A stretch of DNA of 64,000 nucleotides from Candidatus Latescibacterota bacterium. GTDB taxonomy: Bacteria; Latescibacterota; UBA2968. The notes under the pieces were generated by a model. That model was not told where the DNA came from. It did not search any database and was given only the letters and a program-made list of their open reading frames with translations. Position numbers and translations under genes: made by a program. The stretch lies in assembly GCA_965204745.1 (NCBI GenBank), contig OZ242010.1, positions 3,168,001 through 3,232,000 of the forward strand, read 5' to 3'. This document shows, one piece after another, positions 1-64,000 of the stretch (position 1 is its first letter; every line of letters begins with the position of its first letter).

Positions 1-45
1 AAATCAATTTCGTATTATCTCTCGCCATTCACCTGTGGTTGCTTT

Positions 46-1155
46 ATGAACGATCCTCCATTTCAAAACGCGACGATTGCCATTGTGGGCGTGGGGTTGA
101 TCGGTGGGTCCCTGGGGTTGGCGTTTAAGCGATTGGGCATTGGGCGCGAGATCCTGGGCATTAGCCGCGCCGAAACCCTGCGCGAGGCCCGCGCGCTCAA
201 CGCCATTGACGCGGGTTGTGAATACGCCGCGATAGACAATGGCATCAAACGGGCCGATCTGGTGTTTTTGTGTTCGCCCATTTCGCGCATCTTGGCGCAG
301 TTGCCCCAAGTTCTGAACGCGGCGTCGCCGGGGTGCATCGTCACGGATGTGGGCAGTACCAAGGCCGAGATTGTCGCGTGTGCAGAACGGGCGTCGCGCA
401 AAGGCGTGCATTTTGTGGGTGGGCATCCCATGGCCGGGTCCGAAAAGACCGGGGTGGGCGCGGCAGATCCCTTTTTGTTTGAAAACGCGCTGTACGCGTT
501 CACGCCTGCGTGCGGTGTGCCCGACGAAATTGTGGACGCGCTCGTCTCGCTGGTGCAATGTCTCGGCGCGCGGGCCATGTGCATGACCGCTGAAACGCAC
601 GACCAGGTCGCGGCTACGGTGAGCCATTTGCCGCAACTGATGGCGACCGCCCTCGTCGGCTTGGCGGGCAGGCGCAACGAAGCGGATGGCCTCCCCCTGC
701 AAATGGCCGCGGGCGGGTTCCGGGATATGACGCGCATTGCGTCTAGCCCTTATGCCATGTGGCGCGACATCTGCCAGACCAATGCCGGCCCCATTCGGGC
801 GATGATCGACGCGTACCTCGCCGCGCTCGCAGCCATCCGAGACAAGGTCGATCAAGACGCACTCGCAGCGGATTTTGACTATGCCAACCGGGTTCGCGGG
901 GGCATTCCCAAAGATTCCAAAGGGTTCTTGCGTCCGCTTTGCGAAATTTTGCTCGTGGCAGAGGACAAGCCCGGGGTGATCGCCGACGTGGCGTCTCGCC
1001 TGTCTGCCGAGGGGATCAACATCGAAGATATCGAAGTGCTGAAAGTCCGCGAAGGCGAAGGTGGCACGATTCGGATGGGCTTTGGGCAACGCGCAGATGC
1101 GGCGCGATGCGTGGCGATTTTGCAAGACGCGGGCTATCATGCGCGGTTGCGTTAG
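46..1155 (+). CDS. tyrA: Prephenate/arogenate dehydrogenase with C-terminal ACT domain
   Basis: GVGLIGGS Rossmann motif, TDVGSTK, GGHPMAGSE, HD..SHLPQ, GFRDMTRIA; ACT motif EDKPGVIA. Confidence 0.93.
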   Translation: MNDPPFQNATIAIVGVGLIGGSLGLAFKRLGIGREILGISRAETLREARALNAIDAGCEYAAIDNGIKRADLVFLCSPISRILAQLPQVLNAASPGCIVTDVGSTKAEIVACAERASRKGVHFVGGHPMAGSEKTGVGAADPFLFENALYAFTPACGVPDEIVDALVSLVQCLGARAMCMTAETHDQVAATVSHLPQLMATALVGLAGRRNEADGLPLQMAAGGFRDMTRIASSPYAMWRDICQTNAGPIRAMIDAYLAALAAIRDKVDQDALAADFDYANRVRGGIPKDSKGFLRPLCEILLVAEDKPGVIADVASRLSAEGINIEDIEVLKVREGEGGTIRMGFGQRADAARCVAILQDAGYHARLR

Positions 1156-1171
1156 GCGATGGGAGAACGGT

Positions 1172-1822
1172 ATGTACGCGGTTGAAGAAGCGCGTGGGCT
1201 TGTGGGCGAATGCGAGGTGCCGGGGGATCCCGATACCGCGCTGTACTTGCTCGGCGCTGCGGCGATGCTACCGCGGTCAGACTTGACCCTGTACGGCATC
1301 TGCGACGCGTGGAAGACCCGCCGCGCCCTGGACTTGTTGCGCCGAATAAACGCCCAACTGGACATTCGCGTGACGCGCTCAAAATCAAAATCCACGGTTC
1401 GCACGGTCCATGTCAAAGGCTCTGAACTGCGGCGCACGCGCCTAGCCGGTGAGCAAACCGCGCTGTTTCTGCAAGAAATCCCGTTCCTCGCTGCACTGGG
1501 CACACAGGCCGCAGGGGAAACCGTGATCCGCGATGCCGAACAGTTGCGCCACGGCGAGATCGACCGCCTGTCCCTGCTCATTCAAAATTTGCGGCAGATG
1601 GGGGCGCGAGTCGGCGAGATGCCCGACGGCTTGGTCGTACAAGGCCCTGCACGCCTTCAGGGCGCAGAGGTCAACGCGGGCGACGACGCACGGATGGCCC
1701 TTGCCCTTGCCCTCGCCGGTCTCGCTGCCGAGGGCGAAACCCGCGTGCTCAATCCGGGAACGATGTGCCGCGACTTTGCCGAGTTATTTGCCCGTTTGTC
1801 AACCCTTGTCAAAAAGAGGTGA
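1172..1822 (+). CDS. Half-length EPSP synthase (AroA)-like protein, degenerate active site
   Basis: ATG at 1172 after GGGAGA; VPGD, EIPFLAALG..AAGETVIRDAEQLR, PDGLVVQG and DARMALA resemble the AroA C-terminal domain; only 216 aa. Confidence 0.75.
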   Translation: MYAVEEARGLVGECEVPGDPDTALYLLGAAAMLPRSDLTLYGICDAWKTRRALDLLRRINAQLDIRVTRSKSKSTVRTVHVKGSELRRTRLAGEQTALFLQEIPFLAALGTQAAGETVIRDAEQLRHGEIDRLSLLIQNLRQMGARVGEMPDGLVVQGPARLQGAEVNAGDDARMALALALAGLAAEGETRVLNPGTMCRDFAELFARLSTLVKKR

Positions 1823-1826
1823 GATC

Positions 1827-1985
1827 ATGAAAATCCTGTTCAAACTCGCGTGCTGTGCCGTTTTGCTCATTCTGAGCGGCGTGGCGTTTATCCGCTATAC
1901 TTATAGCTGCTCGTGGAGAGAGAGCTTTGACATCGCAGATGAATTTGTAGATGAATTGCTCGGCGGAGGGAAGGGTGAGAGGTGA
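1827..1985 (+). CDS. Small protein (52 aa) with N-terminal hydrophobic helix
   Basis: ATG 1827 after GAGGTGAG; MKILFKLACCAVLLILSGVAF hydrophobic stretch; directly follows the aroA-like stop. Confidence 0.5.
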   Translation: MKILFKLACCAVLLILSGVAFIRYTYSCSWRESFDIADEFVDELLGGGKGER

Positions 1986-2072
1986 GAAGGGAGACGGGAG
2001 AGGTGAGAGGCAAGAGGCAAGAGGTGAGAGGCAAGAGGGACGCCCAACGCCCAACCGTTCAAGCAATCAGTT
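1975..2072. repeat. Purine-rich heptamer repeat (GAGAGGC/GAGGCAA) plus conserved tail; inverted copy at ~17966-18050
   Basis: cgcccaacgcccaaccgttcaagcaatcagt is nearly the reverse complement of actgattgctcaaacggttgggcgttggg at 17966. Confidence 0.75.
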
Positions 2073-2114
2073 GTCCGTTGTCCAACACCGCGCCGATAGC
2101 CTCTCCGCCCCACC

Positions 2115-2460
2115 TTGTCTGAATCGCGGATTAAACGGATTAGGGGATTGCGCGGATTACCCCCCACATCCCCTCCGCCGCTTCATCCTTCCCCCTCCGC
2201 AGTGTCCTTCGCACGCCCCACCGCAAAACCTATCCCCCCGGCCCCCTTTCCTACGAGGAAAGGGGGAGCGCATGACCGTTTGAAGGTTTGGCTCCCTGGC
2301 TGTTCTGATGGCTTTGAGCGAATGGATCACGCCATAGAAACCCAAAAACCTCTCGCCATTCCCCTCGCAAGACCTCTCGCCATTCCCCCCTTCCTCACAG
2401 GCACAGGCGTAGCCTACAACGAAGCGTAGCGAGTAACGGGGCTAGGGGGGTAGGTCCCAA
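2115..2460. repeat. REP/MITE-like composite palindromic element (copy 1)
   Basis: Long inverted copy at 33705-34095 and partial copy at 17630-17850; hairpin cccctttcctacgaggaaagggg; ends ggggtaggtcc. Confidence 0.8.
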
Positions 2461-2551
2461 TAAACTGACCACTGACCACTTGGGCGGTGGCGGGGTTGCC
2501 TCACCTCTCCCGTCTTACGTCTCACTGAAGGGGGTTGGGCGAGGTGGGAAC

Positions 2552-2588
2552 TGACCACTGACCACTGACCACTGACCACTGACCACTC
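2552..2588. repeat. (CTGACCA)n heptamer tandem repeat
   Basis: Five copies immediately before the aroE start; two more at ~2465-2480. Confidence 0.9.
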
Positions 2589-2589
2589 C

Positions 2590-3462
2590 ATGAACATTCA
2601 CGCAACAAGCCAAGTGCTCGGCGTTATTGGGGATCCGGTAGGGCATTCGTTTTCCCCCGATATGCACAATGCCGCTATCGCCGCATTGGGGATAGACTAT
2701 TGCTACGTGGCGTTTCATGTGCGGCCCGAGCGCGTGAGAGAGGCGATCCATGGCATGCGCGGGTTGAATATCCGCGGCCTGAATGTGACCATTCCGCACA
2801 AGTTGGCGGTGATGGAACACCTGGATCGCATTTCAGAAGAAGCGTTGGCCGTGGGCGCGGTCAATACCATTTCGCATGAAGATGGGGCGTTGGTGGGATA
2901 CAATACCGATGGGTATGGCATTTTGACCGCGTTGCGCGAAAGCGCAGGGATCGAGACATTGCCCGCGCAATGCGTGGTGCTCGGCGCAGGTGGTGCGGCG
3001 CGTGCCGTGACGTACGCGCTGGGCATGCAGGATGCTGTGCAACAGGTGACGATTTTGAATCGCACGGTAGCGCGGGCCGAGTCCCTGGCAGTGGATATGG
3101 AAAAAATCACCGGGAAGAAGATCGCGGTGGGCGCGTTGGATGCCGAGACGCAACGCAGCTCATTCGCCGACGCAGGCGTGGTGGTGAACGCGACGTCGCT
3201 GGGCATGTACCCCCATGTCGATGCGTCTCCCCTTGCGGATGTGCGCGCAGTGCATTCGGAGTTGGTGCTTTTCGATACCGTGTTCAACCCGTTGGAGACG
3301 CAGTTGATGCGCGCGTTCAAATCAATCGGCGCGCCTGCTTTTGGTGGGTTGGATATGCTGGTCTTTCAAGGGGCGCGGTCCTTTGCGATCTGGACAGGTG
3401 TCGAACCGCCCACGGATGTGATGAAGAACGCGGTTGTCAAACGGGTGCGCCGTGAAGCATAA
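2590..3462 (+). CDS. aroE: Shikimate dehydrogenase
   Basis: GDPVGHSFSP, NVTIPHK, GAVNT, NTDGYG, GAGGAA, NRT, NATSLGM, MLVFQG. Confidence 0.95.
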   Translation: MNIHATSQVLGVIGDPVGHSFSPDMHNAAIAALGIDYCYVAFHVRPERVREAIHGMRGLNIRGLNVTIPHKLAVMEHLDRISEEALAVGAVNTISHEDGALVGYNTDGYGILTALRESAGIETLPAQCVVLGAGGAARAVTYALGMQDAVQQVTILNRTVARAESLAVDMEKITGKKIAVGALDAETQRSSFADAGVVVNATSLGMYPHVDASPLADVRAVHSELVLFDTVFNPLETQLMRAFKSIGAPAFGGLDMLVFQGARSFAIWTGVEPPTDVMKNAVVKRVRREA

Positions 3463-4219
3463 GACGCAAAACGAGAGACTCGCGCGCGAGGTGTTGACAG
3501 AGCGGGAAGCCAAGCGCGTTTTTGTGCGGCAGATATTCGACCGCATTGCGCGCAGGTACGATTTGCTCAACCACCTGTTGAGCCTGGGCATCGATGTTCT
3601 GTGGCGAAAAAAAGCCATTGACCACTTGCACCCTGCACCGCGCTGGCGGGTTTTGGATTTGGCCACGGGCACGGGCGATTTGGGCTTTGAAGCGGGCAAC
3701 CGCCACCGGGATGTGCAGGTGATCGGCGCGGATATTTCGCTGCCGATGTTGCGCCGAGGCATGCACAAAAACGCATCGCGGGCACATCCGGTCGCGTTCC
3801 TGTGTGGGGATGGCGAGTGCCTGCCCTTTGCCGATGGCACATTTGACGGGGTGACGATTGGGTTTGGCATTCGCAACATGGCGTCGTTGGATGCCGCGCT
3901 CGAGGAGATGTGCCGCGTGCTCAAGCCGGGTGGGCGCGTGGCGGTGCTCGAGTTTTCAAGGCCGCGTACCCCGGTGTTTCGCGGGCTTTACAATTTTTAT
4001 TTTGAACACATCTTGCCGCGCATTGGGCAGTTCGTTTCCCGCGATCCCAATGCGTATCGCTATTTGTACGAGTCCGTGATGCGCTTTCCCGAAGGCGATG
4101 CGTTCTGCCGATACATGGCCAATGCGGGCCTTGTCGATGTGCAGACGATTCGGTTGACCTTTGGGATCGCGACCATTTATTTGGCGTCAAAATCCCAAGG
4201 CGAAAAGCCGTTGCGGTGA
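3452..4219 (+). CDS. ubiE: Demethylmenaquinone/ubiquinone C-methyltransferase (MenG/UbiE)
   Basis: FDRIARRYDLLNHLLSLG, LDLATGTGD, FGIRN, RVLKPGG, YRYLYES; GTG start at 3452 inferred. Confidence 0.92.
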   Translation: MKHKTQNERLAREVLTEREAKRVFVRQIFDRIARRYDLLNHLLSLGIDVLWRKKAIDHLHPAPRWRVLDLATGTGDLGFEAGNRHRDVQVIGADISLPMLRRGMHKNASRAHPVAFLCGDGECLPFADGTFDGVTIGFGIRNMASLDAALEEMCRVLKPGGRVAVLEFSRPRTPVFRGLYNFYFEHILPRIGQFVSRDPNAYRYLYESVMRFPEGDAFCRYMANAGLVDVQTIRLTFGIATIYLASKSQGEKPLR

Positions 4220-4313
4220 AAGACGCGAAAACCGCCTATTAGCAAATGTGTTGCTTGCTGATTTAAGGCGTTTGGTCCTACAGCCTCGTTGGTTGCCTCC
4301 GATGCCTTCGGCG

Positions 4314-4346
4314 ACTTACTTTTTTTCAACAGCAAAAAAAAGTAAG
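4314..4346. repeat. AT-rich inverted repeat (cttacttttttt...aaaaaaaagtaag)
   Basis: Near-perfect hairpin in the ubiE-argS spacer. Confidence 0.55.
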
Positions 4347-4635
4347 CAAAAAATGCCGCTCTCAAACGCCGAGAGGCTTGCACAGCGCAAATCGCTTTTG
4401 TAGCAGGACGACATGCGTCAGCCTGCAAGGTGGGTTGCATAATGGATGTTGATTGCGAAACGGACTTGCGCGCTGTGCGTGATGGCTTGATCGGAGGGGG
4501 TTTTGCGATGGCATTTGTTGTGATGCCTTCTTTGAACTGCGGAACGGCAGTGAATACGATGCAACAAAAGTGAGAATGCTGAAGCAACGACTGTTTCAGT
4601 TTCTCAAAGTTCTGATAATTCCTTTGAGAGGTCTT

Positions 4636-6342
4636 ATGGTCCATTCCTTTGTCGAAGAAATCGCATTGCAGGTGTCAACCGCGACCGAGATGCCCGCCGA
4701 TGAGGTGATGGCATTGATCGAAACGCCGCCGAAACCGGATCTGGGGGATTACGCACTGCCGTGTTTTGCACTGGCGAAACTTCTCCGCAAAGCGCCGCAT
4801 CTCATCGCCCGAGAACTGGCTGGACAAATTGCCACCGGGGGGCGCATTTCAGACGTGCGTCCCACAGGGCCGTATCTCAACTTTTTTTTGTCCAAGACCC
4901 ATCTCGTCGCCGAAACCCTATCGGAGATTCTCGATCAGGGCGCGGATTACGGGCGCAACGATGCGGGCGTGGGCAAGACCATTGTGATCGATTTTTCGCA
5001 TCCCAACATCGCCAAGCCCTTTGGCATTCACCACTTGCGATCCACCGTGATCGGCAACGCGCTTCGCAATATTTACCGCGCATTGGGGTACGAAGTCGTG
5101 GGCGTGAATCACTTGGGCGATTGGGGATCGCAATTTGCCAAACTCATTCTCGCGTGGAACTACTGGGGCGAGGGCGAGTTGACTGCGGATATTACCATTC
5201 AAAAATTGTTGGCGCTCTACGTCCGCATTCACGAGGAAATCGAGGACAATCCCGAATTGGAACGCGAAGCCCGCGCGTGGTTTCGCCGCCTCGAAGCCGG
5301 GGATGCAGAAGCCGTGCGGATGTGGCAGGTGTGCGTGGATGTGAGTTTTAAGGAGTTTGACCGGGTGTACAAGATGCTGGACATTGGGTTTGAGTCTATC
5401 GCGGGCGAGAGTTTTTATCAGGACAAGATGCCCGCGGTTTTGGCGCAGTTGCGGGAACAGGGCCTGTTGACCCAAAGCGGCGGCGCGAGCATCGTGGATT
5501 TGGAAGCGTGGGACATGCCCCCGTTTATCGCATTGCGAAGCGACGACGCGACCCTGTACGGCACGCGCGATTTGGCCGCGCTGATGTATCGGTGGAAAAC
5601 CTACCGCTTTGAAAAATTGCTCTACGTGGTGGATGTGGCGCAGGCACTCTATTTTCGGCAGTTGTTTCAGGTGCTGGAACTGATGGGGTGCGATTGGCGC
5701 GACAAATGCGCGCATGTGCAATTTGGTCGCCTGCGATTCAAAGGCGGCGGCGGGGCGTCCACGCGCAAGGGCAATGTGATTTTTTTGGAAGACGTGTTGA
5801 CCCGCGCCATTGAATTGGCGCGAGGGATCATGGCCGATAAAAATCCCGATTTGCCAAACCGCGAGCAGATCGCCCAAGATGTGGGCATCGGCGCGATTAT
5901 TTTTGCGGATTTGGATTCCAAGCGCGCGCGCGACGTCGTGTTCGATTGGGACGAGGTGCTCAATTTCAATGGCGAAACCGGGCCTTATGTGCAATATACC
6001 CACGCGCGGTATTGCAGTGTGTTGCGCCGCTATGCAGGCCCCTTGCCCCCGCGGGAGGTGGATTTTGAGTTGCTGTGCGAACCGGAGGCCATCGAGGTGG
6101 TCAAGTGCCTCGCGCGGTTCCCCGGTCAGCTTCAAAAGGCTGCGGACGAGTGCGAACCGTCTGCGATAGCCGGGTTGATGATCGAGTTGTGTACGGTCGC
6201 CAACCGGTTTTACAATGCCCACCAAGTCCTTTCCGCCCGCGCGGAGTTGACCGCGGCTCGGGTCGCGCTGGTCTATGCGATCAAAACCGTGCTGGCCTCT
6301 AACCTGGCCTTGCTCGGGATGAAGGCGCCAGAGCAGATGTGA
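4636..6342 (+). CDS. argS: Arginine--tRNA ligase
   Basis: DFSHPNIAKPFGIHHLRSTVIG (HIGH region), NHLGDWGSQF, STRKG, GETGPYVQYTHAR, C-terminal EQM; ATG 4636 after GAGAGG. Confidence 0.96.
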   Translation: MVHSFVEEIALQVSTATEMPADEVMALIETPPKPDLGDYALPCFALAKLLRKAPHLIARELAGQIATGGRISDVRPTGPYLNFFLSKTHLVAETLSEILDQGADYGRNDAGVGKTIVIDFSHPNIAKPFGIHHLRSTVIGNALRNIYRALGYEVVGVNHLGDWGSQFAKLILAWNYWGEGELTADITIQKLLALYVRIHEEIEDNPELEREARAWFRRLEAGDAEAVRMWQVCVDVSFKEFDRVYKMLDIGFESIAGESFYQDKMPAVLAQLREQGLLTQSGGASIVDLEAWDMPPFIALRSDDATLYGTRDLAALMYRWKTYRFEKLLYVVDVAQALYFRQLFQVLELMGCDWRDKCAHVQFGRLRFKGGGGASTRKGNVIFLEDVLTRAIELARGIMADKNPDLPNREQIAQDVGIGAIIFADLDSKRARDVVFDWDEVLNFNGETGPYVQYTHARYCSVLRRYAGPLPPREVDFELLCEPEAIEVVKCLARFPGQLQKAADECEPSAIAGLMIELCTVANRFYNAHQVLSARAELTAARVALVYAIKTVLASNLALLGMKAPEQM

Positions 6343-6360
6343 TGTTTGGGGGAGAACGCC

Positions 6361-6933
6361 GTGGTTGATCTGCCTGACAAACCCATTTTTGTAACGGGAT
6401 TTATGGCGACCGGAAAGACCCGAGTCGGGCGCGTTTTGGCCGCGCGGTTGCAACGGGCTTTTGTCGATACCGACGAGTGGGTGGTCGATGCCGCGGGCAA
6501 GACCATTCCGGAAATTTTCGCCCGAGATGGCGAGGCCGCGTTTCGCGCTTTAGAGCACCGAGCGATCCGCGAGGCATCGCAGATGGGCCGCGTGGTCGTT
6601 TCTCTCGGCGGCGGCGCCATCGCGCAAGCATGCAACTGGGACGTGATTCGCGCGTCCGGCGTCTGCCTGTGCCTCCGCGCTTCTGTGCAGACGATTTTTG
6701 AACGGGTCAACCGCAAGCGCGACAAAAGGCCCTTGCTGGCCGGGCTGGACGACGAGGGGCTAAAAAACAAAATTGTCGAGATGCTCGCAGAACGCGAACC
6801 CTTTTACGCCCGCGCCGATGCGTTCGCAACCTCGACGAATGACCGCACCCCCGAAGCCACGGCAACACTGGCACTCAAAGCATTACACACCTCCGCAGAG
6901 GAAATGCGAAAAGCATGGCTGAAGAGAGGATAG
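6361..6933 (+). CDS. aroK: Shikimate kinase
   Basis: GFMATGKT P-loop, FVDTD, GEAAFR, SLGGG, RPLL, REPFY. Confidence 0.94.
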   Translation: MVDLPDKPIFVTGFMATGKTRVGRVLAARLQRAFVDTDEWVVDAAGKTIPEIFARDGEAAFRALEHRAIREASQMGRVVVSLGGGAIAQACNWDVIRASGVCLCLRASVQTIFERVNRKRDKRPLLAGLDDEGLKNKIVEMLAEREPFYARADAFATSTNDRTPEATATLALKALHTSAEEMRKAWLKRG

Positions 6934-7265
6934 CCAAAGCCACCCATGTTGCGGTGACGGATGATACGCTCAGCGTCAGACTCGGCGACGGGCACTGCAT
7001 TCACGCGCCGTTGGATGGATATCCGCGATTGGTTCACGCGACGCCAAAGGAACGAAACAACTGGCGGTTGATCGCCGATGGCGAGGGGATCCATTGGGAG
7101 GACATCGACGAGGATATCAGGGTTGAAAATCTGATGGCTGGTCGGGGATCCGGCGAAAGTGCGCGTTCCTTCAAGCGATGGCTCAAAGCAAAAAATGAGG
7201 AACGTGGCCTCACCCTGTACGAACTTCGCCAAACCGAACAAGGCGAAGGAGGAGAATCGCGATGA
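6915..7265 (+). CDS. DUF2442-like small protein (putative antitoxin)
   Basis: V.L.DG.....PL..YPRL.HATP.ER.NW.LI.DG.GIHWEDIDEDI pattern. Confidence 0.8.
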   Translation: MAEERIAKATHVAVTDDTLSVRLGDGHCIHAPLDGYPRLVHATPKERNNWRLIADGEGIHWEDIDEDIRVENLMAGRGSGESARSFKRWLKAKNEERGLTLYELRQTEQGEGGESR

Positions 7266-7305
7266 GCGATGACATGAGCACGACACGAGAAAGGAGCGCG
7301 TCACC

Positions 7306-7566
7306 ATGCCATATACCGATTATACGCCCGGGGAAGTCGCATCGCGGGGCGAGAAAATTTACGGGCAACGCATAAGCGACAAAGTCGAGGCAGAGCATCG
7401 GGGCGAGTTTGTGGTTATCGACATCAAAACCGGGGAATACGAAATTCACTCGGACGATTTGGTCGCCACGAAACGCCTGCTCGTCAAGCATCCAAATGCG
7501 GTCGTTTACGGTCTGCGAATCGGATTCCACTCCGCGTACCGAATCGGCAAAATTTCTCCGTTCTGA
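7306..7566 (+). CDS. Small hypothetical protein (DUF5678-like)
   Basis: RBS AAGGAG; RGEKIY...HRGEFVVIDIKTGEYEI...RIG pattern. Confidence 0.65.
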   Translation: MPYTDYTPGEVASRGEKIYGQRISDKVEAEHRGEFVVIDIKTGEYEIHSDDLVATKRLLVKHPNAVVYGLRIGFHSAYRIGKISPF

Positions 7567-7622
7567 TATGAAGCTGGATGCGGATAAGATAAAATCAAAT
7601 TGATATGAGATTGGAAGTTGCA

Positions 7623-8720
7623 ATGGAAACCGTGACTGTGCAGTTGGATGCGCGGAGTTATGATATTTTGATCGGCCGCGAGTGTTTGGGCGATTTGGGG
7701 CAGGTGTATGTGGAGCGCGGGTTGGGCGGGACAGCGGCCATCGTGACCAACCCCATTGTTGCTACGCATTATCTCGAGCGGGTTCAGCAGAGTCTTGCGC
7801 GGGTGGGCGTGAAGGTGGTGGTCGTCAGGGTGCCGGATGGCGAGCAGTACAAGACCCTCGAAACGGCTGCGCGCATCTATGGGGACCTCATCGAGGCCGG
7901 GCTGGATCGCCAAGCCTGCATCGTCGCGCTCGGCGGCGGGGTGATCGGCGACATGGCCGGGTTTGTCGCAGCGACGTATTTGCGGGGAATCGATTTTGTG
8001 CAAGTGCCCACGACATTGGAAGCGCAGGTCGATGCTAGCGTGGGCGGCAAAACCGCTGTGGACCACGTCTTGGGCAAAAACATGATCGGCGCGTTTCACC
8101 AGCCGAAGTTCGTGCTGATAGACACGGTCACCCTCGACACCCTGCCCAAACGCGAGCTACGCGCCGGGCTGGCCGAGGTGATCAAGCACGGCATCATCCG
8201 AGACCCCGGGTTGGTGGCATTTTTGGAAGACCACATCGAGGGCGCGGCAACCCTTCGCCTGCCCGCGGATCAGATCAACTGGCTGATCGCGCAACAGTGC
8301 CGCATCAAAGCCGAGGTGGTGGCCGCGGATGAAACCGAGAAGGGCCTGCGCGAAATTTTGAATTACGGGCACACAGTAGGGCACGCCTTGGAGGTGGTGA
8401 CGCAGTACGCGCATTACAAACACGGCGAGGCCGTCGGTTTGGGCATGGTCGCGGCCGGCGCGATTGCGGTGCAAAAGGGAATGTGGGCGCAGGAGGAATT
8501 TGATCGGCAAAACGCGCTGATCGCGCGCTTGGGCATGCCCGAATGCGTCCCGGATTTGCAGGTCGATGGGGTCTTGGCGCGAATGGCGAGCGACAAAAAA
8601 GCGCGGGATGGGGTCATCCGCTTTGTGTTGCCCGAGCGGATCGGGAAAGTCGCGTTGCGAGACGATGTGACGCGCGCGGAAATCGCATCCGGGATTCGGT
8701 ACATGCAGGCGTTGGGCTAG
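7623..8720 (+). CDS. aroB: 3-dehydroquinate synthase
   Basis: DGEQYK, ALGGGVIGDMAGF, VPTTL..QVDASVGGKT, KNMIGAFHQP, LNYGHTVGHALE, HGEAV, DKK. Confidence 0.97.
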   Translation: METVTVQLDARSYDILIGRECLGDLGQVYVERGLGGTAAIVTNPIVATHYLERVQQSLARVGVKVVVVRVPDGEQYKTLETAARIYGDLIEAGLDRQACIVALGGGVIGDMAGFVAATYLRGIDFVQVPTTLEAQVDASVGGKTAVDHVLGKNMIGAFHQPKFVLIDTVTLDTLPKRELRAGLAEVIKHGIIRDPGLVAFLEDHIEGAATLRLPADQINWLIAQQCRIKAEVVAADETEKGLREILNYGHTVGHALEVVTQYAHYKHGEAVGLGMVAAGAIAVQKGMWAQEEFDRQNALIARLGMPECVPDLQVDGVLARMASDKKARDGVIRFVLPERIGKVALRDDVTRAEIASGIRYMQALG

Positions 8721-8728
8721 GAGATCTC

Positions 8729-10279
8729 ATGGGCGAGGACATCGGTCACGAATGCGGGGTGGCGGCCCTGTGCTGGCTCGGGCCAAACCGCGAGGCGGAT
8801 GCCGGGGGTTTTGAAAACGTGGCGGCGCTCATGCCCGGCATGTTGCTCGACCTGCAAAACAGGGGGCAACTCGCCGCGGGCTATTGCGCGTACCACCCCG
8901 GCCGCGATCACATCTTGCACACGTTCAAAGACCTGGGCACGGTCAGCGAAGCCTTTCGCATGTCGCATCCCGGCAAACACCAATCCATCCTCGACGAGTA
9001 CGCCGGGACCGCGGCTATCGGGCATACGCGCTATGCCACGAGCGGCGAAGACGACGCGCGCTACGCCCAACCCTTTGAGCGGCAACACGGCCGGATCTGG
9101 AAGTGGTTCAGCCTGGCCTTCAATGGCAACCTCGCCAACTACACGCAGTTGCGCGAACGCCTGTTGTCCAAGCGCGGGTATCACTTCACCCTCAACACGG
9201 ATACCGAAATCATCATGCACACCCTGGCCTATCGGTTGCGCGGGGAGCATCCCCCGGACTTGGCCGCTGTGATGCGCTCGATTTCTCGGGATTTTGATGG
9301 CGCGTACAACATCGCATATCTCGACGCGCTCGGTCGCATGTTCGTCTCGCGCGATCCCTTGGGCATCCATCCCATGTGCTGGGGCGTCAAGGGCAGGCTC
9401 TTTGCCGCGGCCAATGAATCGACCGCGCTCGCCAACTTGGGCTTCGGCGACATCAACTGGCTCGAACCCGGGGAAATGGTGATCGTGGAAAATGGCCGGC
9501 ACCGCGTTGCGCGGTACACAGAGGCGAAGAAGAAATCCCGCTGTTTTTTTGAATGGGTCTATTTTTCTAATGTCGCCAGTGAAATCGACGGCCTCGGCGT
9601 GTATGCCTCGCGCGCTGCGGCCGGGCGCATCTTGGCGGAAAAGGAGACGCAGAAAATCGACGAGCGATGCGTGGTCGTCCCGGTGCCAGACACGGCCAAA
9701 GCCGCCGCCGATGCGTATGCCCACCACTTGAACATGCCCTGCATGGAAGGCGTGATCCGCAACCGGTACGTGGGGCGCACCTTCATCCAGCCCAAAACCA
9801 CGCGCACGCAAAGCGCGAAAAACAAGTACACGCCCTTGGCTTCTGTCTTGTCCGGCAAGCGCGTTTTCCTCGTGGAAGATTCCATCGTGCGCTCCCTCAC
9901 GCTTCGCACCCTAGCGCATCAAGTGCGCGATATCGGCGGCGCGGCTGAAGTGCATGTGCGCGTGGCCTGTCCGCCCATCGTGGCGCCGTGTTTTTACGGA
10001 ATCGACATGACGACCCTGCGCGAACTCTTCGCCCCCGAACACATGCCCGCGCGATACCGCGGCGTACCCAGCGAACAGACCGAAAAAAAAATGGCTATCG
10101 AACTCGATGTCGATAGCCTAAAGTACCTCGCCGTGCCCGACCTGGGCAACAGCATTGGGTGCGAAACAACCACCCTGTGTACGGGATGCGTCACGGGCAA
10201 ATACCCCACCCCTTGGGGCAATCGCCTCATGCGTGCGGCCCGCCAAAACCCCGAAACCGTTGGCCGCCTCTACGGCTGA
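8729..10279 (+). CDS. purF: Amidophosphoribosyltransferase
   Basis: Propeptide followed by ECGV (Ntn Cys), GHTRYATSG, CFFEWVYF, VPVPD, VEDSIVR, PCFYGID, CTGC Fe-S ligands. Confidence 0.95.
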   Translation: MGEDIGHECGVAALCWLGPNREADAGGFENVAALMPGMLLDLQNRGQLAAGYCAYHPGRDHILHTFKDLGTVSEAFRMSHPGKHQSILDEYAGTAAIGHTRYATSGEDDARYAQPFERQHGRIWKWFSLAFNGNLANYTQLRERLLSKRGYHFTLNTDTEIIMHTLAYRLRGEHPPDLAAVMRSISRDFDGAYNIAYLDALGRMFVSRDPLGIHPMCWGVKGRLFAAANESTALANLGFGDINWLEPGEMVIVENGRHRVARYTEAKKKSRCFFEWVYFSNVASEIDGLGVYASRAAAGRILAEKETQKIDERCVVVPVPDTAKAAADAYAHHLNMPCMEGVIRNRYVGRTFIQPKTTRTQSAKNKYTPLASVLSGKRVFLVEDSIVRSLTLRTLAHQVRDIGGAAEVHVRVACPPIVAPCFYGIDMTTLRELFAPEHMPARYRGVPSEQTEKKMAIELDVDSLKYLAVPDLGNSIGCETTTLCTGCVTGKYPTPWGNRLMRAARQNPETVGRLYG

Positions 10280-12441
10280 TCCCCGCCGTTGCCAAACCGC
10301 GCCTCAAGGGCGCGCAAGCCTTCCTCATTTCCCAAAATCGTCAACCGATCCCCTGCTTGCAACGCGGTATCCCCAGTCGGCACCACCACGCGCCCTTCGC
10401 GGCGCAGCATCGCCACGAGGCATCCCTTTGGAAAACCCGTCTCGCGCAATGCGCGCCCAATCAGGGTAGCGGTTGCGCGGTTGGGTTGCAAGGTCAACAA
10501 CAAAAAATCCTCATCGCGCAACAGGGTTTCTCTTAATTCCAATTCATTTGTGGCCTTCAAAAAGCGAACAAATGTATCCAGATCGCGGGGCAGTACAATT
10601 TCTTTTAGTTCAAATTCATCGGTGGCAGCCTGCCAGTCGCGCAGAAAATTTTCATCGTCTGCGCGCCGCGCAATTTGCGCCAAAATCCGCAAATGCCGCG
10701 AGGGGTCGCCTTCTGGACTGAACAAAAAGAAGATCGCGGTCAACTGCGCTTCCACTTCGTGCCCAGTCAATGGATCGGAAAACTGGATGTGAATGCCCGG
10801 CAGGGATCGCACCAACACCATTTCGCAGTGGTCGATCCCATCGATTCTCAAGTGGGGCAAGCCCACGCCGTGCGTCACGGGCGTCGAGCCGATATGCGTG
10901 CGCGCCAGCAGTTGCGTTTCGATTTCCTCTGCGGTATGCGGCACGCGCGCCGATAGCCATTCCGAGACCTGCCGCACCACATCCTCAAATTCCGAGGGGC
11001 GGTCCAGGTCGATAACCAGACTGCGCGCGACGATCTCATCAAAAGGATCTTCATCGCGCAAGCCCTTTTCCTTCAAAATGCCCCGCAACTCGACATCTAA
11101 GCCGCGGTCCCGCCTTTGCCCCCAGCGTTCGAACATGTGATAAATCGCGCCATCCCGCTTGACCTTGCCGCGGGCGAATTTGAAGTACCACAGCGAGCCC
11201 AGCGCGATCAGCCCGGCGGAAAACAGGGATGGCAACCAGCCCATTTCCACGATCAGCGCGCAGGAAGCCACCACGCCGAACAACTGCATCCACGGGTACA
11301 GGGGCGAACGATACCCAGAATCGTAGGACGCCAACCCGCTTTCGCGCATGACGATCACGGCCAGACACACCAGCGTGAACATCAACAGTTGAAACGCGCT
11401 CGCCAGCTTGGCAATTTTGGTGGGATCGAGAAAAACCAGGATCAAAACTATCGCGCCCATCGTCGCCAACACGCCGTAAACCGGAGATGCCTTGGCATTC
11501 AAATGCTGAAAAAATCCCGGAATCATGTGGTCGCGGCTCATCGCCAGCGGATAGCGAGACGCCGACAACATCCCTGCATTGGCAACCGACGTAAAGGCCA
11601 GCAGTGCGGCCACGGAGATGATCGCCTCGCCCCAGTTGCCCAACGCGGCTTTGGCGGCCGTCGCCGCGGGCGTCAAATCGCCCTTGAGTTGCTCGAGCGG
11701 CAAAACCCCGACCATCACGCCCGTGCCCAACGCATAGACCAGCACCGCAGTGATCAGGGAAAAAATCACGCCCAACGGCAGATTGCGCTCTGGCTGTTTG
11801 ACTTCTTCGGACAAACTCGCAACCTTCGTCACGCCCACATAACTGATATAGACCAGCCCCGCGGTGGATAAAATGGTCTCGCCATCCACCGCGAACATCG
11901 CGGTCAACCGCGCCATCTCGACATTTGGCAGGCCCGTGCCGATAAAGCCGATCAAAATGACCAACAAGCCCAGCACCAACCCCATCTGAAAGCCGCCGCT
12001 TTTCTCCGCGCCCAACAAATTCAACGCCCCCAGTGCGATTGCAATGACCACCGCCACAGGGATTATGGGCAACTCGGGCACGTAAAGCGCGATGTACGCC
12101 CCCATGCCCACGAGCGCGAACGAGACTTTTAAGATCAGCGCCAACCAAGTGCCAACGCCCCCCAGCGTCCCCATCCAAGGCCCCATGGATCGATCTAAAA
12201 AGTAATACACCCCACCCGCGCGCGGCATGGCCGTTGCCAATTCGATAATGCTAAACATCGCCGGCACGAGCGGAATGGCGGCCACGATGTATGCCAACAC
12301 GATGGCGCCCCCGGCCTGTTGGGCAGCCAACCCCGGCAATAAAAAGAACCCCGCGCTCAAGGTCGCGCCCGTTGCGATGGCATAAACCCCGAGCAAGCCG
12401 ATTTCGCGTTTGAGTTTTGCTTGGGTCATTTTTTCAGCCAC
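10270..12441 (-). CDS. APC-family amino acid permease fused to PTS EIIA-like and TrkA-C (RCK-C) domains
   Basis: Many TM helices, AGGVY, SEEVKQPERNLP; GVGLPH EIIA phospho-His motif; C-terminal VVPTGDTALQAGDRLTILG. Confidence 0.88.
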   Translation of the reverse strand: MAEKMTQAKLKREIGLLGVYAIATGATLSAGFFLLPGLAAQQAGGAIVLAYIVAAIPLVPAMFSIIELATAMPRAGGVYYFLDRSMGPWMGTLGGVGTWLALILKVSFALVGMGAYIALYVPELPIIPVAVVIAIALGALNLLGAEKSGGFQMGLVLGLLVILIGFIGTGLPNVEMARLTAMFAVDGETILSTAGLVYISYVGVTKVASLSEEVKQPERNLPLGVIFSLITAVLVYALGTGVMVGVLPLEQLKGDLTPAATAAKAALGNWGEAIISVAALLAFTSVANAGMLSASRYPLAMSRDHMIPGFFQHLNAKASPVYGVLATMGAIVLILVFLDPTKIAKLASAFQLLMFTLVCLAVIVMRESGLASYDSGYRSPLYPWMQLFGVVASCALIVEMGWLPSLFSAGLIALGSLWYFKFARGKVKRDGAIYHMFERWGQRRDRGLDVELRGILKEKGLRDEDPFDEIVARSLVIDLDRPSEFEDVVRQVSEWLSARVPHTAEEIETQLLARTHIGSTPVTHGVGLPHLRIDGIDHCEMVLVRSLPGIHIQFSDPLTGHEVEAQLTAIFFLFSPEGDPSRHLRILAQIARRADDENFLRDWQAATDEFELKEIVLPRDLDTFVRFLKATNELELRETLLRDEDFLLLTLQPNRATATLIGRALRETGFPKGCLVAMLRREGRVVVPTGDTALQAGDRLTILGNEEGLRALEARFGNGGDQP

Positions 12442-12638
12442 TGGATGCTCCTCCCTTAGAAATTGATCTGATATTGACCTATATACTTGGGCCTCTACTT
12501 CGGACAGACACAGGGGCCTGTCTCTACGATGAACCGCTATCGCAGTTGTCGTCTATTACTCGCTACGCTGCGTTGTAAGGCTACGCCTGTGCTTGCGCGC
12601 GTGTCGGAGTGGCGAATGGCGGTAGGGCGGAGGCGGGG

Positions 12639-12672
12639 ACTGACAACTGACAACTGACCGCTGACAACTGCC
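12639..12672. repeat. (CTGACAA)n heptamer repeat
   Basis: About 4 imperfect copies after gcgggga. Confidence 0.85.
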
Positions 12673-12729
12673 TTCCCATCCGCGTTCTTATGTGGTCGCT
12701 TTTCGCTTTTGGGGCCGAACGCGGACTGC

Positions 12730-13689
12730 CTACGCCAATTCAACATCGTTCTTGCCGCGGTTTTTCACGCGATAGAGGGCTTCGTCCGCTTTTCGAAATG
12801 CGTGTTCCGCAGATTCGGGCACGCCGTAGTAAACGCCGATAGATATCGTGCCTTCTGTGCGCTCGGCGATGGCGCGGTTTAACCGGCGGGCAATGGCCAG
12901 GGCGCGTTCTCTCGACGCATTTTCAATCGCGGCGACAAATTCATCGCCCGCCCACCGCGACAACAGGTCTGATCCGCGTAGCATGTCATCGAGCACCTGC
13001 GCCAAAGCCACGATGTACCGGTCGCCCGCGTCGTGCCCTTTGGCGTCGTTAATCGCCTTGAGCGAATCGGAATCCATGTAAAAGAGCGCCAGCGGGCGGC
13101 CATTGCGGATCGACCTTTGCACCATCCGCACAAACACGGCTTCAAACCCGCGCCGATTGTGAAGGCCCGTCAAAAAATCCGTGCGCGATTCCACCGTCAT
13201 CTTTTGCACCAGCGCGGCGTTAATCCGTGCGATCTCTCGAAAAAAGTTCCGCGCAATATCCGCCAGATGCGACTCATCTTCCGACAACCAGACCACGCAC
13301 TCGCCCCCTTTCGCCCGAGCGACCACGCGCTGTGCCGTTGCAAAGATGATCGCGGACATCTGCGGATGCAGGCCGTATTCCTCGCCCGGCGTTTTGACGC
13401 CGCCGCAAGAGACGCAAACCCCGGTTTGGTCCGCAATCACAGCGGGCAGAGATGGGGATATCTCGCACGCGGCATCAAAATCAAAAAGCGCGGCGAATGT
13501 GCCATCCCCAAGGCAAAAGCCCTCGTGGCGAGGGATAAAATCGGCGATCAACTCGAGCGCGTGCTGATCGACGCCAAAAATCAGCAAGGCCCCAAACCGC
13601 CCTCGATACAACATATCCTTGAGCGCGTGCATCAAATTGGAAGCCCGCCCAACAGCGCGGGCGGGCCGGTTGACAAATGTGGCGTCCAT
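12730..13689 (-). CDS. GGDEF-family diguanylate cyclase (AGDEF variant)
   Basis: TDFLTGLHNRR, DSDSLKAINDAKGHDAGD, RGSD I-site, RWAGDEF, ADEALY..K..GKN. Confidence 0.85.
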   Translation of the reverse strand: MDATFVNRPARAVGRASNLMHALKDMLYRGRFGALLIFGVDQHALELIADFIPRHEGFCLGDGTFAALFDFDAACEISPSLPAVIADQTGVCVSCGGVKTPGEEYGLHPQMSAIIFATAQRVVARAKGGECVVWLSEDESHLADIARNFFREIARINAALVQKMTVESRTDFLTGLHNRRGFEAVFVRMVQRSIRNGRPLALFYMDSDSLKAINDAKGHDAGDRYIVALAQVLDDMLRGSDLLSRWAGDEFVAAIENASRERALAIARRLNRAIAERTEGTISIGVYYGVPESAEHAFRKADEALYRVKNRGKNDVELA

Positions 13690-13693
13690 GGGG

Positions 13694-14182
13694 TCAACCC
13701 CGGAAGTTGACGACAATTTGATCGCGATATTGATCCAGCACGCGATAGCGCACCCCCGCGCTGTCAAACATGCGGCAAGTGGCTTTTACGGAATCGGAAG
13801 TCGGATGCTTCTTCGCCAGATAAATCACCTCGCGAATGCCCGACTGAATAATCACTTTGGCGCATTCATTGCACGGAAACAAGGTGACGTAAATGGTGCA
13901 TTCGTGCAAATCCGCGCTGATCTTGTTCAAAACCGCATTCAACTCTGCATGGCAGATGTAGGGATGTTTGGTATCGAGAAAATCGCCTTCTTTGCCCCAG
14001 GGAAATTCATCGTCCGAGCACCCGAGAGGCAAGCCGTTGTAGCCGATGCCCACAATTTTCTTTTGGAGATTGATAATACACGCCCCCACCTGTGTACTGG
14101 GGTCTTTGCTTCGGTGTGCCGACAGGATCGCCACGCCCATAAAATACTCATCCCACGATAAATAATCCGTGCGTTTTTGCAT
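13694..14182 (-). CDS. dCMP deaminase family protein
   Basis: WDEYFM, RSKDPSTQVGA, CHAELNA, FPCNEC zinc motifs. Confidence 0.93.
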   Translation of the reverse strand: MQKRTDYLSWDEYFMGVAILSAHRSKDPSTQVGACIINLQKKIVGIGYNGLPLGCSDDEFPWGKEGDFLDTKHPYICHAELNAVLNKISADLHECTIYVTLFPCNECAKVIIQSGIREVIYLAKKHPTSDSVKATCRMFDSAGVRYRVLDQYRDQIVVNFRG

Positions 14183-14194
14183 GGTGTCCTCCTG

Positions 14195-15187
14195 TTATGC
14201 CAAGCGATCCATCATCTCCCGCGTGACGCGATACACCTGATCCTCGCCCGCGAAAAATCGGCGGAACTCCTCGACCTTTTGCGCGCCGATGCGATGGGAG
14301 CGAAGCCCTGCACAATGCGGCGTCAAAATCACGTTGGGCAAGTGCCGAAGCGGGCTGTCCATCGCGGGCGGTTCGGGATCGGTCACGTCCAAAAAGGCGG
14401 CGAACCGCCCTTTTTTCAATTCTGCAATCAGCGCGGCCTCGTCGATATTCGCGCCGCGGGACGTGTTGATAAACACGCAATCGTCTCGCATCAGCTCGAA
14501 ATGCGTCTCATTCCACAAGTGGTACGTGGCATCCAATTTGGGCGCGTGAATGGTCACGACCTCGGCCTCGCGTGCAATGGTCTCCAAATCCGCCTTCTCA
14601 GCGCGATATGCCTGCCGCGCTTGGTCTCGCGTCACGTAGGGGTCGTAGAGCAAAATGCGTGCGTCATAAGGCCGCAACAACCGCATCACGCGCTGCCCGA
14701 CATGGCTGGCGCTGATAACGCCCACAACGCGCCGAAACAGGGTGCGGGCCGCGTCTTTGTTCGGCTTGCGCGCGCCTTCCCGCATGGCGCGTGAGAAAGG
14801 CGAGATGTGCCGCAACCCCATCGTCATGAAGGCCATCGTCATTTCGGCCACATCATCGGCAATTGAGGGCGCGGCACTCGTCACCACAATGTCTTTCTCC
14901 CACGCTTCATCGCAGATCTTTCCCTTCGGAGAACCCGCGCCATACGCCCATATTTTTAAGGTGGGCACGCCCTCCAAAATCGCGGGCGTCAACTCGCCGG
15001 AGTTCCAACTCGTCAGCGCGCCGTCCATCCCCTCGAGAAATGCCGCTGCCTCTGCATCCACGAGATCGCGGTCTTCCCCATTGATCGCCACATCCGCAAA
15101 ACTTTTCAACCGCGCCAGATCCGCATCGCTCAAAATCATTTCCCTGAGCGATTTCCGAATGACGATGCCTACTTTTGGTTTGTCCAT
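14195..15187 (-). CDS. D-2-hydroxyacid dehydrogenase family protein
   Basis: YDPY, IHAP, FINTSRG, LDVTDPEP, TPHCAG. Confidence 0.9.
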   Translation of the reverse strand: MDKPKVGIVIRKSLREMILSDADLARLKSFADVAINGEDRDLVDAEAAAFLEGMDGALTSWNSGELTPAILEGVPTLKIWAYGAGSPKGKICDEAWEKDIVVTSAAPSIADDVAEMTMAFMTMGLRHISPFSRAMREGARKPNKDAARTLFRRVVGVISASHVGQRVMRLLRPYDARILLYDPYVTRDQARQAYRAEKADLETIAREAEVVTIHAPKLDATYHLWNETHFELMRDDCVFINTSRGANIDEAALIAELKKGRFAAFLDVTDPEPPAMDSPLRHLPNVILTPHCAGLRSHRIGAQKVEEFRRFFAGEDQVYRVTREMMDRLA

Positions 15188-15220
15188 TGTGATGCTCCTG
15201 TGTGTTCGTCCCCGCCCAGC

Positions 15221-16186
15221 TCAACCGCTGTATTGCGGATTCACCAAATGCACCGGGGATTCGCCGGTTAGGACGCGGCGCGCTTCCCAGGCGGCTTTTT
15301 TCTGCAATTCGATGAGCGATTCCCGCGAATAAAAAGCCGCGTGCGGGCTGTGGATGACCCCGTCCATTTGAATTAGGGAATCGCCCGGTTTGGGGGGTTC
15401 GTCGCAACGCACATCCAGGGCCGCGCCCGCGAGGGTCTCATTCCGCAATGCTGTGAGCAACGCCTCCTCATCGACAATATCGCCCCGCGCGGTGTTGATC
15501 AAACACGCGGTCGGTTTCATCTTTGCCAGCGCGGCGGCATCGATCATCCCCCTGGTCTCGGGCGTCGAAGGGCAGTGGAGCGAAACGAAATCAGCAGTGC
15601 GAAGCAGGGCGTCCAAATCCACGGATTCAACGCCACAGGCGCGCGCTTGTTCGGGGGTCAAAGACCGCGAATGGGCTATCACTTGTAGCCCAAATGCTCG
15701 CGCACGCGGCACCACCTGACGCGCAATTTGCCCAAAGCCGATCAAGCCGAGCACCTGCCCGGTCAACCGCCGCAGAGGCAGGCCGGCTTGAATATCCCAT
15801 GTGCCCCCGCGAATCAGCCGATCAAATTGTGCGACCTTGTGAGACAACCCCAAGAGCAACGCCATGGTTTGCTCGGCCACATCGACAAAACAATAGTCCG
15901 GCACACGGGCAACGGGAATGCCCTGCTCGGTCGCATACGCCACGTCGATATTGTCCAAGCCCACGCCGTAGCGCACGATCACCTTCAAGTCGGGTAGCGC
16001 GGACGCGATCACCCGCCGCGTTGTTCGCGCCCAGCACGTCAGGATGCCGCAACATCCCGCGCCCAGGCGGACGAGCGTTTCTTCGTCGTCATCCGGCGCG
16101 GGAATGAGTTCCGCGCCAATGTCATTCAAGACGCTCTTTTCCACATCCAAATTGGGCCAAGCGTAATCCGTCACCAAAATTTTCAC
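15221..16186 (-). CDS. D-2-hydroxyacid dehydrogenase (CtBP/SerA-like)
   Basis: RYGVGLDNID, VPDYC, GFGQIA, INTARG, SPHAAFYS. Confidence 0.9.
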   Translation of the reverse strand: MKILVTDYAWPNLDVEKSVLNDIGAELIPAPDDDEETLVRLGAGCCGILTCWARTTRRVIASALPDLKVIVRYGVGLDNIDVAYATEQGIPVARVPDYCFVDVAEQTMALLLGLSHKVAQFDRLIRGGTWDIQAGLPLRRLTGQVLGLIGFGQIARQVVPRARAFGLQVIAHSRSLTPEQARACGVESVDLDALLRTADFVSLHCPSTPETRGMIDAAALAKMKPTACLINTARGDIVDEEALLTALRNETLAGAALDVRCDEPPKPGDSLIQMDGVIHSPHAAFYSRESLIELQKKAAWEARRVLTGESPVHLVNPQYSG

Positions 16187-17535
16187 GCCATCTCTCCTTC
16201 ACACCCGCAAAACCGCGTGACGATATCGTACAAAACGCGCGTGGCAAACGCGAGATTTTCAACGGATACGCGCTCGTCATGCCCATGGATCAAGTTCATC
16301 TCCTCCTCGCCCGGCGCTTGGCGATGGGGCATGAACCCGTACACCTGCACATCGGGCCGGCGCGGGCAAATGTGCTTGGCATCCGTGCCCCCGGTCATCA
16401 GCGCGGGCAACACGACCGCCTCCGGATCGCGTTCTGCCATCACTTGAACAATGGCCCGATACAAGGGCGAATTTGTGCTCGCCTCTAACGGCGGGCTGTA
16501 TTGATCCACAATCAGGTCGATCTCATCGCCGACGTGAGATCGGATTTCCGCTTCAAAACTCTTATCGGTTTGCCCGGGCGCGAGGCGGCCATCGATCCAC
16601 GCGGTCGCCTCGGCGGGTATGACATTGATCGCCCGTCCCGCCGCCAAGACCGTTGGCGAAACCGTGTTGTGCAACAGGGCGCGCAATGACGCGATCAGAT
16701 CCGGCGCGAGGGGCAAGTTTTGCAATGCCTCCGCGCTACCATCGAGCACGTCGCGCAACTGTTGTGCGATCTCGGCATCTTGCGTCTCGGCAATGCCCGC
16801 CAAAAATGCGCGCAGGGTTTTCGACGGGTGCATCGCCCATTTCGCGCTTCCCAGCGCGTCGAGTGCCCGACTGAGTTTGATCACCGCATTGTCATCGTGC
16901 GGCCGCGAGCCGTGCCCCGGTTGCCCCTTTGCGATGAGCCGAAACCGAAAAATGCCCTTTTGCCCGGTTTGACACGTATAAAAGCGGTTGCCATTCACCT
17001 CAAAATCGCCGCCACCGCCCTCGGTCAGCACGTACTTTGCATCCACCTGATCTGGATGGTGATCGATGAGCCAGCCAATGCCGTGGTTGCCGCGCCCTGC
17101 CTCTTCGTCTGCGGTTGCCGCGTAAATCACATCCCGGTTCAGGCGCACGCCCTGCCGTTTCAACAGCAAAAACACCATCAACTCTGCGGCCACCATATTC
17201 TTCATATCCAGCGCACCGCGCCCCCAGACATAGCCCCGGTGCAAATCCCCGCCAAAGGGATCGCGTGACCACTTGTCCGACTCTGCGGCCACGACATCCG
17301 TATGCCCGAGCAACATCAGCGCGGGCGCGCCTCCTCCTTTTAAGCGGGCCGTCACATTCCCGCGCGTGGGTTCGGATTCCGTCACCACCGCGTCAATCCC
17401 CTCGCGCTTCAACACATCGGCAATGTAGTTCGCACACAAAATCTCATTGCCCGGCGGATTGGTCGTATCGCACCGAATCAAATCCCGCAAAAACCCCACA
17501 ACCTCGTGCGTCACGCGATTCCAGTCCATGGTCAT
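16183..17535 (-). CDS. M20/M25/M40 family metallo-hydrolase
   Basis: GHTDVV, GRGALDMK, ADEE, GHGS, GGTDA, HGHDER. Confidence 0.92.
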   Translation of the reverse strand: MTMDWNRVTHEVVGFLRDLIRCDTTNPPGNEILCANYIADVLKREGIDAVVTESEPTRGNVTARLKGGGAPALMLLGHTDVVAAESDKWSRDPFGGDLHRGYVWGRGALDMKNMVAAELMVFLLLKRQGVRLNRDVIYAATADEEAGRGNHGIGWLIDHHPDQVDAKYVLTEGGGGDFEVNGNRFYTCQTGQKGIFRFRLIAKGQPGHGSRPHDDNAVIKLSRALDALGSAKWAMHPSKTLRAFLAGIAETQDAEIAQQLRDVLDGSAEALQNLPLAPDLIASLRALLHNTVSPTVLAAGRAINVIPAEATAWIDGRLAPGQTDKSFEAEIRSHVGDEIDLIVDQYSPPLEASTNSPLYRAIVQVMAERDPEAVVLPALMTGGTDAKHICPRRPDVQVYGFMPHRQAPGEEEMNLIHGHDERVSVENLAFATRVLYDIVTRFCGCEGEMA

Positions 17536-17629
17536 ATTCGCTCCAGTATTTCGACAAAAAAAATCACTGGCTTCTGCCCCCTGCTTTCGTCAGATAAGGC
17601 GTTTGGTCCTTTGATGGCTTCTCGCTATG

Positions 17630-17850
17630 GGACCTATCCCCCGGCCCCTTTCCTACGAGGAAAGGGGAGTAAAGCTCCTTTGATGGCTTCTCGCTCTGGT
17701 TGCTCTGATAGCGTTGACCGAGGGCATAAAGCGATTAGAATCCCTCATCAATCCCCTCACAAAACCGCTCACCGTTCCCCCCTTCCTCAAAGGCACAGGC
17801 GTAGCCTACAACGAAGCGAAGCGAGTAACGGGGCTAGGGGGGTAGGTCCC
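17630..17850. repeat. REP/MITE-like composite palindromic element (copy 2)
   Basis: Bounded by ggacctatcccc...ggggtaggtcc inverted ends; same hairpins and 36-nt module as 2115-2460. Confidence 0.8.
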
Positions 17851-18037
17851 GATAAGGAGCGAGTGTTTCAGTTTCTCAAACCGAGAGCCTATTCTGCGAT
17901 AGAGCTTGATTTTCTCGATAAACCGCTCAAGCCAGTTGCTTTGCTCCTAAATGTCAACAGAACCTACTGATTGCTCAAACGGTTGGGCGTTGGGTTGCCC
18001 TCTCACTTCTTGCCTCTCCCGTCTTGCCTCTCCCGTC

Positions 18038-19372
18038 TCACCTCTCCCCATCATAAACCTCTGTCTGAAACAACTTGTCTTGAAAATCCAAGTACTGCGC
18101 TTTTGTCATCTCTGGCTCGTAAGTTGCGAGCACGGCGTTGGCTTCGGCAGCGCGGTTGGCGAGCAGGTCAATCGCCATGGACGCGAGGGATTTGGCCGGT
18201 TCGACATATCCCATCTCGTGATCGGAAATGCGCCACTCGACACTGTGGCCCGGCCCGGTTGCGCCGGACAGGTAGGGATGGAGTGCGGGCATAAGACAAG
18301 ATACGTCGCCCATATCGGTTGATCCGGTTCTGTGCCCGACCGTACAAAATTCATCCTCGCCCAACGACGCCTTGGCATTGTTTTCAAAAAGCGTCTGCAA
18401 ATTCGCATTGTTCTTCAGCGGCATGTACCCCGGCACGGTCTCGATTTCCACGGTCGCGCCGAGTGCCATCGCGCCTGCGCGCAGCGCGCGGTCGACCTTT
18501 GTATTGGCGTCGAGAATCGCCTTTGCGGTGCGCCCGCGCACATAAGTCTCCATCCGCACTTCAGAGGGAATCACATTGACCAAGTCCCCGCCGTGGGTGA
18601 TGATGGGATGCACGCGAATCGCGTCGCCATCTTGGAAGGTCTCGCGTTGCGCGTTGATCGCGGTCAGGGCGATTTGCGCGGCATTGAGCGCGTTGACGCC
18701 TCGGTGCGGCGCGCCGCCTGCGTGTGATGCCTTGCCCACGAACCGAATCATCTTTGCCACAAAGCCATTGGACGACGCGGAAACCGCGGCCTTGGTCAGA
18801 GAGTCGTCGCTGTGCGTGTGAATCATAACCGCCATATCCACATCGTCGAAATGCCCGTGCGCGATCAATTCGGGCTTGCCACCCAAAAAGCGCAATTTTC
18901 CCTCTTTGACCAGATTCAACCGGTATTCGACCTCCACAAATTCCTCTGCGGGCACGGCAAAAAACACGACCCTGCCCGCGAGATCGCCTGCCACGCGGGC
19001 ATCGACCATGCCCATCATCGCGCCCATCAGCCCCGCGATTTGCGCGTTGTGCCCACACGCATGCGCCGCGCCCGTCTGCGAATTGGCCTGGGGATGATCG
19101 GACACCAAGAGCGAATCGAGTTCGCCGATCAGCGCGACCGTCGGGCCTGGCGCGCCGCCCTCCAAAACGCCCTTCACGCCCGTAATCGCCAACTCGGTCT
19201 CGCGCAACACGCCAAATTCATCCATCGTTTGCGACACCAACTCGGCGGTTTCAAATTCCTTAAACCCCAATTCGGGATTTGCCATAATGCGCTCGCCAAT
19301 GCGACAAATCTGATCGCGCCGCCGATCTATCGCCTCGCAAACGCGCTTCTTGAGTTCGGCTTTTGAAGCCAT
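18038..19372 (-). CDS. M20 amidohydrolase (AbgB/Acy1L2-like)
   Basis: PELGFKEFET, GELD, HACGHN, PAEE, GKASHAG, GSTDMGDVS. Confidence 0.9.
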   Translation of the reverse strand: MASKAELKKRVCEAIDRRRDQICRIGERIMANPELGFKEFETAELVSQTMDEFGVLRETELAITGVKGVLEGGAPGPTVALIGELDSLLVSDHPQANSQTGAAHACGHNAQIAGLMGAMMGMVDARVAGDLAGRVVFFAVPAEEFVEVEYRLNLVKEGKLRFLGGKPELIAHGHFDDVDMAVMIHTHSDDSLTKAAVSASSNGFVAKMIRFVGKASHAGGAPHRGVNALNAAQIALTAINAQRETFQDGDAIRVHPIITHGGDLVNVIPSEVRMETYVRGRTAKAILDANTKVDRALRAGAMALGATVEIETVPGYMPLKNNANLQTLFENNAKASLGEDEFCTVGHRTGSTDMGDVSCLMPALHPYLSGATGPGHSVEWRISDHEMGYVEPAKSLASMAIDLLANRAAEANAVLATYEPEMTKAQYLDFQDKLFQTEVYDGER

Positions 19373-19442
19373 GAGTTCCTCCAAAGGAGCTATCGGCGTT
19401 CAACGACCAACCCCCGCCGCTGAGTGTTGGGGGTTGGGTGGC

Positions 19443-19492
19443 CTGACAACTGACAACTGACAACTGACAACTGACAACTGACTACTGACTAC
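19443..19492. repeat. (CTGACAA/CTGACTA)n heptamer repeat
   Basis: About 7 copies abutting the mraY-like stop codon. Confidence 0.9.
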
Positions 19493-20550
19493 TACCTAAT
19501 TTTTAACAACAACACCAACAAAATCGGCGTGACAACCGCCTGTAACAACGTGAACCTGACCAGCACTTGGGTATTTGACCAGCCCCACTTCTGGCGGACG
19601 TGGTCGTGCAGGGGATAGCGCACCTGCTTAAAAATGCCGATCTTGAAAAACCTCAGCAACGCGACTTTCAAAAGCCCTGTCGCGCCATTGACCAGCACCA
19701 CGCCTGCGACCACCACGATTAAAAGCGGATTGCCACACGCCAAGACCAGCATGCCGAGCAACAAGCCCAAGGGGCGCGACCCGGCATCGCCCATCAACAC
19801 CGCACTCGGATTGGCATTGTGCCACAAATAGCCCACCAAACACCCGGTCATGATAAAGGCCAACACGGCCCAATTCGCGGCCTCTGTGTAGTGCGGCACC
19901 AGCAAATACTGCGCGATGTCCCGATGTCCCACAATGCCGTACAGCGCGGTTCCCAAATACATAAATGCCAACGCGCACAAACTGCCGGACAAGCCATCCA
20001 CGCCATCTGTGCAATTCGTCGCGTTGATCGTCATCCACAACAAGAGCGTGGCAACGGGTATGTAAATCCACAGCGGGACGATCACCGGCGTCTTGATCAG
20101 CGGCAACCACACTTGGACAGGCCCCCATTGGCATACGACCAGCGCGCCTAAAATCGAAATGCCCAAATCGATCAGGCCCATGCGGTATTCGCCCCAGCCG
20201 CCGCGGCTGCGGTCGTCGAGAAACCCCACCAGCATCGCCAAAAACAAACAGCCCAATGCCTCGACATAGCGCGCGCTGACCGGGACGAACAAAAACCCGA
20301 CCACGATGGCGATAGAAACAAAAATGACCCCCGCGCCCACGGGCTTGCCCACACTTTGCGCGGCCCCAACCGCGTGAGCGCGCCCTCGGTCGTGCGGCAA
20401 TCTGTGCCACAACTTGGGCAACAGCCACCAGGTGATCGCGCAGGCGAGCGCGGCCCCTGCACTCACCAAAAACAAATAAGACGTGAACAGCCGAAACGGC
20501 CCATAGACATCCAAAAGTTGCTCACCAAGCCAGTAAAACACAGCAGACAC
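19492..20550 (-). CDS. MraY-like polyprenyl-phosphate glycosyltransferase (GT4 family)
   Basis: GFLDD, NATNCTDGVDGL, LWHNANPS.VLMGDAGS, PLHDH..GWS..QVLVRF; multiple TMs. Confidence 0.85.
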   Translation of the reverse strand: MSAVFYWLGEQLLDVYGPFRLFTSYLFLVSAGAALACAITWWLLPKLWHRLPHDRGRAHAVGAAQSVGKPVGAGVIFVSIAIVVGFLFVPVSARYVEALGCLFLAMLVGFLDDRSRGGWGEYRMGLIDLGISILGALVVCQWGPVQVWLPLIKTPVIVPLWIYIPVATLLLWMTINATNCTDGVDGLSGSLCALAFMYLGTALYGIVGHRDIAQYLLVPHYTEAANWAVLAFIMTGCLVGYLWHNANPSAVLMGDAGSRPLGLLLGMLVLACGNPLLIVVVAGVVLVNGATGLLKVALLRFFKIGIFKQVRYPLHDHVRQKWGWSNTQVLVRFTLLQAVVTPILLVLLLKIR

Positions 20551-20603
20551 TCCCTATAAATTTGATCCGACTGATGATTCGCGCCGCGGCGCCGCGGACG
20601 TGC

Positions 20604-21593
20604 TCACACATTGACCAGTTCCTTGAGCGACACGATGCGCCCGGATTCAGAGGAAATGCCCATGCCTTCGACCATCGCCACGGTCGCCAGATTATTGCGC
20701 CCTGAAAACTCGGGTTCGTCACCGCCGTTTATCCACGCGAGAAATTGATCCACGATGAGGGTCGTCGAAGTGGGGCCTGCATCCAAGGGCAATACTTCGG
20801 GATCGGCTTTGCGGCGCGTCAAGACGAGTTCGCCTCGTTCGATAGACAGGGTGCCTTCATCCACATCTACGCGCGTCTCGCCGCCGGATTTGTGCGGTTC
20901 AAAAGTCGCAAAATAAGTCGCGGTCGCGCCCCCGTCAAATTCGACCCACCCGGAGACCCCGGCCCCGCCTTTGTACGGACTCCAGGGCGGATTGAAACTG
21001 CGCGCCCACATGCGCGTGGGCAATTTGCCAAAAATATAGCGCATGGTATCCAAGTCGTGAATGCCCCGCTCCCACAAATACGAATGATCGTCATGCCCCG
21101 AATGGTGAACGCCCTTGCTGCGCCAGCCCATTTTGGTGAACAGCCCAAAACTCGCCTTGCCGTAGGTCTCTTCCCGCAGGTGGCGGGCGAGCGTCATCGT
21201 GACCGCGTTGTATTTGGCATTTTGACTCACGCCCACTTTGACCCCCGCGCGCTCGGCTTCTGCAACCACCTGCTTTGCGGACGCTAGGGTTTTCGTAAAT
21301 GGCTTTTCAACGAGAACGTGCTTCCCGGCTTTGATCGCCTCCAACATCATCGACGCGTGGGCATCGGGCGGGGTGATGATGATCACGCAATCCGCCGCCA
21401 CATTGTTCAGGGCTTGCTCGAGCGTTCTGAAACACTTGGACTCGGGCAAGCCGGACATTGCCATCGCGGCGTTCATGTTGTCTTCGTGAATATCGACAAA
21501 GGCCGCACTCGCCACGTCGTCCCGCTCCGTGAACATCTGCACGGGCCACTTTCCCCGGCCGCCAACGCCCATGTGAATGCACTGCACTGCCAT
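20604..21593 (-). CDS. Gfo/Idh/MocA family oxidoreductase
   Basis: GVGGRG, ITPPDAH, AGKHVLVEKP, GIHDLD. Confidence 0.92.
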   Translation of the reverse strand: MAVQCIHMGVGGRGKWPVQMFTERDDVASAAFVDIHEDNMNAAMAMSGLPESKCFRTLEQALNNVAADCVIIITPPDAHASMMLEAIKAGKHVLVEKPFTKTLASAKQVVAEAERAGVKVGVSQNAKYNAVTMTLARHLREETYGKASFGLFTKMGWRSKGVHHSGHDDHSYLWERGIHDLDTMRYIFGKLPTRMWARSFNPPWSPYKGGAGVSGWVEFDGGATATYFATFEPHKSGGETRVDVDEGTLSIERGELVLTRRKADPEVLPLDAGPTSTTLIVDQFLAWINGGDEPEFSGRNNLATVAMVEGMGISSESGRIVSLKELVNV

Positions 21594-21784
21594 ATCTGCC
21601 TCCTCAGTGTGAATGTCCGATGGTATCGCGCCCAATATAACGCAACTTTTTCTGTCTGCATGTTTTCTTTTTTGCGTTCAAAGTATCGCGCCCGTTCCCA
21701 ACTGGTCAGTCCCCGCTTGGCCGCTCAGTGAGAATCAAAAGGGTAAAGACAAGATATCCGCCCATCGTCATTATAGGACAAAGG

Positions 21785-21823
21785 AAAATCCGCCCTGCTG
21801 AAGGTATCGGCAGGGCGGATTTT
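21785..21823. terminator. Strong hairpin, probable intrinsic terminator
   Basis: aaaatccgccctgc...gcagggcggatttt just downstream of the sulfatase stop. Confidence 0.7.
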
Positions 21824-21846
21824 GTGTTTGTCTGTACCTGTCTCGG

Positions 21847-23130
21847 TCAAGTCCGAAGGGCCGCGGGGTCGTTGATGCGGGCGTTTTGGGGTGCGGGTAC
21901 CCAGCCGGATAGGAGGGGGTCGTCGGTCGTTTCCATCCACGTTGCGAGGCGGCGACGCATGGCGTTTCGGTCGTGTTGATAGGCCGGATCCAGGGCGAGG
22001 TTGTGGGTCTCAAATGGGTCGAAAATCAAATCGTAGAGTTGCTCGCGGGGTTGGGTTTTCTGCCGCCATCCCCGTTCGAGAAAATAGGATTTGCTCGGGC
22101 TGCCATCGCAGTTGATGTCGCCCGGGCGCGCTGTGGGGTACCAGTGGCGGATGTATTTCCACTTCTTGGTGCGGACGGCCCGTTGCGGATCGTAATAGCT
22201 GTGGTAGTTGATTTCTGCAAAAATTTCTTCGTGGATCTCATCCGCTTCGCCGCGAACAAGGGGCAGGAGGGATTTGCCTTGCAACCAATCCGGATGGTCG
22301 ATGCCGATGAGGTCGCACAGCGTGGGGAACAGATCGACTTGGGAAACCATGCCGTCGATCACCTCGCCGCCCAAAAAACCCGGCCCGCGCATGATGAGCA
22401 AGACCCCGATGCCGTGATCCGTGAGGTTGCACTTCATCATCGGAAATGCAATGCCGTGGTCCGTGGTGCTGATGACGAGGGTGTTGTCCGCGAGCCCGGC
22501 CCGGTCGAGGGCGTTGAGCACGCGCCCGACTTCGGTGTCGAGGATTCGGACGCAGGTTTTGTAGGCCGCGGTGTCGTAGCGCGTTTCCGGCGTGTCCGGC
22601 AAGGGTGCAGGGGGCATGCAGTAGCGCGGGTCGTCTTCCGGTCCCGGTTCTGGAAAACTGCGATGCGTGAGCGTGTATCCCACGTCGAGGAAAAAGGGCT
22701 TGTCGTGCGCCCGATTGAGAAATGCAATGGCCGCGTCCGAGGTCGCCCGCTGATCTTTGGCCGTATCGAACATGTGGTCATAACCGATTTCGGCCGGGTC
22801 CGCCGATGGCGGACGCCCCACATGCTGAAACCCGGAAAGCGCGGTCGCGTACCCGGCCCGTTTCAGGGTTTGCACCAAGTGATGGCTGTAATCGTTGAGC
22901 CGAAACCCCCGGTGGGCAAGGCCGAGCATGCCGCAACAGTGGGGCCATTGCCCGGTCAAAAGCGCGGCGCGACTCGGAGAACACGTCGGGTTGGCGCAAA
23001 ACGCTTGCCGAAAGAGCACGCCCTGCTCGGCGAGGGCTTGGAAATTGGGCGTTGGCATGGCGTGTCCGTAAGGCTGGATATAGCGACCCGTGTCGTGCGA
23101 GTGGATGTAGAGGATATTGGGTTGGGACAT
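21847..23130 (-). CDS. Cys-type sulfatase
   Basis: PNILYIHSHD, CSPSRAALLTG formylglycine motif, TTDHG, QLYDL..DP.E. Confidence 0.94.
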   Translation of the reverse strand: MSQPNILYIHSHDTGRYIQPYGHAMPTPNFQALAEQGVLFRQAFCANPTCSPSRAALLTGQWPHCCGMLGLAHRGFRLNDYSHHLVQTLKRAGYATALSGFQHVGRPPSADPAEIGYDHMFDTAKDQRATSDAAIAFLNRAHDKPFFLDVGYTLTHRSFPEPGPEDDPRYCMPPAPLPDTPETRYDTAAYKTCVRILDTEVGRVLNALDRAGLADNTLVISTTDHGIAFPMMKCNLTDHGIGVLLIMRGPGFLGGEVIDGMVSQVDLFPTLCDLIGIDHPDWLQGKSLLPLVRGEADEIHEEIFAEINYHSYYDPQRAVRTKKWKYIRHWYPTARPGDINCDGSPSKSYFLERGWRQKTQPREQLYDLIFDPFETHNLALDPAYQHDRNAMRRRLATWMETTDDPLLSGWVPAPQNARINDPAALRT

Positions 23131-23172
23131 GATGGGCTCCTTAAAGGAAGAGGCAAGATACTCTCTTAAAGG

Positions 23173-24180
23173 TCAAGGGGATTGCGGGGCGATTCGATAG
23201 AATTTCTCGCCCTCAAAATCTTGGTCATGCCGCAACATGCCCCAGATTGAATGGAGCAACTTTCGCATCACCGCAACGATAGCCTGCAAAGGTTTCTTGC
23301 CGCGGGCAATGAGTTGGTCATAGAAGGCTTTGACATGGACTTCGTGTCTGATGGCCACCCAGGCAGGCATATAGAGGGCATGGCGGAGGTACTTATTCCC
23401 GGTTTTCGAGATGCGTCTTTGTGGGTTGGCGGTTCCGGATTGTTTGGGTTTGGGATCCAGGCCTGCATGTGCGACCCACTGGGGCGGTTGCATCTCCTCA
23501 GGCAAAAGGGTCAACTCGGCCAAGAGCCGCAAGGCGCTCGTTTGTGCGATGCCAGGCGTCGAGCAGAGGCGTTGGTAGGCGCGCTTGAGGGTCTCATCGT
23601 GCAAAACGAGATCGAGGGCTTGGTCTTCCAAGTATGCAATCCGGCGTTTGAGGTGTCGAATATTCACCTGAATATCGCGTGCGATGCGCCGTGTGCTCAG
23701 GATGTGGTAGCTTTGCGCGTGGTTGCGGCTCTGTTCACTGATGATCACCTGCTTGAGTTGGTCAATGCGTCTGGTGAGGGCTTGCAGTTGAAGCCGTTGC
23801 TCACTCGGCGCTTGCCAAGGCACAAACGGCATGCGCTCGGCATAATCCATGATCAACAACGCATCCTTCGCATCCGTCTTGGCTCGTTGCATGCGGGCTT
23901 GACCGTACTTGCTCATCGCTTTGGGATTGACGACCATGACCTTTGTGTGGCGATGCCGATGCAAGGCCAAGGCCACCCCCAAGCTGTAAAGCCCGGTCGC
24001 TTCGAGGCACACAGAGACCATGTGCCCGCCCTTGGTGAGCCACTTCAGCAACCGCTTATGGGCTTGGGGATCATTGGCAAAGGTCGCTTGCATGACAGCT
24101 TGTCCGGGTCTGGACAGGGCAACAGACAACGTGCGGGCACTGACATCAATGCCGGCGAAAGCGGGTTGAGATTTCGACAT
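23173..24180 (-). CDS. IS110 DEDD recombinase/transposase
   Basis: AGIDVS, CLEATG, KTDAKDA (DEDD); PKQSG catalytic Ser; ISKTGNKYLRHALY. Confidence 0.95.
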   Translation of the reverse strand: MSKSQPAFAGIDVSARTLSVALSRPGQAVMQATFANDPQAHKRLLKWLTKGGHMVSVCLEATGLYSLGVALALHRHRHTKVMVVNPKAMSKYGQARMQRAKTDAKDALLIMDYAERMPFVPWQAPSEQRLQLQALTRRIDQLKQVIISEQSRNHAQSYHILSTRRIARDIQVNIRHLKRRIAYLEDQALDLVLHDETLKRAYQRLCSTPGIAQTSALRLLAELTLLPEEMQPPQWVAHAGLDPKPKQSGTANPQRRISKTGNKYLRHALYMPAWVAIRHEVHVKAFYDQLIARGKKPLQAIVAVMRKLLHSIWGMLRHDQDFEGEKFYRIAPQSP

Positions 24181-24244
24181 GGGGGCCTCCTGTGATGAGG
24201 GGTTGTAAGGGGTCTGGTGTGCGCTCGAGTTCGATCCCGACCAT

Positions 24245-24430
24245 TGACGCCAAGTCTACCGGTCTTGTATATGCAGCCTCAAGGGACTTAGATACTCTTC
24301 GGCATAGACCCGGCGGTCGGGGGGCCTATCTTACCTACAAGGTCATCGCCTTCAAGAGGGGCCGGCCTTCCCCGAGCCGGGCATCAAGATGGCTTATCTC
24401 GATACGAGGGCGCAACTCCTAATTAACCCT
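24245..24430 (-). ncRNA. Putative IS110 bridge RNA (ends approximate)
   Basis: Contains in order target guides CCCCTCT and AGGTAAG, then donor guides AGAGTATCT and ATACAAG, matching the element's own target and donor. Confidence 0.75.
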
Positions 24431-24447
24431 TACTTCCAAGATACAAG

Positions 24448-24670
24448 AGGGGAGACGGGAGAGGGGAGAGGTAAGAAGTGAGAGGTGAGAAGTGAGAGGT
24501 GAGAAGTGAGATGGGATTTTAGCCACGAGCGGGGTACAACTGGCGACAGCCAGTTCAAAGGCACAAAAGGCACAAAAGGCACAAAAGGCACGAGCAGGTA
24601 AAACTGGCGATAGCCAGTTCAAAGGCACAAAAAGTGAGCGATATGTGTAGGGGCGATGCCTCTGTGCTCG
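24448..24670. repeat. Repeat cluster: (GAGAAGT/GAGAGGT)n, (AAAGGCACA)x4 and a dispersed element also found inverted at 48415-48500
   Basis: tttagccacgagcggggtacaactggcgacagcc and gagcgatatgtgtaggggcgatgcc are reverse complements of segments at 48415-48487. Confidence 0.8.
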
Positions 24671-24730
24671 CCCGAAGATACAATAAAGGTGAAAGAACAT
24701 CTCCTCTCTCCGTTGCGGGGCCAGGGATTT

Positions 24731-26143
24731 TTATGACTCGAGATATGCGCGGAGGTGTTTGAGGGCGCGGCCCGTGTCGATTGCGGATCGTGCCTGTCGA
24801 ATTGCATCGCGGGGATCGGGATTGAAACCGAGGAGGTGATCCGTCATCGCCGCGTTGAGTACGATGCGGTCGTACACAGGGCCTTTTTCCCCGGAAAGCG
24901 CGGCCATGCCCAAGGCCGCAAAAGCCTGGGCACTGACCGCTTTGGGGCGCGGGTTTTGCGCGTAGAAAAAGCCGTACGCGGCCGGGTCGATATCGAGGGC
25001 AAATGTTTGATCTGCGCGAAAGCCCTGTGAAAAATTGATGGCATTGCGCCGTTTGTCCGTGGGTTTTCCCAAGCGCAGGGAAAAATGGCTGCTGCCCTCC
25101 TCGCCCTTGATCGCCACCGCAGATGTGAACCCGGTTTCGCGGGCGATCTTCAGCAGGGGGACTTCGTATCCCGAATGGTAGTACCCGATGACCATGTGGT
25201 TGCTGCCGGCGCAGGTGAATAGTTGTTGCGCCTTTTCCGTGGCAGACCACGGGGGGCGTTTGCCGATGTGGGCGCGCAGGTCGCGGGCCGCGTACGCGTT
25301 GGGGGCGTATTCGCGCTGGCTGATGTACGCAAAGCCGATGTCGGGATTTTCGAGGCGTTCTGCGGCTTCTGCGAGTGACAAATTGGTGCGGGCGTTGAGG
25401 GCATTGAGAATCTGCTCGTCGGTCACGCCCCATTTGGGCGGCATGGCATCCACGCCGTGAAGCACAGAGGCTCGCGCGAGGGCCGCGCGCAGGGCCGCGA
25501 CGAACAAGGTGGGTTTGAAATACCGGGTCGAGCCGTTATAGGGCTGACCGAAATGCGTGAGGTTCTCGACCTTTGCCACTCGGACGCATTCGGGCGCGAA
25601 CCCCGAGTGGAGGTACCCGCGCACCTCATCGTAGGATTCGCGGTTCATGCGCTGGCCTATCAATGCGGCTCCTTTGAGGCTACCGCGCACCCGATCCGAG
25701 AGAATCGCTTCGCACATCAGGCGCGTGCGGCGATACGCGAGATGCCCTCCGCGGAGAATGGTCTTCAGCGCGGAAATGACGAGTTGTTCTTCGGGCGATT
25801 CTGCGGGACAGCGATCCGCATAGCCGAAAATGTATTGCAGGTCCGGGGGCAGGTGGGCTTGCAAGCGGTTGCGATAGTGCTGAAACGCATGGTCTTCTGC
25901 CGCGCTCCAACCCGTCTTGGCAGGGTATGCACGCCGCAGGCGCATCGCAGCAAAAAACGCCCCCATCTGCACCGCCGAGACCGGGTGACGCGCCGCGTTT
26001 TGCAGGGTATCGAGGATGGCTTCCAACACGGGTTGCGGTTGCGGGTCATCCGGTTTCACGCCCAAAGGCCGGGATTGCGTGGGGCCTGTACACACACGCG
26101 CTTGGGCTTCGAGGACCAGGGGATTGGGATCGAATTGGGTCAT
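24731..26143 (-). CDS. Anthranilate phosphoribosyltransferase-like (glycosyltransferase family 3, YbiB-type) protein
   Basis: QMGAFFAAMR, GQPYNGSTR, LHGVDAMPPKWG, IGKRPPWSATEK, KGEEGS. Confidence 0.75.
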   Translation of the reverse strand: MTQFDPNPLVLEAQARVCTGPTQSRPLGVKPDDPQPQPVLEAILDTLQNAARHPVSAVQMGAFFAAMRLRRAYPAKTGWSAAEDHAFQHYRNRLQAHLPPDLQYIFGYADRCPAESPEEQLVISALKTILRGGHLAYRRTRLMCEAILSDRVRGSLKGAALIGQRMNRESYDEVRGYLHSGFAPECVRVAKVENLTHFGQPYNGSTRYFKPTLFVAALRAALARASVLHGVDAMPPKWGVTDEQILNALNARTNLSLAEAAERLENPDIGFAYISQREYAPNAYAARDLRAHIGKRPPWSATEKAQQLFTCAGSNHMVIGYYHSGYEVPLLKIARETGFTSAVAIKGEEGSSHFSLRLGKPTDKRRNAINFSQGFRADQTFALDIDPAAYGFFYAQNPRPKAVSAQAFAALGMAALSGEKGPVYDRIVLNAAMTDHLLGFNPDPRDAIRQARSAIDTGRALKHLRAYLES

Positions 26144-26260
26144 AAAAAAACTTATGACGCAAACGCGGCGTTGTCAAGGGAAAGGGAAGACGTGAGATGG
26201 GAGAGGGGAGAAGCAAGAGGGGAGAGGCAAGAGGGGAGAAGGCCACCGCGCTGTTCCTCA

Positions 26261-26342
26261 AGTTGTCAGTTGTCAATGCGAATTAAGAGTAGAAAGCGAG
26301 TAAGAAGCAAGCCGCGGTCAATCATCCAAAGACCTGAACGAG
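26261..26342. repeat. 82-bp inverted repeat, left copy
   Basis: agttgtcagttgtcaatgcgaattaagagtagaaagcgagtaagaagcaagcc...catccaaagacctgaacgag; reverse complement at 34159-34240. Confidence 0.85.
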
Positions 26343-26520
26343 TCATCCATTATAGAATCCCCCTTGAACTTGTCTTAAAACGAACGATGGATGCCCCTCC
26401 TCCGGCTCTTTCCCGCAACGGAGAGATGTTATTCCCCCTTGTATCTTCCTCGTAGGCACAGGCGTAGCCTACAACGAAGCGTAGCGAGTAACGGGGCTAG
26501 TGGGTAGGTTCCAATTCCAA

Positions 26521-26560
26521 AAAGTAAAGCCCGAGTTCCCTGTGAACCCGGGCTTTTGTT
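26521..26560 (-). terminator. Hairpin downstream of the surface-protein locus
   Basis: aaagcccgagttc...gaacccgggcttt stem followed by a U-rich tract on the minus strand. Confidence 0.6.
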
Positions 26561-26579
26561 TTTTCGCGTCTTTCGTCGT

Positions 26580-26780
26580 TCAGCCTGTCGAGCCAAAGCT
26601 ATCGGCGAAGATGAGGAAATCGGAGAATCCAATCTCGCCATCGCCATTGAGATCGCACCGGGCGTCATATCGCTCCTGTCCGAGCCGCGATCCAAACTTA
26701 TCCGCAAAGGTCAAGAAGTCGGCGAAATTCACATTGCCATCGCCATTGCCATCTGTGGCGGTCAAGGAATAGGCTTTCAT
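26580..26780 (-). CDS. Stand-alone dockerin/EF-hand-like domain (66 aa), possibly a displaced C-terminus
   Basis: DGNGDGNVNFADFLTFA and DLNGDGEIGFSDFLIFA Ca-binding loops; ATGA overlap with the upstream gene. Confidence 0.65.
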   Translation of the reverse strand: MKAYSLTATDGNGDGNVNFADFLTFADKFGSRLGQERYDARCDLNGDGEIGFSDFLIFADSFGSTG

Positions 26781-29700
26781 TGGAAGTGGGAGTCGGGATA
26801 GAGGCTTCGGATGTAGGGTTCAATGGCTTGAGCGGTCGTGCGCGTGGCAGTTGGCTCGATGACGTTCCCTCTGACGAGGGCCTCGTTCCGGAAGAAGAGG
26901 ACATATCGAATGATCAGGATTATATCAGAGAACAGTCTCACATCGCCATCGCCATCCACATCGAGAATGTTCTGATTGACCAACGTGTCGAGGTAGGGTT
27001 CAATTTCTTGAGCGGTCTTGCGCGTGGCAGTTGGCTCGATGACGTTCCCTCTGAGGAGGGCCTCGTTCCGGAAGAAGAGGACATATCGAATGACCAGGAT
27101 TATATCCGAGAACAATCTCACCCGGCCATCGCCATCCACATCCAAGTTGGCACTCGGGGTTTCGTCATCGGTCAGGGTCAGGGTTACGGGCGAAGGACCG
27201 GTGATGCCTTGGGCGTTGTTTGCGGTTGCAGACACGCTGACCGTCTTCTCGTCCGCCCGGTCGTCGTTGTCCATGGCGGTGATCGTCACGGTGCCTGTGC
27301 TCGTTGTGGTCGTCGCCGCGATGATCAGCGTGTCTGCACTCGATAGCGTGAAGTCGCTCGCAGTCGCAGGGGACACAGGCGTAGCAGAGACCGTGATCGT
27401 CGTGATCGCGCTCGATGGGTGCGATAGGGTCGCCGTGATCGTGGAAACCTCGCCGTTTTCCGAAATCGACGAGGGTGTGAGCACCAACGTCACGGTCGGT
27501 GCTTCGTCATCGTCGGTCGTCGTCACCGGAACGTCCTCGTCCGAAAGGTCGTTGTAGTTGGTATCGCCGCTTGACAGGGCGAGTCGCACCGCCCAGGTGA
27601 CGTCCCCGTCGTCGATGATGTCGTCTTGCCCGGTCACGGTCACGGTTTGTGCCGTGTTATAGCCTGACGTCGTGAAGGTCAGCATCGCAGGCTCAACCCG
27701 CCCCTCGCTCGGGTCTTGGCTCGTCACCGAAATCGTCACCGCCGCCGTGGGTTGCGTCAGCAGGGCCACCGTGAAGGTCGCCGAGCCACCGGCCTCTGTC
27801 GCCTGCCCGGTCACCGCGCTGATGTCCAAGCCGAAATCGTTATCGCGGTTGACCATGTACACGATGATCGCGGAGAGCGCGTCGTAGTTGGTGTCCTGCG
27901 TATCCGTCTGGTTCACCGAAAGGGTGACCGTATAGTTCTGGTTGCCATCGACGGCGGCGGGAGTATCGTCCTGCCCGGTCACGGTCACGGTTTGCGCCGT
28001 GCTCCATGTTGTCGATGAGAAGGTCAGCACCGAGGGCGATACAGTGCCTTCCGTCGTGTCTGAACTGACCACCGAGAGTGCCACGTTCCCCGTCGGCTCG
28101 GAGGCGAGCGTGACCGTGAAGGTCTCTGCCCTGCCCGACTCTGTCGTGTGGAGCCTGACCGTCGTCGTGGTCATCGCCGACACCTCAATCGCCGCCTCGT
28201 CGTCATCGGTGATCGTCAGCGACGTAGCCTGCACGGTGCCCGCGCCGTGGTCGTTCTCCACAGCGGCGGTCTGCACCATCACCGCGTTGTCTGATGCGTC
28301 TATGTCGTTGTCCACGGCGGTGAGTGCCACCGTGTCCGACGCGTTCGCCGTGCTCCCAGCCGCGATGGTGATCGTCGAATCCGACCCCACTGTGTAGGCA
28401 TTCGCCACCGGGCGCACCGTGATCGTTGTCGCCGCGCTCGATGGGTGTGTCAGCGTCGCCGTCACCGTGCTCACGCCGCCGGCCTCCGAGATGGACGCGG
28501 GCGACAGCATTAGTGTCACGTCCGGCGCGGCGTCATCGTCTGTGATCGTCAAAGCCGTGCCGGTCACACTGCCTGCGCCTTGGTCATTGCTCACCGGAAC
28601 AGACACGGTCACGTCGCGATTAGGCGCGTCTTGGGTGTTGTTCACCGCTGTAATGACCACGGTATCCGTCGCGTTCGCCGTACTCCCTGCCGCGATGGTG
28701 ATCGTCGAATCCGACCCCACCGTGTAAGCACCCGCCACCGGGCGCACCGTGATTGTCGTGATCGCGCTCGACCGATGCGACAGCGTCGCCGTGATCGTCG
28801 AAACACCGCCGGTCTCTGCAATCGACGCGGGCGACAGCGTCAGTGCCACATCCGGCGCGGCCTCATCGTCTGTGATCGTCAGGATCACGGCAGACGATAG
28901 CGACGCCCCATTGCCACCTGCCACCGTTGCAGACACGGTCACGCGCTTGTCCGGCGCATCGGTCGTGTCGTTCACCGAGGTGATCGTCACGGCGCCCGTG
29001 CTCGTCGTCACATTCGCCGCGAAGGTCAGCGTGGTCGCGGTCGATAGCGTAAAATCGCCCGCAACCGCAGGGGCCACCGGGGTCGCTGAAACCGTGACCG
29101 TCGTCGCCACGGTTGCAACGCGATCTAGCGTCGCCGTGATCGTGGAAATCTGGGCATTCTCCGTAATTGACGCAGGAGTCAAAACCAACGTCACCTGCGC
29201 CACTTCGTCATCGATAATCGTCAGCGTCGCATCAGTGACCGATCCCGTGCCTATGCTGTTGCCCGCCGTGCTCGACACGGTCACCGTCTTGTTCCCCGAA
29301 GATATGCTGTTGTCCACCGTCCTGATCGTCACGGTGCCCGTGCTCATCGTTTGCCCCGCCGCGACGGTCAGCGTGGCCGGCGTACTCAGCATGTAGTCGC
29401 CCGGAACCGCAGGCGACACAGCCGACGCTGAAACCGTGATCGTCGTCGTCGCGCTCGACGTGTGAGACAGGGTCGCAGTCACGGTCGAGACGCCGCCGTT
29501 CTCTGAAATCGACGCAGGCGATAAAACCATCGTCACGTCCGGCGCAACGTCGTCGTCCGTCAGCGTCAAAGCCGCACCGGTCACACTGCCCACGCCTTGG
29601 CTGTTGTGCGCCACACCGGACACGGTCACGTCGCGATTAGGCGCGTCTTGGGGATTGTTCACCGCTGTGATGACCACAGTGTCCGACGCGTTAATCGTGT

Positions 29701-32700
29701 CCCCGGCCGCGATGGTGATCGTCGTATCCGCCCCCACCGTGTAAGCACCCGCCACAGGACGCACCGTGATCGTCGTCGCCGTGCTCGATGGACGCGATAG
29801 CGACGCCGTGACCGTCGAAACCGCGCCGTTCTCCGAAATCGACGCCGGTGACGCCGCCAACGTCGCTGTCGGTGCAGGGTCGTCGTCGTCCAGCGTCAAA
29901 GTCGCCTCGGTCACACTGCCCACGCCTTGGGCGTTGTCTGCCACAACGGACATGTCCACGTCGCGATTAGGCGCGTCTTGGGTATTGTCCACCGCTGTGA
30001 TGACCACCGTATCCGTCGCGTTCGCCGTGCTCCCGGCTGCAATGGTGATCGTCGAATCCGCTGCCACCGTGTAAGCCCCCGCCACCGGGCGCACCGTGAT
30101 CGTCGTTGCCGCGCTCAACGGGTGTGCCAGCGTCGCGGTCACGGTGCTCATCCCGCCGCTTTCCGAGATCGACGAGGGCGTCAGTGCCAACGTCACTCTC
30201 GCGGGTTGGAACTGAAATTGCACGGTGGTATCCATGCCGGCATACTTCAAGGCCGGATACTGATCCATCGTGCCAAAGGTCCACGGATCGTCGTTGCCGG
30301 GTTGTCCGTCGAGGTTGGCGTTCCAGCCGTAGTAGGTGTCGTTGGTGGTGGCGCCGTAGGTGGTGGGGCTCTGGAGCTCGCTGGCGGTCTTGCCGACAAC
30401 GCCGCTACCGCCGGCACTGGTGGTCTGACCGCTGGTGGAGGTGTCCCAGTGGCTATCGGTCACTGTGCCAGACGAACTGCCCACCAAACCGCCTTTCGTG
30501 CCGGTACCCGTGACTGCGCCTATCGCGTAGCTGGCGGTCACGCTACCGCCGCTCGCGAGTGAACCCACCAACCCGCCGCCCACCGCGCTGCTGTGTCCAG
30601 CGAACACAGAGCCCAGCGCGTAAGACGCCACCACCTCGGTCTGATCGGTCAGCCAACCCACCAACCCGCCAGCCAGCCCGTCACTCGTCACAGACGCAGG
30701 AACCCGCACAGAGACGAGCGCGTAGCTGCTCACAATGCGGTTGCTGCCCGAAGTGCGATAAGACCGACCGACCAAACCACCCACACCCCACCGCGACCCC
30801 GAAACGCGACCCGTCACATAACACGACGAGATGGTGCCACCACCACCTTGATTACCGGCCAGACCACCCACGCGGTCAGCACCGGTCACATTCACATTCA
30901 ACAACCCCAATCCCGAAACATCGCCATCAACTGCATGGAACAATCCTGTATTATGCCGAGACCCCCGGTCGATGAACAAGTGGGAGATCGTCTTGTTGTT
31001 GCCTTTGAACGTGCCGCCGTAAGGCCCCACAGGGTCCCAGCCGGCACCGCCATTCCAGTAGGTGGTGTCTGCTTGGGTGATCGCGCCGTCGTTGTTCTCG
31101 TCAAAGTCCAAGTTGTTGAGCAGTTCGTAGCCGATGCAACCTGTGGAAGGACACCCCTTGCTCGCTGACAAGTTCCCGTTGGGAAAGGCGGCGTTGTAGG
31201 TCATGGCATCACTATCGGCGACGACCCCATCGCCATTGAGATCCCAGCGCATGGCATGCAGTTGGGCCAAGGTCGAGACCTCGAGGAGGCCATCGCTATC
31301 CGTGTCGTAATGCACGGGTTGGGTAGCGAACTGCGCCGTGGTGTCCAGGCCGGCAAACTTCAAGGCCGGATACTGATTCGTCGTGCCAAAGGTCCAGGGA
31401 TCATCATCGTTGGCCCCCGAAGCATCTATGGTCAGATCGTCCCAGTTGGCATAGATGCCGCTCGCAGACGTGACCGATTGTAAGTCGGAGGTCAACTTGC
31501 CCTCCGGCGCAACAGTATCGCTATCATCGGCAATGTCGCTTGTTTGCGTGTCCCAGTAGCTATCGGTCACTGTACCTGAGTTTTCCGCCAGCCCATGCTT
31601 GTGCAGGCAGGCCCCCGTTACTGAGCCTGTTGAGTAGCTCGACGCTATCGTCGCACCGGCACCATTGGCACCCACCAACCCGCCGCCAGTGGCCCACGGC
31701 CCCGACTGATTGCACACCACAGACGCCATGGCGTAACTCGCCACGATGTACGACCCCCTCTGAGTGGCGCCCGCCAACCCGCCGACATTGGTGTTCGCCG
31801 TGACCGACCCCGTGACGTAACTCGCCGCGATCCGACCCTTGTTCAGACCCACCAGCGCGCCCACCGTGCCCTGACCCGTATTGATCACCGCGTTGACCAA
31901 CCCCAAAGAGCGGATGTGGGCAGTGGTGTCCGTGCTTGCGAAAAATCCCGAAAAGTTGACGTAGCGGTTGATGTACAGGTGGGAGATCCTCTTGCCGTTG
32001 CCCTCAAACGTGGCGGTGTATGGGGAGGTGTTGCTACTGCCGATGGGTGCCCAGCCCGCGCCGCCATTCCAGTAGGTAGTGTCTGCTGAGGTGATCGCGC
32101 CATCGCCGTTTTCGTCAAAGTCCAAGTTGTTGAGCAGTTCGTAGCCAGTGCAGGTGCCGGAAGGGCAACCCATCCGGCCGCTACTGGTGGTGTTGCGGCC
32201 GGGAAAGGCGGCGCCATAATCGGCGTGGGTAGCGTCGCCATTGCCGTTGAGGTCGTGGCGAATGGCGTTGAGTTGCGCCAAGGTGGTGATATCGATGAGG
32301 CCATCGCTATCCGTGTCGTAATTCCTGGGCTGGGCAACGAACTGCGCGGTGGTGTCCAGGCCTGCATACTTCAACACAGGATACTGATCCGCTTTGCCAA
32401 ATGTCCACGGATTGTCGTTGCCGGTCTGTCCGTCGATGTTGATGTTCCAGGTGGCGTAGATGCCGGTGTAGCCGGTGGGAGTTTGGAGAGTGCTGGTGGT
32501 CTGACCCGTGCCGCCTGCGCTGGTGGTCTGACCGCTGGTTTCGGTGTCCCAGTAGCTACTGACCACGCTAGCTGAGCCAAAGCCTGTGACTGAAGATCCT
32601 GCTAAACCGCCGATAGTTGATGCTGTTCCGCTGGACCGGCTGACCCGGCCGATAGAGTAGGAGTTTGTTATATTTCTTGCTCCGCCTGCCAGACCGCCGA

Positions 32701-33403
32701 CATGGCTTGTTCCGCTGACAGAAGCAGTTGAGTAACTGGTCGAGATAGTCTCACTAGTCCAGCCGGTTACTCCACCAACATAATTGGTGCCTTGTACCTG
32801 GCCGGTGGTGTAACAGGCGACAGTTGAGCCGTTGGCACCGGCTAGAATACCGGTGTATTCCCTTCCCGTGACATTGGCGTTGGTCACGCCCAGAGATTCG
32901 ATTTGACCACTTATGTTGCCGAACAGCCCAATGTAATCTCCGCTACGGTTGATGAACAGGTTGTTGATGGTATAGCCGTTGCCCTTGAAAGGGGCAGTGT
33001 AAGTCTCTCTATTGGGATCGCCCACGGGTAGCCAACCTGCACCGCTGTTCCAGTAGTTGCCGCTGTGGTCGTTGGCGTCCACGTCGCCGTCGCCGTCGCT
33101 GTCGAAGTCCAGGTTGTTCATCAGTTCGTAGCCGTTACAGCCGGTGGATGGGCAACCCATACCCGTGGCGGCGTTGGGGAAGGCGGCGTTGTAAAGTGTC
33201 CATTCGCCGGCTACCGTGTAGCCTTGCAGGCCATTGCCGTCGGGGTCGTAGTTTATGGCTTGGAGTTGTGCCAAAGTGGTGATGTCAATCAGGCGGTCGT
33301 TGTCCGAGTCGTAGTCGACGGTGGTTTGGGCAAACGCCGGCCCCGGTGCCACCAGCATGACCAGCGCGACCAGGGCCAACAAGTGAGCGTAGCGGGGCAT
33401 CAT
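26777..33403 (-). CDS. Giant secreted surface protein/adhesin: 3 GLUG-like modules, Calx-beta/Ig-like repeats, 2 C-terminal dockerin-like repeats
   Basis: Signal peptide MMPRYAHLLALVALVMLVAPGPAFA; repeated DSDGLI.ITTLAQL, YELLNNLDFD, VGGLAG, SYWDT.TSGQ; repeated SISE.G.VSTVTATL, LTITDDD; RBS GAGGGGG; ORF also open to 33622. Confidence 0.88.
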   Translation of the reverse strand: MMPRYAHLLALVALVMLVAPGPAFAQTTVDYDSDNDRLIDITTLAQLQAINYDPDGNGLQGYTVAGEWTLYNAAFPNAATGMGCPSTGCNGYELMNNLDFDSDGDGDVDANDHSGNYWNSGAGWLPVGDPNRETYTAPFKGNGYTINNLFINRSGDYIGLFGNISGQIESLGVTNANVTGREYTGILAGANGSTVACYTTGQVQGTNYVGGVTGWTSETISTSYSTASVSGTSHVGGLAGGARNITNSYSIGRVSRSSGTASTIGGLAGSSVTGFGSASVVSSYWDTETSGQTTSAGGTGQTTSTLQTPTGYTGIYATWNINIDGQTGNDNPWTFGKADQYPVLKYAGLDTTAQFVAQPRNYDTDSDGLIDITTLAQLNAIRHDLNGNGDATHADYGAAFPGRNTTSSGRMGCPSGTCTGYELLNNLDFDENGDGAITSADTTYWNGGAGWAPIGSSNTSPYTATFEGNGKRISHLYINRYVNFSGFFASTDTTAHIRSLGLVNAVINTGQGTVGALVGLNKGRIAASYVTGSVTANTNVGGLAGATQRGSYIVASYAMASVVCNQSGPWATGGGLVGANGAGATIASSYSTGSVTGACLHKHGLAENSGTVTDSYWDTQTSDIADDSDTVAPEGKLTSDLQSVTSASGIYANWDDLTIDASGANDDDPWTFGTTNQYPALKFAGLDTTAQFATQPVHYDTDSDGLLEVSTLAQLHAMRWDLNGDGVVADSDAMTYNAAFPNGNLSASKGCPSTGCIGYELLNNLDFDENNDGAITQADTTYWNGGAGWDPVGPYGGTFKGNNKTISHLFIDRGSRHNTGLFHAVDGDVSGLGLLNVNVTGADRVGGLAGNQGGGGTISSCYVTGRVSGSRWGVGGLVGRSYRTSGSNRIVSSYALVSVRVPASVTSDGLAGGLVGWLTDQTEVVASYALGSVFAGHSSAVGGGLVGSLASGGSVTASYAIGAVTGTGTKGGLVGSSSGTVTDSHWDTSTSGQTTSAGGSGVVGKTASELQSPTTYGATTNDTYYGWNANLDGQPGNDDPWTFGTMDQYPALKYAGMDTTVQFQFQPARVTLALTPSSISESGGMSTVTATLAHPLSAATTITVRPVAGAYTVAADSTITIAAGSTANATDTVVITAVDNTQDAPNRDVDMSVVADNAQGVGSVTEATLTLDDDDPAPTATLAASPASISENGAVSTVTASLSRPSSTATTITVRPVAGAYTVGADTTITIAAGDTINASDTVVITAVNNPQDAPNRDVTVSGVAHNSQGVGSVTGAALTLTDDDVAPDVTMVLSPASISENGGVSTVTATLSHTSSATTTITVSASAVSPAVPGDYMLSTPATLTVAAGQTMSTGTVTIRTVDNSISSGNKTVTVSSTAGNSIGTGSVTDATLTIIDDEVAQVTLVLTPASITENAQISTITATLDRVATVATTVTVSATPVAPAVAGDFTLSTATTLTFAANVTTSTGAVTITSVNDTTDAPDKRVTVSATVAGGNGASLSSAVILTITDDEAAPDVALTLSPASIAETGGVSTITATLSHRSSAITTITVRPVAGAYTVGSDSTITIAAGSTANATDTVVITAVNNTQDAPNRDVTVSVPVSNDQGAGSVTGTALTITDDDAAPDVTLMLSPASISEAGGVSTVTATLTHPSSAATTITVRPVANAYTVGSDSTITIAAGSTANASDTVALTAVDNDIDASDNAVMVQTAAVENDHGAGTVQATSLTITDDDEAAIEVSAMTTTTVRLHTTESGRAETFTVTLASEPTGNVALSVVSSDTTEGTVSPSVLTFSSTTWSTAQTVTVTGQDDTPAAVDGNQNYTVTLSVNQTDTQDTNYDALSAIIVYMVNRDNDFGLDISAVTGQATEAGGSATFTVALLTQPTAAVTISVTSQDPSEGRVEPAMLTFTTSGYNTAQTVTVTGQDDIIDDGDVTWAVRLALSSGDTNYNDLSDEDVPVTTTDDDEAPTVTLVLTPSSISENGEVSTITATLSHPSSAITTITVSATPVSPATASDFTLSSADTLIIAATTTTSTGTVTITAMDNDDRADEKTVSVSATANNAQGITGPSPVTLTLTDDETPSANLDVDGDGRVRLFSDIILVIRYVLFFRNEALLRGNVIEPTATRKTAQEIEPYLDTLVNQNILDVDGDGDVRLFSDIILIIRYVLFFRNEALVRGNVIEPTATRTTAQAIEPYIRSLYPDSHFQ

Positions 33404-33419
33404 TTTGTCCCCCTCTCGA

Positions 33420-33434
33420 GGGGGGGGGGGGGGG
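33420..33434. promoter_or_regulatory. G15 homopolymer (C15 on coding strand) just upstream of the adhesin RBS
   Basis: 15 consecutive G; regulatory role is inferred. Confidence 0.55.
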
Positions 33435-33704
33435 TACACTGTACTGATCATCCTAACAGATTGTTTTGCAATGAAATAGGACCGCACTCCAAGACGAGAA
33501 TCGGCGATATGAACGCCAGTTTTCGCGGTGGGAACATAGCGCCAAATGAGGTTCAAACAGCGGCTGAAAATGGTGGGAATCATCTGGAGCCTCCAAAAAA
33601 ATATAACGAGTTGTGCAGGCATGGCTTTTGCCTGCGTGCGCCAAATAACGAATAACGATGGTGGAGTAAAATTAAGGTACCACGTCGTTTCTTGTCAAGG
33701 GAAT

Positions 33705-34095
33705 TTTGGACCTACCCCCCTAGCCCCGTTACTCGCTACGCTTCGTTGTAGGCTACGTCTGTGCCTGCGAGGAAGGGGGAATGGCGAGAGGTTTTGCGAG
33801 GGGGACCTACCCCCTAACCCCCTTCCTGCGAGGAAGGGGGAACTGTGAGCGGTTTCCCGAGGGGAATGGCGTAGAGGTTTTTTGGGGTTCATAGCGTGAT
33901 CTATTCGCGCAAAGCCATCAAAGCAGCCAGGGATACAAACCTTCAAGAAAGCCATGCGCTCCCCCTTTCCTTGTAGGCACAGGCGTAGCCTACAATGAGC
34001 GAAGCGAATAACGGGGGCCGGGGGGATAGGGCTTGCGGTAGGGTGGTGTGGGGTAATCCGCGCAATCCCCTAATCCGTTTAATCCGCGATTCAGA
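33705..34095. repeat. REP/MITE-like composite palindromic element (copy 3, inverted)
   Basis: Reverse complement of 2115-2460 with extra hairpins. Confidence 0.8.
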
Positions 34096-34158
34096 CACGG
34101 GTGGCAGGGCGGCGAGGACGGCCACGCTCATCGCTCTAAAACAAAATGTCAACAGAAC

Positions 34159-34240
34159 CTCGTTCATGTCTTTGGATGATGGGTTGTGGCTTGCTTCTTA
34201 CTCGCTTTCTACTCTTAATTCGCATTGACAACTGACAACT
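34159..34240. repeat. 82-bp inverted repeat, right copy
   Basis: Reverse complement of 26261-26342 with a few mismatches. Confidence 0.85.
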
Positions 34241-34246
34241 GCCCCA

Positions 34247-35677
34247 CTAACTAACCCCGCCCACGGTCATACTTTTTTCCACCAACATCGTCGGCACGCC
34301 CATCGAGACCGGCACGCCCTGCCCGTTTTTGCCGCACGTCCAACTGCCGGTATCCAACTTGGCGTCATCAGCGGCCATGGCCACGTTTTTCAGGGCTTCC
34401 GGGCCATTGCCGATGATATTCACGTCCTTGATGGGCGCGGTGATTTTGCCGTCCTCGATGAGCCAGCCATTTTTGATGTAAAACGTAAAGTCGCCCGCGC
34501 CGATTTGCACCTGCCCATTGGTGAACGTGTCGGCGATAATGCCGCAATCGACCGCGGCGATGATCTCGTCTCGGGTGTGCGGCCCGTCGAGCATGTACGT
34601 AGAGCGCATGCGCGGCATCGGCACATGGCGAAACCCCTCGCGGCGGCCCGATCCCGTGGGGGCAACCCCGTAGTGCGTGGCCGAGATGCGGTCGTGCAAG
34701 TAGCTTTTAAGAACGCCGTTTTCAATGAGGGTCGTACACGCGGTGGGCTGGCCTTCGTCGTCGATATTGAGCGCGCCCCGGTCATTTTGCTGCAAGCCAT
34801 CATCGACGATGGTCACAAAGTCCGGGGCCACTTTCTCGTCCATCATCGCGGCGTAGATGGACGTGCCCTTGCGGTTGAAATCCGCCTCCAAGCCGTGCCC
34901 AATGGCTTCGTGGAGCAAGATGCCAGACGCCCCTGCTGCCAGGACCACGGGCATCTCGCCTGCTGGCGGGCGTCGCGCGTCGAACAGGATCATCGTGTGA
35001 TCCACGGCTTTTTGGCAGACTTCCTCGATGTGCTCAGCCGTGAAATAGCCGATGCCCTCGCGCCGGGAAACAGACGCGCCATTGCTTTGCCGCACCCCGT
35101 TTTTGGTCGCCGTGACCGAGCAATAGAGCGTGGCCATGGGGCGCCTGTCCGCGCTGAAAATCCCATCGCTGGTAACGATGAGCACATGCTCGTCCCTGTC
35201 CATCCATCCCACAGACACTTTTTCTATCGCGGCATCCATTGCGCGAATCGCGGTTTCCGCGCTTTGCACCACGGGCAATCGCTCCGCGATATCGACCGCG
35301 TCCCAATCCCGGTCAATGGCATAGCGGTCATCCGGTTGTCGGTACCGCATCGCTTGCGGGGGCGTGTTTTTCGCGCCTTCTGCAATGGCCGCCGCTGTTC
35401 GCGCAGCCGCGTAAATCGCGCTCGGGTCCAAACTTTCGGAAAACGCATAGCCGACCTGATCCCCGATCACCGCGCGAATGCCCACGCCTTGATCGACGCC
35501 CGTGTTGGCCCGGGAAATGATCCCGTCTTCCAAGCTGAGGGAGGTAGAACGCACATGCTGAAAATACAGGTCGGCAAAATCAGCCCCTTTGGACATCGCT
35601 TCGGACAATGCCTGCGCGGCCACGGTCTCATCCACGCCAAACAAGGTGGCAAACGGATGGGTTTCAAAATCGATCAT
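34247..35677 (-). CDS. tldD: TldD metalloprotease
   Basis: GVGIRA, LLHEAIGHGLEADFNRKG, DDEG, TGSGRR, PMPRM, CGKNGQ.VPV. Confidence 0.93.
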   Translation of the reverse strand: MIDFETHPFATLFGVDETVAAQALSEAMSKGADFADLYFQHVRSTSLSLEDGIISRANTGVDQGVGIRAVIGDQVGYAFSESLDPSAIYAAARTAAAIAEGAKNTPPQAMRYRQPDDRYAIDRDWDAVDIAERLPVVQSAETAIRAMDAAIEKVSVGWMDRDEHVLIVTSDGIFSADRRPMATLYCSVTATKNGVRQSNGASVSRREGIGYFTAEHIEEVCQKAVDHTMILFDARRPPAGEMPVVLAAGASGILLHEAIGHGLEADFNRKGTSIYAAMMDEKVAPDFVTIVDDGLQQNDRGALNIDDEGQPTACTTLIENGVLKSYLHDRISATHYGVAPTGSGRREGFRHVPMPRMRSTYMLDGPHTRDEIIAAVDCGIIADTFTNGQVQIGAGDFTFYIKNGWLIEDGKITAPIKDVNIIGNGPEALKNVAMAADDAKLDTGSWTCGKNGQGVPVSMGVPTMLVEKSMTVGGVS

Positions 35678-35853
35678 TGTGAACCTCCTCAAGTGTATGG
35701 TCGCTCCGCCCAGCCCCGCCACCCTGCGGGAAGACGTAAGAGGGAAGAGGGAAGACCCCCAGATCCCTTCAGTCCCCAATCTCCAGTCCCTCGCCTTTCA
35801 CCCCTCACGTCTTCCCTCTTGCTTCTTACTTGTGGATGGGCTGTTGGGCGGGG

Positions 35854-35885
35854 ACTGACAACTGACAACTGACAACTGACAACTG
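35854..35885. repeat. (CTGACAA)x4 heptamer repeat
   Basis: Direct reading. Confidence 0.9.
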
Positions 35886-35890
35886 TCTCT

Positions 35891-36120
35891 CTACTTTTTG
35901 ATCTCGACTAACCAAGCGATGGGATTCAGGCCATAAAACGCGATGTTCTCGGCGCGAATACCGCACGCAGTGAGATTGGACATGACGCTATCTTTGGTCC
36001 AACGAGCGGACCAAAAACCCTCTGCGGTTGCCACAAAGCGCGATCCCAATGGCGTCACGACGCGTTGCCCCGTGTGTTCGTAGAAGTCAATCTGCGCGGC
36101 CTCTGCTTCCGGTGTGTTTT
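35891..36120 (-). pseudogene. Start-less 3' gene fragment (..AEAAQIDFYEHTGQRVVTPLGSRFVATAEGFWSARWTK..WLVEIKK*)
   Basis: About 75 protein-like open codons ending in TAG at 35891; no plausible start before the upstream gene's stop. Confidence 0.4.
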
Positions 36121-36136
36121 TGTTTGGGTTGGGGAA

Positions 36137-36583
36137 TCAGGGAAGGTGTTCCAAGTCGTCGAGGTCTTTGAATCTTCCGCTGGATTTTTTGTTTTCCTTC
36201 AAGTGTTCAAGGCTGATGATGGGAATTTGAATTTCATCGATGGTATCCACGATGCGCTCTGCATAGCAAGTCTCAAAATCAACGCCCGAAATAGATGGAA
36301 TAATCTCAATACGCATTGGAGGAACCCCCATTCTGACGATGTCTTCTTCATTCAAAAAAATATTTGCATAAAGGTCAGATGCGGGGAATCCAAACGCTTG
36401 TAAGGTGGCGGCCAGCCGTTCGGCATTTTCGGGATGGACGGCAATCCAAATATCCAGATCATTGGTGGTCCGTGGGTACCCGTGGTACCCCACGGCATAG
36501 CCACCGATCAAAAGATATTCAACGCCATGTTCGTTGAGCAATGTCAAGAACTCTTTGAAGTCGTCTGGTAGCTCGAGTTCCAT
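36137..36583 (-). CDS. Nucleotidyltransferase-fold protein (DUF6036-like)
   Basis: LIGGYAVGYHGYPRTTNDLDIW, NKKSSGRFKDLDDLE. Confidence 0.85.
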   Translation of the reverse strand: MELELPDDFKEFLTLLNEHGVEYLLIGGYAVGYHGYPRTTNDLDIWIAVHPENAERLAATLQAFGFPASDLYANIFLNEEDIVRMGVPPMRIEIIPSISGVDFETCYAERIVDTIDEIQIPIISLEHLKENKKSSGRFKDLDDLEHLP

Positions 36584-36704
36584 AGTTGATCCTGCGGAGA
36601 ATTTCGATTTGTTTCAGGCGTTCATGGGGCGGTTGTGCGAGCCAGTATGCCCGTTCTTCTGACGTGTCGGAAAGCGCGCCAATAGAAAGGGTCGTTCTGT
36701 CCAT
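36519..36704 (-). CDS. Small partner protein overlapping the nucleotidyltransferase gene (TA-like cassette)
   Basis: EERAYWLAQPPHERLKQIEILRRINYG...RLQRV; overlaps the downstream start. Confidence 0.65.
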   Translation of the reverse strand: MDRTTLSIGALSDTSEERAYWLAQPPHERLKQIEILRRINYGTRATRRLQRVLDIAQRTWR

Positions 36705-36731
36705 TTTCAGCGGCAGGCGGTGCGGTGCCAT

Positions 36732-38627
36732 TCACGACCTCCTTTGGTTTTCAAAAAACGCTTTGTGCTGTGCGGACACGTTCTCGATGGGAATGGGTTT
36801 GGAGAGGCCGACCTTGAAGGCGAGCATCCACATGACGAAAATGCCGAACAACAACATGAGGAGTTGCCACACCCACAGGGAGGGCAACCCAAACGGCGCC
36901 CATGTGCCCGGCGCATTGGGATCGGAAAACAGGGTATTGCCAACCGTGGCGAACGGGCCGAATCCGACGAGAAACCACACGACCGTGAGAATCCACGCGG
37001 GCGTCACCCACTTCTTTTGACCGGCCGTCAGCCCGGAAACCGCTTGGATGAAGGCGTGGTGTTTCGCCCTGCGCCCGCGCTCGCCCGCGTCCTCGGATCC
37101 GAATTTCGACACGAGCAGGGCCGCGATCAAATTGGCAAAAATGCCCCAACCCGCGCTGTGAATGGTCAGGGGGAACGCGCCCCACGGCAGGCCGAACAAA
37201 GCCACAGTGCGATCCGTGAGGGTCACGGCGACCAGCCCGGCAATGAGGCCCCACACCACGCCCTTGCGCGTCAGCCACGAAAAATAGCACACGCCCATCA
37301 GGGCCGGGTACATCTGAAACCCGTAGGCCACCGCGAGGCCGCCGAGCATCACTATCGCGCCGGTGAATTGCGCGGCGACAAACAGCGCGACCACGGTCAC
37401 GACAATGACAAAGACGCGGCCGCACAGCTTTTGCACCCGATCCGACGCGTCTGGAGCGACATAGTGCTTGTACAAATCGCGCGTCACCATGCCGGAAAAG
37501 GTGGACATGTACGCGGCGCCGGTGGATTGCATGGCCGCGAGCGCGCACACCGCGAGCAGGCCGACGAGCCAAGGCGCGGCATCCGCGAGCAAATTGATGA
37601 GTTGCGGGACGAGGTTTTTGTCATTCGCAGCTTCAAACACCCCGGTTGCAACGAGGATATTGCCGCCCAAGCCCTGAAAGATGGTGAAGGAAAAGAGGAT
37701 GATGCCGATGATCACGGAAGACGCCACCACTTGTTGCCAGCGGAAGGGTTCGCTCGTCTCGTTGGAAAAGCACCACATGGAAAAGGCCGGCGAGGACTGG
37801 ATGCCCATCAGCGCGAACATGTACGTCAGGCACATCATGCCGGTCCAAACGCTACCCTGTGCGTCTGCCCCAGAAGGCACGGCTTGGATGGCGCCGGGCA
37901 TCGCCACGATGTTCGAGTGCCCGTCCGGCGTGCGTTTTTGCCCCGTTGCGAGGTCCTGTTTGACGTACTCGGCAAGGCCGTCGGTGAACCCGTCCCAGCC
38001 GCCTGCAAAGCCGATGACGATGCCGCCCAAGATGACGATGCCGAGCGCGAGCAAGATGCACTGCGCGCAATCGACGTATGCCACGGACCGCAGGCCGCCG
38101 GAGGCCACATAGATCATCACTATCGCGGACAGGGCGTACATGCCCACTTCAATGCCGATCAGCCCATCGGTCAAGACGTGGAACAAATCTCCAGACGCGC
38201 GCAGTTGCACGCCCAAATACGGCACGGAAAACAGGAAGGCGACGAGCACGGTGAGCAAGCGCATGGCATTGCCCCCGTAGTACTCGGTGTACATTTCCCC
38301 CGGGGTGATGTGTTCAAACGCGCGGCCCACGACCCATTGCCGGCGCAAAAAGAGCACGCCCGTGAACGGAATGGTGAGCGCGTAAAACGAGGCAAATGCG
38401 TAGGGCAGGCCGTCCGTGAGGATTTTGCCCGGATGCCCCACAAAGGTCCAGCCGGAAAAACTCGTCGCGGTGGCCGCCAACACGAAAACCCAAATCCCAA
38501 TGGTGCGCCCGGCCACGAAGTAGTCGGTTGACGTGCGCGCGGAAATCGCCCCGCGAAACCCCCAAAACAGGCAATACGCCCAGTACAGCCCCACAAAAGC
38601 AAACAGCCAAATCAATTTCGCATCCAC
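36732..38627 (-). CDS. Sodium:solute symporter family protein
   Basis: DYFVAGR, ATSFSGWTFVGHPG, GGLRSVAYVD, AAMQST; many TMs. Confidence 0.92.
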   Translation of the reverse strand: MDAKLIWLFAFVGLYWAYCLFWGFRGAISARTSTDYFVAGRTIGIWVFVLAATATSFSGWTFVGHPGKILTDGLPYAFASFYALTIPFTGVLFLRRQWVVGRAFEHITPGEMYTEYYGGNAMRLLTVLVAFLFSVPYLGVQLRASGDLFHVLTDGLIGIEVGMYALSAIVMIYVASGGLRSVAYVDCAQCILLALGIVILGGIVIGFAGGWDGFTDGLAEYVKQDLATGQKRTPDGHSNIVAMPGAIQAVPSGADAQGSVWTGMMCLTYMFALMGIQSSPAFSMWCFSNETSEPFRWQQVVASSVIIGIILFSFTIFQGLGGNILVATGVFEAANDKNLVPQLINLLADAAPWLVGLLAVCALAAMQSTGAAYMSTFSGMVTRDLYKHYVAPDASDRVQKLCGRVFVIVVTVVALFVAAQFTGAIVMLGGLAVAYGFQMYPALMGVCYFSWLTRKGVVWGLIAGLVAVTLTDRTVALFGLPWGAFPLTIHSAGWGIFANLIAALLVSKFGSEDAGERGRRAKHHAFIQAVSGLTAGQKKWVTPAWILTVVWFLVGFGPFATVGNTLFSDPNAPGTWAPFGLPSLWVWQLLMLLFGIFVMWMLAFKVGLSKPIPIENVSAQHKAFFENQRRS

Positions 38628-38689
38628 GATAAATCTCCTCGAGTTGTCGGCAGTTAGAACGTTAAAAAAAATTAAAATGTCAACACGGC

Positions 38690-40699
38690 CTACTTCAGTT
38701 TTTCGATCATATCCCGAAATGTCAGATTTTCCGGTGCCCTGATGAGGGCCTGATTGAGAATTTGAACGGCGCGAGTTGTATCCCGTTGAGTGAGATAGAT
38801 TTTCGTCAAATTGAGGGTGATGAACTCAATTTCAGGTGCTAATTGATGGGCTTTCTGAAAAAATAAACTTGTGTTTTCGAAGGTCGATTTTTTTGCCAAT
38901 GCTATCCCGATATGATTCAAAGCATGAGCATAAGTCAAACGGGACATCTCATCCTTTTGAGCACGGATGATAAAGTGGCCGAGTTGGTGCCAAGCGTCGA
39001 TCAGTTTTCTAGCGGCTACGTTGGGATCCGCATCTCGCAAACCAAAATGCGTTTCCATTGCCTTACTCGTCTGCTCTGGATGCGCGGCAACGCACTGTAC
39101 CAGTACCGTTAATGCGGGTAGATAGTTTGGGTAAATCTCCAATGCTCGGAGAAAATATAAAATGGCTTTATCCAGGTCGCGTTTCAACAATTGAACACCT
39201 GTGTTGTATGGCATCCGAGGATCCCGCGGGTATTTTTGATCTGCTTTGTTGGAAAACGACATTGCCAAAGAATCGAGACCAGCCTCGTCAAAAAATGACT
39301 CCAACGTCATTTCAACTGGATGTGACAAATAGTAAGACCCGGGATCACCGTCCAGAATTTTTATGACCCTCGCAACCGAACGGTCCGTGTGATTGATATG
39401 AACCCACGGAATAATCAGCAGTGCCGCACATACGCAACCAAAAACAGAGGCGTAATCCCGAAGAGACTTGGTCAAACCGCCATTGTAAAGCACGTACGTT
39501 GCGAAGGCCATCAGCGGAACGCCCGAAAGACACAACAGATCCCAATCCCTGCTTCCAAGTACCGGATCGATCACGAACAACCCGGCCAACGCGCCAAACG
39601 CACTGACGCCACAAAAGATCAACTCGCGGCTAAAGACGCGATGCCCGGCAAAAAGCCATAAAAACAGCACGGGCCATCCCATGGGCGCGCTCAGAACTTG
39701 TGCGTTGTACCATTCCCATCCATGCCACCAGGTTAATACGGCATATCCGTATGTGGGCGATGGGTATAAGGGCAACAGAACATGGGCATAGCTTTCGGAA
39801 AAGACATAGGCGACGACAACGCCGATCACAGCACACAACCCCATCGTCTTACGGTCTCGAAATATCGAAAATCGGCGCGCAAAATAACGATACCATAACC
39901 ACAGAAATGCGGGCACGAGAAAAACGAGCAAGATGTGCATAAATGCGCCGACAATGAAAAAGACGGTTGCCCAAATGGGTGGCTTGTTATCCCGTAATGC
40001 GATGATGCCCGATAGCAGAAAGCTCAAAATAAAAACGGGCAGAGGGGAATATGTTTCGATATAGCCAAAAAAATATTGAATCGGACCTAGGAAAATCATC
40101 AGCCCCGCGCACAGTACTTTTTCCCATTGTCGGTTACAAATCCGATTTGCCCACAAACAAACGAGGACGACATACGGCCCGCCGCAAAATACGCTGAACA
40201 ATTGCATCGCCAAAACGCCACTCGCATCATAATGACCGATCCAACCTTGTAGTGCGAGAAGCAAATACATCGCGCCGGCACCTTCAGAAGCGATGCGCCC
40301 GGCCGCAATATCTGAAGCCCGTACATACCCATCGCCTAAAAATCCATACTTTTGCCGACCCAGATAGAAAATCGCCCAAGCCAACAGACAGAGCACGGTG
40401 TAAATACCCGCCGGTCTTATTTTTTTGGCGATGGCGGTCACCGCCTTCTCGCCCCATTTTGCCGCCCTTTGGTTCATCGAGGGCACCGCGGTTGCGATGG
40501 CGATGGCATACAAAGAGAGCGCGATATAGGCGGGATAAAATGTCCAAAAATGCAACCCCCAAGATCGTTTCAAAAATGCGTAGTTATCGGAAGCTATTTC
40601 CGGAAGGACATAAACGATAAAAGCATGCAGTCCAATTAGCATTAGGCTTGCGAGAAAGGTTACACGCGACCTCGACTTGCCCGATTTACGCGCTGTCAT
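38690..40699 (-). CDS. Polytopic membrane protein with C-terminal TPR repeats (GT-C/TMTC-like architecture)
   Basis: Many hydrophobic helices, FLGDG, YFFGYIETY, RDWDL; TPR-like AILYFLRALEIYPNY; lower GC than its neighbours. Confidence 0.7.
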   Translation of the reverse strand: MTARKSGKSRSRVTFLASLMLIGLHAFIVYVLPEIASDNYAFLKRSWGLHFWTFYPAYIALSLYAIAIATAVPSMNQRAAKWGEKAVTAIAKKIRPAGIYTVLCLLAWAIFYLGRQKYGFLGDGYVRASDIAAGRIASEGAGAMYLLLALQGWIGHYDASGVLAMQLFSVFCGGPYVVLVCLWANRICNRQWEKVLCAGLMIFLGPIQYFFGYIETYSPLPVFILSFLLSGIIALRDNKPPIWATVFFIVGAFMHILLVFLVPAFLWLWYRYFARRFSIFRDRKTMGLCAVIGVVVAYVFSESYAHVLLPLYPSPTYGYAVLTWWHGWEWYNAQVLSAPMGWPVLFLWLFAGHRVFSRELIFCGVSAFGALAGLFVIDPVLGSRDWDLLCLSGVPLMAFATYVLYNGGLTKSLRDYASVFGCVCAALLIIPWVHINHTDRSVARVIKILDGDPGSYYLSHPVEMTLESFFDEAGLDSLAMSFSNKADQKYPRDPRMPYNTGVQLLKRDLDKAILYFLRALEIYPNYLPALTVLVQCVAAHPEQTSKAMETHFGLRDADPNVAARKLIDAWHQLGHFIIRAQKDEMSRLTYAHALNHIGIALAKKSTFENTSLFFQKAHQLAPEIEFITLNLTKIYLTQRDTTRAVQILNQALIRAPENLTFRDMIEKLK

Positions 40700-40721
40700 A
40701 TCAGCTCTCCTTGGGTGATTT

Positions 40722-40766
40722 TCTTACGTCTCACGTCTTGCGTCTCACGTCTTGCGTCTTACGTCT
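40722..40766. repeat. (TCTYRCG)n heptamer repeat
   Basis: tcttacg tctcacg tcttgcg tctcacg tcttgcg tcttacg. Confidence 0.85.
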
Positions 40767-42050
40767 TCACCACGCAACCATCGCGTCTTTGAACAGGCGC
40801 GTCAAGTCCTCGGCACCTGCGGGGCGCGGAGAGAGTTTGGTGACTCGGTGTTGGGGAAGCGTGCCTTTGACCAGCGCGGGGATGTCGCTTTCCGCGAACC
40901 CAATGGCGGAGAGTCCGTTGGGCACTTCGAGTTGCTTCATCAGGCTTACGATCTGATCCGCAAGAACGTGTCCTGCTCGCTCGGGCGACGCATCGGCGAT
41001 AGTCGCCCCCATGAGTTGCGCGGCGCAGAGGTGGCGATCCGGACACGCGGCCGCGGTAAAGCGAAACACAGCGGGCGCGGTGAGCACTACGGACATGCCG
41101 TGCGGGATGATCGCGTGCTTTGTGATCATGCCCTCGGGCTTGAAATCGCGCACCATGCCAGAGACCGGATACGACATGCCGTGGCACAGGTGAACCCCGG
41201 CATTCCCAAAGCCAATGCCCGCGAGAGATGCGGCCAAACTCATCTGTGCGCGGGCCTCGTCATCCTCCGGGTTGCGAACCGTGCGGGGCAGGTATTGCGT
41301 GGTCATCTCAATGGCTTTGCGTGCCCACATGTCGGAGATGGGATTGCTGCCCTGATACGCGGGCCGTTCGAGTGGTCGCTCGGGCATGGGCCGCTCGGTA
41401 TAGGGCATGGCGGTGAACGACTCCAAGGCGTGGCACAACACATCGAGGCCAGTCGCCGCTGCGATAGACGCGGGCATGGTGCGCGTGTTTTCCGGATCGA
41501 CGATGGCGAGGTCCGGCTTGAGGTGCCGGTGGGCAATGCCGGTTTTGACGTGCCGATCCGACAAGTCCATAATCGCCACCCCAGTGGTCTCGCTTCCCGT
41601 GCCCGCTGTGGTGGGTATGGCAATGAGGGGTTTGACCGGGCCGGGCACGGGTTTGCCCTGCCCGATAGGCGCGTTGATGTACGCGAAAAAATCATCGGGA
41701 TAGGTGGCGAACAAATTGGCGGCCTTGGCCGTGTCTATCGACGACCCGCCGCCAATGCCGACATAGCCCTCGTACTCGCCTTCAATGGCGACTGCTATCG
41801 CGTCTTTGAACGAGACATCTGTCGGCTCGACGCGCACCCGGTCAAACACGTCGTATTCAATGCCCTCGGACTCGAGGGCCTCTCGCGCAATTTGCACCGG
41901 GGGCAAGTTGACGAGGTTGGGATCCGTCACCACGAGCACGCGCCCAATGCCCATATCCGCCAAGTCCATGCCGACCTCACGCGTCGTCCCCACCCCAAAG
42001 CGCAGGTTTGACGCGCCCATTTGGAAGGCGGTGTCGGTTGATCTGTTCAT
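40767..42050 (-). CDS. Hydroxyacid-oxoacid transhydrogenase-like Fe-containing alcohol dehydrogenase
   Basis: VEPTD, GGGSSID, PTTAGTGSETT, DVLCHALES, RPAYQGSNP, HLCHGMSY, PHG. Confidence 0.9.
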   Translation of the reverse strand: MNRSTDTAFQMGASNLRFGVGTTREVGMDLADMGIGRVLVVTDPNLVNLPPVQIAREALESEGIEYDVFDRVRVEPTDVSFKDAIAVAIEGEYEGYVGIGGGSSIDTAKAANLFATYPDDFFAYINAPIGQGKPVPGPVKPLIAIPTTAGTGSETTGVAIMDLSDRHVKTGIAHRHLKPDLAIVDPENTRTMPASIAAATGLDVLCHALESFTAMPYTERPMPERPLERPAYQGSNPISDMWARKAIEMTTQYLPRTVRNPEDDEARAQMSLAASLAGIGFGNAGVHLCHGMSYPVSGMVRDFKPEGMITKHAIIPHGMSVVLTAPAVFRFTAAACPDRHLCAAQLMGATIADASPERAGHVLADQIVSLMKQLEVPNGLSAIGFAESDIPALVKGTLPQHRVTKLSPRPAGAEDLTRLFKDAMVAW

Positions 42051-42185
42051 TTTTTGATCTCCTGATGGATGTGCGATCCGCTCCGTTGCCCTGCGGCCCT
42101 GTTCAAGCGCGAGTAGCCAACCCTCTGTATAACAAAAAATTTTGGACTCGATCTCAAGGATCAAGTCCAATCGCACTTTAGTGCC

Positions 42186-43283
42186 TCATCTTTTGGGTGT
42201 GATGAAAATGATGTCACACGTTGTCACATAATTCCGCCCTTCCCAATCAAATTCCAAATCAAATCCTGGGCGATCATCGATCTGGTCGAGATGAGTATGA
42301 ATTTTTTGAAATAGAAGCGGTTTTGCCCGCTTCAATTTCCAAGATTCAAAAAAATGATTGAGATCGACAAGTACCAGATACAATCTATTGGAGGCATCGA
42401 AACGGCGGAAACCCTGATTTTCATAGAGCCAGCGAGCCAGTACCTCGGGTGCATTTTTTGCATTCTCCAAAATATCTAATCTCACGGTCTTCAACCCATC
42501 TACCAAATCGCCAGCACGGGAAGATGGATGATCGCCAATTTTTTGCCATAAATCTGGTAATAGTTTTGATTCGCGCATCGCGCGATCAAAATGTATGTCA
42601 TGTTCGCGGCAGAATCGCTTTAACTCGGTGATTTCCGTAGCTAATTTCCGGATTCTTCTCCGATCTTTAATATATCCCTCTGGCAGATATGTTACTTTTA
42701 GATCAAAGGGTACATTATTCAAAAAGAAATCGATCTTTTTAATTTTTCCCACCGCCGGTATGACTCGTGGATGGTCTTTGAAAATATCTTCTATGAGAAT
42801 GGATGTCCAATGATTAAACCAAGATGAGAGAACATAAGCTCTCATGCTGTGATGTAGCTCATTTTCAATAGAATCATTTAATTTGTCATAACACCAAATT
42901 TTCTTCACATAATTGTCAATGATTGTTTTTTCCAAACTATTCTGATACAGTCCACCCCACTCAAAGGAATCGACTTTATACAATTCGCTAATAAGCTCAT
43001 CTTCCATTTTTTGGCGATCTCGGCGTTCTTCGGAAAATATCGCATTGATTGCGCCATCGATTATATCATCGGTTACTTTAGAATTTTCATATAAATATTT
43101 CAACCAATCTTTTGATCTTGCACTGGGTAAAGGCAAGTGGCAAATTTCAAAAAGACGCGCCATGTAATCTTTTCTCGACAGGGAACGTAATTTTAAAAAT
43201 CGGAGGCCTTCAGGGGCCTGCCCCAGTTCTCTGATTCGATCATCTCTGAAAGCCTCATTGGCTTGGTCAAATGAATAGGGCAT
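42186..43283 (-). CDS. Putative type II restriction endonuclease (PD-(D/E)xK)
   Basis: IEDIF...KIDFFLNNVPFDLK nuclease-like motif; adjacent to a methyltransferase; AT-rich. Confidence 0.7.
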   Translation of the reverse strand: MPYSFDQANEAFRDDRIRELGQAPEGLRFLKLRSLSRKDYMARLFEICHLPLPSARSKDWLKYLYENSKVTDDIIDGAINAIFSEERRDRQKMEDELISELYKVDSFEWGGLYQNSLEKTIIDNYVKKIWCYDKLNDSIENELHHSMRAYVLSSWFNHWTSILIEDIFKDHPRVIPAVGKIKKIDFFLNNVPFDLKVTYLPEGYIKDRRRIRKLATEITELKRFCREHDIHFDRAMRESKLLPDLWQKIGDHPSSRAGDLVDGLKTVRLDILENAKNAPEVLARWLYENQGFRRFDASNRLYLVLVDLNHFFESWKLKRAKPLLFQKIHTHLDQIDDRPGFDLEFDWEGRNYVTTCDIIFITPKR

Positions 43284-44786
43284 TCATTTCACTCCTGCTC
43301 GAGGTTTGGGCAAATTGGAAGTCCAATCTCTCATGGCAACAAATTTATCACGTATTTTTTTGCTATATTTTTTATTTTTGTCTTTGCAGAAAATGAGCAC
43401 GTAATCCTGTTTTAGCCCTCCTCTGCGATTGTCCTGTACGACAGACCCGGCTGAGTAATTCATGGGAAAACAGCCGATATAATGCAGTTGGTTTTGAAGA
43501 TATTTTATGCTGCGCCAATGATTTCTTTCTCTGGCATTGAACAACAAAGCTAAGCATCCATTGTCGACCAAAACTCTTGTTGCTTGCGCGTAAAACTCTA
43601 CCATCCTCATTTCGTACTGTTCCACTGAAGCATAATTTCTCTCCAAAGCATTTGATATTACAATTTCTTTTTCGAAACGAGCGGTTTTGCCGAGAATCGC
43701 ATTCCACATCTCACTTAACTCGAGATAGGGTATTCGGTCTCCATGAGGAGGATCTGTCAAAACCAATTTTACACACCCATTGGGTAAATTTCTCAGGACC
43801 TCCACAGAATCATTTTCAATGAGAGAGATAGATTTTCCATGGATGAGAACTTCTGCTGATGACGCGCTAATTTCAACCCGGCGGGTGTCCTCAATTTTTT
43901 GTATCGCTTTCAGCAATTTTTTTGCCCTATTCTCAAAACAATTCCAAACATTGACCTCAAAATGCAATGGAGGTCGCCAGTATCCTATAACCCAACTCCC
44001 AACTTCGATTTTATCTGATTTTTTGCCAGCCATCTTCCCGCGTCGCCTCACGGCAAAAACCATTTTTGTCATCTGCCCAGACGCTGCCGTCAAAGTAAGG
44101 AAAAGAGGTCTGTGGAGCTTTTTGGGTTGCAAAAAGATAAAATCCAAAATGAGATCGATATTTCTGAGGGCGCGCCCCGTGAACAAATCCGTAAGCAATA
44201 AGTCTCGATGCACATTGATTCTCGAGTTTGTGAAGAATTTTGGCGACCGGATATGCCGAGAGTGATAGCCCTCATATTTATTGAATAACCGAATATCAAA
44301 GCGGGTTGGCTCTAACTCAACCCTGCCTCTTTCCCTCGCCCCACATCGCCAGACTTTTGTGAGTTCTGTATGTTGCCAGAGGTAATGCGTTGCAAGCCAC
44401 CCATTCTCCAACTGATAGCTTTCATCAATCAGTGGCTTAACACAGGTCCGTAAACGTTCCAAAGCATTCTTATATTCACGCGGAGAAGGCAAATTTACGA
44501 GCAGCTTTGACAACTCAATCGAAAGCGGATTAATATCAATGCCAATGAATTTTCGTTTGAGATCGAGTGCTTCTCGTGCGATCAATCCCGATCCCAAAAA
44601 AGGATCGACAACCAAATCGCCTTCCACCGTTAGTTCATGGATCAAAAATTCCCAACACTCTGTCGGTTTTTTGCCCCAATATTTGTGAAAAGCCGCAAGC
44701 CCTTTATATCCCTCGGGGTTGTAAAAACCATTGGCTATTTGTGTTATCGCATTGGGAAATTCGATAGCCATCTGCTGTTTCGCCAT
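43284..44786 (-). CDS. Amino (N4-C/N6-A) DNA methyltransferase
   Basis: HKYWGKKP, DPFLGSG (motif I), TDPPH (motif IV variant). Confidence 0.88.
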   Translation of the reverse strand: MAKQQMAIEFPNAITQIANGFYNPEGYKGLAAFHKYWGKKPTECWEFLIHELTVEGDLVVDPFLGSGLIAREALDLKRKFIGIDINPLSIELSKLLVNLPSPREYKNALERLRTCVKPLIDESYQLENGWLATHYLWQHTELTKVWRCGARERGRVELEPTRFDIRLFNKYEGYHSRHIRSPKFFTNSRINVHRDLLLTDLFTGRALRNIDLILDFIFLQPKKLHRPLFLTLTAASGQMTKMVFAVRRRGKMAGKKSDKIEVGSWVIGYWRPPLHFEVNVWNCFENRAKKLLKAIQKIEDTRRVEISASSAEVLIHGKSISLIENDSVEVLRNLPNGCVKLVLTDPPHGDRIPYLELSEMWNAILGKTARFEKEIVISNALERNYASVEQYEMRMVEFYAQATRVLVDNGCLALLFNARERNHWRSIKYLQNQLHYIGCFPMNYSAGSVVQDNRRGGLKQDYVLIFCKDKNKKYSKKIRDKFVAMRDWTSNLPKPRAGVK

Positions 44787-45051
44787 TTTTCATCACCCCA
44801 TCCACAGAACGCAATTATATTGTTTTTTCCGCGGTGAATATAGTTTAATATTTTTTTCGTTCCAGATGTTTTTTGTTTTATTCCCGTTCTTTGAATGTCT
44901 GAGAAGTTGTCTTAAACCGAAAGATGCCATCCCCCCGGCCTCTCTCCGCAATGGGCAGGGGAGATGTTATTTTTCTTGAGAAATGGTAGCCAACGATGGA
45001 AAAAGCCGTCACAATTTGTGGCGGCTTTTGTTTGGAGAGAAGGGCTCGCAC

Positions 45052-45981
45052 TCACTTCTGTCTCAACCTATCGACCACTACGGCGATGACGATGATCGCG
45101 CCCGTGGCGATTTCTTGTACCCAATTCGGCAAGCCCATCTGCGAACAACCCGCGCGAATGACGGTCATGATCAGCGCGCCGACCACGCTACCGAGCACCG
45201 AGCCTTCGCCGCCCGCGAGGCTTCCGCCGCCGATGACCACGGCGGCGATCACGTCGAGTTCAAGCCCGACCGCGACCGTGGGATCGCCGACTGTGAGGCG
45301 CGAAAATTGGAGGAGACCCGCCAGGCCCGCGGAGGTTCCGGCAAGGGTATAGACGAGCACTTTGAGGGCTTCCACGCGAACGCCGCACAACCGCGCCGTG
45401 TTCTCATTCGAGCCAATGGCGACGATGTGTTTGCCCGCGCGGGTATAGGCCAAGAAGCCGCCGGTGATCAGGGCGAGGACGACGAGCAACCAGACCCCGG
45501 GCGGGAGCAACCACCACGCGCCGGGGGGCAGTGCCGCGAGCAGGTCGATGAGATAGGTGAGAGGGGCGTCAATTTTTTGTTCGCCAGCGAGGCCCTTGGC
45601 AATGCCGCGCACGATCAAGAGCGTGCCCAAGGTGGCGATAAACGGCACGACGCGAAACCGGGTGATGATCGCGCCATTGACAAAACCGCACAGGGCGCCG
45701 GTGAGAATGCCGATGAGAGACGCGCTGATGGGAGACGCGCCCGCTTGCAGAGCCGCGGCGATGGTGACAGTGGCAAGCGCGATGATCGACCCCACGGACA
45801 AGTCGATGCCCCCTGCGATGATGACCAACGTCATGCCCAGCGCAGCCGTGCCCACAATCGCGGTTTGACGCGCGATAGTCTCGAGGGTGCGCCCGCTACC
45901 AAAACTGTCCGGGCCGATCAGGACGAACAGGCCATAGACCGCGACCAGGCCGAGCACAGGGGCAAAGCGCGAAAGGGGCAT
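45052..45981 (-). CDS. Sugar ABC transporter permease (RbsC-like)
   Basis: GGIDLSVGS, PFIATLG, AIGSNE..ARLCG, ELDVIAAVVIGG. Confidence 0.93.
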   Translation of the reverse strand: MPLSRFAPVLGLVAVYGLFVLIGPDSFGSGRTLETIARQTAIVGTAALGMTLVIIAGGIDLSVGSIIALATVTIAAALQAGASPISASLIGILTGALCGFVNGAIITRFRVVPFIATLGTLLIVRGIAKGLAGEQKIDAPLTYLIDLLAALPPGAWWLLPPGVWLLVVLALITGGFLAYTRAGKHIVAIGSNENTARLCGVRVEALKVLVYTLAGTSAGLAGLLQFSRLTVGDPTVAVGLELDVIAAVVIGGGSLAGGEGSVLGSVVGALIMTVIRAGCSQMGLPNWVQEIATGAIIVIAVVVDRLRQK

Positions 45982-47474
45982 CACGCGGCGACCTCCTGTG
46001 CGGTGGCTTCGAGCATGAGGCCGTGTTCGCTGCACTGCTCAACGGGCCGCGGCGCGCCCAAGCGGCCGCGGTGCATGATCGCAATGCGGTCGCACGCGCC
46101 GAGGAGTTCGGGCATGGAACTGCTGACGAGGAGAATGGCCTTGCCCCGCGCGGCGAGTTGGTCGATCAAGCGGTAAATCTCGGCTTTGCTGGCGATGTCG
46201 ATGCCGCGCGTGGGTTCGTCCAACAAAAGGCAATCCACATTGTGGTAGAGCAACCGGGCGAGGGCGACTTTTTGCTGGTTGCCCCCGGACAAATCCGCAA
46301 TGTCTCGCCAGGGCCCGGGCGTGCGAATGCCGAGGCGGGCGATCCACGTTTGGGCAATGGCGCGCAGGGTTTTTGGCATGACGATCCGCCCCGGCAAGCG
46401 CGAGAGCGCGAGGTTGTCGGCTACGCTCATCCCTCGGGCCAAGCCCTCGGCATTGCGATCCTCGCTGAGCAAGCCCATGCCCTGCGCGAGGCGTTGCGAT
46501 GGCCGCGCCCAACCGGTATGGTGCGCGAACGCGATATGGCCCTTGCGAATCCGGGACAGGCCAAACAGGGCGCGCAACAGTTCCGTGCGCCCCGCGCCAA
46601 TGAGGCCGCCGATGCCCAAGACCTCCCCGCGACAGAGCACGAGAGACGCGCTGTGCGGCAAGGGATCAGCCGAGAGGTCCGACAGATCGAGGAGGGGATC
46701 GCCCAGCGTGCGATGGGAGCGCGGAAAAAAGTCGTCGATTTCCCGCCCGACCATGAGGTGGACGATGTCCGAAATCGGCGTGCGGGCCACATCGCCATTG
46801 CCCGCGGTTTTTCCGTCTCGCAAAACCGTGAACCGATCCGCGATTTCTTTCACCTCTTCCAAGACGTGCGAGATAAAGACGATAGCCATACCGCGCTTTT
46901 TCAGGCGGCGCATAGCGCGAAACAGCCGGTTCGCATCCGCGCGCGTGAGGCTGCTGGTGGGTTCGTCCAAGACCAAGACCCGGCATCGAACGCACAGGGC
47001 GCGGGCGATTTCCACGATCTGCTGTTCCGCGATGCCCAAGGTGCTCACCCGCGCCTGGGGATCGATGTCCGCGTGGTCGAGTTCTGCAAGGGCGTTTTGA
47101 ACCAGCGCACGCATGGTCGATTTTTGCAACACCCCGCCCCGAGTGATTTCCATGCCCAACAACACATTTTCCGCAACCGTGAGATGCGGCGCCAGGGAGA
47201 GTTCCTGATAGATCATGGCGACGCCCTGTTGCCGCGCGTGCATCGGATTGGCCGGCGCGAAGGGCACGTTATCGACGCGCATCTCGCCCGCATCGGCTTG
47301 CAATGCGCCCGAAAGCACTTTCATCAACGTGCTTTTGCCCGCGCCATTCTCGCCGATGAGCGCGTGGATTTCCCCTCGCGGAACGGCAAAGTCAATGCCA
47401 CCGAGCGCGACCGTCGCACCGAAGCTCTTGCAAATCCCGCGCATGGCAAATCGGGGGGGTGTGGACATGGGCAT
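45981..47474 (-). CDS. Sugar ABC transporter ATPase (RbsA-like, two ABC domains)
   Basis: GENGAGKST, LDEPTSSL, LSGGNQQK, DEPTRGID. Confidence 0.94.
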   Translation of the reverse strand: MPMSTPPRFAMRGICKSFGATVALGGIDFAVPRGEIHALIGENGAGKSTLMKVLSGALQADAGEMRVDNVPFAPANPMHARQQGVAMIYQELSLAPHLTVAENVLLGMEITRGGVLQKSTMRALVQNALAELDHADIDPQARVSTLGIAEQQIVEIARALCVRCRVLVLDEPTSSLTRADANRLFRAMRRLKKRGMAIVFISHVLEEVKEIADRFTVLRDGKTAGNGDVARTPISDIVHLMVGREIDDFFPRSHRTLGDPLLDLSDLSADPLPHSASLVLCRGEVLGIGGLIGAGRTELLRALFGLSRIRKGHIAFAHHTGWARPSQRLAQGMGLLSEDRNAEGLARGMSVADNLALSRLPGRIVMPKTLRAIAQTWIARLGIRTPGPWRDIADLSGGNQQKVALARLLYHNVDCLLLDEPTRGIDIASKAEIYRLIDQLAARGKAILLVSSSMPELLGACDRIAIMHRGRLGAPRPVEQCSEHGLMLEATAQEVAA

Positions 47475-47593
47475 TCCTCAAAAAAGCAACCGCTGGAGAT
47501 GTTGAGAATCGGGCAGGCACGGGGGACCTACGATGAACCGGTCAGGTGTACCCCGTTCCGTCTCGTCGGCTATCTTGCGGACCATCTGTGGAT

Positions 47594-48253
47594 TCAAAGC
47601 CTCCCGCTGACCCACTGAATGCCCCGCAACAGCACGGTTTGAAAATTGTCGTCTTGCCACGTCTGATTGTCATGCCCGCTTTGCAGGCAGAAGACCCGCG
47701 TGTTCTCGTAGTGCCGCGTCCAGCCAATCGCCTGCATGCACTTTGGATGCGTGGTCGTCAACAGCACGCGACTCGTTGCATCCGGCTCGCCCATCACGTA
47801 CGTCTCGTCGATCATCTCCCAATCGGACAGGCCCTGCGTAATGGGATGATCCCGGTCAGCGACCCGGATCGGCATGACCTCATCATGGCTAAACGACTCA
47901 AACGATCCCGCAACAACCCCGGCCATCTCGACCCACGGCATCCAATCTGGAAAGGCCAAAATCGCGTGGTGCAACAACACGACCCCCTTGCCCGTCGCAA
48001 GCCAGGCCCCCAATGCGGTCCGCGGTCGGCCCATCCACCCGGGGCGGTTCGCATCCGTCGGCCCTTCCTTGTGCATGTTGTAAAACACGGTCACGTCGTA
48101 AAAATCGCGCGCCTGTTCTCGCGCCGCCGCAAAATCCTCCAACGGCTGGATATACGCATCCACGCCTTGCAAATTGCGAAACAACCCGTGAAAATTCGGC
48201 ACGTCAAAACGATGCCCGCCGGTCACTACGGCGACTTTCATGCTGTTGGACAT
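47594..48253 (-). CDS. ThuA-like domain protein
   Basis: VVTGGH, GKGVVLLHH, HPITQG, DETY, GHD. Confidence 0.8.
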   Translation of the reverse strand: MSNSMKVAVVTGGHRFDVPNFHGLFRNLQGVDAYIQPLEDFAAAREQARDFYDVTVFYNMHKEGPTDANRPGWMGRPRTALGAWLATGKGVVLLHHAILAFPDWMPWVEMAGVVAGSFESFSHDEVMPIRVADRDHPITQGLSDWEMIDETYVMGEPDATSRVLLTTTHPKCMQAIGWTRHYENTRVFCLQSGHDNQTWQDDNFQTVLLRGIQWVSGRL

Positions 48254-48279
48254 AGTCCGTCTCCTTTCATGTGATCTCC

Positions 48280-48500
48280 CCGCCACCGCCCTGCCGCCCG
48301 TGCGTGCCCTTCCTTACCCCACCGCCCCGTGTGCGATCCCCCCCCCGCCGCTCCGCCGCCCGTGCGTGCCCATCCCTTCCTCACCCCGCCGTGTGCGTGA
48401 CCCCATGTATCTCGGGGGCATCGCCCCTACACATATCGCTCATCTTTGAACGGCTGTCGCCAGTTGTACCCCGCTCGTGGCTAAAATCCGATCTTCCTAT
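48280..48500. repeat. C-rich repeats (ccgcccgtgcgtgccc x2) and dispersed element; related copy at 49985-50050
   Basis: ccccgctcgtggctaaaatcc at 48469 and 50017; ctgccgcccgtgcgtgccc at 48291 and 49988. Confidence 0.75.
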
Positions 48501-48505
48501 CCGCT

Positions 48506-49957
48506 CTATCGCCCTCTATGGGTTTCCCAGACAGGACGCTCCTGCCACGGGTCAAACTCGGGATTTTCGCGGGGAATTTTGGCTTCGATCTCCGTTTGCC
48601 AGGTTTTCAAAAGCCCCAGCAGCCGGTCTCGCACTTCGGGCAATTGATCGGACAAGTCGTTTTCCTCGCCGATGTCAGCGCGCAGATCGTACAGCTCGAC
48701 GTGTCCGGATTCAAAAAATTCGATCAACTTGTAATCGCCAGCGCGCACAGAGGCACCTGGAGTGCCGCCCTGATTGCCGTAATGCGGGAAATGCCAGTAA
48801 ATCGCGTCGCGCGCCAAGTCGCCTCCCGCGAGCAGGGGCGCGAGGCTCATGCCATCGCAATGCTGGTCCGGGATGGGGTCGAGACCGGCCATGTCCAGCA
48901 TGGTCGGGTAAAAATCCGTGCTGGTCACGGGCGCGTCACACGCGGTGCCCGCACGGGTGATGCCCGGCCATTTGACGATCAGGGGTTCGCGCGTGCCCCC
49001 TTCGTACATCCAGCCCTTGCCTTCGGACAGGGGCGCGTTGCACGTCGGCGACCCCTCGCTCGTCGCCAAGCCTCCATTGTCCGAGGTCAACAAAATCGCG
49101 GTCTCGTCGGCAATGCCCGCGTTTTCCAACGCATCCAAAATCCGGCCCACATTGTCATCCATGCTCTCGATCATCGCCGCGTACACCGGATCGGATTGCA
49201 CGTTTCGCCTCGTGATGCGCCTGTCTTTCTTGTGTTCCGCTGGGAAAAAGTCGCCCTCTTCAAACGGATCGATTTTGTTCAAGCCGAGTGCGCGAGCCTT
49301 GTTTTCGTACTTCTCGATCTTCTCCTGTTTCGCCTGAATGGGCGTATGCACTGTGTAGTACCACAGGTTTAGGAAGAAAGGTCGATCATCGCGGTTCTCG
49401 ATGAAGTCCAAGACCCGATCCGTCAAATAATCCGTCAAATACGTGCCGTCGGGCACATCCGCGTCTTCCAACCCGGCAATGGTCCACGGACTAAAATAAC
49501 CGCCGCGCCCGGGCGATCCCATTTCACACCCGCCCACATTCACGTCAAACCCGTGGTCTTGCGGATAATGCCCCGGCCCGCCCAAGTGCCATTTGCCGAC
49601 GTGCCAAGTCGCATAGCCCCCCGCCTTGAGCGCGCGTGCAATCGCGTGTTCCTCGCGGGGCAGATGCTTCAAATAAGGCACGTCGATCAACTTGCCGCGG
49701 TTGGGATGGTTGCCGCCGCCCCAGTCGATGAAATTCGTCACCCCGACCCGCGCCGGATATTTCCCGCTCATCACACTCGCGCGCGTTGGCGAACACACCG
49801 GGCACGCCGCGTACGCATCGGTGAACCGCACCCCCTCGGCACTCAACCGATCCAAATTGGGCGTTTCGTAAAACGCACTCCCATAACAACTCGCATCCGC
49901 CCAGCCGTAATCGTCCAACAAGATGAAGATGATGTTGGGTTTTTTCATTCGCATCAC
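48506..49957 (-). CDS. Cys-type sulfatase
   Basis: PNIIFILLDD, CSPTRASVMSG, GKWHLG, SDNGG, YEGGTREP, ELYDL. Confidence 0.95.
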   Translation of the reverse strand: MMRMKKPNIIFILLDDYGWADASCYGSAFYETPNLDRLSAEGVRFTDAYAACPVCSPTRASVMSGKYPARVGVTNFIDWGGGNHPNRGKLIDVPYLKHLPREEHAIARALKAGGYATWHVGKWHLGGPGHYPQDHGFDVNVGGCEMGSPGRGGYFSPWTIAGLEDADVPDGTYLTDYLTDRVLDFIENRDDRPFFLNLWYYTVHTPIQAKQEKIEKYENKARALGLNKIDPFEEGDFFPAEHKKDRRITRRNVQSDPVYAAMIESMDDNVGRILDALENAGIADETAILLTSDNGGLATSEGSPTCNAPLSEGKGWMYEGGTREPLIVKWPGITRAGTACDAPVTSTDFYPTMLDMAGLDPIPDQHCDGMSLAPLLAGGDLARDAIYWHFPHYGNQGGTPGASVRAGDYKLIEFFESGHVELYDLRADIGEENDLSDQLPEVRDRLLGLLKTWQTEIEAKIPRENPEFDPWQERPVWETHRGR

Positions 49958-50051
49958 TCCTTCCGTGTGTGCCCTTCCACTCCACCCTGCCGCCCGTGCG
50001 TGCCCAACCGCTCCGCCCCCGCTCGTGGCTAAAATCCCATCTTACCTCTAG

Positions 50052-50828
50052 TCAATCCGTCTGTTGCGTGCTGATTTCGTCTTCTGAAATTTTGTGGACG
50101 CTCTTGGGGTTGAAAGTCTGTTGCGTGTCGATGCGGAGCGCGACCTCGATGCGCCCGCCGGTCAGAACGAAAAACTGAATCAAAAAGCCCCCGCCTTGCA
50201 TGGTCTCCACCTGATAGGCCGACTCATCTAACCCGTCGAGCAACTCGGGCAGGACAGCTTCAAACTGCGGATGTTGCGTGACCTCGGCTGGCAACGCCAT
50301 GATCAACGTGCCCGGATCGGTTTCGAGATAATACCCAATGCGTTGCCGCGCATTGACCATGTGGGCGATCACCTCGCACGCATAGCCGAAATCCCCCTCG
50401 CTGCGCCGCAAAGGCGGCACGATGCCCCACGTGAGATGGTGGATAAAGGGATTGTCATACCCCTGCCGAATCATCTGATTGAGCGCGGCCATGTCAACTG
50501 GATGCACCACGGCTACGTACCGAAACCACCCCCGATCAAGTGCCGGATGACCATCGGGCAACCCCGAAGGCACGTTGATATAATCCCGCTCATCCACGGG
50601 CGAGGGATAGCACTTGGTATCCCATCCCGCGATGTACCCCACGGTCTTCAACGGCCCCGCAATCAGATGCGGCGGGTCCGTAAAAATCGCCGCGTGATCC
50701 ATATTGGGATACAACTCGACGCCCGCCCCCGAGATCTTTTCCGCGACCTCCAAGGCTTCGTCAAAGCGCTCATACGCATTCCCAATCTGAAGCACCGAAT
50801 GAAAATCCTCTGGCAAGATGCAGTCCAT
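50052..50828 (-). CDS. Hypothetical protein, possibly VOC/HPPD-like metalloenzyme
   Basis: RBS AGGAGG; DHAA, FIHHLTW, FLIQFF, IEVALR spacing resembles the VOC His/His/Glu triad. Confidence 0.6.
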   Translation of the reverse strand: MDCILPEDFHSVLQIGNAYERFDEALEVAEKISGAGVELYPNMDHAAIFTDPPHLIAGPLKTVGYIAGWDTKCYPSPVDERDYINVPSGLPDGHPALDRGWFRYVAVVHPVDMAALNQMIRQGYDNPFIHHLTWGIVPPLRRSEGDFGYACEVIAHMVNARQRIGYYLETDPGTLIMALPAEVTQHPQFEAVLPELLDGLDESAYQVETMQGGGFLIQFFVLTGGRIEVALRIDTQQTFNPKSVHKISEDEISTQQTD

Positions 50829-51120
50829 AACGTCCTCCCTCCTGTTGGTTGATGGGAAACAAAGGAACCAGCCATCCATTTCGCTCTCGTCCGTAAAATA
50901 AGCCGATTTTCCGACATTCGTCAAACAAAATAAGCCCGCGGCGAGGGAATGAAGCATTGCACATTCTCATCCATCTCCCCCTCAAAATTGAACATCTCGT
51001 TCTCCTTTGCCACTTGACCGTGTGAGCACGTACGCGCGTAACTATATGATTTAACGCCTCTTGCGCCATGTTCCCAAACTCGGCACGCGATTTGCGAGGG
51101 GTACGAGCGCGAGGTCTGAG

Positions 51121-52776
51121 ATGAAATACCGAATCGTCTTTTTACTATTAGGTGTGTTCTTTTCCACCTGTGACGCGATGGCGCGAGACACGTTGCGCTT
51201 TGGGCGCGTGCGCCAGGGCCATACCGCGCTCGACACGCTCCGCATCCCAAACATAGACGTGACCGCACTGATGATTTCCAACCCGCGCGTTTCCAACCCC
51301 GCGTTTTTGCCCGCCGCGCCGTTGCCGTCCACCCCATTGACGGGGACGCCGGCCACGCCCTTGACCGGCGTGACGATTGAACCCAATGGCGAGGGATTTC
51401 TGCCGATTTCATTTATCCCCAACGCACTCGACACCTTCATCGCCAAGCTGATAATGGATACAAACCGAGGCATCCGCAACTGGGTGCTCTCCGGCGAAGG
51501 CGTGGAAGAGGTCGTCGTGATCAACGAAATCCTCGCGGACCCGCCGTCGGATGCGGGCGATGCCAACCGCGACGGAGGTCGGGATAGCAATGAGGATGAG
51601 TTTGTGGAAATCCTAAACACCGGCTTGAGGCCGATCAATATCGGCGGGTGGCAATTGTCAGACCGCAACTCACGCGGGCCATTCGCTTTTCCCGATACCA
51701 CTTGGATCGGGCCGGGAGAATACATCGTCCTCTTTGGCGGCGGAACGCCAACGGGCTTCACAGGTCAGGTTTTCGTGGATGATGGCAAAATCGGTGGAGG
51801 ATTGACCAATTCGAGAGATACAATATTTCTGATCAACCCGGCTTCAAACGATACGCTTGCAAGCGCGGGATGGGGCCGTGAGGGGGGCAACGATCAATCC
51901 CTCGTGCGGTATCCCGAAGGCATCGGCGAGTGGGTATTGCACACGGAATTACCGGGCACGGGCGAGAAGTTTTCGCCGGGCAGGGCCAGAGCATTGCGCG
52001 TTCAGCGACGGGGCGATCTCAATGGCGATGAGAAAATTGACCTGATAGACGCGGTGCGGCTGGTTCACATCATTCTCGGCGTCCCGCCCGCGAGCACGGC
52101 ACTCGAAAGATGGGCCGCGGATGTGAACGAAAGCGGCGGTCTCGACATCCGCGACCTGATCGCCCTGATTGCCCGATTTACGGGCCTGAGTTCTTCATCG
52201 GGCAAAGTAGCTGTCGCGCCGCTCGAAGGCTGGTGGTGGGAGGCCGATGGGCAAGTTTGGATGCAAACCAACCGGCCCGTGCATGTCGTGGTGGGCAAAC
52301 TGGCGGGCGAAAACGCGCATTTCGACGCGCGGTCCGAATGGATAGCCGCCGTGGCCGAACGGGATTTTGTGCTCGGTAGCGCGAATCGCAACGGCTTTGG
52401 GGACGCGCCCAATCCCTTGGGCAATATCCGCGGCGAGATCGCGTATTTGGAAGTCTATACGCTCTCGGGCGTCTCGGCGCGCTTGTCGCCCAAACCGAAA
52501 ACCTCCGGGATTCGGTCCAGTTTTCCCAACCCCTTCAATCCGGATACGGTCATCGAATACGAAATCGCACACCGCACCCGAATCACCCTGAGCATCTTCA
52601 CCCCCACGGGCCAAGAAATCGCGCGCTTAGTCGATCAAGTCGCGTTCCCCGGGCAATACCGCAAGGTCTGGAATGGCCGCGACGCCAAAGGGCGGCCCGT
52701 CGCCTCGGGCGTCTATATCGCGCGGTTGAGCGGTGCGAATTTTCACGCAACCCGAAAACTGGTTCTCCTAAAATGA
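51121..52776 (+). CDS. Secreted protein: Ig-like + lamin tail domain + dockerin + FlgD/CTD-like tail
   Basis: Signal peptide; VINEILADP..GDANRDG..EDEFVEI (LTD); GDLNGDEKIDLID / ADVNESGGLDIRD (dockerin); FPNPFNP..WNGRD..VASGVY. Confidence 0.85.
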   Translation: MKYRIVFLLLGVFFSTCDAMARDTLRFGRVRQGHTALDTLRIPNIDVTALMISNPRVSNPAFLPAAPLPSTPLTGTPATPLTGVTIEPNGEGFLPISFIPNALDTFIAKLIMDTNRGIRNWVLSGEGVEEVVVINEILADPPSDAGDANRDGGRDSNEDEFVEILNTGLRPINIGGWQLSDRNSRGPFAFPDTTWIGPGEYIVLFGGGTPTGFTGQVFVDDGKIGGGLTNSRDTIFLINPASNDTLASAGWGREGGNDQSLVRYPEGIGEWVLHTELPGTGEKFSPGRARALRVQRRGDLNGDEKIDLIDAVRLVHIILGVPPASTALERWAADVNESGGLDIRDLIALIARFTGLSSSSGKVAVAPLEGWWWEADGQVWMQTNRPVHVVVGKLAGENAHFDARSEWIAAVAERDFVLGSANRNGFGDAPNPLGNIRGEIAYLEVYTLSGVSARLSPKPKTSGIRSSFPNPFNPDTVIEYEIAHRTRITLSIFTPTGQEIARLVDQVAFPGQYRKVWNGRDAKGRPVASGVYIARLSGANFHATRKLVLLK

Positions 52777-55700
52777 AATACGTCTCGGTGGTGATCACAT
52801 TGTTTTGCGCGAGCCATCTCGTTGCGGCAGAGACGCGGCTGACCCTTGCCGAGACCGTCGGCGCGCCGGGGGATACCGTGGCCGTGCCCATTGTCCTGTC
52901 GAACACGCAGGCCATTTCCGGCATCAGCTTCTCCCTCGAATACGCCCCATCGGCGATCTCGTTCCTGCGAATCGAACAAACCGACATTGCCCTGACGCCT
53001 TTCGTGCGCGAAAACGCGCCCCAGATCCACTTCGTTTTTTTGGATACAATATCCGCCCAAGTGCTGGCAACAGGGGAACATGAACTGGGTCACTTAATGT
53101 TTGCCATCAAGGAAAACGCGGCCGTCGGCAAGGCCGCGCTGACGCTCAGCAACTTGGATTTGACAGACGAAAACCTTCCCCCCGAGCGCGTGCAGGGCAT
53201 TGCAGAATCCGCCGGCATTTGGATTACGACAAACGGGCTTCGGCTGGGCACTGCGGAGTGGGTATCCCAAAAAAAGGTCAAAGTGGATTTGAACCTCGTA
53301 ACCGACACCCCGATTTCAGGCATCCAATTCTCGCTGCTATGGCACGCGACCACGCTGGCGTATGACACCACATCCACAACCACATCTTGGCGGGTTTTCA
53401 GCCATGAACCCGATGAGCGCAGCGTGCGACTTGTCGCCGCGGATTTCACAGGCGAGCGAGCGTTCAGCAGCGATACCGCGCCCGTGGTTTCCGTGCATTT
53501 TCGCTCTCTCCCGAATCAAAACGATCCGCAGATTCTCGGGCTCGAACTCGGCGATGTGCTGATGACGGATCGCGCTGGCGAAAGCGTGCCCGTTCTCTCG
53601 AGCAATGGCGAGATCGACACGGCCCTGCGCCCTGCGCGTCCAGCGGTTTCTTTTGACGACTTGCACATCGAAGAAATCCTCTCTGACCCCGCGTCGAGCG
53701 AACAGGGCGACGCCAACCGCGACGGCACGCGCCATAGCCGAGAGGACGAATTTATCGAACTGGTCAATCGCGGCGATCAACCCATTGACCTCTCCTGCTT
53801 TTTGCTCTCGGACGACGATGTGTCCCCCGACAAAATGTTTGAATTTCCCGACAGCACAATCATCGCGCCCGGAGAACGCATCGTCCTATTCGGCGGCGGT
53901 CAACCGCAAGGCATTCCCGGGCAGGTCTATACAGACGATGGTAGCATTGGCAATGGCCTGACCAACTCGGGCGACATCATCGTGCTCATCGATCCAGCGT
54001 CGAGAGACACGCTACTCATCGTCGCGTTTGAATCGAATGCGAAAGATCAATCCCTCGTTCAACAGGACGGAACATGGGTCGGTCACAGCACCTTATACAC
54101 CGGGCGTTTTTCTCCGGGCGCGGCGTCACAACCGATTGATACATCTGATAATGATGAGTCAGATGAGAACGCGGATGAAAACGCAGGCGATGAACCAACG
54201 GATGAACCAACGGATGAACCAACGGATGAACCAACGGATGAACCAACGGATGGCAACGCGAATGGGAACCCGGGCGATCAACCAACCGATGCGAAAACGA
54301 ATCGGGATATCCGAGGATTGCACATCGAAGAAATTCACGCTGATCCCGCGTCGAGCGAACAGGGCGATGCCAACCGCGACGGCACGCGCCACAGCCGAGA
54401 GGACGAATTTATCGAACTGGTCAATCGCGGCGATCAACCCATTGACCTCTCCGGCTATCTGCTCTCGGACGACGATGTGGCCCTCGACAAAATGTTTGAA
54501 TTTCCCGACAGCACCATGATCGCGCCCGGAGAACGCATCGTCCTATTTGGCGGGGGTCAACCGCAGGGCATTCCCGGGCAGGTCTATACAGACGATGGTA
54601 GCATAGGCAATGGGCTGACCAATTCGGGCGATGTCATCGTGCTCATCAACCCGGCGACGAGGGACACGCTGCTCAGCGTCGCGTATCAATCCAAAGCAAA
54701 AGATCAATCCCTCGTTCAACAGGACGGAGCGTGGATCGGTCACAGCACCTTATACACCGGGCGTTTCTCCCCGGGCGCGGCGTCTCAACCGATTGATACA
54801 TCGGATAGTGACAGCGATGAATCAACCGATACGAGTGGCGAAGCAACCGATGAGAAAACGAGCGTAAATATCCAAGGGTTACACATCGAAGAAATCCACG
54901 CGGCCCCTGCGTCGAGCGAACAAGGCGATGCAAATGGCGATGGGGTGCGCCACGGTCAAGAAGATGAATTTATCGAACTGGTCAATCGCGGCGATCAACC
55001 CATTGACCTCTCCGGCTATCTGCTCTCGGACGACGATGTCGCGCTCAATGACATGTTCAGATTTCCCGATAGCACCACAATCGCGCCCGGAGAACGCATC
55101 GTCCTATTCGGCGGCGGTCAACCGCAGGGCATTCCCGGACAGGTCTATACAGACGATGGTTGCATAGGCAACTGCTTGATCAACGCGGGCGACGTCATTG
55201 TGCTCATCGATCCAACTGCGGGTGATACTTTGCTCGCTGTCGCGTTTGAATCGAATGCGAAAGATCAATCCCTCGTTCAGATGGACGGAGCGTGGGTCGG
55301 CCACAGCACCTTATACACCGGGCGTTTCTCCCCGGGCGCGGCGTCTCAACCGATTGATACATCGGATAATGGCGAGTCAGATGAAAACGCGGATGAAAAC
55401 GCAGGCGATGAACCAACGGATGGCAACGCGAATGAGAACCCGGGCGATCAACCAACCGATGCGAAAACGAATCGGGATATCCGAGGATTGCACATCGCAG
55501 AAATCCACGCGGACCCCGCGTCGAGCGAACAAGGCGATGCAAATGGCGATGGGGTGCGCCACGGTCAAGAAGATGAATTTATCGAACTGGTCAATCGCGG
55601 CGATCAACCCATTGACCTCTCCGGCTATCTGCTCTCGGATGACGATGTGGCCCTCGACAAAATGTTTGAATTTCCCGACAGCACAATTATCGCGCCGGGA

Positions 55701-58526
55701 GAACGCATCGTCCTATTTGGCGGGGGTCAACCGCAGGGCATTCCCGGGCAGGTCTATACGGACGATGGCAGCATTGGCAATGGCCTGACAAACTCGGGTG
55801 ATGTCATTGTGCTCATCAACCCAGCGACAGGGGACACGCTACTCAGCGTGGAATATCAATCCAATGCAACCGATCAATCCCTCGTTCAACAGGACGGAGC
55901 GTGGGTCGGTCACAGCACCTTATACACCGGGCGTTTCTCCCCGGGCGCGGCGTCTCAACCGATTGATACATCTGATAATGGCGAGTCAGATGAAAACGCG
56001 GATGAAAACGCAGGCGATGAACCAACGGATGGCAACGCGAATGGGAACCCGGGCGAGCAACCCACCGATGCGAAAACGAATCGGGATATCCGAGGATTGC
56101 ACATTGCAGAAATCCACGCGGACCCTGCGTCGAGCGAACAGGGCGATGCAAATGGCGACGGCACGCGCCACAGCCGAGAGGACGAATTTATCGAACTGGT
56201 CAATCGCGGTGATCAACCGATTGACCTCTCCGGCTATCTGCTCTCAGATGACGATGTCGCGCTCGACAAAATGTTTGAATTTCCCGGTGGCACCACAATC
56301 GCGCCGGGAGAACGCATCGTCCTATTTGGCGGCGGTCAACCGCAGGGCATTCCCGGGCAGGTCTATACAGACGACGGTAGCATAGGCAATGGGCTGACCA
56401 ACTCGGGCGATGTCATTGTGCTCATCAATCCAGCGACGAGGGACACGCTACTCATCGTCGCGTATCAATCCAAAGCAAAAGATCAATCCCTCGTTCAGAT
56501 AGACAGAGCGTGGGTCGGTCACAGCACCTTATACACCGGGCGTTTTTCACCGGGCACGGCGTCACAACCGATTGATACATCTGATAGTGACAGCGATGAA
56601 GCAACCGATACGAGTGGCGAATCAACCGATGAGAAAACGAGCGTAAATATCCAAGGGTTACACATCGAAGAAATCCACGCGGCCCCTGCGTCGAGCGAAC
56701 AAGGCGATGCAAATGGCGATGGGGTGCGCCACGGTCAAGAAGACGAATTTATCGAACTGGTCAATCGCGGCGATCAACCGATTGACCTCTCCGGCTATCT
56801 GCTCTCAGATGACGATGTCGCGCTCAATGACATGTTCAGATTTCCCGATAGCACCACAATCGCGCCGGGAGAACGCATCGTCCTATTCGGCGGTGGTCAA
56901 CCGCAGGGCATTCCCGGACAGGTCTATACAGACGATGGTTGCATAGGCAACTGCTTGATCAACTCGGGCGACGTCATTGTGCTCATCGATCCAACTGCGG
57001 GTGATACTTTGCTCGCTGTCGCGTTTGAATCGAATGCGAAAGATCAATCCCTCGTTCAACAGGACGGAGCGTGGGTCGGTCACAGCACCTTATACACCGG
57101 ACTTTTCTCCCCGGGCGCGGCGTCTCAACCGATTGATACATCTGATAATGGCGAGTCAGATGAAAACGCAGGCGATGAACCAACGGATGGGAACAGTGGC
57201 GACGGATCAACCGATACCGGCGACGGATCAACCGATGATCCAGAAAATGTGGTTTCTACGCCTGATTCAACAGCGAGCGAACCCACTGAACCGGCGAATA
57301 GCCCACCGCGCTTTTTGTCCGTGGCGGATACCCTCGCACTGGTGGGATTGGCTTTTCAATACGCGCCGCGCGTTCACGACCCGGATGGGGATGCGCTCGA
57401 GTTGCGCGTGCATCAACCGCTCGCGTGGTTGCGCTGGGATGGCGAGCGGCTGGTCGGGTTGCCCGCAGAGCGCGACACGGGCCGCGTCCGCGTGGTGCTC
57501 TGGGTGAGCGATAGCCGCGATTCGGTCTCGCATTCGGTATCCGTGCGCGTCCTCTCGCTTCGCGCCCAACTCGACGCCATCGGCCCCATCTACCAATCCA
57601 TGACATGGCGGCATCAAATCGACATACCCCCCGGCGTTCAAGTCCAAGTTGATGGCGGCCCGGAATGGCACGACCGCAGTCTAATTTGGAAGCCGCAAAG
57701 AGTCGGAACACATCCCGCGACCATCGCACTCAGCACCGAGCACGGCGACGAACTCTTTTTTACCATGTCCATTGCTGTCTGGCCCAAACCCGCCTTAAAA
57801 TTGCACTCGGTCCTCGTTGAACCCCAGCGCGACGTCAACGGCGATGGCAGGGTTGACGCATTGGAAGATCAATACGTCACAATCGAAAATTTTGGCACTA
57901 TGCCCATCGACATATCCGGTTGGCTACTCGGGGATGACGACGGTGCTTTGACGCGCTTGCCAGCCGGCACAGTGTTGGCCGCGGCGGATCGGCTCGTGCT
58001 GGTCGGCAACATTCAACCCGTGCCCACAGAGCGCGTCTTCTCTGCCGGCGGGCGCATCGGGAATGGCTTGGCAAAATCCGACCGCATCCTCCTCATCGCG
58101 CCCGTGGGGCCAGACACCTTGATCAACATGCGTTATACGAGCAACACCCCGGGACAACCGATTGTCTTTCAAGACGGGCAAAGCGTTGACACGCCTCCGG
58201 CCGATGATCCCGAATCCCGCGAGGACGAGGCAGACGATACGCGCCAAACAGATCGCAAACGGGTCATCCATCCATCTCCCAATCCATTCAATTCTGCGAC
58301 GCGCTTTGGTTTTTACACCGCAGGCGGCCCGGTTCACCTGACGGTGTACAATGTTCTTGGGCAGCCCGTCCGCCGATTAGTCCACCGCGATTTGCCCGCC
58401 GGCTATCATCAGCGAATATGGGATGGCACGAATGATTCCGGAATGGCCGTGAGTTCTGGGGTCTATCTGGTCTATCTGAAAGATCGGGAAGCGACATTGA
58501 TACAGCGAGTCGCGTTGTTGAGGTGA
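52773..58526 (+). CDS. Large secreted protein: two cohesin-like domains, six near-identical LTD repeats, Ig-like domain, divergent LTD, FlgD/CTD-like tail
   Basis: PGDTVAVPIVLSN..ISGISFSLEY and ISGIQFSL cohesin-like motifs; LHIEEI.ADP repeats at 53661, 54318, 54879, 55488, 56097, 56658; PNPFNS..WDG..VSSGVY; ATGA overlap. Confidence 0.87.
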   Translation: MKYVSVVITLFCASHLVAAETRLTLAETVGAPGDTVAVPIVLSNTQAISGISFSLEYAPSAISFLRIEQTDIALTPFVRENAPQIHFVFLDTISAQVLATGEHELGHLMFAIKENAAVGKAALTLSNLDLTDENLPPERVQGIAESAGIWITTNGLRLGTAEWVSQKKVKVDLNLVTDTPISGIQFSLLWHATTLAYDTTSTTTSWRVFSHEPDERSVRLVAADFTGERAFSSDTAPVVSVHFRSLPNQNDPQILGLELGDVLMTDRAGESVPVLSSNGEIDTALRPARPAVSFDDLHIEEILSDPASSEQGDANRDGTRHSREDEFIELVNRGDQPIDLSCFLLSDDDVSPDKMFEFPDSTIIAPGERIVLFGGGQPQGIPGQVYTDDGSIGNGLTNSGDIIVLIDPASRDTLLIVAFESNAKDQSLVQQDGTWVGHSTLYTGRFSPGAASQPIDTSDNDESDENADENAGDEPTDEPTDEPTDEPTDEPTDGNANGNPGDQPTDAKTNRDIRGLHIEEIHADPASSEQGDANRDGTRHSREDEFIELVNRGDQPIDLSGYLLSDDDVALDKMFEFPDSTMIAPGERIVLFGGGQPQGIPGQVYTDDGSIGNGLTNSGDVIVLINPATRDTLLSVAYQSKAKDQSLVQQDGAWIGHSTLYTGRFSPGAASQPIDTSDSDSDESTDTSGEATDEKTSVNIQGLHIEEIHAAPASSEQGDANGDGVRHGQEDEFIELVNRGDQPIDLSGYLLSDDDVALNDMFRFPDSTTIAPGERIVLFGGGQPQGIPGQVYTDDGCIGNCLINAGDVIVLIDPTAGDTLLAVAFESNAKDQSLVQMDGAWVGHSTLYTGRFSPGAASQPIDTSDNGESDENADENAGDEPTDGNANENPGDQPTDAKTNRDIRGLHIAEIHADPASSEQGDANGDGVRHGQEDEFIELVNRGDQPIDLSGYLLSDDDVALDKMFEFPDSTIIAPGERIVLFGGGQPQGIPGQVYTDDGSIGNGLTNSGDVIVLINPATGDTLLSVEYQSNATDQSLVQQDGAWVGHSTLYTGRFSPGAASQPIDTSDNGESDENADENAGDEPTDGNANGNPGEQPTDAKTNRDIRGLHIAEIHADPASSEQGDANGDGTRHSREDEFIELVNRGDQPIDLSGYLLSDDDVALDKMFEFPGGTTIAPGERIVLFGGGQPQGIPGQVYTDDGSIGNGLTNSGDVIVLINPATRDTLLIVAYQSKAKDQSLVQIDRAWVGHSTLYTGRFSPGTASQPIDTSDSDSDEATDTSGESTDEKTSVNIQGLHIEEIHAAPASSEQGDANGDGVRHGQEDEFIELVNRGDQPIDLSGYLLSDDDVALNDMFRFPDSTTIAPGERIVLFGGGQPQGIPGQVYTDDGCIGNCLINSGDVIVLIDPTAGDTLLAVAFESNAKDQSLVQQDGAWVGHSTLYTGLFSPGAASQPIDTSDNGESDENAGDEPTDGNSGDGSTDTGDGSTDDPENVVSTPDSTASEPTEPANSPPRFLSVADTLALVGLAFQYAPRVHDPDGDALELRVHQPLAWLRWDGERLVGLPAERDTGRVRVVLWVSDSRDSVSHSVSVRVLSLRAQLDAIGPIYQSMTWRHQIDIPPGVQVQVDGGPEWHDRSLIWKPQRVGTHPATIALSTEHGDELFFTMSIAVWPKPALKLHSVLVEPQRDVNGDGRVDALEDQYVTIENFGTMPIDISGWLLGDDDGALTRLPAGTVLAAADRLVLVGNIQPVPTERVFSAGGRIGNGLAKSDRILLIAPVGPDTLINMRYTSNTPGQPIVFQDGQSVDTPPADDPESREDEADDTRQTDRKRVIHPSPNPFNSATRFGFYTAGGPVHLTVYNVLGQPVRRLVHRDLPAGYHQRIWDGTNDSGMAVSSGVYLVYLKDREATLIQRVALLR
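53661..57150 (+). repeat. Six intragenic ~560-660 bp tandem repeats, with a 12-nt GATGAACCAACG x5 tract at ~54189-54250
   Basis: Direct reading of near-identical units. Confidence 0.92.
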
Positions 58527-58528
58527 AT

Positions 58529-58650
58529 AAGCGGTAAGAGGTGAGACGCAAGAAGCGGTAAGAGGTGAGACGCAAGAGGGAAGAAGGCCGACCAGCCGCC
58601 CAAAAGGTGAGACGTGAGATCGTAGGGGCGTGGCCCCTGTGCCCGCTTGA
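58529..58650. repeat. Purine-rich repeat (aagcggtaagaggtgagacgcaaga x2) and GTAG-led REP-like hairpin
   Basis: Direct reading; gtaggggcgtggcccct. Confidence 0.7.
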
Positions 58651-58737
58651 AGTGAGAAGGCCATCTCGTCCCCAACTCCCAAGCGGTTAGCGGTGAGTTG
58701 AACGCTGATAGCTACCCATAGAAAGGAGGTGAACAAA

Positions 58738-59004
58738 ATGGCGCAGCCAGAAATCACATTTCGTCATGGTCCGTGCAGTGCTTCGATCTTTGAAAATGAA
58801 TACACCCGCGGCGGTGAATCCTTCACCGTGCGGACGGTTTCATTTCAACGGAGCTATTTGGACAAGGAGGGAACTTGGCAGAGAACCAATAGCCTGAAGG
58901 TGAACGACATTCCCAAAGCCGTGTTGGTGTTGAACAAAGCGTATGAGTTTTTGACATCGACCGGTCAGGCCGAAGCAGAGGTCAATGCTGCCGCGGCAGA
59001 TTGA
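58738..59004 (+). CDS. Small conserved-looking protein, possibly PC4/SpoVG-like nucleic-acid binder
   Basis: Strong RBS AAGGAGGT; ASIFEN...VSFQRSYLDKEGTWQRTNSL..DIPK pattern. Confidence 0.65.
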   Translation: MAQPEITFRHGPCSASIFENEYTRGGESFTVRTVSFQRSYLDKEGTWQRTNSLKVNDIPKAVLVLNKAYEFLTSTGQAEAEVNAAAAD

Positions 59005-59158
59005 TAGGGACCGATCCCCTCTCCGCTTCGTCGTAGAGCCTGCGCTGGAATGCTGTAATCCAGCACTACGCGAAAGGTGGGAGAACATCTCCTCTCCTCG
59101 CACAGGCGTCGCCTACAACGGATCGCAACGAGTAATCGGGAAGGGGTCCTGACAAAAC

Positions 59159-59191
59159 AAAAAGGTCCAGCTTTTGGCTGGACCTTTTTTT
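59159..59191 (+). terminator. Intrinsic terminator
   Basis: aaaaggtccagc tttt gctggacctttt followed by a T run. Confidence 0.8.
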
Positions 59192-59213
59192 ACAATATCG
59201 CTTATTTTTTAAT

Positions 59214-60293
59214 TAGGACTTACGCCAGGGTCATTGGTATCGCCGGTGTTTTGAGTTGTTGTCTCAAATAATCCTCCCATAAGCCATGTTTGACTTGATA
59301 GATGGTTTGTCCAGTCTGATAGGCGACTTGGGTCAGTCGTCCCCAAACGAGAAAGGCACACGCGATGTGGTTTCGCACAATGCGTGCCAATCGGCATTGA
59401 CACTTTTCAAGCCCCGTTACCTGTTTTGCTTCCCGGTGAACTTGCTCAATCTTCCAACGCAAGTGGCACACCGCTTGTGCCACTGACGGGTCGGTTTGAG
59501 TCAAGTCGTTGGTTACGATATACGCCGTGCGTCTCGTCGCAGACGCGACCCGGAATACGTTCACCTTGTGGTTTTTAGGGAACCCTCTGAGTTTCATGCG
59601 TTTTCCTGTGGCCTGTTCGCGTTTTGTCCAAGTTAAGGCATCGACCCGTTGATAGGGGTTTTCACCTGACGAATCGTCCACGAGGCGATTCTTTTTGATA
59701 GGACAGTAATAGGTCTTTTGCAAGTGCTCAATGTGAAGCATGACCGCTTTGGTGGCATACCAAGTATCCATCACCACTCGCTCAAAAGGCAGTTTTTTGT
59801 GATAGACCAAGAGTGACAACATCTCTTTGACGTGGTCTAACTTGGTTTTTCCATCCCCTTGCGGATCGTAAATGCGATAGTCAATCAGCCAAAACCGATC
59901 TTGAATCGGATTGACATACACACACGTCACCACACCGATCCCCGAGATGACCCCCTTCGCATTGCCACTGTATTGCCGACGCACGAGAGCCATCTTTTTG
60001 GCATAGCGCTTATCTAAGACCGTGTCATCAAAGAGAATTACGCCCTTTGCGGTCGACGTGAGGTGGGGTTTGACGTTTTTCCAGATCACACGCGGCGAGA
60101 CGCGATCCCCACCCAGATAGCGGTTGAGCATATCATGCGTGAACCGGTCGCTGTGATCTGCGAAATGAGTCAGGGTATAATTGAGCGGACTGCTAAGCAG
60201 ATACTGGCAGTAATCCAAGCGCGTTGGTTTCGCCATACAGACCTCCAAAGTGAGGATGGGGGTTCGATCCTGTTCTTTTTTGCGTAAGTCCTA
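59214..60293 (-). mobile_element. IS701-family insertion sequence, 1080 bp
   Basis: TIRs TAGGACTTACGC / GCGTAAGTCCTA; TTAAT direct repeat at 59209-59213 and 60294-60298. Confidence 0.9.
59220..60236 (-). CDS. IS701-family DDE transposase
   Basis: FDDTVLDK, RRQYSGN, MDTWY, RWKIEQVHRE.KQ.TG.E.CQ.R. Confidence 0.92.
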   Translation of the reverse strand: MAKPTRLDYCQYLLSSPLNYTLTHFADHSDRFTHDMLNRYLGGDRVSPRVIWKNVKPHLTSTAKGVILFDDTVLDKRYAKKMALVRRQYSGNAKGVISGIGVVTCVYVNPIQDRFWLIDYRIYDPQGDGKTKLDHVKEMLSLLVYHKKLPFERVVMDTWYATKAVMLHIEHLQKTYYCPIKKNRLVDDSSGENPYQRVDALTWTKREQATGKRMKLRGFPKNHKVNVFRVASATRRTAYIVTNDLTQTDPSVAQAVCHLRWKIEQVHREAKQVTGLEKCQCRLARIVRNHIACAFLVWGRLTQVAYQTGQTIYQVKHGLWEDYLRQQLKTPAIPMTLA

Positions 60294-60400
60294 TTAATGT
60301 GAATCGAATCTCGTTTCCCGTTAATTTTTCAAATTTAGCACTCGCTTCAAGTTCTCGTTGCAAGCCCTCTCCCCGCGGCCCCTGTGCGCGCCCGACCTAA

Positions 60401-60459
60401 AAAGCCCTCGCATAGCCTGGCCCCGAATCGATTCGTTCAGGGTCAGCATGCGAGGGCTT
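60401..60459. terminator. Long hairpin closing the Rpn array
   Basis: aagccctcgcat...atgcgagggctt inverted repeat ~20 nt after the last stop. Confidence 0.55.
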
Positions 60460-60479
60460 GTGTCGTTAAGGGAATCGCG

Positions 60480-60972
60480 TCAGGCCACCGCATCCAACAC
60501 GCGCTGAAATGCCTCCAGATCATCCGCTTGCACCGCTACACGATACAACCGCTTGAGCCTCGGCAAATTGTCGATGGTCGCAATGCGACCGGCGAACTGG
60601 CCGGCCACACCCGCATCAAAGCGAATCGCCAACGCTTCTCGGATGCTCTCTTGGATACCACGCCTAATGCCCTGCTCGATGCCCTGCTCGATGAACTGTT
60701 CCTCGAACTCTTCCTGGATCCGTTTCTTAAGATATTGGGTAAACAATGACTCACGCATAATCGCGTCCATAAAACCCTCCTGTGAAAGAATCTGCGCCAT
60801 CGATCCGCACGCGAATGAGGCTATCGGTCTGGCACGTTTCCACCTTGGGGAGTTCGGTGGCGAGGACTTCTTCAACTTCAATTTCGACATCCTCGCGTCC
60901 GAGTGCCAAGCGGATGAGGTCTTGCGGGTAGAGGTGAATCAACTGCTTGGGAATCGTATCGTATTCTGCCAT
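60480..60972 (-). pseudogene. Internally deleted Rpn/YhgA-like gene (copy E); intact C-terminal ORF 60480-60770
   Basis: MAEYD N-terminus frameshifts after RIDG; AGGAGG RBS and ATG of MDAIMRES retained. Confidence 0.85.
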
Positions 60973-60998
60973 GGGGCACCTCCTGACAGGGAATCGCG

Positions 60999-61467
60999 TT
61001 AGGCTTCCGCATCCAACACGCGCTGAAAGGCCGCCAGATCATCCGCTTGCACCGCTGCACGATGCAACCGCTTGAGCCTCGGCAAATCGTCGATAGCCGC
61101 AATGCGCGCGGTGAACTGACCGGCAACGACCACATCAAAGCGAATCGCCAACGCTTCTCGGATGCTCTCTTGGATGCCCTGCTTGATTCCCTGCTCAATG
61201 CCGCGCTCAATGCCGCGTTCCTCGAGGTACTGGATAAACGATGACTCACGCATAATCGCGTCCATAAAACCCTCCTGTGAAAGAATCCGCGCCATCGATC
61301 CGCACGCGAATCACGCTATCGGCCAGGCGCGTTTCCACCTTGGGGAGTTCGGTGTCGAGGACTTCTTCAACTTCAATTTCGACATCCTCGCGTCCGAGTG
61401 CCAAGCGGATGAGGTCTTGCGGGTAGAGGTGAATCAACTGCTTGGGAATCGTATCGTATTCTGCCAT
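60999..61467 (-). pseudogene. Internally deleted Rpn/YhgA-like gene (copy D); intact C-terminal ORF 60999-61265
   Basis: Same ~437-bp deletion junction as copy E; internal RBS+ATG retained. Confidence 0.85.
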
Positions 61468-61493
61468 GAGACGCCTCCTGACAGGGAATCGCG

Positions 61494-62663
61494 TTAGGCT
61501 TCCGCATTCAACACGCGCTGAAAGGCCGCCAGATCATCCGCTTGCACCGCTGCACGATGCAACCGCTTGAGCCTCGGCAAATCGTCGATGGTCGCAATGC
61601 GAGCGGCGAACTGACCGGCCATCCCCACATCAAAGCGAATCTCCAACACGTCGAGGATAGCGGCAATGGTATGTTCTCTACCCCCGCGCTCAATGCCCTG
61701 CTCGATGCCCTGCTCGATGCCCTGCTCGATGCCCTGCTCGATGCCCTGCTCGATTCCCTGCTCGATGCCCTGCTCAATGCCCTGCTCGATGCCCTGCTCG
61801 ATGCCCTGCTCGATGCCCTGCTCGATGCCCTGCTCGATGCCCTGCTCGATTCCCTGCTCGATTCCCTGCTCAATGCCGCGCTCGATTCCCTGCTCAATGC
61901 CGCGCTCAATGCCCTGCTCAATGCCCTGCTCAATGCCCTGCTCAATGCCCTGCTCAAGAAACTGTTCCTTGAACTGCTCCTCGAGGTACTGGGCAAACGA
62001 TGACTCACGCATAATCGCGTCCATAAAACCCTCCTGGGAAAAAATTCGGTTGATGGTGGCAGGATCATACGCCAACCCACTCAAGACCGCCAAGCTACCC
62101 AAATAATTCGCCTTGTCTGCCTCATCCAACGAAACCGAATCGCCCTTGCGAACACACGCACGCAACCAATCTTCGGAATCCATCCCCACAGGCGGCTTCA
62201 TCAATGGCGCGAAAGGAAGCAAGCCGGCCTGGTCACCTTCAAGAATGCCGCGGCCGTCCAGCTCGCTCAACCGAAGCACCTTGTAGCGCACCAGCACGGG
62301 AAAGTCCGCATGATCTTGGCGGAAAAATCCCTTATCGCTCCGCCCGGCATTGGGACGCAGATAGATGACAAAGGAATAGACCGGCAAGTCATACTGCTCG
62401 ATGAGACAGATGATATAGGAAGCCATGCGACGAGCCATATTCGCGCTATCCGAGGTTTGAAATTCGATGTGGATCAAGGCTTCCTCGCCATCGATCCGCA
62501 CGCGAAGGAGGCTATCGACCAGGCGCGTTTCCACCTTGGGGAGTTCGGTATCGAGGATTTCTTCAACTTCAATTTCGACATCCTCGCGTCCGAGTGCCAA
62601 GCGGATGAGGTCTTGCGGGTAGAGGTGCATCAACTGTTTGGGAATCGTATCGTATTCTGCCAT
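61494..62663 (-). CDS. Rpn-family (YhgA-like) PD-(D/E)xK nuclease, copy C, ~23 EQGI repeats
   Basis: RLVDSL..HIEFQ catalytic motif, MARRM..Y, LPFAPL, EQGI tract, IRF C-terminal domain. Confidence 0.9.
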
Positions 62664-62689
62664 GGGACGCCTCCTGACAGGGAATCGCG

Positions 62690-63643
62690 TTAGGCTTCCG
62701 CATCCAACACGCGCTGAAAGGCCGCCAGATCATCCACTTGCACCGCCGAGCGAAGCAACCGCTTGAGCCTCGGCAAATCGTCGATAGCCGCAATGTGACC
62801 GGCGAACTGACCGGCAACGGCCGGATTAAAGCGAATCTCCAACACGTCGAGGATGTCTTCAACCGCTCGTTCTCTGACTCCCTGCTCAATGCCCTGCTCA
62901 ATGCCCTGCTCAATGCCCTGCTCAATGCCCTGCTCAAGAAACTGTTCCTTGAATTGTTCCTTGAGGTATTGGGCAAACGATGACTCACGCATAATCGCGT
63001 CCATAAAACCCTCCTGGGAAAAAATTCGGTTGATGGTGGCAGGATCATACGCCAACCCACTCAAGACCGCCAAGCTGCCCAAATAATTCGCCTTGTCTGC
63101 CTGATCCAACGAAACCGAATCGCCCTTGCGAACACACGCACGCAACCAATCTTCGGAATCCATCCCCACAGGCGGCTTCATCAAGGGCGCGAAAGGAAGC
63201 AAGCCGGCCTGGTCGCCTTCAAGAATGCCGCGCCCGTCCAGCTCGCTCAACCGAATCACCTTGTAGCGCACCAGCACGGGGAAGTCCGCATGATCTTGGC
63301 GGAAAAATCCCTTATCGCTCCGCCCGGCATTGGGACGCAGATAGATGACAAAGGAATAGACCGGCAAGTCATACTGCTCGATGAGACGGATGATATAGGA
63401 AGCCATGCGACGAGCCATATTCGCGCTATCCGAGGTTTGAAATTCGATGTGGATCAAGGCTTCCTCGCCATCGATCCGCACGCGAATAAGGCTATCGACC
63501 AGGCGCGTTTCCACCTTGGGGAGTTCGGTATCGAGGATTTCTTCAACTTCAATTTCGACATCCTCGCGTCCGAGTGCCAAGCGGATGAGGTCTTGCGGGT
63601 AGAGGTGCATCAACTGCTTGGGAATCGTATCGTATTCTGCCAT
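62690..63643 (-). CDS. Rpn-family (YhgA-like) nuclease, copy B, 5 EQGI repeats
   Basis: Near-identical N-terminal domain to copy C; divergent C-terminus. Confidence 0.9.
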   Translation of the reverse strand: MAEYDTIPKQLMHLYPQDLIRLALGREDVEIEVEEILDTELPKVETRLVDSLIRVRIDGEEALIHIEFQTSDSANMARRMASYIIRLIEQYDLPVYSFVIYLRPNAGRSDKGFFRQDHADFPVLVRYKVIRLSELDGRGILEGDQAGLLPFAPLMKPPVGMDSEDWLRACVRKGDSVSLDQADKANYLGSLAVLSGLAYDPATINRIFSQEGFMDAIMRESSFAQYLKEQFKEQFLEQGIEQGIEQGIEQGIEQGVRERAVEDILDVLEIRFNPAVAGQFAGHIAAIDDLPRLKRLLRSAVQVDDLAAFQRVLDAEA

Positions 63644-63669
63644 GAGACGCCTCCTGACAGGGAATCGCG

Positions 63670-64000
63670 TTAGGCTTCCGCATCCAACACGCGCTGAAAG
63701 GCCGCCAGATCATCCGCTTGCACCGCTGCACGATGCAACCGCTTGAGCCTTGGCAAATCGTCGATGGTCGCAATGCGAGCGGCGAACTGACCGGCAACGA
63801 CCACATCAAAGCGAATCTCCAACGCTTCTCGGATGCTCTCTCGAATGCCTCGTTCAATGCCCTGCTCGATTCCCTGCTCGATTCCGCGCTCGATTCCCTG
63901 CTCGATTCCCTGCTCGATTCCCTGCTCGATTCCCTGCTCGATTCCCTGCTCGATTCCCTGCTCGATTCCCTGCTCGATTCCCTGCTCGATTCCCTGCTCA
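63670..64000 (-). CDS. Rpn-family gene copy A, 3' part only (runs off window), at least 13 EQGI repeats
   Basis: 12-nt gattccctgctc repeats, then IRESIREALEIRFDVVVAGQF...VLDAEA*. Confidence 0.85.
   Translation of the reverse strand, partial: EQGIEQGIEQGIEQGIEQGIEQGIEQGIEQGIEQGIERGIEQGIEQGIERGIRESIREALEIRFDVVVAGQFAARIATIDDLPRLKRLHRAAVQADDLAAFQRVLDAEA

What the first reader, a model, noticed from the sequence alone, without database searches (positions are those of the whole stretch)
23151..24455. IS110 with a fully readable bridge RNA programmed against the genome's purine-rich intergenic repeats
Seen (minus strand): joining the ends gives the donor AGAGTATCTTGTAT, and the empty target reconstructs as CTCCCCT-CT-TGCCT. 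The non-coding left end holds, in the expected order, CCCCTCT (24355-24361, left target guide), AGGTAAG (24330-24336, right target guide with one G-U wobble), AGAGTATCT (24290-24298, left donor guide) and ATACAAG (24264-24270, right donor guide). An identical unoccupied target, AGGCAAGAGGGG, lies at 26225-26236 and a near match at ~2028. Established: IS621 uses a bridge RNA, a CT core and a donor of the form ACAGTATCTTGTAT, and targets REP sequences. Inference: this is a new bridge recombinase ortholog that uses heptamer repeats as safe-harbour targets.
Basis: partly seen in the sequence, partly recalled or inferred. Interest (0 to 1): 0.7.

Follow-up and report, generated by a model that had tools for sequence, protein, structure and literature searches.

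The report
Multicopy bridge-RNA insertion sequence targeting heptamer repeats
This is a 1.29-kb jumping gene of the known IS110 "bridge RNA" type that has spread to 52 copies in one bacterial genome by inserting between two particular 7-base repeat units, and its variant copies carry altered RNA guides that match their altered insertion sites.

Summary
Window 23156-24447 (minus strand) is a 1290-bp IS110-family element. It has a 335-aa DEDD+Tnp recombinase related to the solved bridge recombinases ISCro4 (E 7.9e-41) and IS621 (E 1.9e-36). Its 265-nt left end holds all four guides at the stated coordinates.

The genome holds 52 full-length copies, 51 with an intact ORF. Forty-five copies share guides CCCCUCU/AGGUAAG, and 37 of these sit in CCCCT-CT-T(A/G)CCT. 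Seven copies have changed guides, and five of them fit their own flanks better than the majority guides (label shuffle 0 of 10,000). Orthologues in two related genomes carry other guides that match their own flanks.

A 16-sequence alignment supports two stem-loop modules with the guides in internal loops (94.6% of cells paired, 16 of 30 pairs compensatory, 0 of 500 shuffles). A TTGACC-17-TATCTT promoter forms only across the circle junction.

Perfect-match sites are mostly filled (20 occupied, 5 empty). Sites needing a U·G wobble are mostly empty (17 occupied, 65 empty).

No RNA or circle data were available. Verdict: a real and probably recently active new member of a known kind. It offers a natural retargeting series, but is not categorically new.

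The parts
23156..24447 (-). Whole insertion sequence including both copies of the CT core. It is 1290 bp when counted with one core.
   Evidence: Boundaries come from 52 genomic copies whose similarity ends at these bases. One contig of run X5 skips exactly 1290 bases here.
24448..24454 (-). Left target half CTCCCCT. The last five bases (24452-24448), together with the core, pair with the LTG.
   Evidence: (flank logo).
24446..24447 (-). CT core, left copy.
   Evidence: CT is present at both junctions in 51 of 52 copies as aligned. The one exception (5198937) is a register shift caused by a 1-nt insertion. The donor and target share 5 bases here (TCTTG), so the exact crossover point is assigned by homology with IS621.
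24441..24445 (-). Right donor half TGTAT, the first bases of the element.
24438..24443 (-). Candidate -10 box TATCTT of the circle-junction promoter.
   Evidence: TTGACC-17-TATCTT, 9 of 12, spans the junction only in the circular form. No such site exists with the integrated flank.
24240..24431 (-). Predicted bridge RNA, about 190 nt. Both ends are approximate: the 5' end is inferred from the -10 box and the 3' end from the last supported helix.
   Evidence: There are no RNA data.
24318..24374 (-). Target-binding module. Outer stem 24374-24364 pairs with 24326-18. Inner hairpin 24352-24349 pairs with 24342-24339. The internal loops lie between them.
   Evidence: Helices 1 and 2: 96.5% and 100% of cells paired, with 3 pairs showing changes on both sides.
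24355..24361 (-). Left target guide (LTG) CCCCUCU. It has the same sense as the left target plus core.
   Evidence: It changes to CGCCUCU, UGCCUCU or UCCCUCU in variant copies, whose flanks change correspondingly.
24330..24336 (-). Right target guide (RTG) AGGUAAG. It is complementary to CT-TACCT and pairs with this copy's CT-TGCCT through one U·G wobble.
   Evidence: It changes to AAGUAAG or AGGUGAG in variants with flanks CTTACTT or CTCACCT.
24328..24329 (-). Handshake guide AU, 3' of the RTG. It can pair with donor positions 7 and 6 (T, A).
   Evidence: Read using the definition in PMC11208158. Invariant in all 16 aligned sequences.
24249..24314 (-). Donor-binding module. Outer stem 24314-24300 pairs with 24261-24249. 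Inner hairpin 24288-24285 pairs with 24278-24275.
   Evidence: Helices 3-5: 13 of 17 pairs have changes on both sides.
24290..24298 (-). Left donor guide (LDG) AGAGUAUCU, identical to the last 9 bases of the element plus core.
   Evidence: 51 of 52 copies match perfectly. Copy 1297021 has one mismatch.
24264..24270 (-). Right donor guide (RDG) AUACAAG, complementary to CT-TGTAT.
24262..24263 (-). Handshake guide AC, 3' of the RDG. The A can pair with target position 7 (T). The C does not pair with position 6 (C).
   Evidence: Read. Orthologues whose target has C at position 7 carry G here (G016, L077).
23173..24180 (-). Recombinase gene, 335 aa. It has a DEDD RuvC-like domain and a Tnp domain. 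Catalytic residues are D12, E60, D103, D106 and S248.
23171..23176 (-). Candidate -35 box TTGACC. It overlaps the recombinase stop codon.
23158..23164 (-). Left donor half AGAGTAT, the last bases of the element.
23156..23157 (-). CT core, right copy.
23151..23155 (-). Right target half TGCCT.
24446..24516 (-). Heptamer array into whose last unit boundary the element is inserted.
   Evidence: period 7, 10.1 copies.
26225..26236 (-). Unoccupied target CCCCTCTTGCCT inside another heptamer array.
2029..2040 (-). Near-target TCCCTCTTGCCT, with one mismatch to the majority LTG.

Best explanation
This is an autonomous IS110-family insertion sequence of the IS621 type. Its left end encodes a bridge RNA of about 190 nt.

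Proposed mechanism, by analogy with IS621 (inferred, not observed here):
1. The element leaves as a circle.
2. Joining the right and left ends builds a sigma-70-type promoter (TTGACC in the right end, TATCTT in the left end). This promoter transcribes the bridge RNA and the recombinase gene.
3. The donor-binding loop (AGAGUAUCU and AUACAAG) holds the circle junction AGAGTAT-CT-TGTAT.
4. The target-binding loop (CCCCUCU and AGGUAAG) holds the boundary between a CTCCCCT heptamer and a CTT(A/G)CCT heptamer.
5. The DEDD/Ser recombinase exchanges strands at the CT core.

What is shown here: the anatomy, the homology, the target specificity across 52 copies, the guide-target covariation within and between genomes, and the covariation of the RNA helices.

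What is inferred: transcription, circle formation, RNA-protein binding and the chemistry.
For: **Protein.** Pfam PF01548 (4.6e-23) and PF02371 (6.6e-20). Sequence matches to ISCro4 (9t56, E 7.9e-41) and IS621 (8wt6, E 1.9e-36) over nearly the full length. D12, E60, D103, D106 and S248-G249 align with IS621 D11, E60, D102, D105 and S241-G242 (residue roles from PMC11208158).

**Copies.** There are 52 full-length copies: 8 at 99.77% identity or more, 39 at 95.7-96.8%, and 5 at 87.8-89.2%. 51 of 52 have an intact 335-aa ORF. All 57 PF01548 matches in the genome belong to this family.

**Targets.** Of 45 copies with guides CCCCUCU/AGGUAAG, 20 have perfectly matching flanks and 17 have a single U·G wobble. 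The other 8 deviate.

**Covariation within the genome.**
- Guides CGCCUCU/AAGUAAG go with flanks CGCCTCT (3 of 4; the fourth needs a G·T wobble) and CTTACTT (3 of 4).
- Guides UCCCUCU/AGGUGAG go with flanks TCCCTCT/CTCACCT, both perfect.
- Shuffling guide labels among the copies gives a penalty of 29.5 observed against a mean of 46.9 and a minimum of 36. This was reached in 0 of 10,000 shuffles.

**Covariation between genomes.**
- G018: 18 copies with CGCCUCU/GGGAG. The left target has no true mismatch in 12 of 18 and at most one in 18 of 18. The right target has none in 16 of 18.
- G016: 7 copies. Left target 3 of 7 with no mismatch, right target 6 of 7.
- Mean mismatches with a copy's own guides are 0.44 (G018) and 0.86 (G016). 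With this genome's majority guides they are 3.33 and 2.43.
- L075 (59% aa identity): the LTG AAAUAGUCU equals its flank.

**RNA structure.** Measured on 16 sequences: 94.6% of cells paired, 16 of 30 pairs with changes on both sides, 0 of 500 shuffles reaching this, and 26-53% paired when the partners are slid. The guide columns are variable in the first module and nearly invariant in the second. PMC11208160 describes the same pattern for IS110 ncRNAs.

**Promoter.** A promoter spans only the circle junction. No sigma-70-like site lies upstream of the RNA in the integrated state.

**Site occupancy.** Perfect sites: 20 occupied, 5 empty. Wobble sites: 17 occupied, 65 empty.
Against: - **Nothing observed directly.** No transcript, circle or recombination event was seen. 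No RNA run was listed, and the DNA runs are assembled contigs that cannot show rare circles.
- **No Rfam match** at E<=1.
- **Modest fold stability.** The left end's MFE is not exceptional: z = -1.49, and 12 of 200 shuffles fold as well.
- **Guides partly paired in MFE folds.** In single-sequence folds, parts of the guides pair with each other: the LTG core end with the RTG, and LDG GUAU with RDG AUAC. The 'guides in loops' picture therefore rests on the consensus structure and on analogy with the solved IS621 complex.
- **Deviant flanks.** 8 of 45 majority copies have flanks with 1-3 true mismatches, and 6 of 45 fit a minority guide pair better.
- **One misfit copy.** Copy 602757 fits its own guides worse than the majority's (3.0 against 2.0).
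- **RDG mismatch in relatives.** The G016 and G018 RDG (AGACAAG) has one mismatch to their TGTAT end.
- **Non-independent alignment.** The 16 aligned sequences are not independent: 7 come from this genome and 5 from two relatives.
- **Weak promoter in some relatives.** The junction promoter scores below 9 of 12 in G018 and L077.
Confidence: 0.88

Rival explanations
1. The element is a true bridge-RNA IS but is now a fossil. The copies are relics of a past burst and no longer move.
For: No circle junction occurs in the assembly (0 matches) or in the laid contigs. 39 of the 52 copies are a 95.7-96.8% set relative to this copy, which could be old.
Against: 51 of 52 ORFs are intact. Eight copies are at least 99.77% identical at different loci. 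34 copies share an identical left end. The guides still match ends and flanks. One contig of another run joins the flanks with exactly 1290 bases missing, so occupancy may vary between strains. This last point is weak: only 25 letters lie on the shorter side and the flank is repetitive.
Confidence: 0.08
2. The internal matches to the ends are ordinary subterminal repeats bound by the transposase as DNA. No RNA guide is involved.
For: The LDG and RDG are copies of the element's own ends, as subterminal repeats would be. No RNA evidence is available.
Against: The LTG and RTG match the flanking target, not the element, and they change together with the target in variant copies and in other genomes. 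The helices around the guides keep pairing through compensatory changes, which points to selection on an RNA fold. The protein is homologous to two recombinases solved in complex with bridge RNA (PMC11208158 passages).
Confidence: 0.02
3. The shared flanks arise because copies spread by homologous recombination or segmental duplication between heptamer arrays, not by guided insertion.
For: Heptamer arrays are abundant, with 1195 period-7 rows, and could support recombination. Copy 602757 looks chimeric.
Against: Beyond about 14-21 bases, the flanks of the 52 copies are unrelated to each other. The junctions are exact to the base in every copy. Variant guides track variant flanks.
Confidence: 0.02

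Closest known systems
IS621 of Escherichia coli (IS110 family; bridge recombinase, PDB 8wt6)
   Same: - Two-domain DEDD+Tnp recombinase with all five catalytic residues aligned.
- CT core.
- A left-end RNA with a target-binding and a donor-binding internal loop, and the same strand logic.
- Handshake guide AU.
- A promoter rebuilt at the circle junction.
- Insertion into a repeated intergenic sequence.
   Different: - The protein is distantly related (129 bits by phmmer).
- The effective LTG is 7 nt (5 plus core), against 9 in IS621.
- The RTG is 7 nt (core plus 5), against 4 in IS621.
- The target is a boundary between two tandem heptamer variants, not a REP palindrome.
- The host's relatives are titled Latescibacterota MAGs.
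- There are 52 copies in three or more guide classes in one genome.
ISCro4 transposase (PDB 9t56)
   Same: It is the best-scoring solved relative (E 7.9e-41, residues 7-332 aligned).
   Different: Only the protein sequence was compared. Its RNA and target were not examined here.
ISPpu10 / ISPpu9 of Pseudomonas putida (IS110 family, REP-targeting)
   Same: These are multicopy elements that insert into copies of one intergenic repeat. They have the P_junc hybrid promoter and tolerate G·U or G·T wobbles and distal LTG mismatches (passages of 10.64898/2026.03.19.712850). Here the off-consensus left targets differ at the two distal LTG positions (TACCT against CCCCT).
   Different: ISPpu10 is reported to need a target stem-loop as well as base pairing. 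The heptamer target here has no evident hairpin, but this was not tested.
IS1111 subgroup / seekRNA elements
   Same: They share the same recombinase superfamily.
   Different: From recall, these carry the guide RNA downstream of the recombinase gene. Here only 14 non-coding bases (23172-23158, the stop codon ending at 23173) lie between the ORF and the right core, and all guides are upstream.

Membership tests
IS110 family, IS621-type bridge recombinase element | N-terminal DEDD RuvC-like domain (PF01548). | tested here: met
   E 4.6e-23, 82.2 bits against a cut-off of 29, residues 9-151.
IS110 family, IS621-type bridge recombinase element | C-terminal Tnp domain (PF02371) with the conserved serine. 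| tested here: met
   E 6.6e-20, residues 203-287. S248-G249 aligns with IS621 S241-G242 (chain numbering is offset by +2).
IS110 family, IS621-type bridge recombinase element | Catalytic D, E, D, D residues. | tested here: met
   D12, E60, D103 and D106 align with IS621 D11, E60, D102 and D105 (residue roles from PMC11208158 passages).
IS110 family, IS621-type bridge recombinase element | Scarless insertion around a short core, present once in the target and at both junctions, with no terminal inverted repeats. | tested here: met
   CT lies at both junctions in 51 of 52 copies as aligned; the exception is a register shift. Donor and target share TCTTG, so the core is assigned by homology. Terminal inverted repeats were not searched for formally; the two ends as read are not inverted copies of each other.
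IS110 family, IS621-type bridge recombinase element | Long non-coding left end that folds into a 5' stem-loop plus two stem-loops with internal loops. | tested here: met
   The left end is 265 nt. The two modules are supported by covariation. The 5' stem-loops are predicted by MFE only and are not conserved in G018.
IS110 family, IS621-type bridge recombinase element | LTG and RTG pair with opposite strands of the target, and LDG and RDG with the donor. Each includes the core. | tested here: met
   Strand rule from PMC11208160. All four in order by chance: 0 of 50,000 shuffles.
IS110 family, IS621-type bridge recombinase element | Guides covary with natural insertion sites. | tested here: met
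   Within the genome, 0 of 10,000 label shuffles reach the observed fit. Between genomes, own guides give 0.44-0.86 mean mismatches and foreign guides 2.43-3.33.
IS110 family, IS621-type bridge recombinase element | Handshake guides 3' of the RTG and RDG. | tested here: inconclusive
   The position-7 pairs fit: AU with the donor, and A with target T. G occurs where the target has C in G016 and L077. The second RDG-side base does not pair. Read by eye.
IS110 family, IS621-type bridge recombinase element | Sigma-70-type promoter rebuilt at the circle junction. | tested here: met
   TTGACC-17-TATCTT, 9 of 12, only across the junction. It is also present in G016 but scores below threshold in G018 and L077. 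This is a consensus match, not evidence of function.
IS110 family, IS621-type bridge recombinase element | A circular intermediate and an expressed bridge RNA that binds the recombinase and directs recombination. | not testable with these tools
   No RNA run was listed. The DNA runs are contigs only, and no back-joint was seen.
IS1111 subgroup (guide RNA in the right end) | A long non-coding right end carrying the guide RNA (feature recalled, not taken from a call). | tested here: not met
   The right end has only 14 non-coding bases after the stop codon. The guides lie upstream.

The most novel reading that the evidence does not exclude
The IS family and the genome's composite heptamer-tailed repeats may form one co-evolving system.

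(a) Co-resident IS lineages have re-tuned their target-binding loops to different junctions between heptamer variants. This would be natural reprogramming that partitions landing sites within one genome and between species.

(b) A small non-coding element of about 180 copies begins with the IS's own left-end bases (CT-TGTATCTT) and ends in a heptamer tail. It may be a non-autonomous partner, moved or seeded by the same recombinase (for example by half-match recombination), that creates new landing pads.

Part (a) is largely shown here. Part (b) is speculative: the left flanks of the small element are too diverse to be simply LTG-guided.
Probability: 0.1. Interest if true: 0.7.

Novelty: new member of a known kind. 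Interest (0 to 1): 0.4.

Why it matters
The mechanism is already established for IS621 and its relatives, so the value lies in the natural data set.

- One closed genome holds 52 copies in four guide classes, with matching changes in their insertion sites. Two sister genomes hold further guide pairs.
- This is an unengineered retargeting series for a compact (335 aa, about 190 nt RNA) bridge recombinase with a long 7-nt RTG.
- The occupancy figures give an in-genome estimate of how much a single U·G wobble costs: 20 of 25 perfect sites are filled, against 17 of 82 wobble sites.
- The data also show that bridge-RNA elements can specialise on the boundary between two variants of a tandem heptamer, and not only on REP palindromes.
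- For genome annotation, this accounts for about 67 kb of repeats in this genome.

Tried and rejected
**Searches that found nothing or were not available**
- Rfam scan of 22800-24800 at E<=1: no family matched.
- Sequencing runs: no RNA holder was listed, and all 24 runs are kept as contigs.
- Laying X1, X2, X4 and X5 showed no back-joint (circle). It showed one 1290-base skip in X5, at depth 41 with only 25 letters on the shorter side, in repetitive flanks. This is too weak to count as an empty-site proof.
I therefore could not check whether the protein already carries a public name.
- Supplements of PMC11208160 were not available. They list IS110 orthologues and target motifs, and this element may already be in those tables.

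**Literature checks**
- Two searches found no paper on IS110 elements in tandem heptamers: 'IS110 / tandem repeat / heptanucleotide' and 'Latescibacter / sponge / transposase / repeat'. Only the listings were read. This does not show that nothing is in print.
- The word 'wobble' with IS110 and bridge RNA occurs in 3 papers. Passages of one were read.

**Ideas tested and dropped**
- That the 180-copy small element is inserted by the same LTG. Its left 7-mers are diverse: CCCCTCT in 20 of 180.
- That another IS110 family in the genome moves it. All 57 PF01548 matches belong to this IS.
- That the LTG extends past the core. The following UG matches TG of the target, and it is CG in copy 1297021 whose target begins with C. 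This rests on one case, and G018 lacks the base.

**Script and submission failures.** One search stopped after two loci. One search had a regular-expression error that was corrected.

**Not attempted.** Protein folding, complex prediction and the large protein searches were not run, because family membership was already clear.
Full report
**What is there.** On the minus strand, window 23156-24447 holds a 1290-bp element (counted with one CT). Its left junction reads CTCCCCT-CT-TGTAT and its right junction AGAGTAT-CT-TGCCT. The only long ORF in the right frame is 23173-24180, 335 aa. It carries Pfam DEDD_Tnp_IS110 (4.6e-23) and Transposase_20 (6.6e-20). By sequence it matches two solved bridge recombinases: ISCro4 (9t56, E 7.9e-41) and IS621 (8wt6, E 1.9e-36). 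In the IS621 alignment, D12, E60, D103, D106 and S248-G249 fall on IS621 D11, E60, D102, D105 and S241-G242. The chain numbering is shifted by two residues. Passages of Hiraizumi et al. 2024 name these as the catalytic residues (PMC11208158).

**The four guides.** Their strand logic follows Durrant et al. 2024 (PMC11208160, passages). LTG and LDG have the sense of the top strand and include the core. RTG and RDG are complementary to core plus right half.
- The effective LTG is 7 nt, meaning 5 plus core. The two bases before it do not match.
- The RTG is 7 nt, longer than the 4 nt of IS621.
- The LDG is 9 nt and the RDG 7 nt.
- In 50,000 shuffles of the left-end interior, the four never occurred together in order.
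- The two bases after the RTG (AU) can pair with donor positions 7 and 6. The base after the RDG (A) can pair with target position 7. These are the 'handshake' positions defined in PMC11208158.

**Copies in the genome.** The window lies in a single-contig genome of 5.48 Mb.
- BLAST finds 77 matches, of which 52 are full length.
- Relative to this copy, 8 are at least 99.77% identical, 39 are 95.7-96.8%, and 5 are 87.8-89.2%.
- 51 of 52 keep the 335-aa ORF; one stops at 262 aa.
- All 57 PF01548 matches in the genome are at these copies or their fragments.
- Every copy is bounded at the same bases. Beyond about two heptamers, the flanks are unrelated to each other.

**Target specificity.** The guides were extracted from each copy and compared with that copy's own flanks. 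Forty-five copies carry CCCCUCU/AGGUAAG. Their flanks are:

| Left flank | Right flank | Copies | Fit |
|---|---|---|---|
| CCCCTCT | CTTACCT | 20 | perfect |
| CCCCTCT | CTTGCCT | 17 | one U·G wobble |
| TACCTCT | CTTACCT | 4 | two distal LTG mismatches |
| CCCCTCT | CTCCCGT | 2 | three RTG mismatches |
| CCCCTCT | CTTGCCC | 1 | one mismatch plus a wobble |
| CCCCTCT | CTTACTT | 1 | one G·T wobble |

The target is therefore the boundary between a CTCCCCT unit and a CTT(A/G)CCT unit of a tandem heptamer array. The core CT is the first two bases of the second unit. The flank logo shows CT recurring every 7 bases on both sides.

Uninterrupted 12-mers in the genome number 5 for CCCCTCTTACCT and 65 for CCCCTCTTGCCT. 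So 20 of 25 perfect sites are occupied, against 17 of 82 wobble sites. Tolerance of wobbles and of distal LTG mismatches has been reported for ISPpu10 and IS621 (passages of 10.64898/2026.03.19.712850).

**Natural retargeting.** Seven copies carry other guides.
- Four have CGCCUCU/AAGUAAG. Three of these lie after CGCCTCT and one after CACCTCT (a G·T wobble). Three lie before CTTACTT and one before CTTACCT.
- One has UCCCUCU/AGGUGAG and sits in TCCCTCT/CTCACCT, both perfect.
- Two have UGCCUCU/AAGUAAG. One fits its flanks with a single wobble. The other (602757) fits badly, and its flanks are exactly those expected for the UCCCUCU/AGGUGAG class.

Five of the seven fit their own guides better than the majority pair, one ties and one is worse. 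Conversely, 6 of the 45 majority copies fit a minority pair better. Shuffling guide labels among the 52 copies never reached the observed fit: 29.5 observed, mean 46.9, minimum 36, 0 of 10,000.

**Relatives.**
- By DNA, the element is found in 2 of 20 other genomes of the genus (G016 at 83%, G018 at 79%). It is found in 1 of 16 genomes of the sister family (G036, about 69% in parts).
- A protein-based scan returned 29 loci. These were copies in records titled as Latescibacterota MAGs, plus single loci at 59%, 51%, 48% and 46% identity in Latescibacterota, Gammaproteobacteria, Gemmatimonadota and Longibacter records.
- G018's 18 copies all have CGCCUCU/GGGAG and lie in (C/T)(G/A)CCT-CT-CCC. These are also heptamer arrays, but a different junction. 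The left target has no true mismatch in 12 of 18 and at most one in 18 of 18. The right target has none in 16 of 18.
- G016's 7 copies have UCC(U/C)CCU with AGAAAAG or AGGAAAG, and lie before CT-TTTCT (6 of 7 without mismatch).
- Mean mismatches with a copy's own guides are 0.44 and 0.86. With this genome's majority guides they are 3.33 and 2.43.
- In L075 the 9-nt LTG equals the 9 bases at its left junction.
- The donor ends and donor guides stay almost constant throughout. PMC11208160 reports the same for the second loop of IS110 RNAs.

**RNA structure.** I aligned the region spanning both modules from 16 distinct sequences: 7 from this genome, 2 from G016, 3 from G018, and one each from G036, L075, L077 and L078.
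- RNAalifold gives two successive stem-loop modules.
- The four weak pairs between the core-binding ends of LTG and RTG were removed. The remaining 30 pairs then form standard pairs in 94.6% of cells, and 16 pairs show changes on both sides.
- None of 500 column shuffles reaches any of the five measures. Sliding the partners by 1-3 columns drops pairing to 26-53%.
- The guides fall in the internal loops between an outer stem and an inner hairpin in each module.

Caveats:
- The sequences are related to each other.
- The single-sequence fold is not unusually stable (z = -1.49).
- MFE folds pair parts of the guides with each other. This is expected, because both guides of a loop cover the same core and the donor halves are partly palindromic.
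- Rfam has no matching family.

**Promoter.** TTGACC (23176-23171, overlapping the stop codon) and TATCTT (24443-24438) come to lie 17 bases apart only when the right end is joined to the left end. The combined match is 9 of 12. With the integrated flank there is no such site. G016 has the same arrangement, while G018 and L077 score lower. The scan of the integrated locus finds no sigma-70-like site upstream of the RNA. This matches the junction promoter described for IS621 and ISPpu10. It is a consensus match only.

**Context.**
- Period 7 is the commonest tandem-repeat period in the genome, with 1195 rows covering 42 kb.
- The CT-rich heptamers often form the tail of composite intergenic repeats.
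- At this locus, the upstream gene's stop (24731) and the sulfatase start (23130) are 1600 bases apart. The interval is filled by one such composite repeat, its heptamer tail and the IS.
- In G016 the same two genes are 17 bases apart. The IS is in the same orientation as both genes and ends 25 bases before the sulfatase ATG.
- 'Safe harbour' is therefore plausible as a general description of repeat targeting, but it is not demonstrated for this copy.

**What could not be shown.** No RNA run holds the element. The DNA runs are assemblies, which do not keep rare circles. Transcription, circle formation and recombination remain inferred from homology. Recent preprints argue that IS621 and a Caloranaerobacter IS110 keep the donor copy, and that half-matched substrates recombine (abstract of 10.64898/2026.08.31.748434; passages of 10.1101/2025.10.25.684509). 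High copy number and one-sided off-target flanks, as seen here, are what those models would predict. I did not test this.

**Verdict.** This is a new, well-preserved and probably recently active member of the IS621-type bridge-RNA insertion sequences. Three features stand out: tandem-heptamer junction targeting, a long RTG, and several co-resident guide classes that track their sites. It is not a new kind of system.

Noticed in passing
window about 24530-24690 (minus); about 180 places in the genome: A small non-coding repeat begins with CT-TGTATCTT, the same 10 bases as the IS left junction. It continues with a GC hairpin, modular 9-mer and about 30-mer units, a GGCTAAAATCCCAT block and a heptamer tail. 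G018 has a version whose hairpin arms differ on both sides but still pair. Its left 7-mers are diverse (CCCCTCT in 20 of 180), so it is not simply placed by the IS's LTG.
   Followed up: partly
window 26239-26275 (minus) and many genomic sites: A second leader type precedes CT-rich heptamer arrays. It consists of (CTGACAA)n, then a conserved stretch of about 25 nt ending GGTGGCCTT, then the heptamers. Of the 98 loose matches (up to 4 substitutions) only a minority show this architecture; many lie in unrelated sequence. Period-7 arrays are the commonest tandem repeats in the genome, with 1195 rows. Their origin and function are unexplained.
   Followed up: partly
window 23131-24730; L085 (G016): In G016 the orthologous upstream gene and the sulfatase gene are 17 bp apart. 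Here 1600 bp of repeat plus IS separate them. The insertion may affect co-transcription of the sulfatase gene.
   Followed up: partly
G000:C1:602757-604088 (L023): This copy has guides UGCCUCU/AAGUAAG that do not fit its flanks (TCCCTCT / CTCACCT). Those flanks fit the guides of copy 1297021 perfectly. Its first bases after TGTATCTTGG also differ from all other copies. It was either inserted by a bridge RNA supplied in trans, or later recombined with another copy.
   Followed up: partly
G000:C1:1121583-1124187: Two copies (99.9% and 96.1% identical to this one) lie head to tail, with a single heptamer CTTACCT between their cores. The second was inserted into the unit that directly follows the first.
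   Followed up: no
window 23153/24444; run X5: One assembled contig (depth 41) of another run joins the two flanks with exactly 1290 bases missing. This suggests an unoccupied allele, or a similar array elsewhere. Only 25 letters lie on the shorter side.
   Followed up: no
L034, L038, L042 (G036): This is a more distant relative (about 69% DNA identity in parts). Its right flanks are similar GC-rich sequences in all three copies. Two of the three left junctions read AT where CT is expected. Its LTG ends in AU, while its RTG ends in AG. A mixed core was not examined further.
   Followed up: no
window 28327-30196, 54189-56070, 60469-63999: There are long tandem repeats of 330 and 495 bases, and several period-12 arrays of up to 22 copies. 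None was examined.
   Followed up: no

Follow-up and report, generated by a model that had tools for sequence, protein, structure and literature searches.

The question raised by this locus is why a tandem array of nuclease-like genes should end in two units that have lost the nuclease domain and kept a small C-terminal reading frame. The reading favoured here, and held to be probably correct, is that the array constitutes one transcription unit of RpnL/RpnS-type gene pairs, its distal units being counterparts of stand-alone rpnSs genes. The window, the whole 64,000 nt stretch of Candidatus Latescibacterota DNA that was analysed, ends within the first unit. The array lies on the minus strand and consists of five co-oriented head-to-tail units, three full-length (A1–A3) and two truncated (A4 and A5). 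Its sequence anatomy, as first described, holds in each detail that was checked. At least five units had been claimed in the initial annotation and the number is exactly five; 5′ of A1 there are about 420 nt of non-coding sequence and then an unrelated YWTD-repeat gene. The ATG of A1 is located 767 nt beyond the window end (G000 3232767), and the portion of A1 inside the window comprises a run of EQGI/ERGI 12 nt repeats and the conserved tail. The features are as follows.

63670–64000, minus strand: 3′ part of unit A1, a full-length Rpn-like gene (365 aa)
62690–63643, minus strand: unit A2, a full-length RpnL-like gene (317 aa)
63044–63073, minus strand: promoter-like TTGGCG-18-TATGAT inside A2, about 40 nt 5′ of the internal ATG
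63004, minus strand: internal ATG of A2 (Shine–Dalgarno sequence 63010–63015), predicted RpnS-like product of 104 aa
61494–62663, minus strand: unit A3, a full-length gene (389 aa)
62064–62093, minus strand: twin of the A2 internal promoter-like site, inside A3
62024, minus strand: internal ATG of A3, predicted RpnS-like product of 176 aa
60999–61467, minus strand: truncated unit A4
61246–61467, minus strand: N-terminal remnant of A4, a 73-aa ORF (junction between 61290 and 61289)
60999–61265, minus strand: A4s, stand-alone RpnS-like ORF (88 aa; Shine–Dalgarno sequence 61271–61276; ATG 61265)
60480–60972, minus strand: truncated unit A5
60751–60972, minus strand: N-terminal remnant of A5, a 73-aa ORF (junction between 60795 and 60794)
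60480–60770, minus strand: A5s, stand-alone RpnS-like ORF (96 aa; Shine–Dalgarno sequence 60776–60781; ATG 60770)
63644–63669, 62664–62689, 61468–61493 and 60973–60998, minus strand: inter-unit spacers, 26 nt each
60397–60459, minus strand: terminator-like array end, a long hairpin followed by UUUUU, just 3′ of A5

Stop codon and following ATG are separated at all four junctions by the 26 nt spacer noted at the outset (cgcgattccctgtcaggagg plus 6 nt). The spacer is made up of about 11 nt from the start of the family's 3′ flank and about 15 nt from the end of its 5′ leader, AGGAGG included, and no promoter-like or terminator-like sites are apparent in the inter-unit spacers. Identity among the repeat families is 77–94 % over 238–300 nt; thus, the repeat pattern of the array is far beyond chance. 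A second array, of three units with the same spacer, is found elsewhere in the genome (G000 4306758–4309977). An insertion sequence adjoins the end of the five-unit array.

The Rpn/YhgA-like identity first proposed for the units stands as distant kinship, and not as membership by curated rule. The best HMM match is TIGR01784 (Rpn family), with E = 5.3e-7 and 29.7 bits against a curated cut-off of 52.1 bits; it spans the nuclease motif, and the small ORFs match the profile at positions 210–254. PF04754 and PF12784 gave E = 0.075 and E = 0.087, respectively, with no Pfam match at E ≤ 0.01. Among 35 homologs, TIGR01784 is matched at E ≤ 0.01 by 28 and PF04754 at E ≤ 0.1 by 10, while D50, E67 and Q69, borne by A2 in a PD-(D/E)XK-like domain at the N-terminus, are invariant. 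These residues are paired by hhalign with D63, E82 and Q84 of E. coli RpnA (E = 0.04, probability only 1.3 %), and the D...E-x-Q motif is presumably formed by the catalytic residues of RpnA. An AlphaFold model of the full-length protein (mean pLDDT 80.8) resembles NucS over residues 4–133 (2vld_B; Z 6.8, rmsd 2.9, 103 residues aligned), and VIA-align of residues 1–150 returned AF1548 (Z 5.7), SdaI (Z 5.4) and BspD6I (Z 5.2), all of these PD-(D/E)XK fold matches lying below the VIA-align caution line of Z 8. The Foldseek list is rich in restriction-type nucleases, every one with E > 0.05. Among named ESM Atlas clusters, those lying closest are Rpn family, DUF4351, DUF2887 and Transposase_31 (scores 0.96–0.97); around the full-length protein there are also clusters with PF14261 in 10–97 % of members, which is a lead only. 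DUF4351 (PF14261) itself matched none of 22 small proteins at E ≤ 1. Since sub-threshold matches recur consistently across the family, placement of these genes in a distant, unannotated branch of the Rpn/YhgA-like PD-(D/E)XK family (recombination-promoting nucleases, COG5464), below curated cut-offs, is supported.

The family is large. A homolog search recovered 1623 proteins at E ≤ 1e-5 from 7996 candidates scored; among the 120 matches listed, all are named ‘hypothetical protein’ and none has a Pfam domain. Spurious matches to FliH are drawn by the EQGI repeats and constitute an annotation trap. The hosts are uncultured, apparently sponge-associated bacteria with few to dozens of copies each; 18 genomes of the genus hold from 5 to 87 matches. 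In the genome studied here there are 24 full-length copies, one copy without about 45 N-terminal residues, and four nuclease-less C-terminal cassettes.

Each full-length copy would make two proteins: a long RpnL-like form, with an N-terminal PD-(D/E)XK nuclease domain and a C-terminal helical dimerisation module, and a short RpnS-like form comprising the same module, translated from a conserved internal ribosome site, which would bind and silence the long form as in E. coli Rpn. The internal starts that had been called at 63004, 62024, 61265 and 60770 each consist of AGGAGG-N5-ATG, and this arrangement is present in 29 of 29 genome copies, all array units included. The Gln-Glu-Gly codons underlying the ribosome site are CAG GAG GGT in 34 of 34 full-length genes; at other conserved Gln, Glu and Gly positions of these genes, CAG is used in 43 %, GAG in 48 % and GGT in 21 % of cases, and the Ser and Arg codons flanking the site use 4–5 synonyms. 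This codon usage indicates that the internal ribosome site is under nucleotide-level selection, and the internal start is very probably used.

In the AlphaFold model of A4s (mean pLDDT 82.2) one long helix leads into a small helical bundle, and the homodimer model scored 0.72 compared with 0.01 for the best of three controls. Of 30 proteins solved as pairs, 20 reach the mark set for dimers, and of 23 solved as single chains, 1 does. The three runs agreed in at least 94 % of contacts, with partner pLDDT of at least 84. Interface residues are 11, 14–31, 33–34, 37–38, 41–42, 65, 68–69 and 72–73, so that the A4s dimer would form mainly along the repeat helix. A4s is thus predicted to fold into helices and to pair with itself through the helix that bears the repeats, though its high score may stem from resemblance to helical dimers of known structure. 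The RpnA-S structure (7TH0) was not found by a profile search of PDB sequences, nor was it among the Foldseek matches or the VIA-align wide top 50 for the small-protein model; fold searches with that model returned generic helical bundles only (Z ≤ 6.6).

The C-terminal modules are variable in the way anticipated from the E. coli 4-aa repeats: 29 of 29 in the genome differ, yet head-to-tail spacing is always 14+4k residues. (E/R)QGI and related 4-mers begin about 15–23 residues past the small-protein Met; in E. coli the repeats, likewise variable in number, begin 8–20 residues after the internal Met (PMC10400941). Repeat number sets the length of the first helix, and copy-to-copy differences would prevent cross-silencing. 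The longest (E/R)QGI run of the genome sits in the A3 short product. Head-to-tail helix lengths are 26 and 34 residues in A4s and A5s versus 90, 42 and 114 in the three full-length genes upstream. The two small proteins match none of A1–A3 in this respect and, by the E. coli equal-repeat rule, would not neutralise their own array.

A promoter-like TTGACA-17-GATTAT site is located about 50 nt 5′ of A1 and, within the array, upstream of A1 only. The array end folds into a strong hairpin (60380–60482; −47.2 kcal/mol, z = −4.7), and the same element lies 3′ of eight other units or arrays in the genome. Given a promoter-like site only 5′ of A1, no terminator between units, and a strong hairpin with a U-run after A5, the array would be a single transcription unit of five tandem divergent Rpn-like genes. 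An internal promoter is present in E. coli rpn genes (PMC10400941). The corresponding promoter-like site of A2 and A3 has been removed by the deletion from both A4 and A5; A4s and A5s would be read from the array's read-through transcript.

The deletion shared by A4 and A5, which had been estimated at about 437 bp, appears in the MAFFT alignment of units as a single 437-column gap with an identical junction. Residues ~60 to ~205 are lost, HIEFQ included, and because 437 is not a multiple of three the N-terminal remnant frameshifts to a 73-aa ORF. In A4, codons 1–59 are those of the nuclease gene, the frame shifts after the junction, and the ORF ends 20 nt past the internal ATG. The C-terminal ORFs of 88 and 96 aa, claimed to be intact but different, do run from the internal ATGs, and their sequences differ from one another. 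Comparison of the units supports the view of A4 and A5 as nuclease-dead with the small ORF retained. One 437 bp internal deletion in a c3657-type unit would have founded both, and the shortened unit would then have been duplicated in tandem and have exchanged segments with other paralogs; the deletion would have killed the nuclease and dropped the internal promoter-like site, while sparing the internal ribosome site and the small ORF. We infer toxicity of the long form, its neutralisation, and expression and a target for A4s and A5s. By helix length the target would not be A1–A3; possible targets are copy c2181 (for A5s), some other copy, or an rpn gene that enters from outside.

That A4 and A5 are instead neutral wreckage, functionless dead copies that seem to preserve the antitoxin only because toxin-destroying deletions are tolerated and antitoxin-removing ones are lethal, is unlikely, though far from negligible. 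Their N-terminal remnants evolve as if neutral, with 6 of 177 nt different and 5 of these changes non-synonymous (Sd 1, Nd 5). A5s carries several substitutions at family-conserved positions (S9L, IDNL, LYR, DAVA), and A4s against the nearest full-length copies gives dN/dS of 0.40–1.07, from only 7–11 differences. Loss of the internal promoter-like site and the adjoining insertion sequence would also suit dead copies, and ORFs of 88–96 aa may long stay open by chance. However, A4s and A5s compared with each other show a synonymous excess (Sd 10, Nd 12, dN/dS about 0.35, P = 0.02), and the truncated unit was duplicated and both copies were kept. Divergence is higher in the C-terminal part (22 of 213 nt) than in the N remnant (6 of 177; P = 0.01); the A4s/A5s differences may therefore be gene-conversion imports from selected paralogs. 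The evidence of constraint on these two ORFs themselves is weak. Ribosome site, ATG and full-length ORF are intact in all four nuclease-less cassettes of the genome. The two outside the array have independent junctions right at the ribosome site, and one of them, located after a terminator, has its own near-consensus TTGACA-17-TATTAT site (11 of 12 matches).

Related genomes argue further against decay. The initial annotation proposed a search of other genomes for arrays ending in RpnS-only cassettes. The nuclease domain is missing in 33 of 86 near-complete tail matches from five related genomes, and two loci of genome G018 have a full-length gene and then a cassette. A syntenic two-cassette locus is kept in three species, and in the comparison of G004 with G017 its first cassette gives dN/dS of 0.14 (Sd 29.5, Nd 25.5, P = 7e-8 versus neutrality) and its second 0.38 (P = 0.006), which indicates that the pair is under purifying selection across the three species. 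The dN/dS test likewise proposed for the orphan ORFs is thus clear for cassettes of related species, but weak for A4s and A5s. Conversely, every intact nuclease domain seen across six genomes was accompanied by a C-module. Three tail-less copies, all of one lineage, have HYK[FS]Q in place of HxEFQ (E67K, with loss of the catalytic Glu), which suggests that a nuclease without its tail is not tolerated. The same bias towards keeping tails, including a catalytically mutated sole exception, is also expected from survivorship alone if truncations that leave the toxin by itself are simply lethal.

C-terminal segments have clearly been exchanged among paralogs, orphans included, judging from their mosaic sequences. 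A4s has a linker identical to that of B3 (30/30), a last 69 nt identical to A1 and B2 (69/69) and a c3657-like N remnant; in each unit examined the nearest paralog changes from segment to segment. Within each of the two linker classes scored, the two tail polymorphisms (P or Q; H or L) are found in all four combinations. The N domains of A1–A3, B1–B3, c3314 and c4700 are 94–97 % identical to A2 over residues 1–258, but the tails only 73–87 %. Such mosaicism raises the possibility that nuclease-less units are silent donors, from which recombination gives a nuclease a new C-terminus and self-recognition specificity, resembling polymorphic-toxin orphan modules or silent pilin cassettes. Homology retained on both sides of a cassette (59-codon remnant, ribosome site plus head, tail plus spacer) would permit this, and PMC10400941 notes that an rpn N-terminal region has fused with an rpnSs region. 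However, 25 putatively expressed paralogs can exchange mutually without dedicated donors, only four cassettes stand against 25 nuclease-bearing copies, and of the 33 cassettes in relatives 27 are solitary, with no full-length unit within 2.5 kb. If a nuclease gene recombined with a cassette further downstream by deletion of the DNA between them, the intervening units would be lost as well. A role as silent donors is accordingly improbable. A broader version, speculative and with only a slim chance of being right, sees the nuclease-less units as a working reserve of C-termini, by which recombination or gene conversion re-keys a nuclease and its built-in inhibitor together, and the solitary promoter-bearing cassettes as immunity to matching rpn genes on mobile DNA; if true, new insulated specificities could arise on demand in a genome that carries dozens of mutually insulated Rpn-like defence modules. 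That the array is a mis-join of dispersed paralogs in assembly, or a set of IS-like transposons that landed side by side, is very hard to credit. The genome holds 25 dispersed paralogs with conserved flanks, short-read unitigs of 50–155 nt from four other runs do not bridge any unit (31-nt rule), and the rpn family is often annotated as putative transposase (PMC10400941). Yet the genome is a single 5.48 Mb contig, the second array shares the spacer, and the array units differ from every other copy and so do not represent reads that were collapsed or duplicated. What is conserved on either side of the genes is a promoter-like leader and a terminator-like hairpin instead of terminal inverted repeats, and no consistent flanking inverted repeats were present in the 3 loci examined out of 25; for rpn genes, PMC10400941 likewise reports neither inverted repeats nor target duplications.

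Orphan toxin-tip/immunity modules and arrays of orphan immunity genes are known from polymorphic toxin loci such as Rhs and CdiA. As at those loci, complete genes are followed here by 5′-truncated, variable C-terminal copies in tandem, with shared homology that permits recombination. The likeness drawn in the initial annotation is nonetheless loose: A4 and A5 encode the inhibitor part only and no toxin. An RpnL-like protein is not known to be delivered, so that protection against the toxins of neighbours does not apply, and no Pfam delivery domain was found in the 317-aa A2 protein.

The E. coli Rpn genes are the closer comparison, and the locus fits RpnL/RpnS toxin–antitoxin logic. The background given at the outset (toxic anti-phage nucleases, neutralisation by RpnS, 4-aa repeats) agrees with Zhong et al. 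2023 (PMC10400941). The layout had been thought undescribed, but that paper reports that rpn arrays arise by tandem direct duplication and that separate rpnSs genes lie 3′ of rpnC and rpnE, with ypaA (rpnESs, 3′ of rpnE) shown to be expressed; the layout therefore closely matches a described kind, and no new kind of system is revealed by the array. The same paper describes stand-alone DUF4351 genes and the loss of rpnSs through fusion with an rpn N-terminal region, and a commentary mentions a second RpnS copy at some loci (PMC10400984). RpnA-S (PDB 7TH0) is a three-helix bundle that dimerises via its long first helix. As in RpnA–E and RpnP2, the Latescibacterota genes have a putative PD-(D/E)XK-type domain at the N-terminus that contains a D...ExQ motif, a helical module at the C-terminus that an internal ribosome site and ATG would allow to be produced by itself, and an in-gene promoter-like site. 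Shared too are 4-aa repeats, which combine one hydrophobic residue with charged residues or Gly and differ in number by copy, a predicted dimer along the long first helix, and many copies with tandem-duplication arrays. Unlike E. coli Rpn, the sequences are very distant, below all curated HMM cut-offs and annotated only as hypothetical proteins; repeat runs are far longer (up to about 25 units), and there are 24–25 copies with three interchangeable linker types.

A4s and A5s resemble ypaA and rpnCSs as separately encoded, paralog-derived second copies of the small protein 3′ of a full-length rpn gene and, like stand-alone rpnSs, can be lost or re-fused; A4 and A5 would be the counterparts of those genes. 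They differ in having been made by an internal deletion, which left a 59-codon nuclease stump with its own strong ribosome site, and in the tandem duplication of the resulting cassette. Their helix lengths match no upstream gene, DUF4351 is matched by 0 of 22 small proteins, and such cassettes, mostly solitary, make up 33 of 86 tail modules in related genomes. The comparison extends the RpnL/RpnS gene-within-gene design to a large protein family that databases leave unnamed, and it adds comparative evidence apart from the E. coli experiments that the internal start is selected, that stand-alone small genes are maintained and that a tail-less nuclease is probably not tolerated.

The array at the end of the window is built from one gene family, with five units placed head-to-tail on the minus strand (60480–64000):

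767 nt past the window end, minus strand: reach of A1, full-length, 365 aa
62690–63643, minus strand: A2, full-length, 317 aa
61494–62663, minus strand: A3, full-length, 389 aa
60999–61467, minus strand: A4, truncated
60480–60972, minus strand: A5, truncated

At every junction of this A array the distance from the stop to the next ATG is 26 nt. The spacer comprises the first ~11 nt of the usual family 3′ flank and the last ~15 nt of the usual 5′ leader, with its ribosome site. Alignment of the units reveals a single 437-column gap with an identical junction in A4 and A5. The deletion takes out residues ~60 to ~205, including the HIEFQ motif, and shifts the frame; what is left in A4 and A5 is a 73 aa stump ORF, then an internal AGGAGG-N5-ATG that opens intact ORFs of 88 aa (A4s) and 96 aa (A5s). 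The initial annotation had described at least five units, the 26 nt spacer, one ~437 bp deletion, the internal Shine–Dalgarno and ATG and the two small ORFs correctly at each point checked. Judged by the letters flanking the break, homology there is at most 1–2 bp and the parent of the deleted unit is of the type of c3657, another copy in the genome.

Contigs of four other runs over 60300–61600 are unitigs of 50–155 nt. The best piece over the A4 junction (61262–61319, zero mismatches) has flanks of only 28 and 30 nt, under the 31 nt rule, and was therefore not counted. Loose ends at 61290 and 60791–60795 are contigs of full-length paralogs parting from the array at the junction. Neither the deletion junction (27 nt) nor the spacer (23 nt) has an exact match in metagenome_contigs or genome_contigs, collections that may omit the records of this genome. 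Among the 24 public runs listed, the best DNA matches are sponge metagenomes and no RNA run is included.

The internal AGGAGG-N5-ATG is found in 29/29 copies of the family in the genome. Its ribosome-site codons are CAG GAG GGT in all 34 full-length genes compared (drawn from this genome and, in relatives, from nine loci); at conserved Q, E and G columns elsewhere in the same genes these codons account for 43, 48 and 21 %, respectively, and the Ser and Arg codons immediately upstream use 4–5 synonyms. From codon usage, the constraint is at the nucleotide level, of a type to be expected from a ribosome site. For the A4s product, the predictions are a helical protein and a homodimer that pairs through the repeat helix, with a score of 0.72 versus 0.01 for the best of three controls; among solved structures, 20 of 30 pairs attain the dimer mark, as does 1 of 23 single chains. 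Dimer runs had at least 94 % of contacts in common and a partner pLDDT of at least 84. The score may be due in part to resemblance to solved helical dimers.

A promoter-like TTGACA-17-GATTAT lies ~50 nt 5′ of A1, the spacers are without promoter-like or terminator-like sites, and a long hairpin followed by UUUUU (−47.2 kcal/mol, z = −4.7) is located directly 3′ of A5. In A2 and A3, additionally, TTGGCG-18-TATGAT precedes the internal ATG by ~40 nt, a site of which A4 and A5 were deprived by the 437 bp deletion. Internal promoters are present in the E. coli rpn genes, according to the available text of Zhong et al. (2023; PMC10400941). We infer from these signals that the A array would be one transcript with possible internal promoters. 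A ~55 nt hairpin element (GCACAAGCCCTCGCA ... TGCGAGGGCTTGTGC) occurs in the 3′ flanks of nine units (for example locus L002, 1194–1248 and 2605–2619), and at the copy c3314 is found 5′ of the gene too; it may be a small repeat element, or else a terminator duplicated together with the gene. Two features lie beyond the terminator-like hairpin of the array:

59220–60248, minus strand: DDE transposase gene, 342 aa (PF01609, E = 2.9e-9)
60252–60277: stem-loop GGTTCGATCC, between the transposase gene and the terminator-like hairpin

The transposase gene is ~230 nt past the hairpin. The stem-loop resembles the 3′ end of a tRNA (T-arm-like), but ARAGORN calls no tRNA here and a tRNA next to the array was rejected. 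Further away, a 1917 aa ORF (52773–58526, plus strand) has long, near-identical internal repeats and a sorting-domain-like tail, with two 24 nt direct repeats at its stop (58526–58573).

Assignment of the family depends on remote similarities. At E ≤ 0.01, neither the long nor the short proteins have a relevant Pfam match. The NCBIfam Rpn family profile TIGR01784 matches with E = 5.3e-7, under its cut-off; the match covers the nuclease-motif region and recurs in 28/35 homologs, and the small ORFs match the C-terminal part of the profile. A weak alignment to E. coli RpnA (hhalign, E = 0.04) pairs the invariant residues D50, E67 and Q69 with D63, E82 and Q84. In the AlphaFold model an alpha/beta N-domain leads into a helical region and then a C-terminal helical bundle; the best structural matches of the N-domain are PD-(D/E)XK enzymes (Z 5–7). 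ESM Atlas neighbours fall in Rpn, DUF4351, DUF2887 and Transposase_31 clusters. A PDB sequence profile search returned only a chance S17e match (E = 0.75), and fold searches with the small-protein model returned only generic helical proteins, 7TH0 being absent among the matches listed. Public homologs are unnamed or a ‘hypothetical protein’. We conclude that the family branches remotely within the Rpn-like superfamily, lacks annotation and does not qualify as a member under curated rules.

Two other identities were rejected. The sole PADLOC match, ‘putative invertase’, is driven by the repeats. Likewise, EQGI repeats attract NCBIfam FliH matches with E as low as 7.9e-13 among the 35 homologs and 2.8e-14 for A3, an annotation trap. 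The repeat regions that draw these matches are at 61596–62040 and 63760–64000, and the effect is family-wide; the name ‘Flagellar assembly protein H family’ was assigned automatically to one ESM Atlas cluster of relatives.

With A2 as query, blastp over the complete set of 75,825 six-frame ORFs (≥40 aa) from the single 5.48 Mb contig recovers 24 full-length paralogs, one more without ~45 N-terminal residues (59–100 % identity), four C-terminal-only ORFs and two stumps. A second array of three units (4306758–4309977 of the genome) has a spacer identical to that of the A array. Copy number is hugely variable within the genus: genome G016, which has several multi-unit arrays, gives 87 matches to the 317 aa protein versus 5–33 in the other 17 genomes.

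No two C-terminal modules are alike (29/29 different). Each has a fixed 14-residue head, a run of KEQF- and (E/R)QGI-type 4-mers, a linker of one of three types and a conserved 48-residue tail, with a head-to-tail distance of 14+4k residues in all 29. The nearest paralog varies by segment within one module, often at 100 % identity; thus segments have been swapped among copies, orphans included.

The two cassettes of the A array, nuclease-less units that keep the C-module, can be compared with each other. Over 71 codons, A4s and A5s differ by Sd 10 and Nd 12 (test of neutrality, P = 0.02), and the N stumps by Sd 1 and Nd 5. The C-part is threefold more diverged (22/213 nt) than the stump (6/177 nt; P = 0.01), so some of this divergence probably came in from other copies through exchange. 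Several A5s changes fall at positions conserved elsewhere in the family. The head-to-tail lengths, 26 residues in A4s and 34 in A5s, match none of A1–A3 (90, 42 and 114). Since neutralisation in E. coli occurs only at equal repeat number (available text of PMC10400941), a role of A4s and A5s as spare inhibitors for their own array appears unlikely. Equal lengths exist elsewhere in the genome, 26 in c1753 and 34 in c3722 and c2181, of which only c2181 has the linker type of A5s. Against their nearest full-length copies, four cassettes of this genome give dN/dS of 0.12–1.07, values set aside because they mix pre- and post-truncation time. Among the 30 relatives searched, no genome is nearer than ~72 % protein identity.

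Two further cassettes, each with an independent junction, are present in the same genome:

3865574–3866709, minus strand: full-length D1 and cassette D2s (locus L052)
732612–732947, minus strand: solitary 111 aa RpnS-like gene (locus L051)

D2s is a 79 aa RpnS-like ORF with its own ribosome site; its junction is 2 nt after the stop of D1, exactly at the ribosome site, and three other public runs have contigs with the same junction letters. This is the layout of E. coli rpnE-ypaA. The solitary gene has no nuclease remnant, is placed after a terminator-like hairpin and is preceded by a near-consensus TTGACA-17-TATTAT (11/12 matches, with TG) ending 16 nt 5′ of the ATG.

Five related genomes searched with tail and N-domain queries give 86 near-complete tail matches (four partial tail rows and short head-only rows were left out); 53 have an N domain ahead of them and 33 lack one, and 27 of these 33 are >2.5 kb from the nearest full-length unit. 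Across 20 loci, 18 cassettes have an ATG behind a GGAGG-like site and an uninterrupted ORF of 81–110 aa, and at least three others have no recognisable start. In G018, two loci consist of a full-length gene then a cassette that departs from it in a single repeat and a few residues. A two-cassette locus is syntenic in G004, G014 and G017, the adjoining full-length gene being missing in G017; between G004 and G017, dN/dS is 0.14 (P = 7e-8) and 0.38 (P = 0.006) for these two cassettes, which are not A4s and A5s.

Five N-domain matches in these genomes are without a tail match. Three form one lineage:

L056, 2720–3415; L057; L058 (G014 and G015): tail-less N domains ending 17–21 residues past the internal Met

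In this lineage HYK[FS]Q replaces HxEFQ, and therefore the catalytic Glu is lost. The other two (L059 and L060, in G015 and G017) have an intact HHEFQ motif and a 61 aa tail from the internal Met, identical in the two genomes; it differs and is shorter, and is thus a second type of tail module. An intact nuclease without a C-module was not seen in the N-domain and tail searches. The asymmetry is compatible with a toxin needing its own tail product, and alone is no proof of a use for the cassettes. Of the further readings, the most interesting is that the cassettes would be a reserve for re-keying the nuclease, which is possible.

Among the matches listed for later literature on RpnS, rpnSs and DUF4351, the relevant items are confined to the 2023 paper and the commentary on it; for recombination-promoting nuclease in sponge symbionts, the first term is in no paper among the matches listed. 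The available text of these two sources (PMC10400941, PMC10400984) describes RpnS from internal starts with an internal promoter, specificity tuned by 4 aa repeats, genomes with up to 26 rpn copies, arrays from tandem direct duplication, separate and expressed rpnSs genes that come after rpnC and rpnE (ypaA), DUF4351 genes standing alone, and loss of rpnSs via fusion to an rpn N-terminal region. Because these features are already reported, the A array is a further instance of E. coli rpn biology in a remote lineage. The initial reading, Rpn nuclease genes (RpnL) with short C-terminal products (RpnS) and then a library of orphan RpnS or donor cassettes, gains partial support, from the constrained internal start and the distant Rpn kinship, but its claim of a layout not previously described is not supported: arrays and stand-alone rpnSs are in the available text of PMC10400941, whose Fig. 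S1B and Dataset S1 may show arrays ending in truncated units. Particular to the A array in comparison with E. coli rpn are the origin by internal deletion with the stump kept, the tandem duplication of a dead unit and the very long repeat runs.
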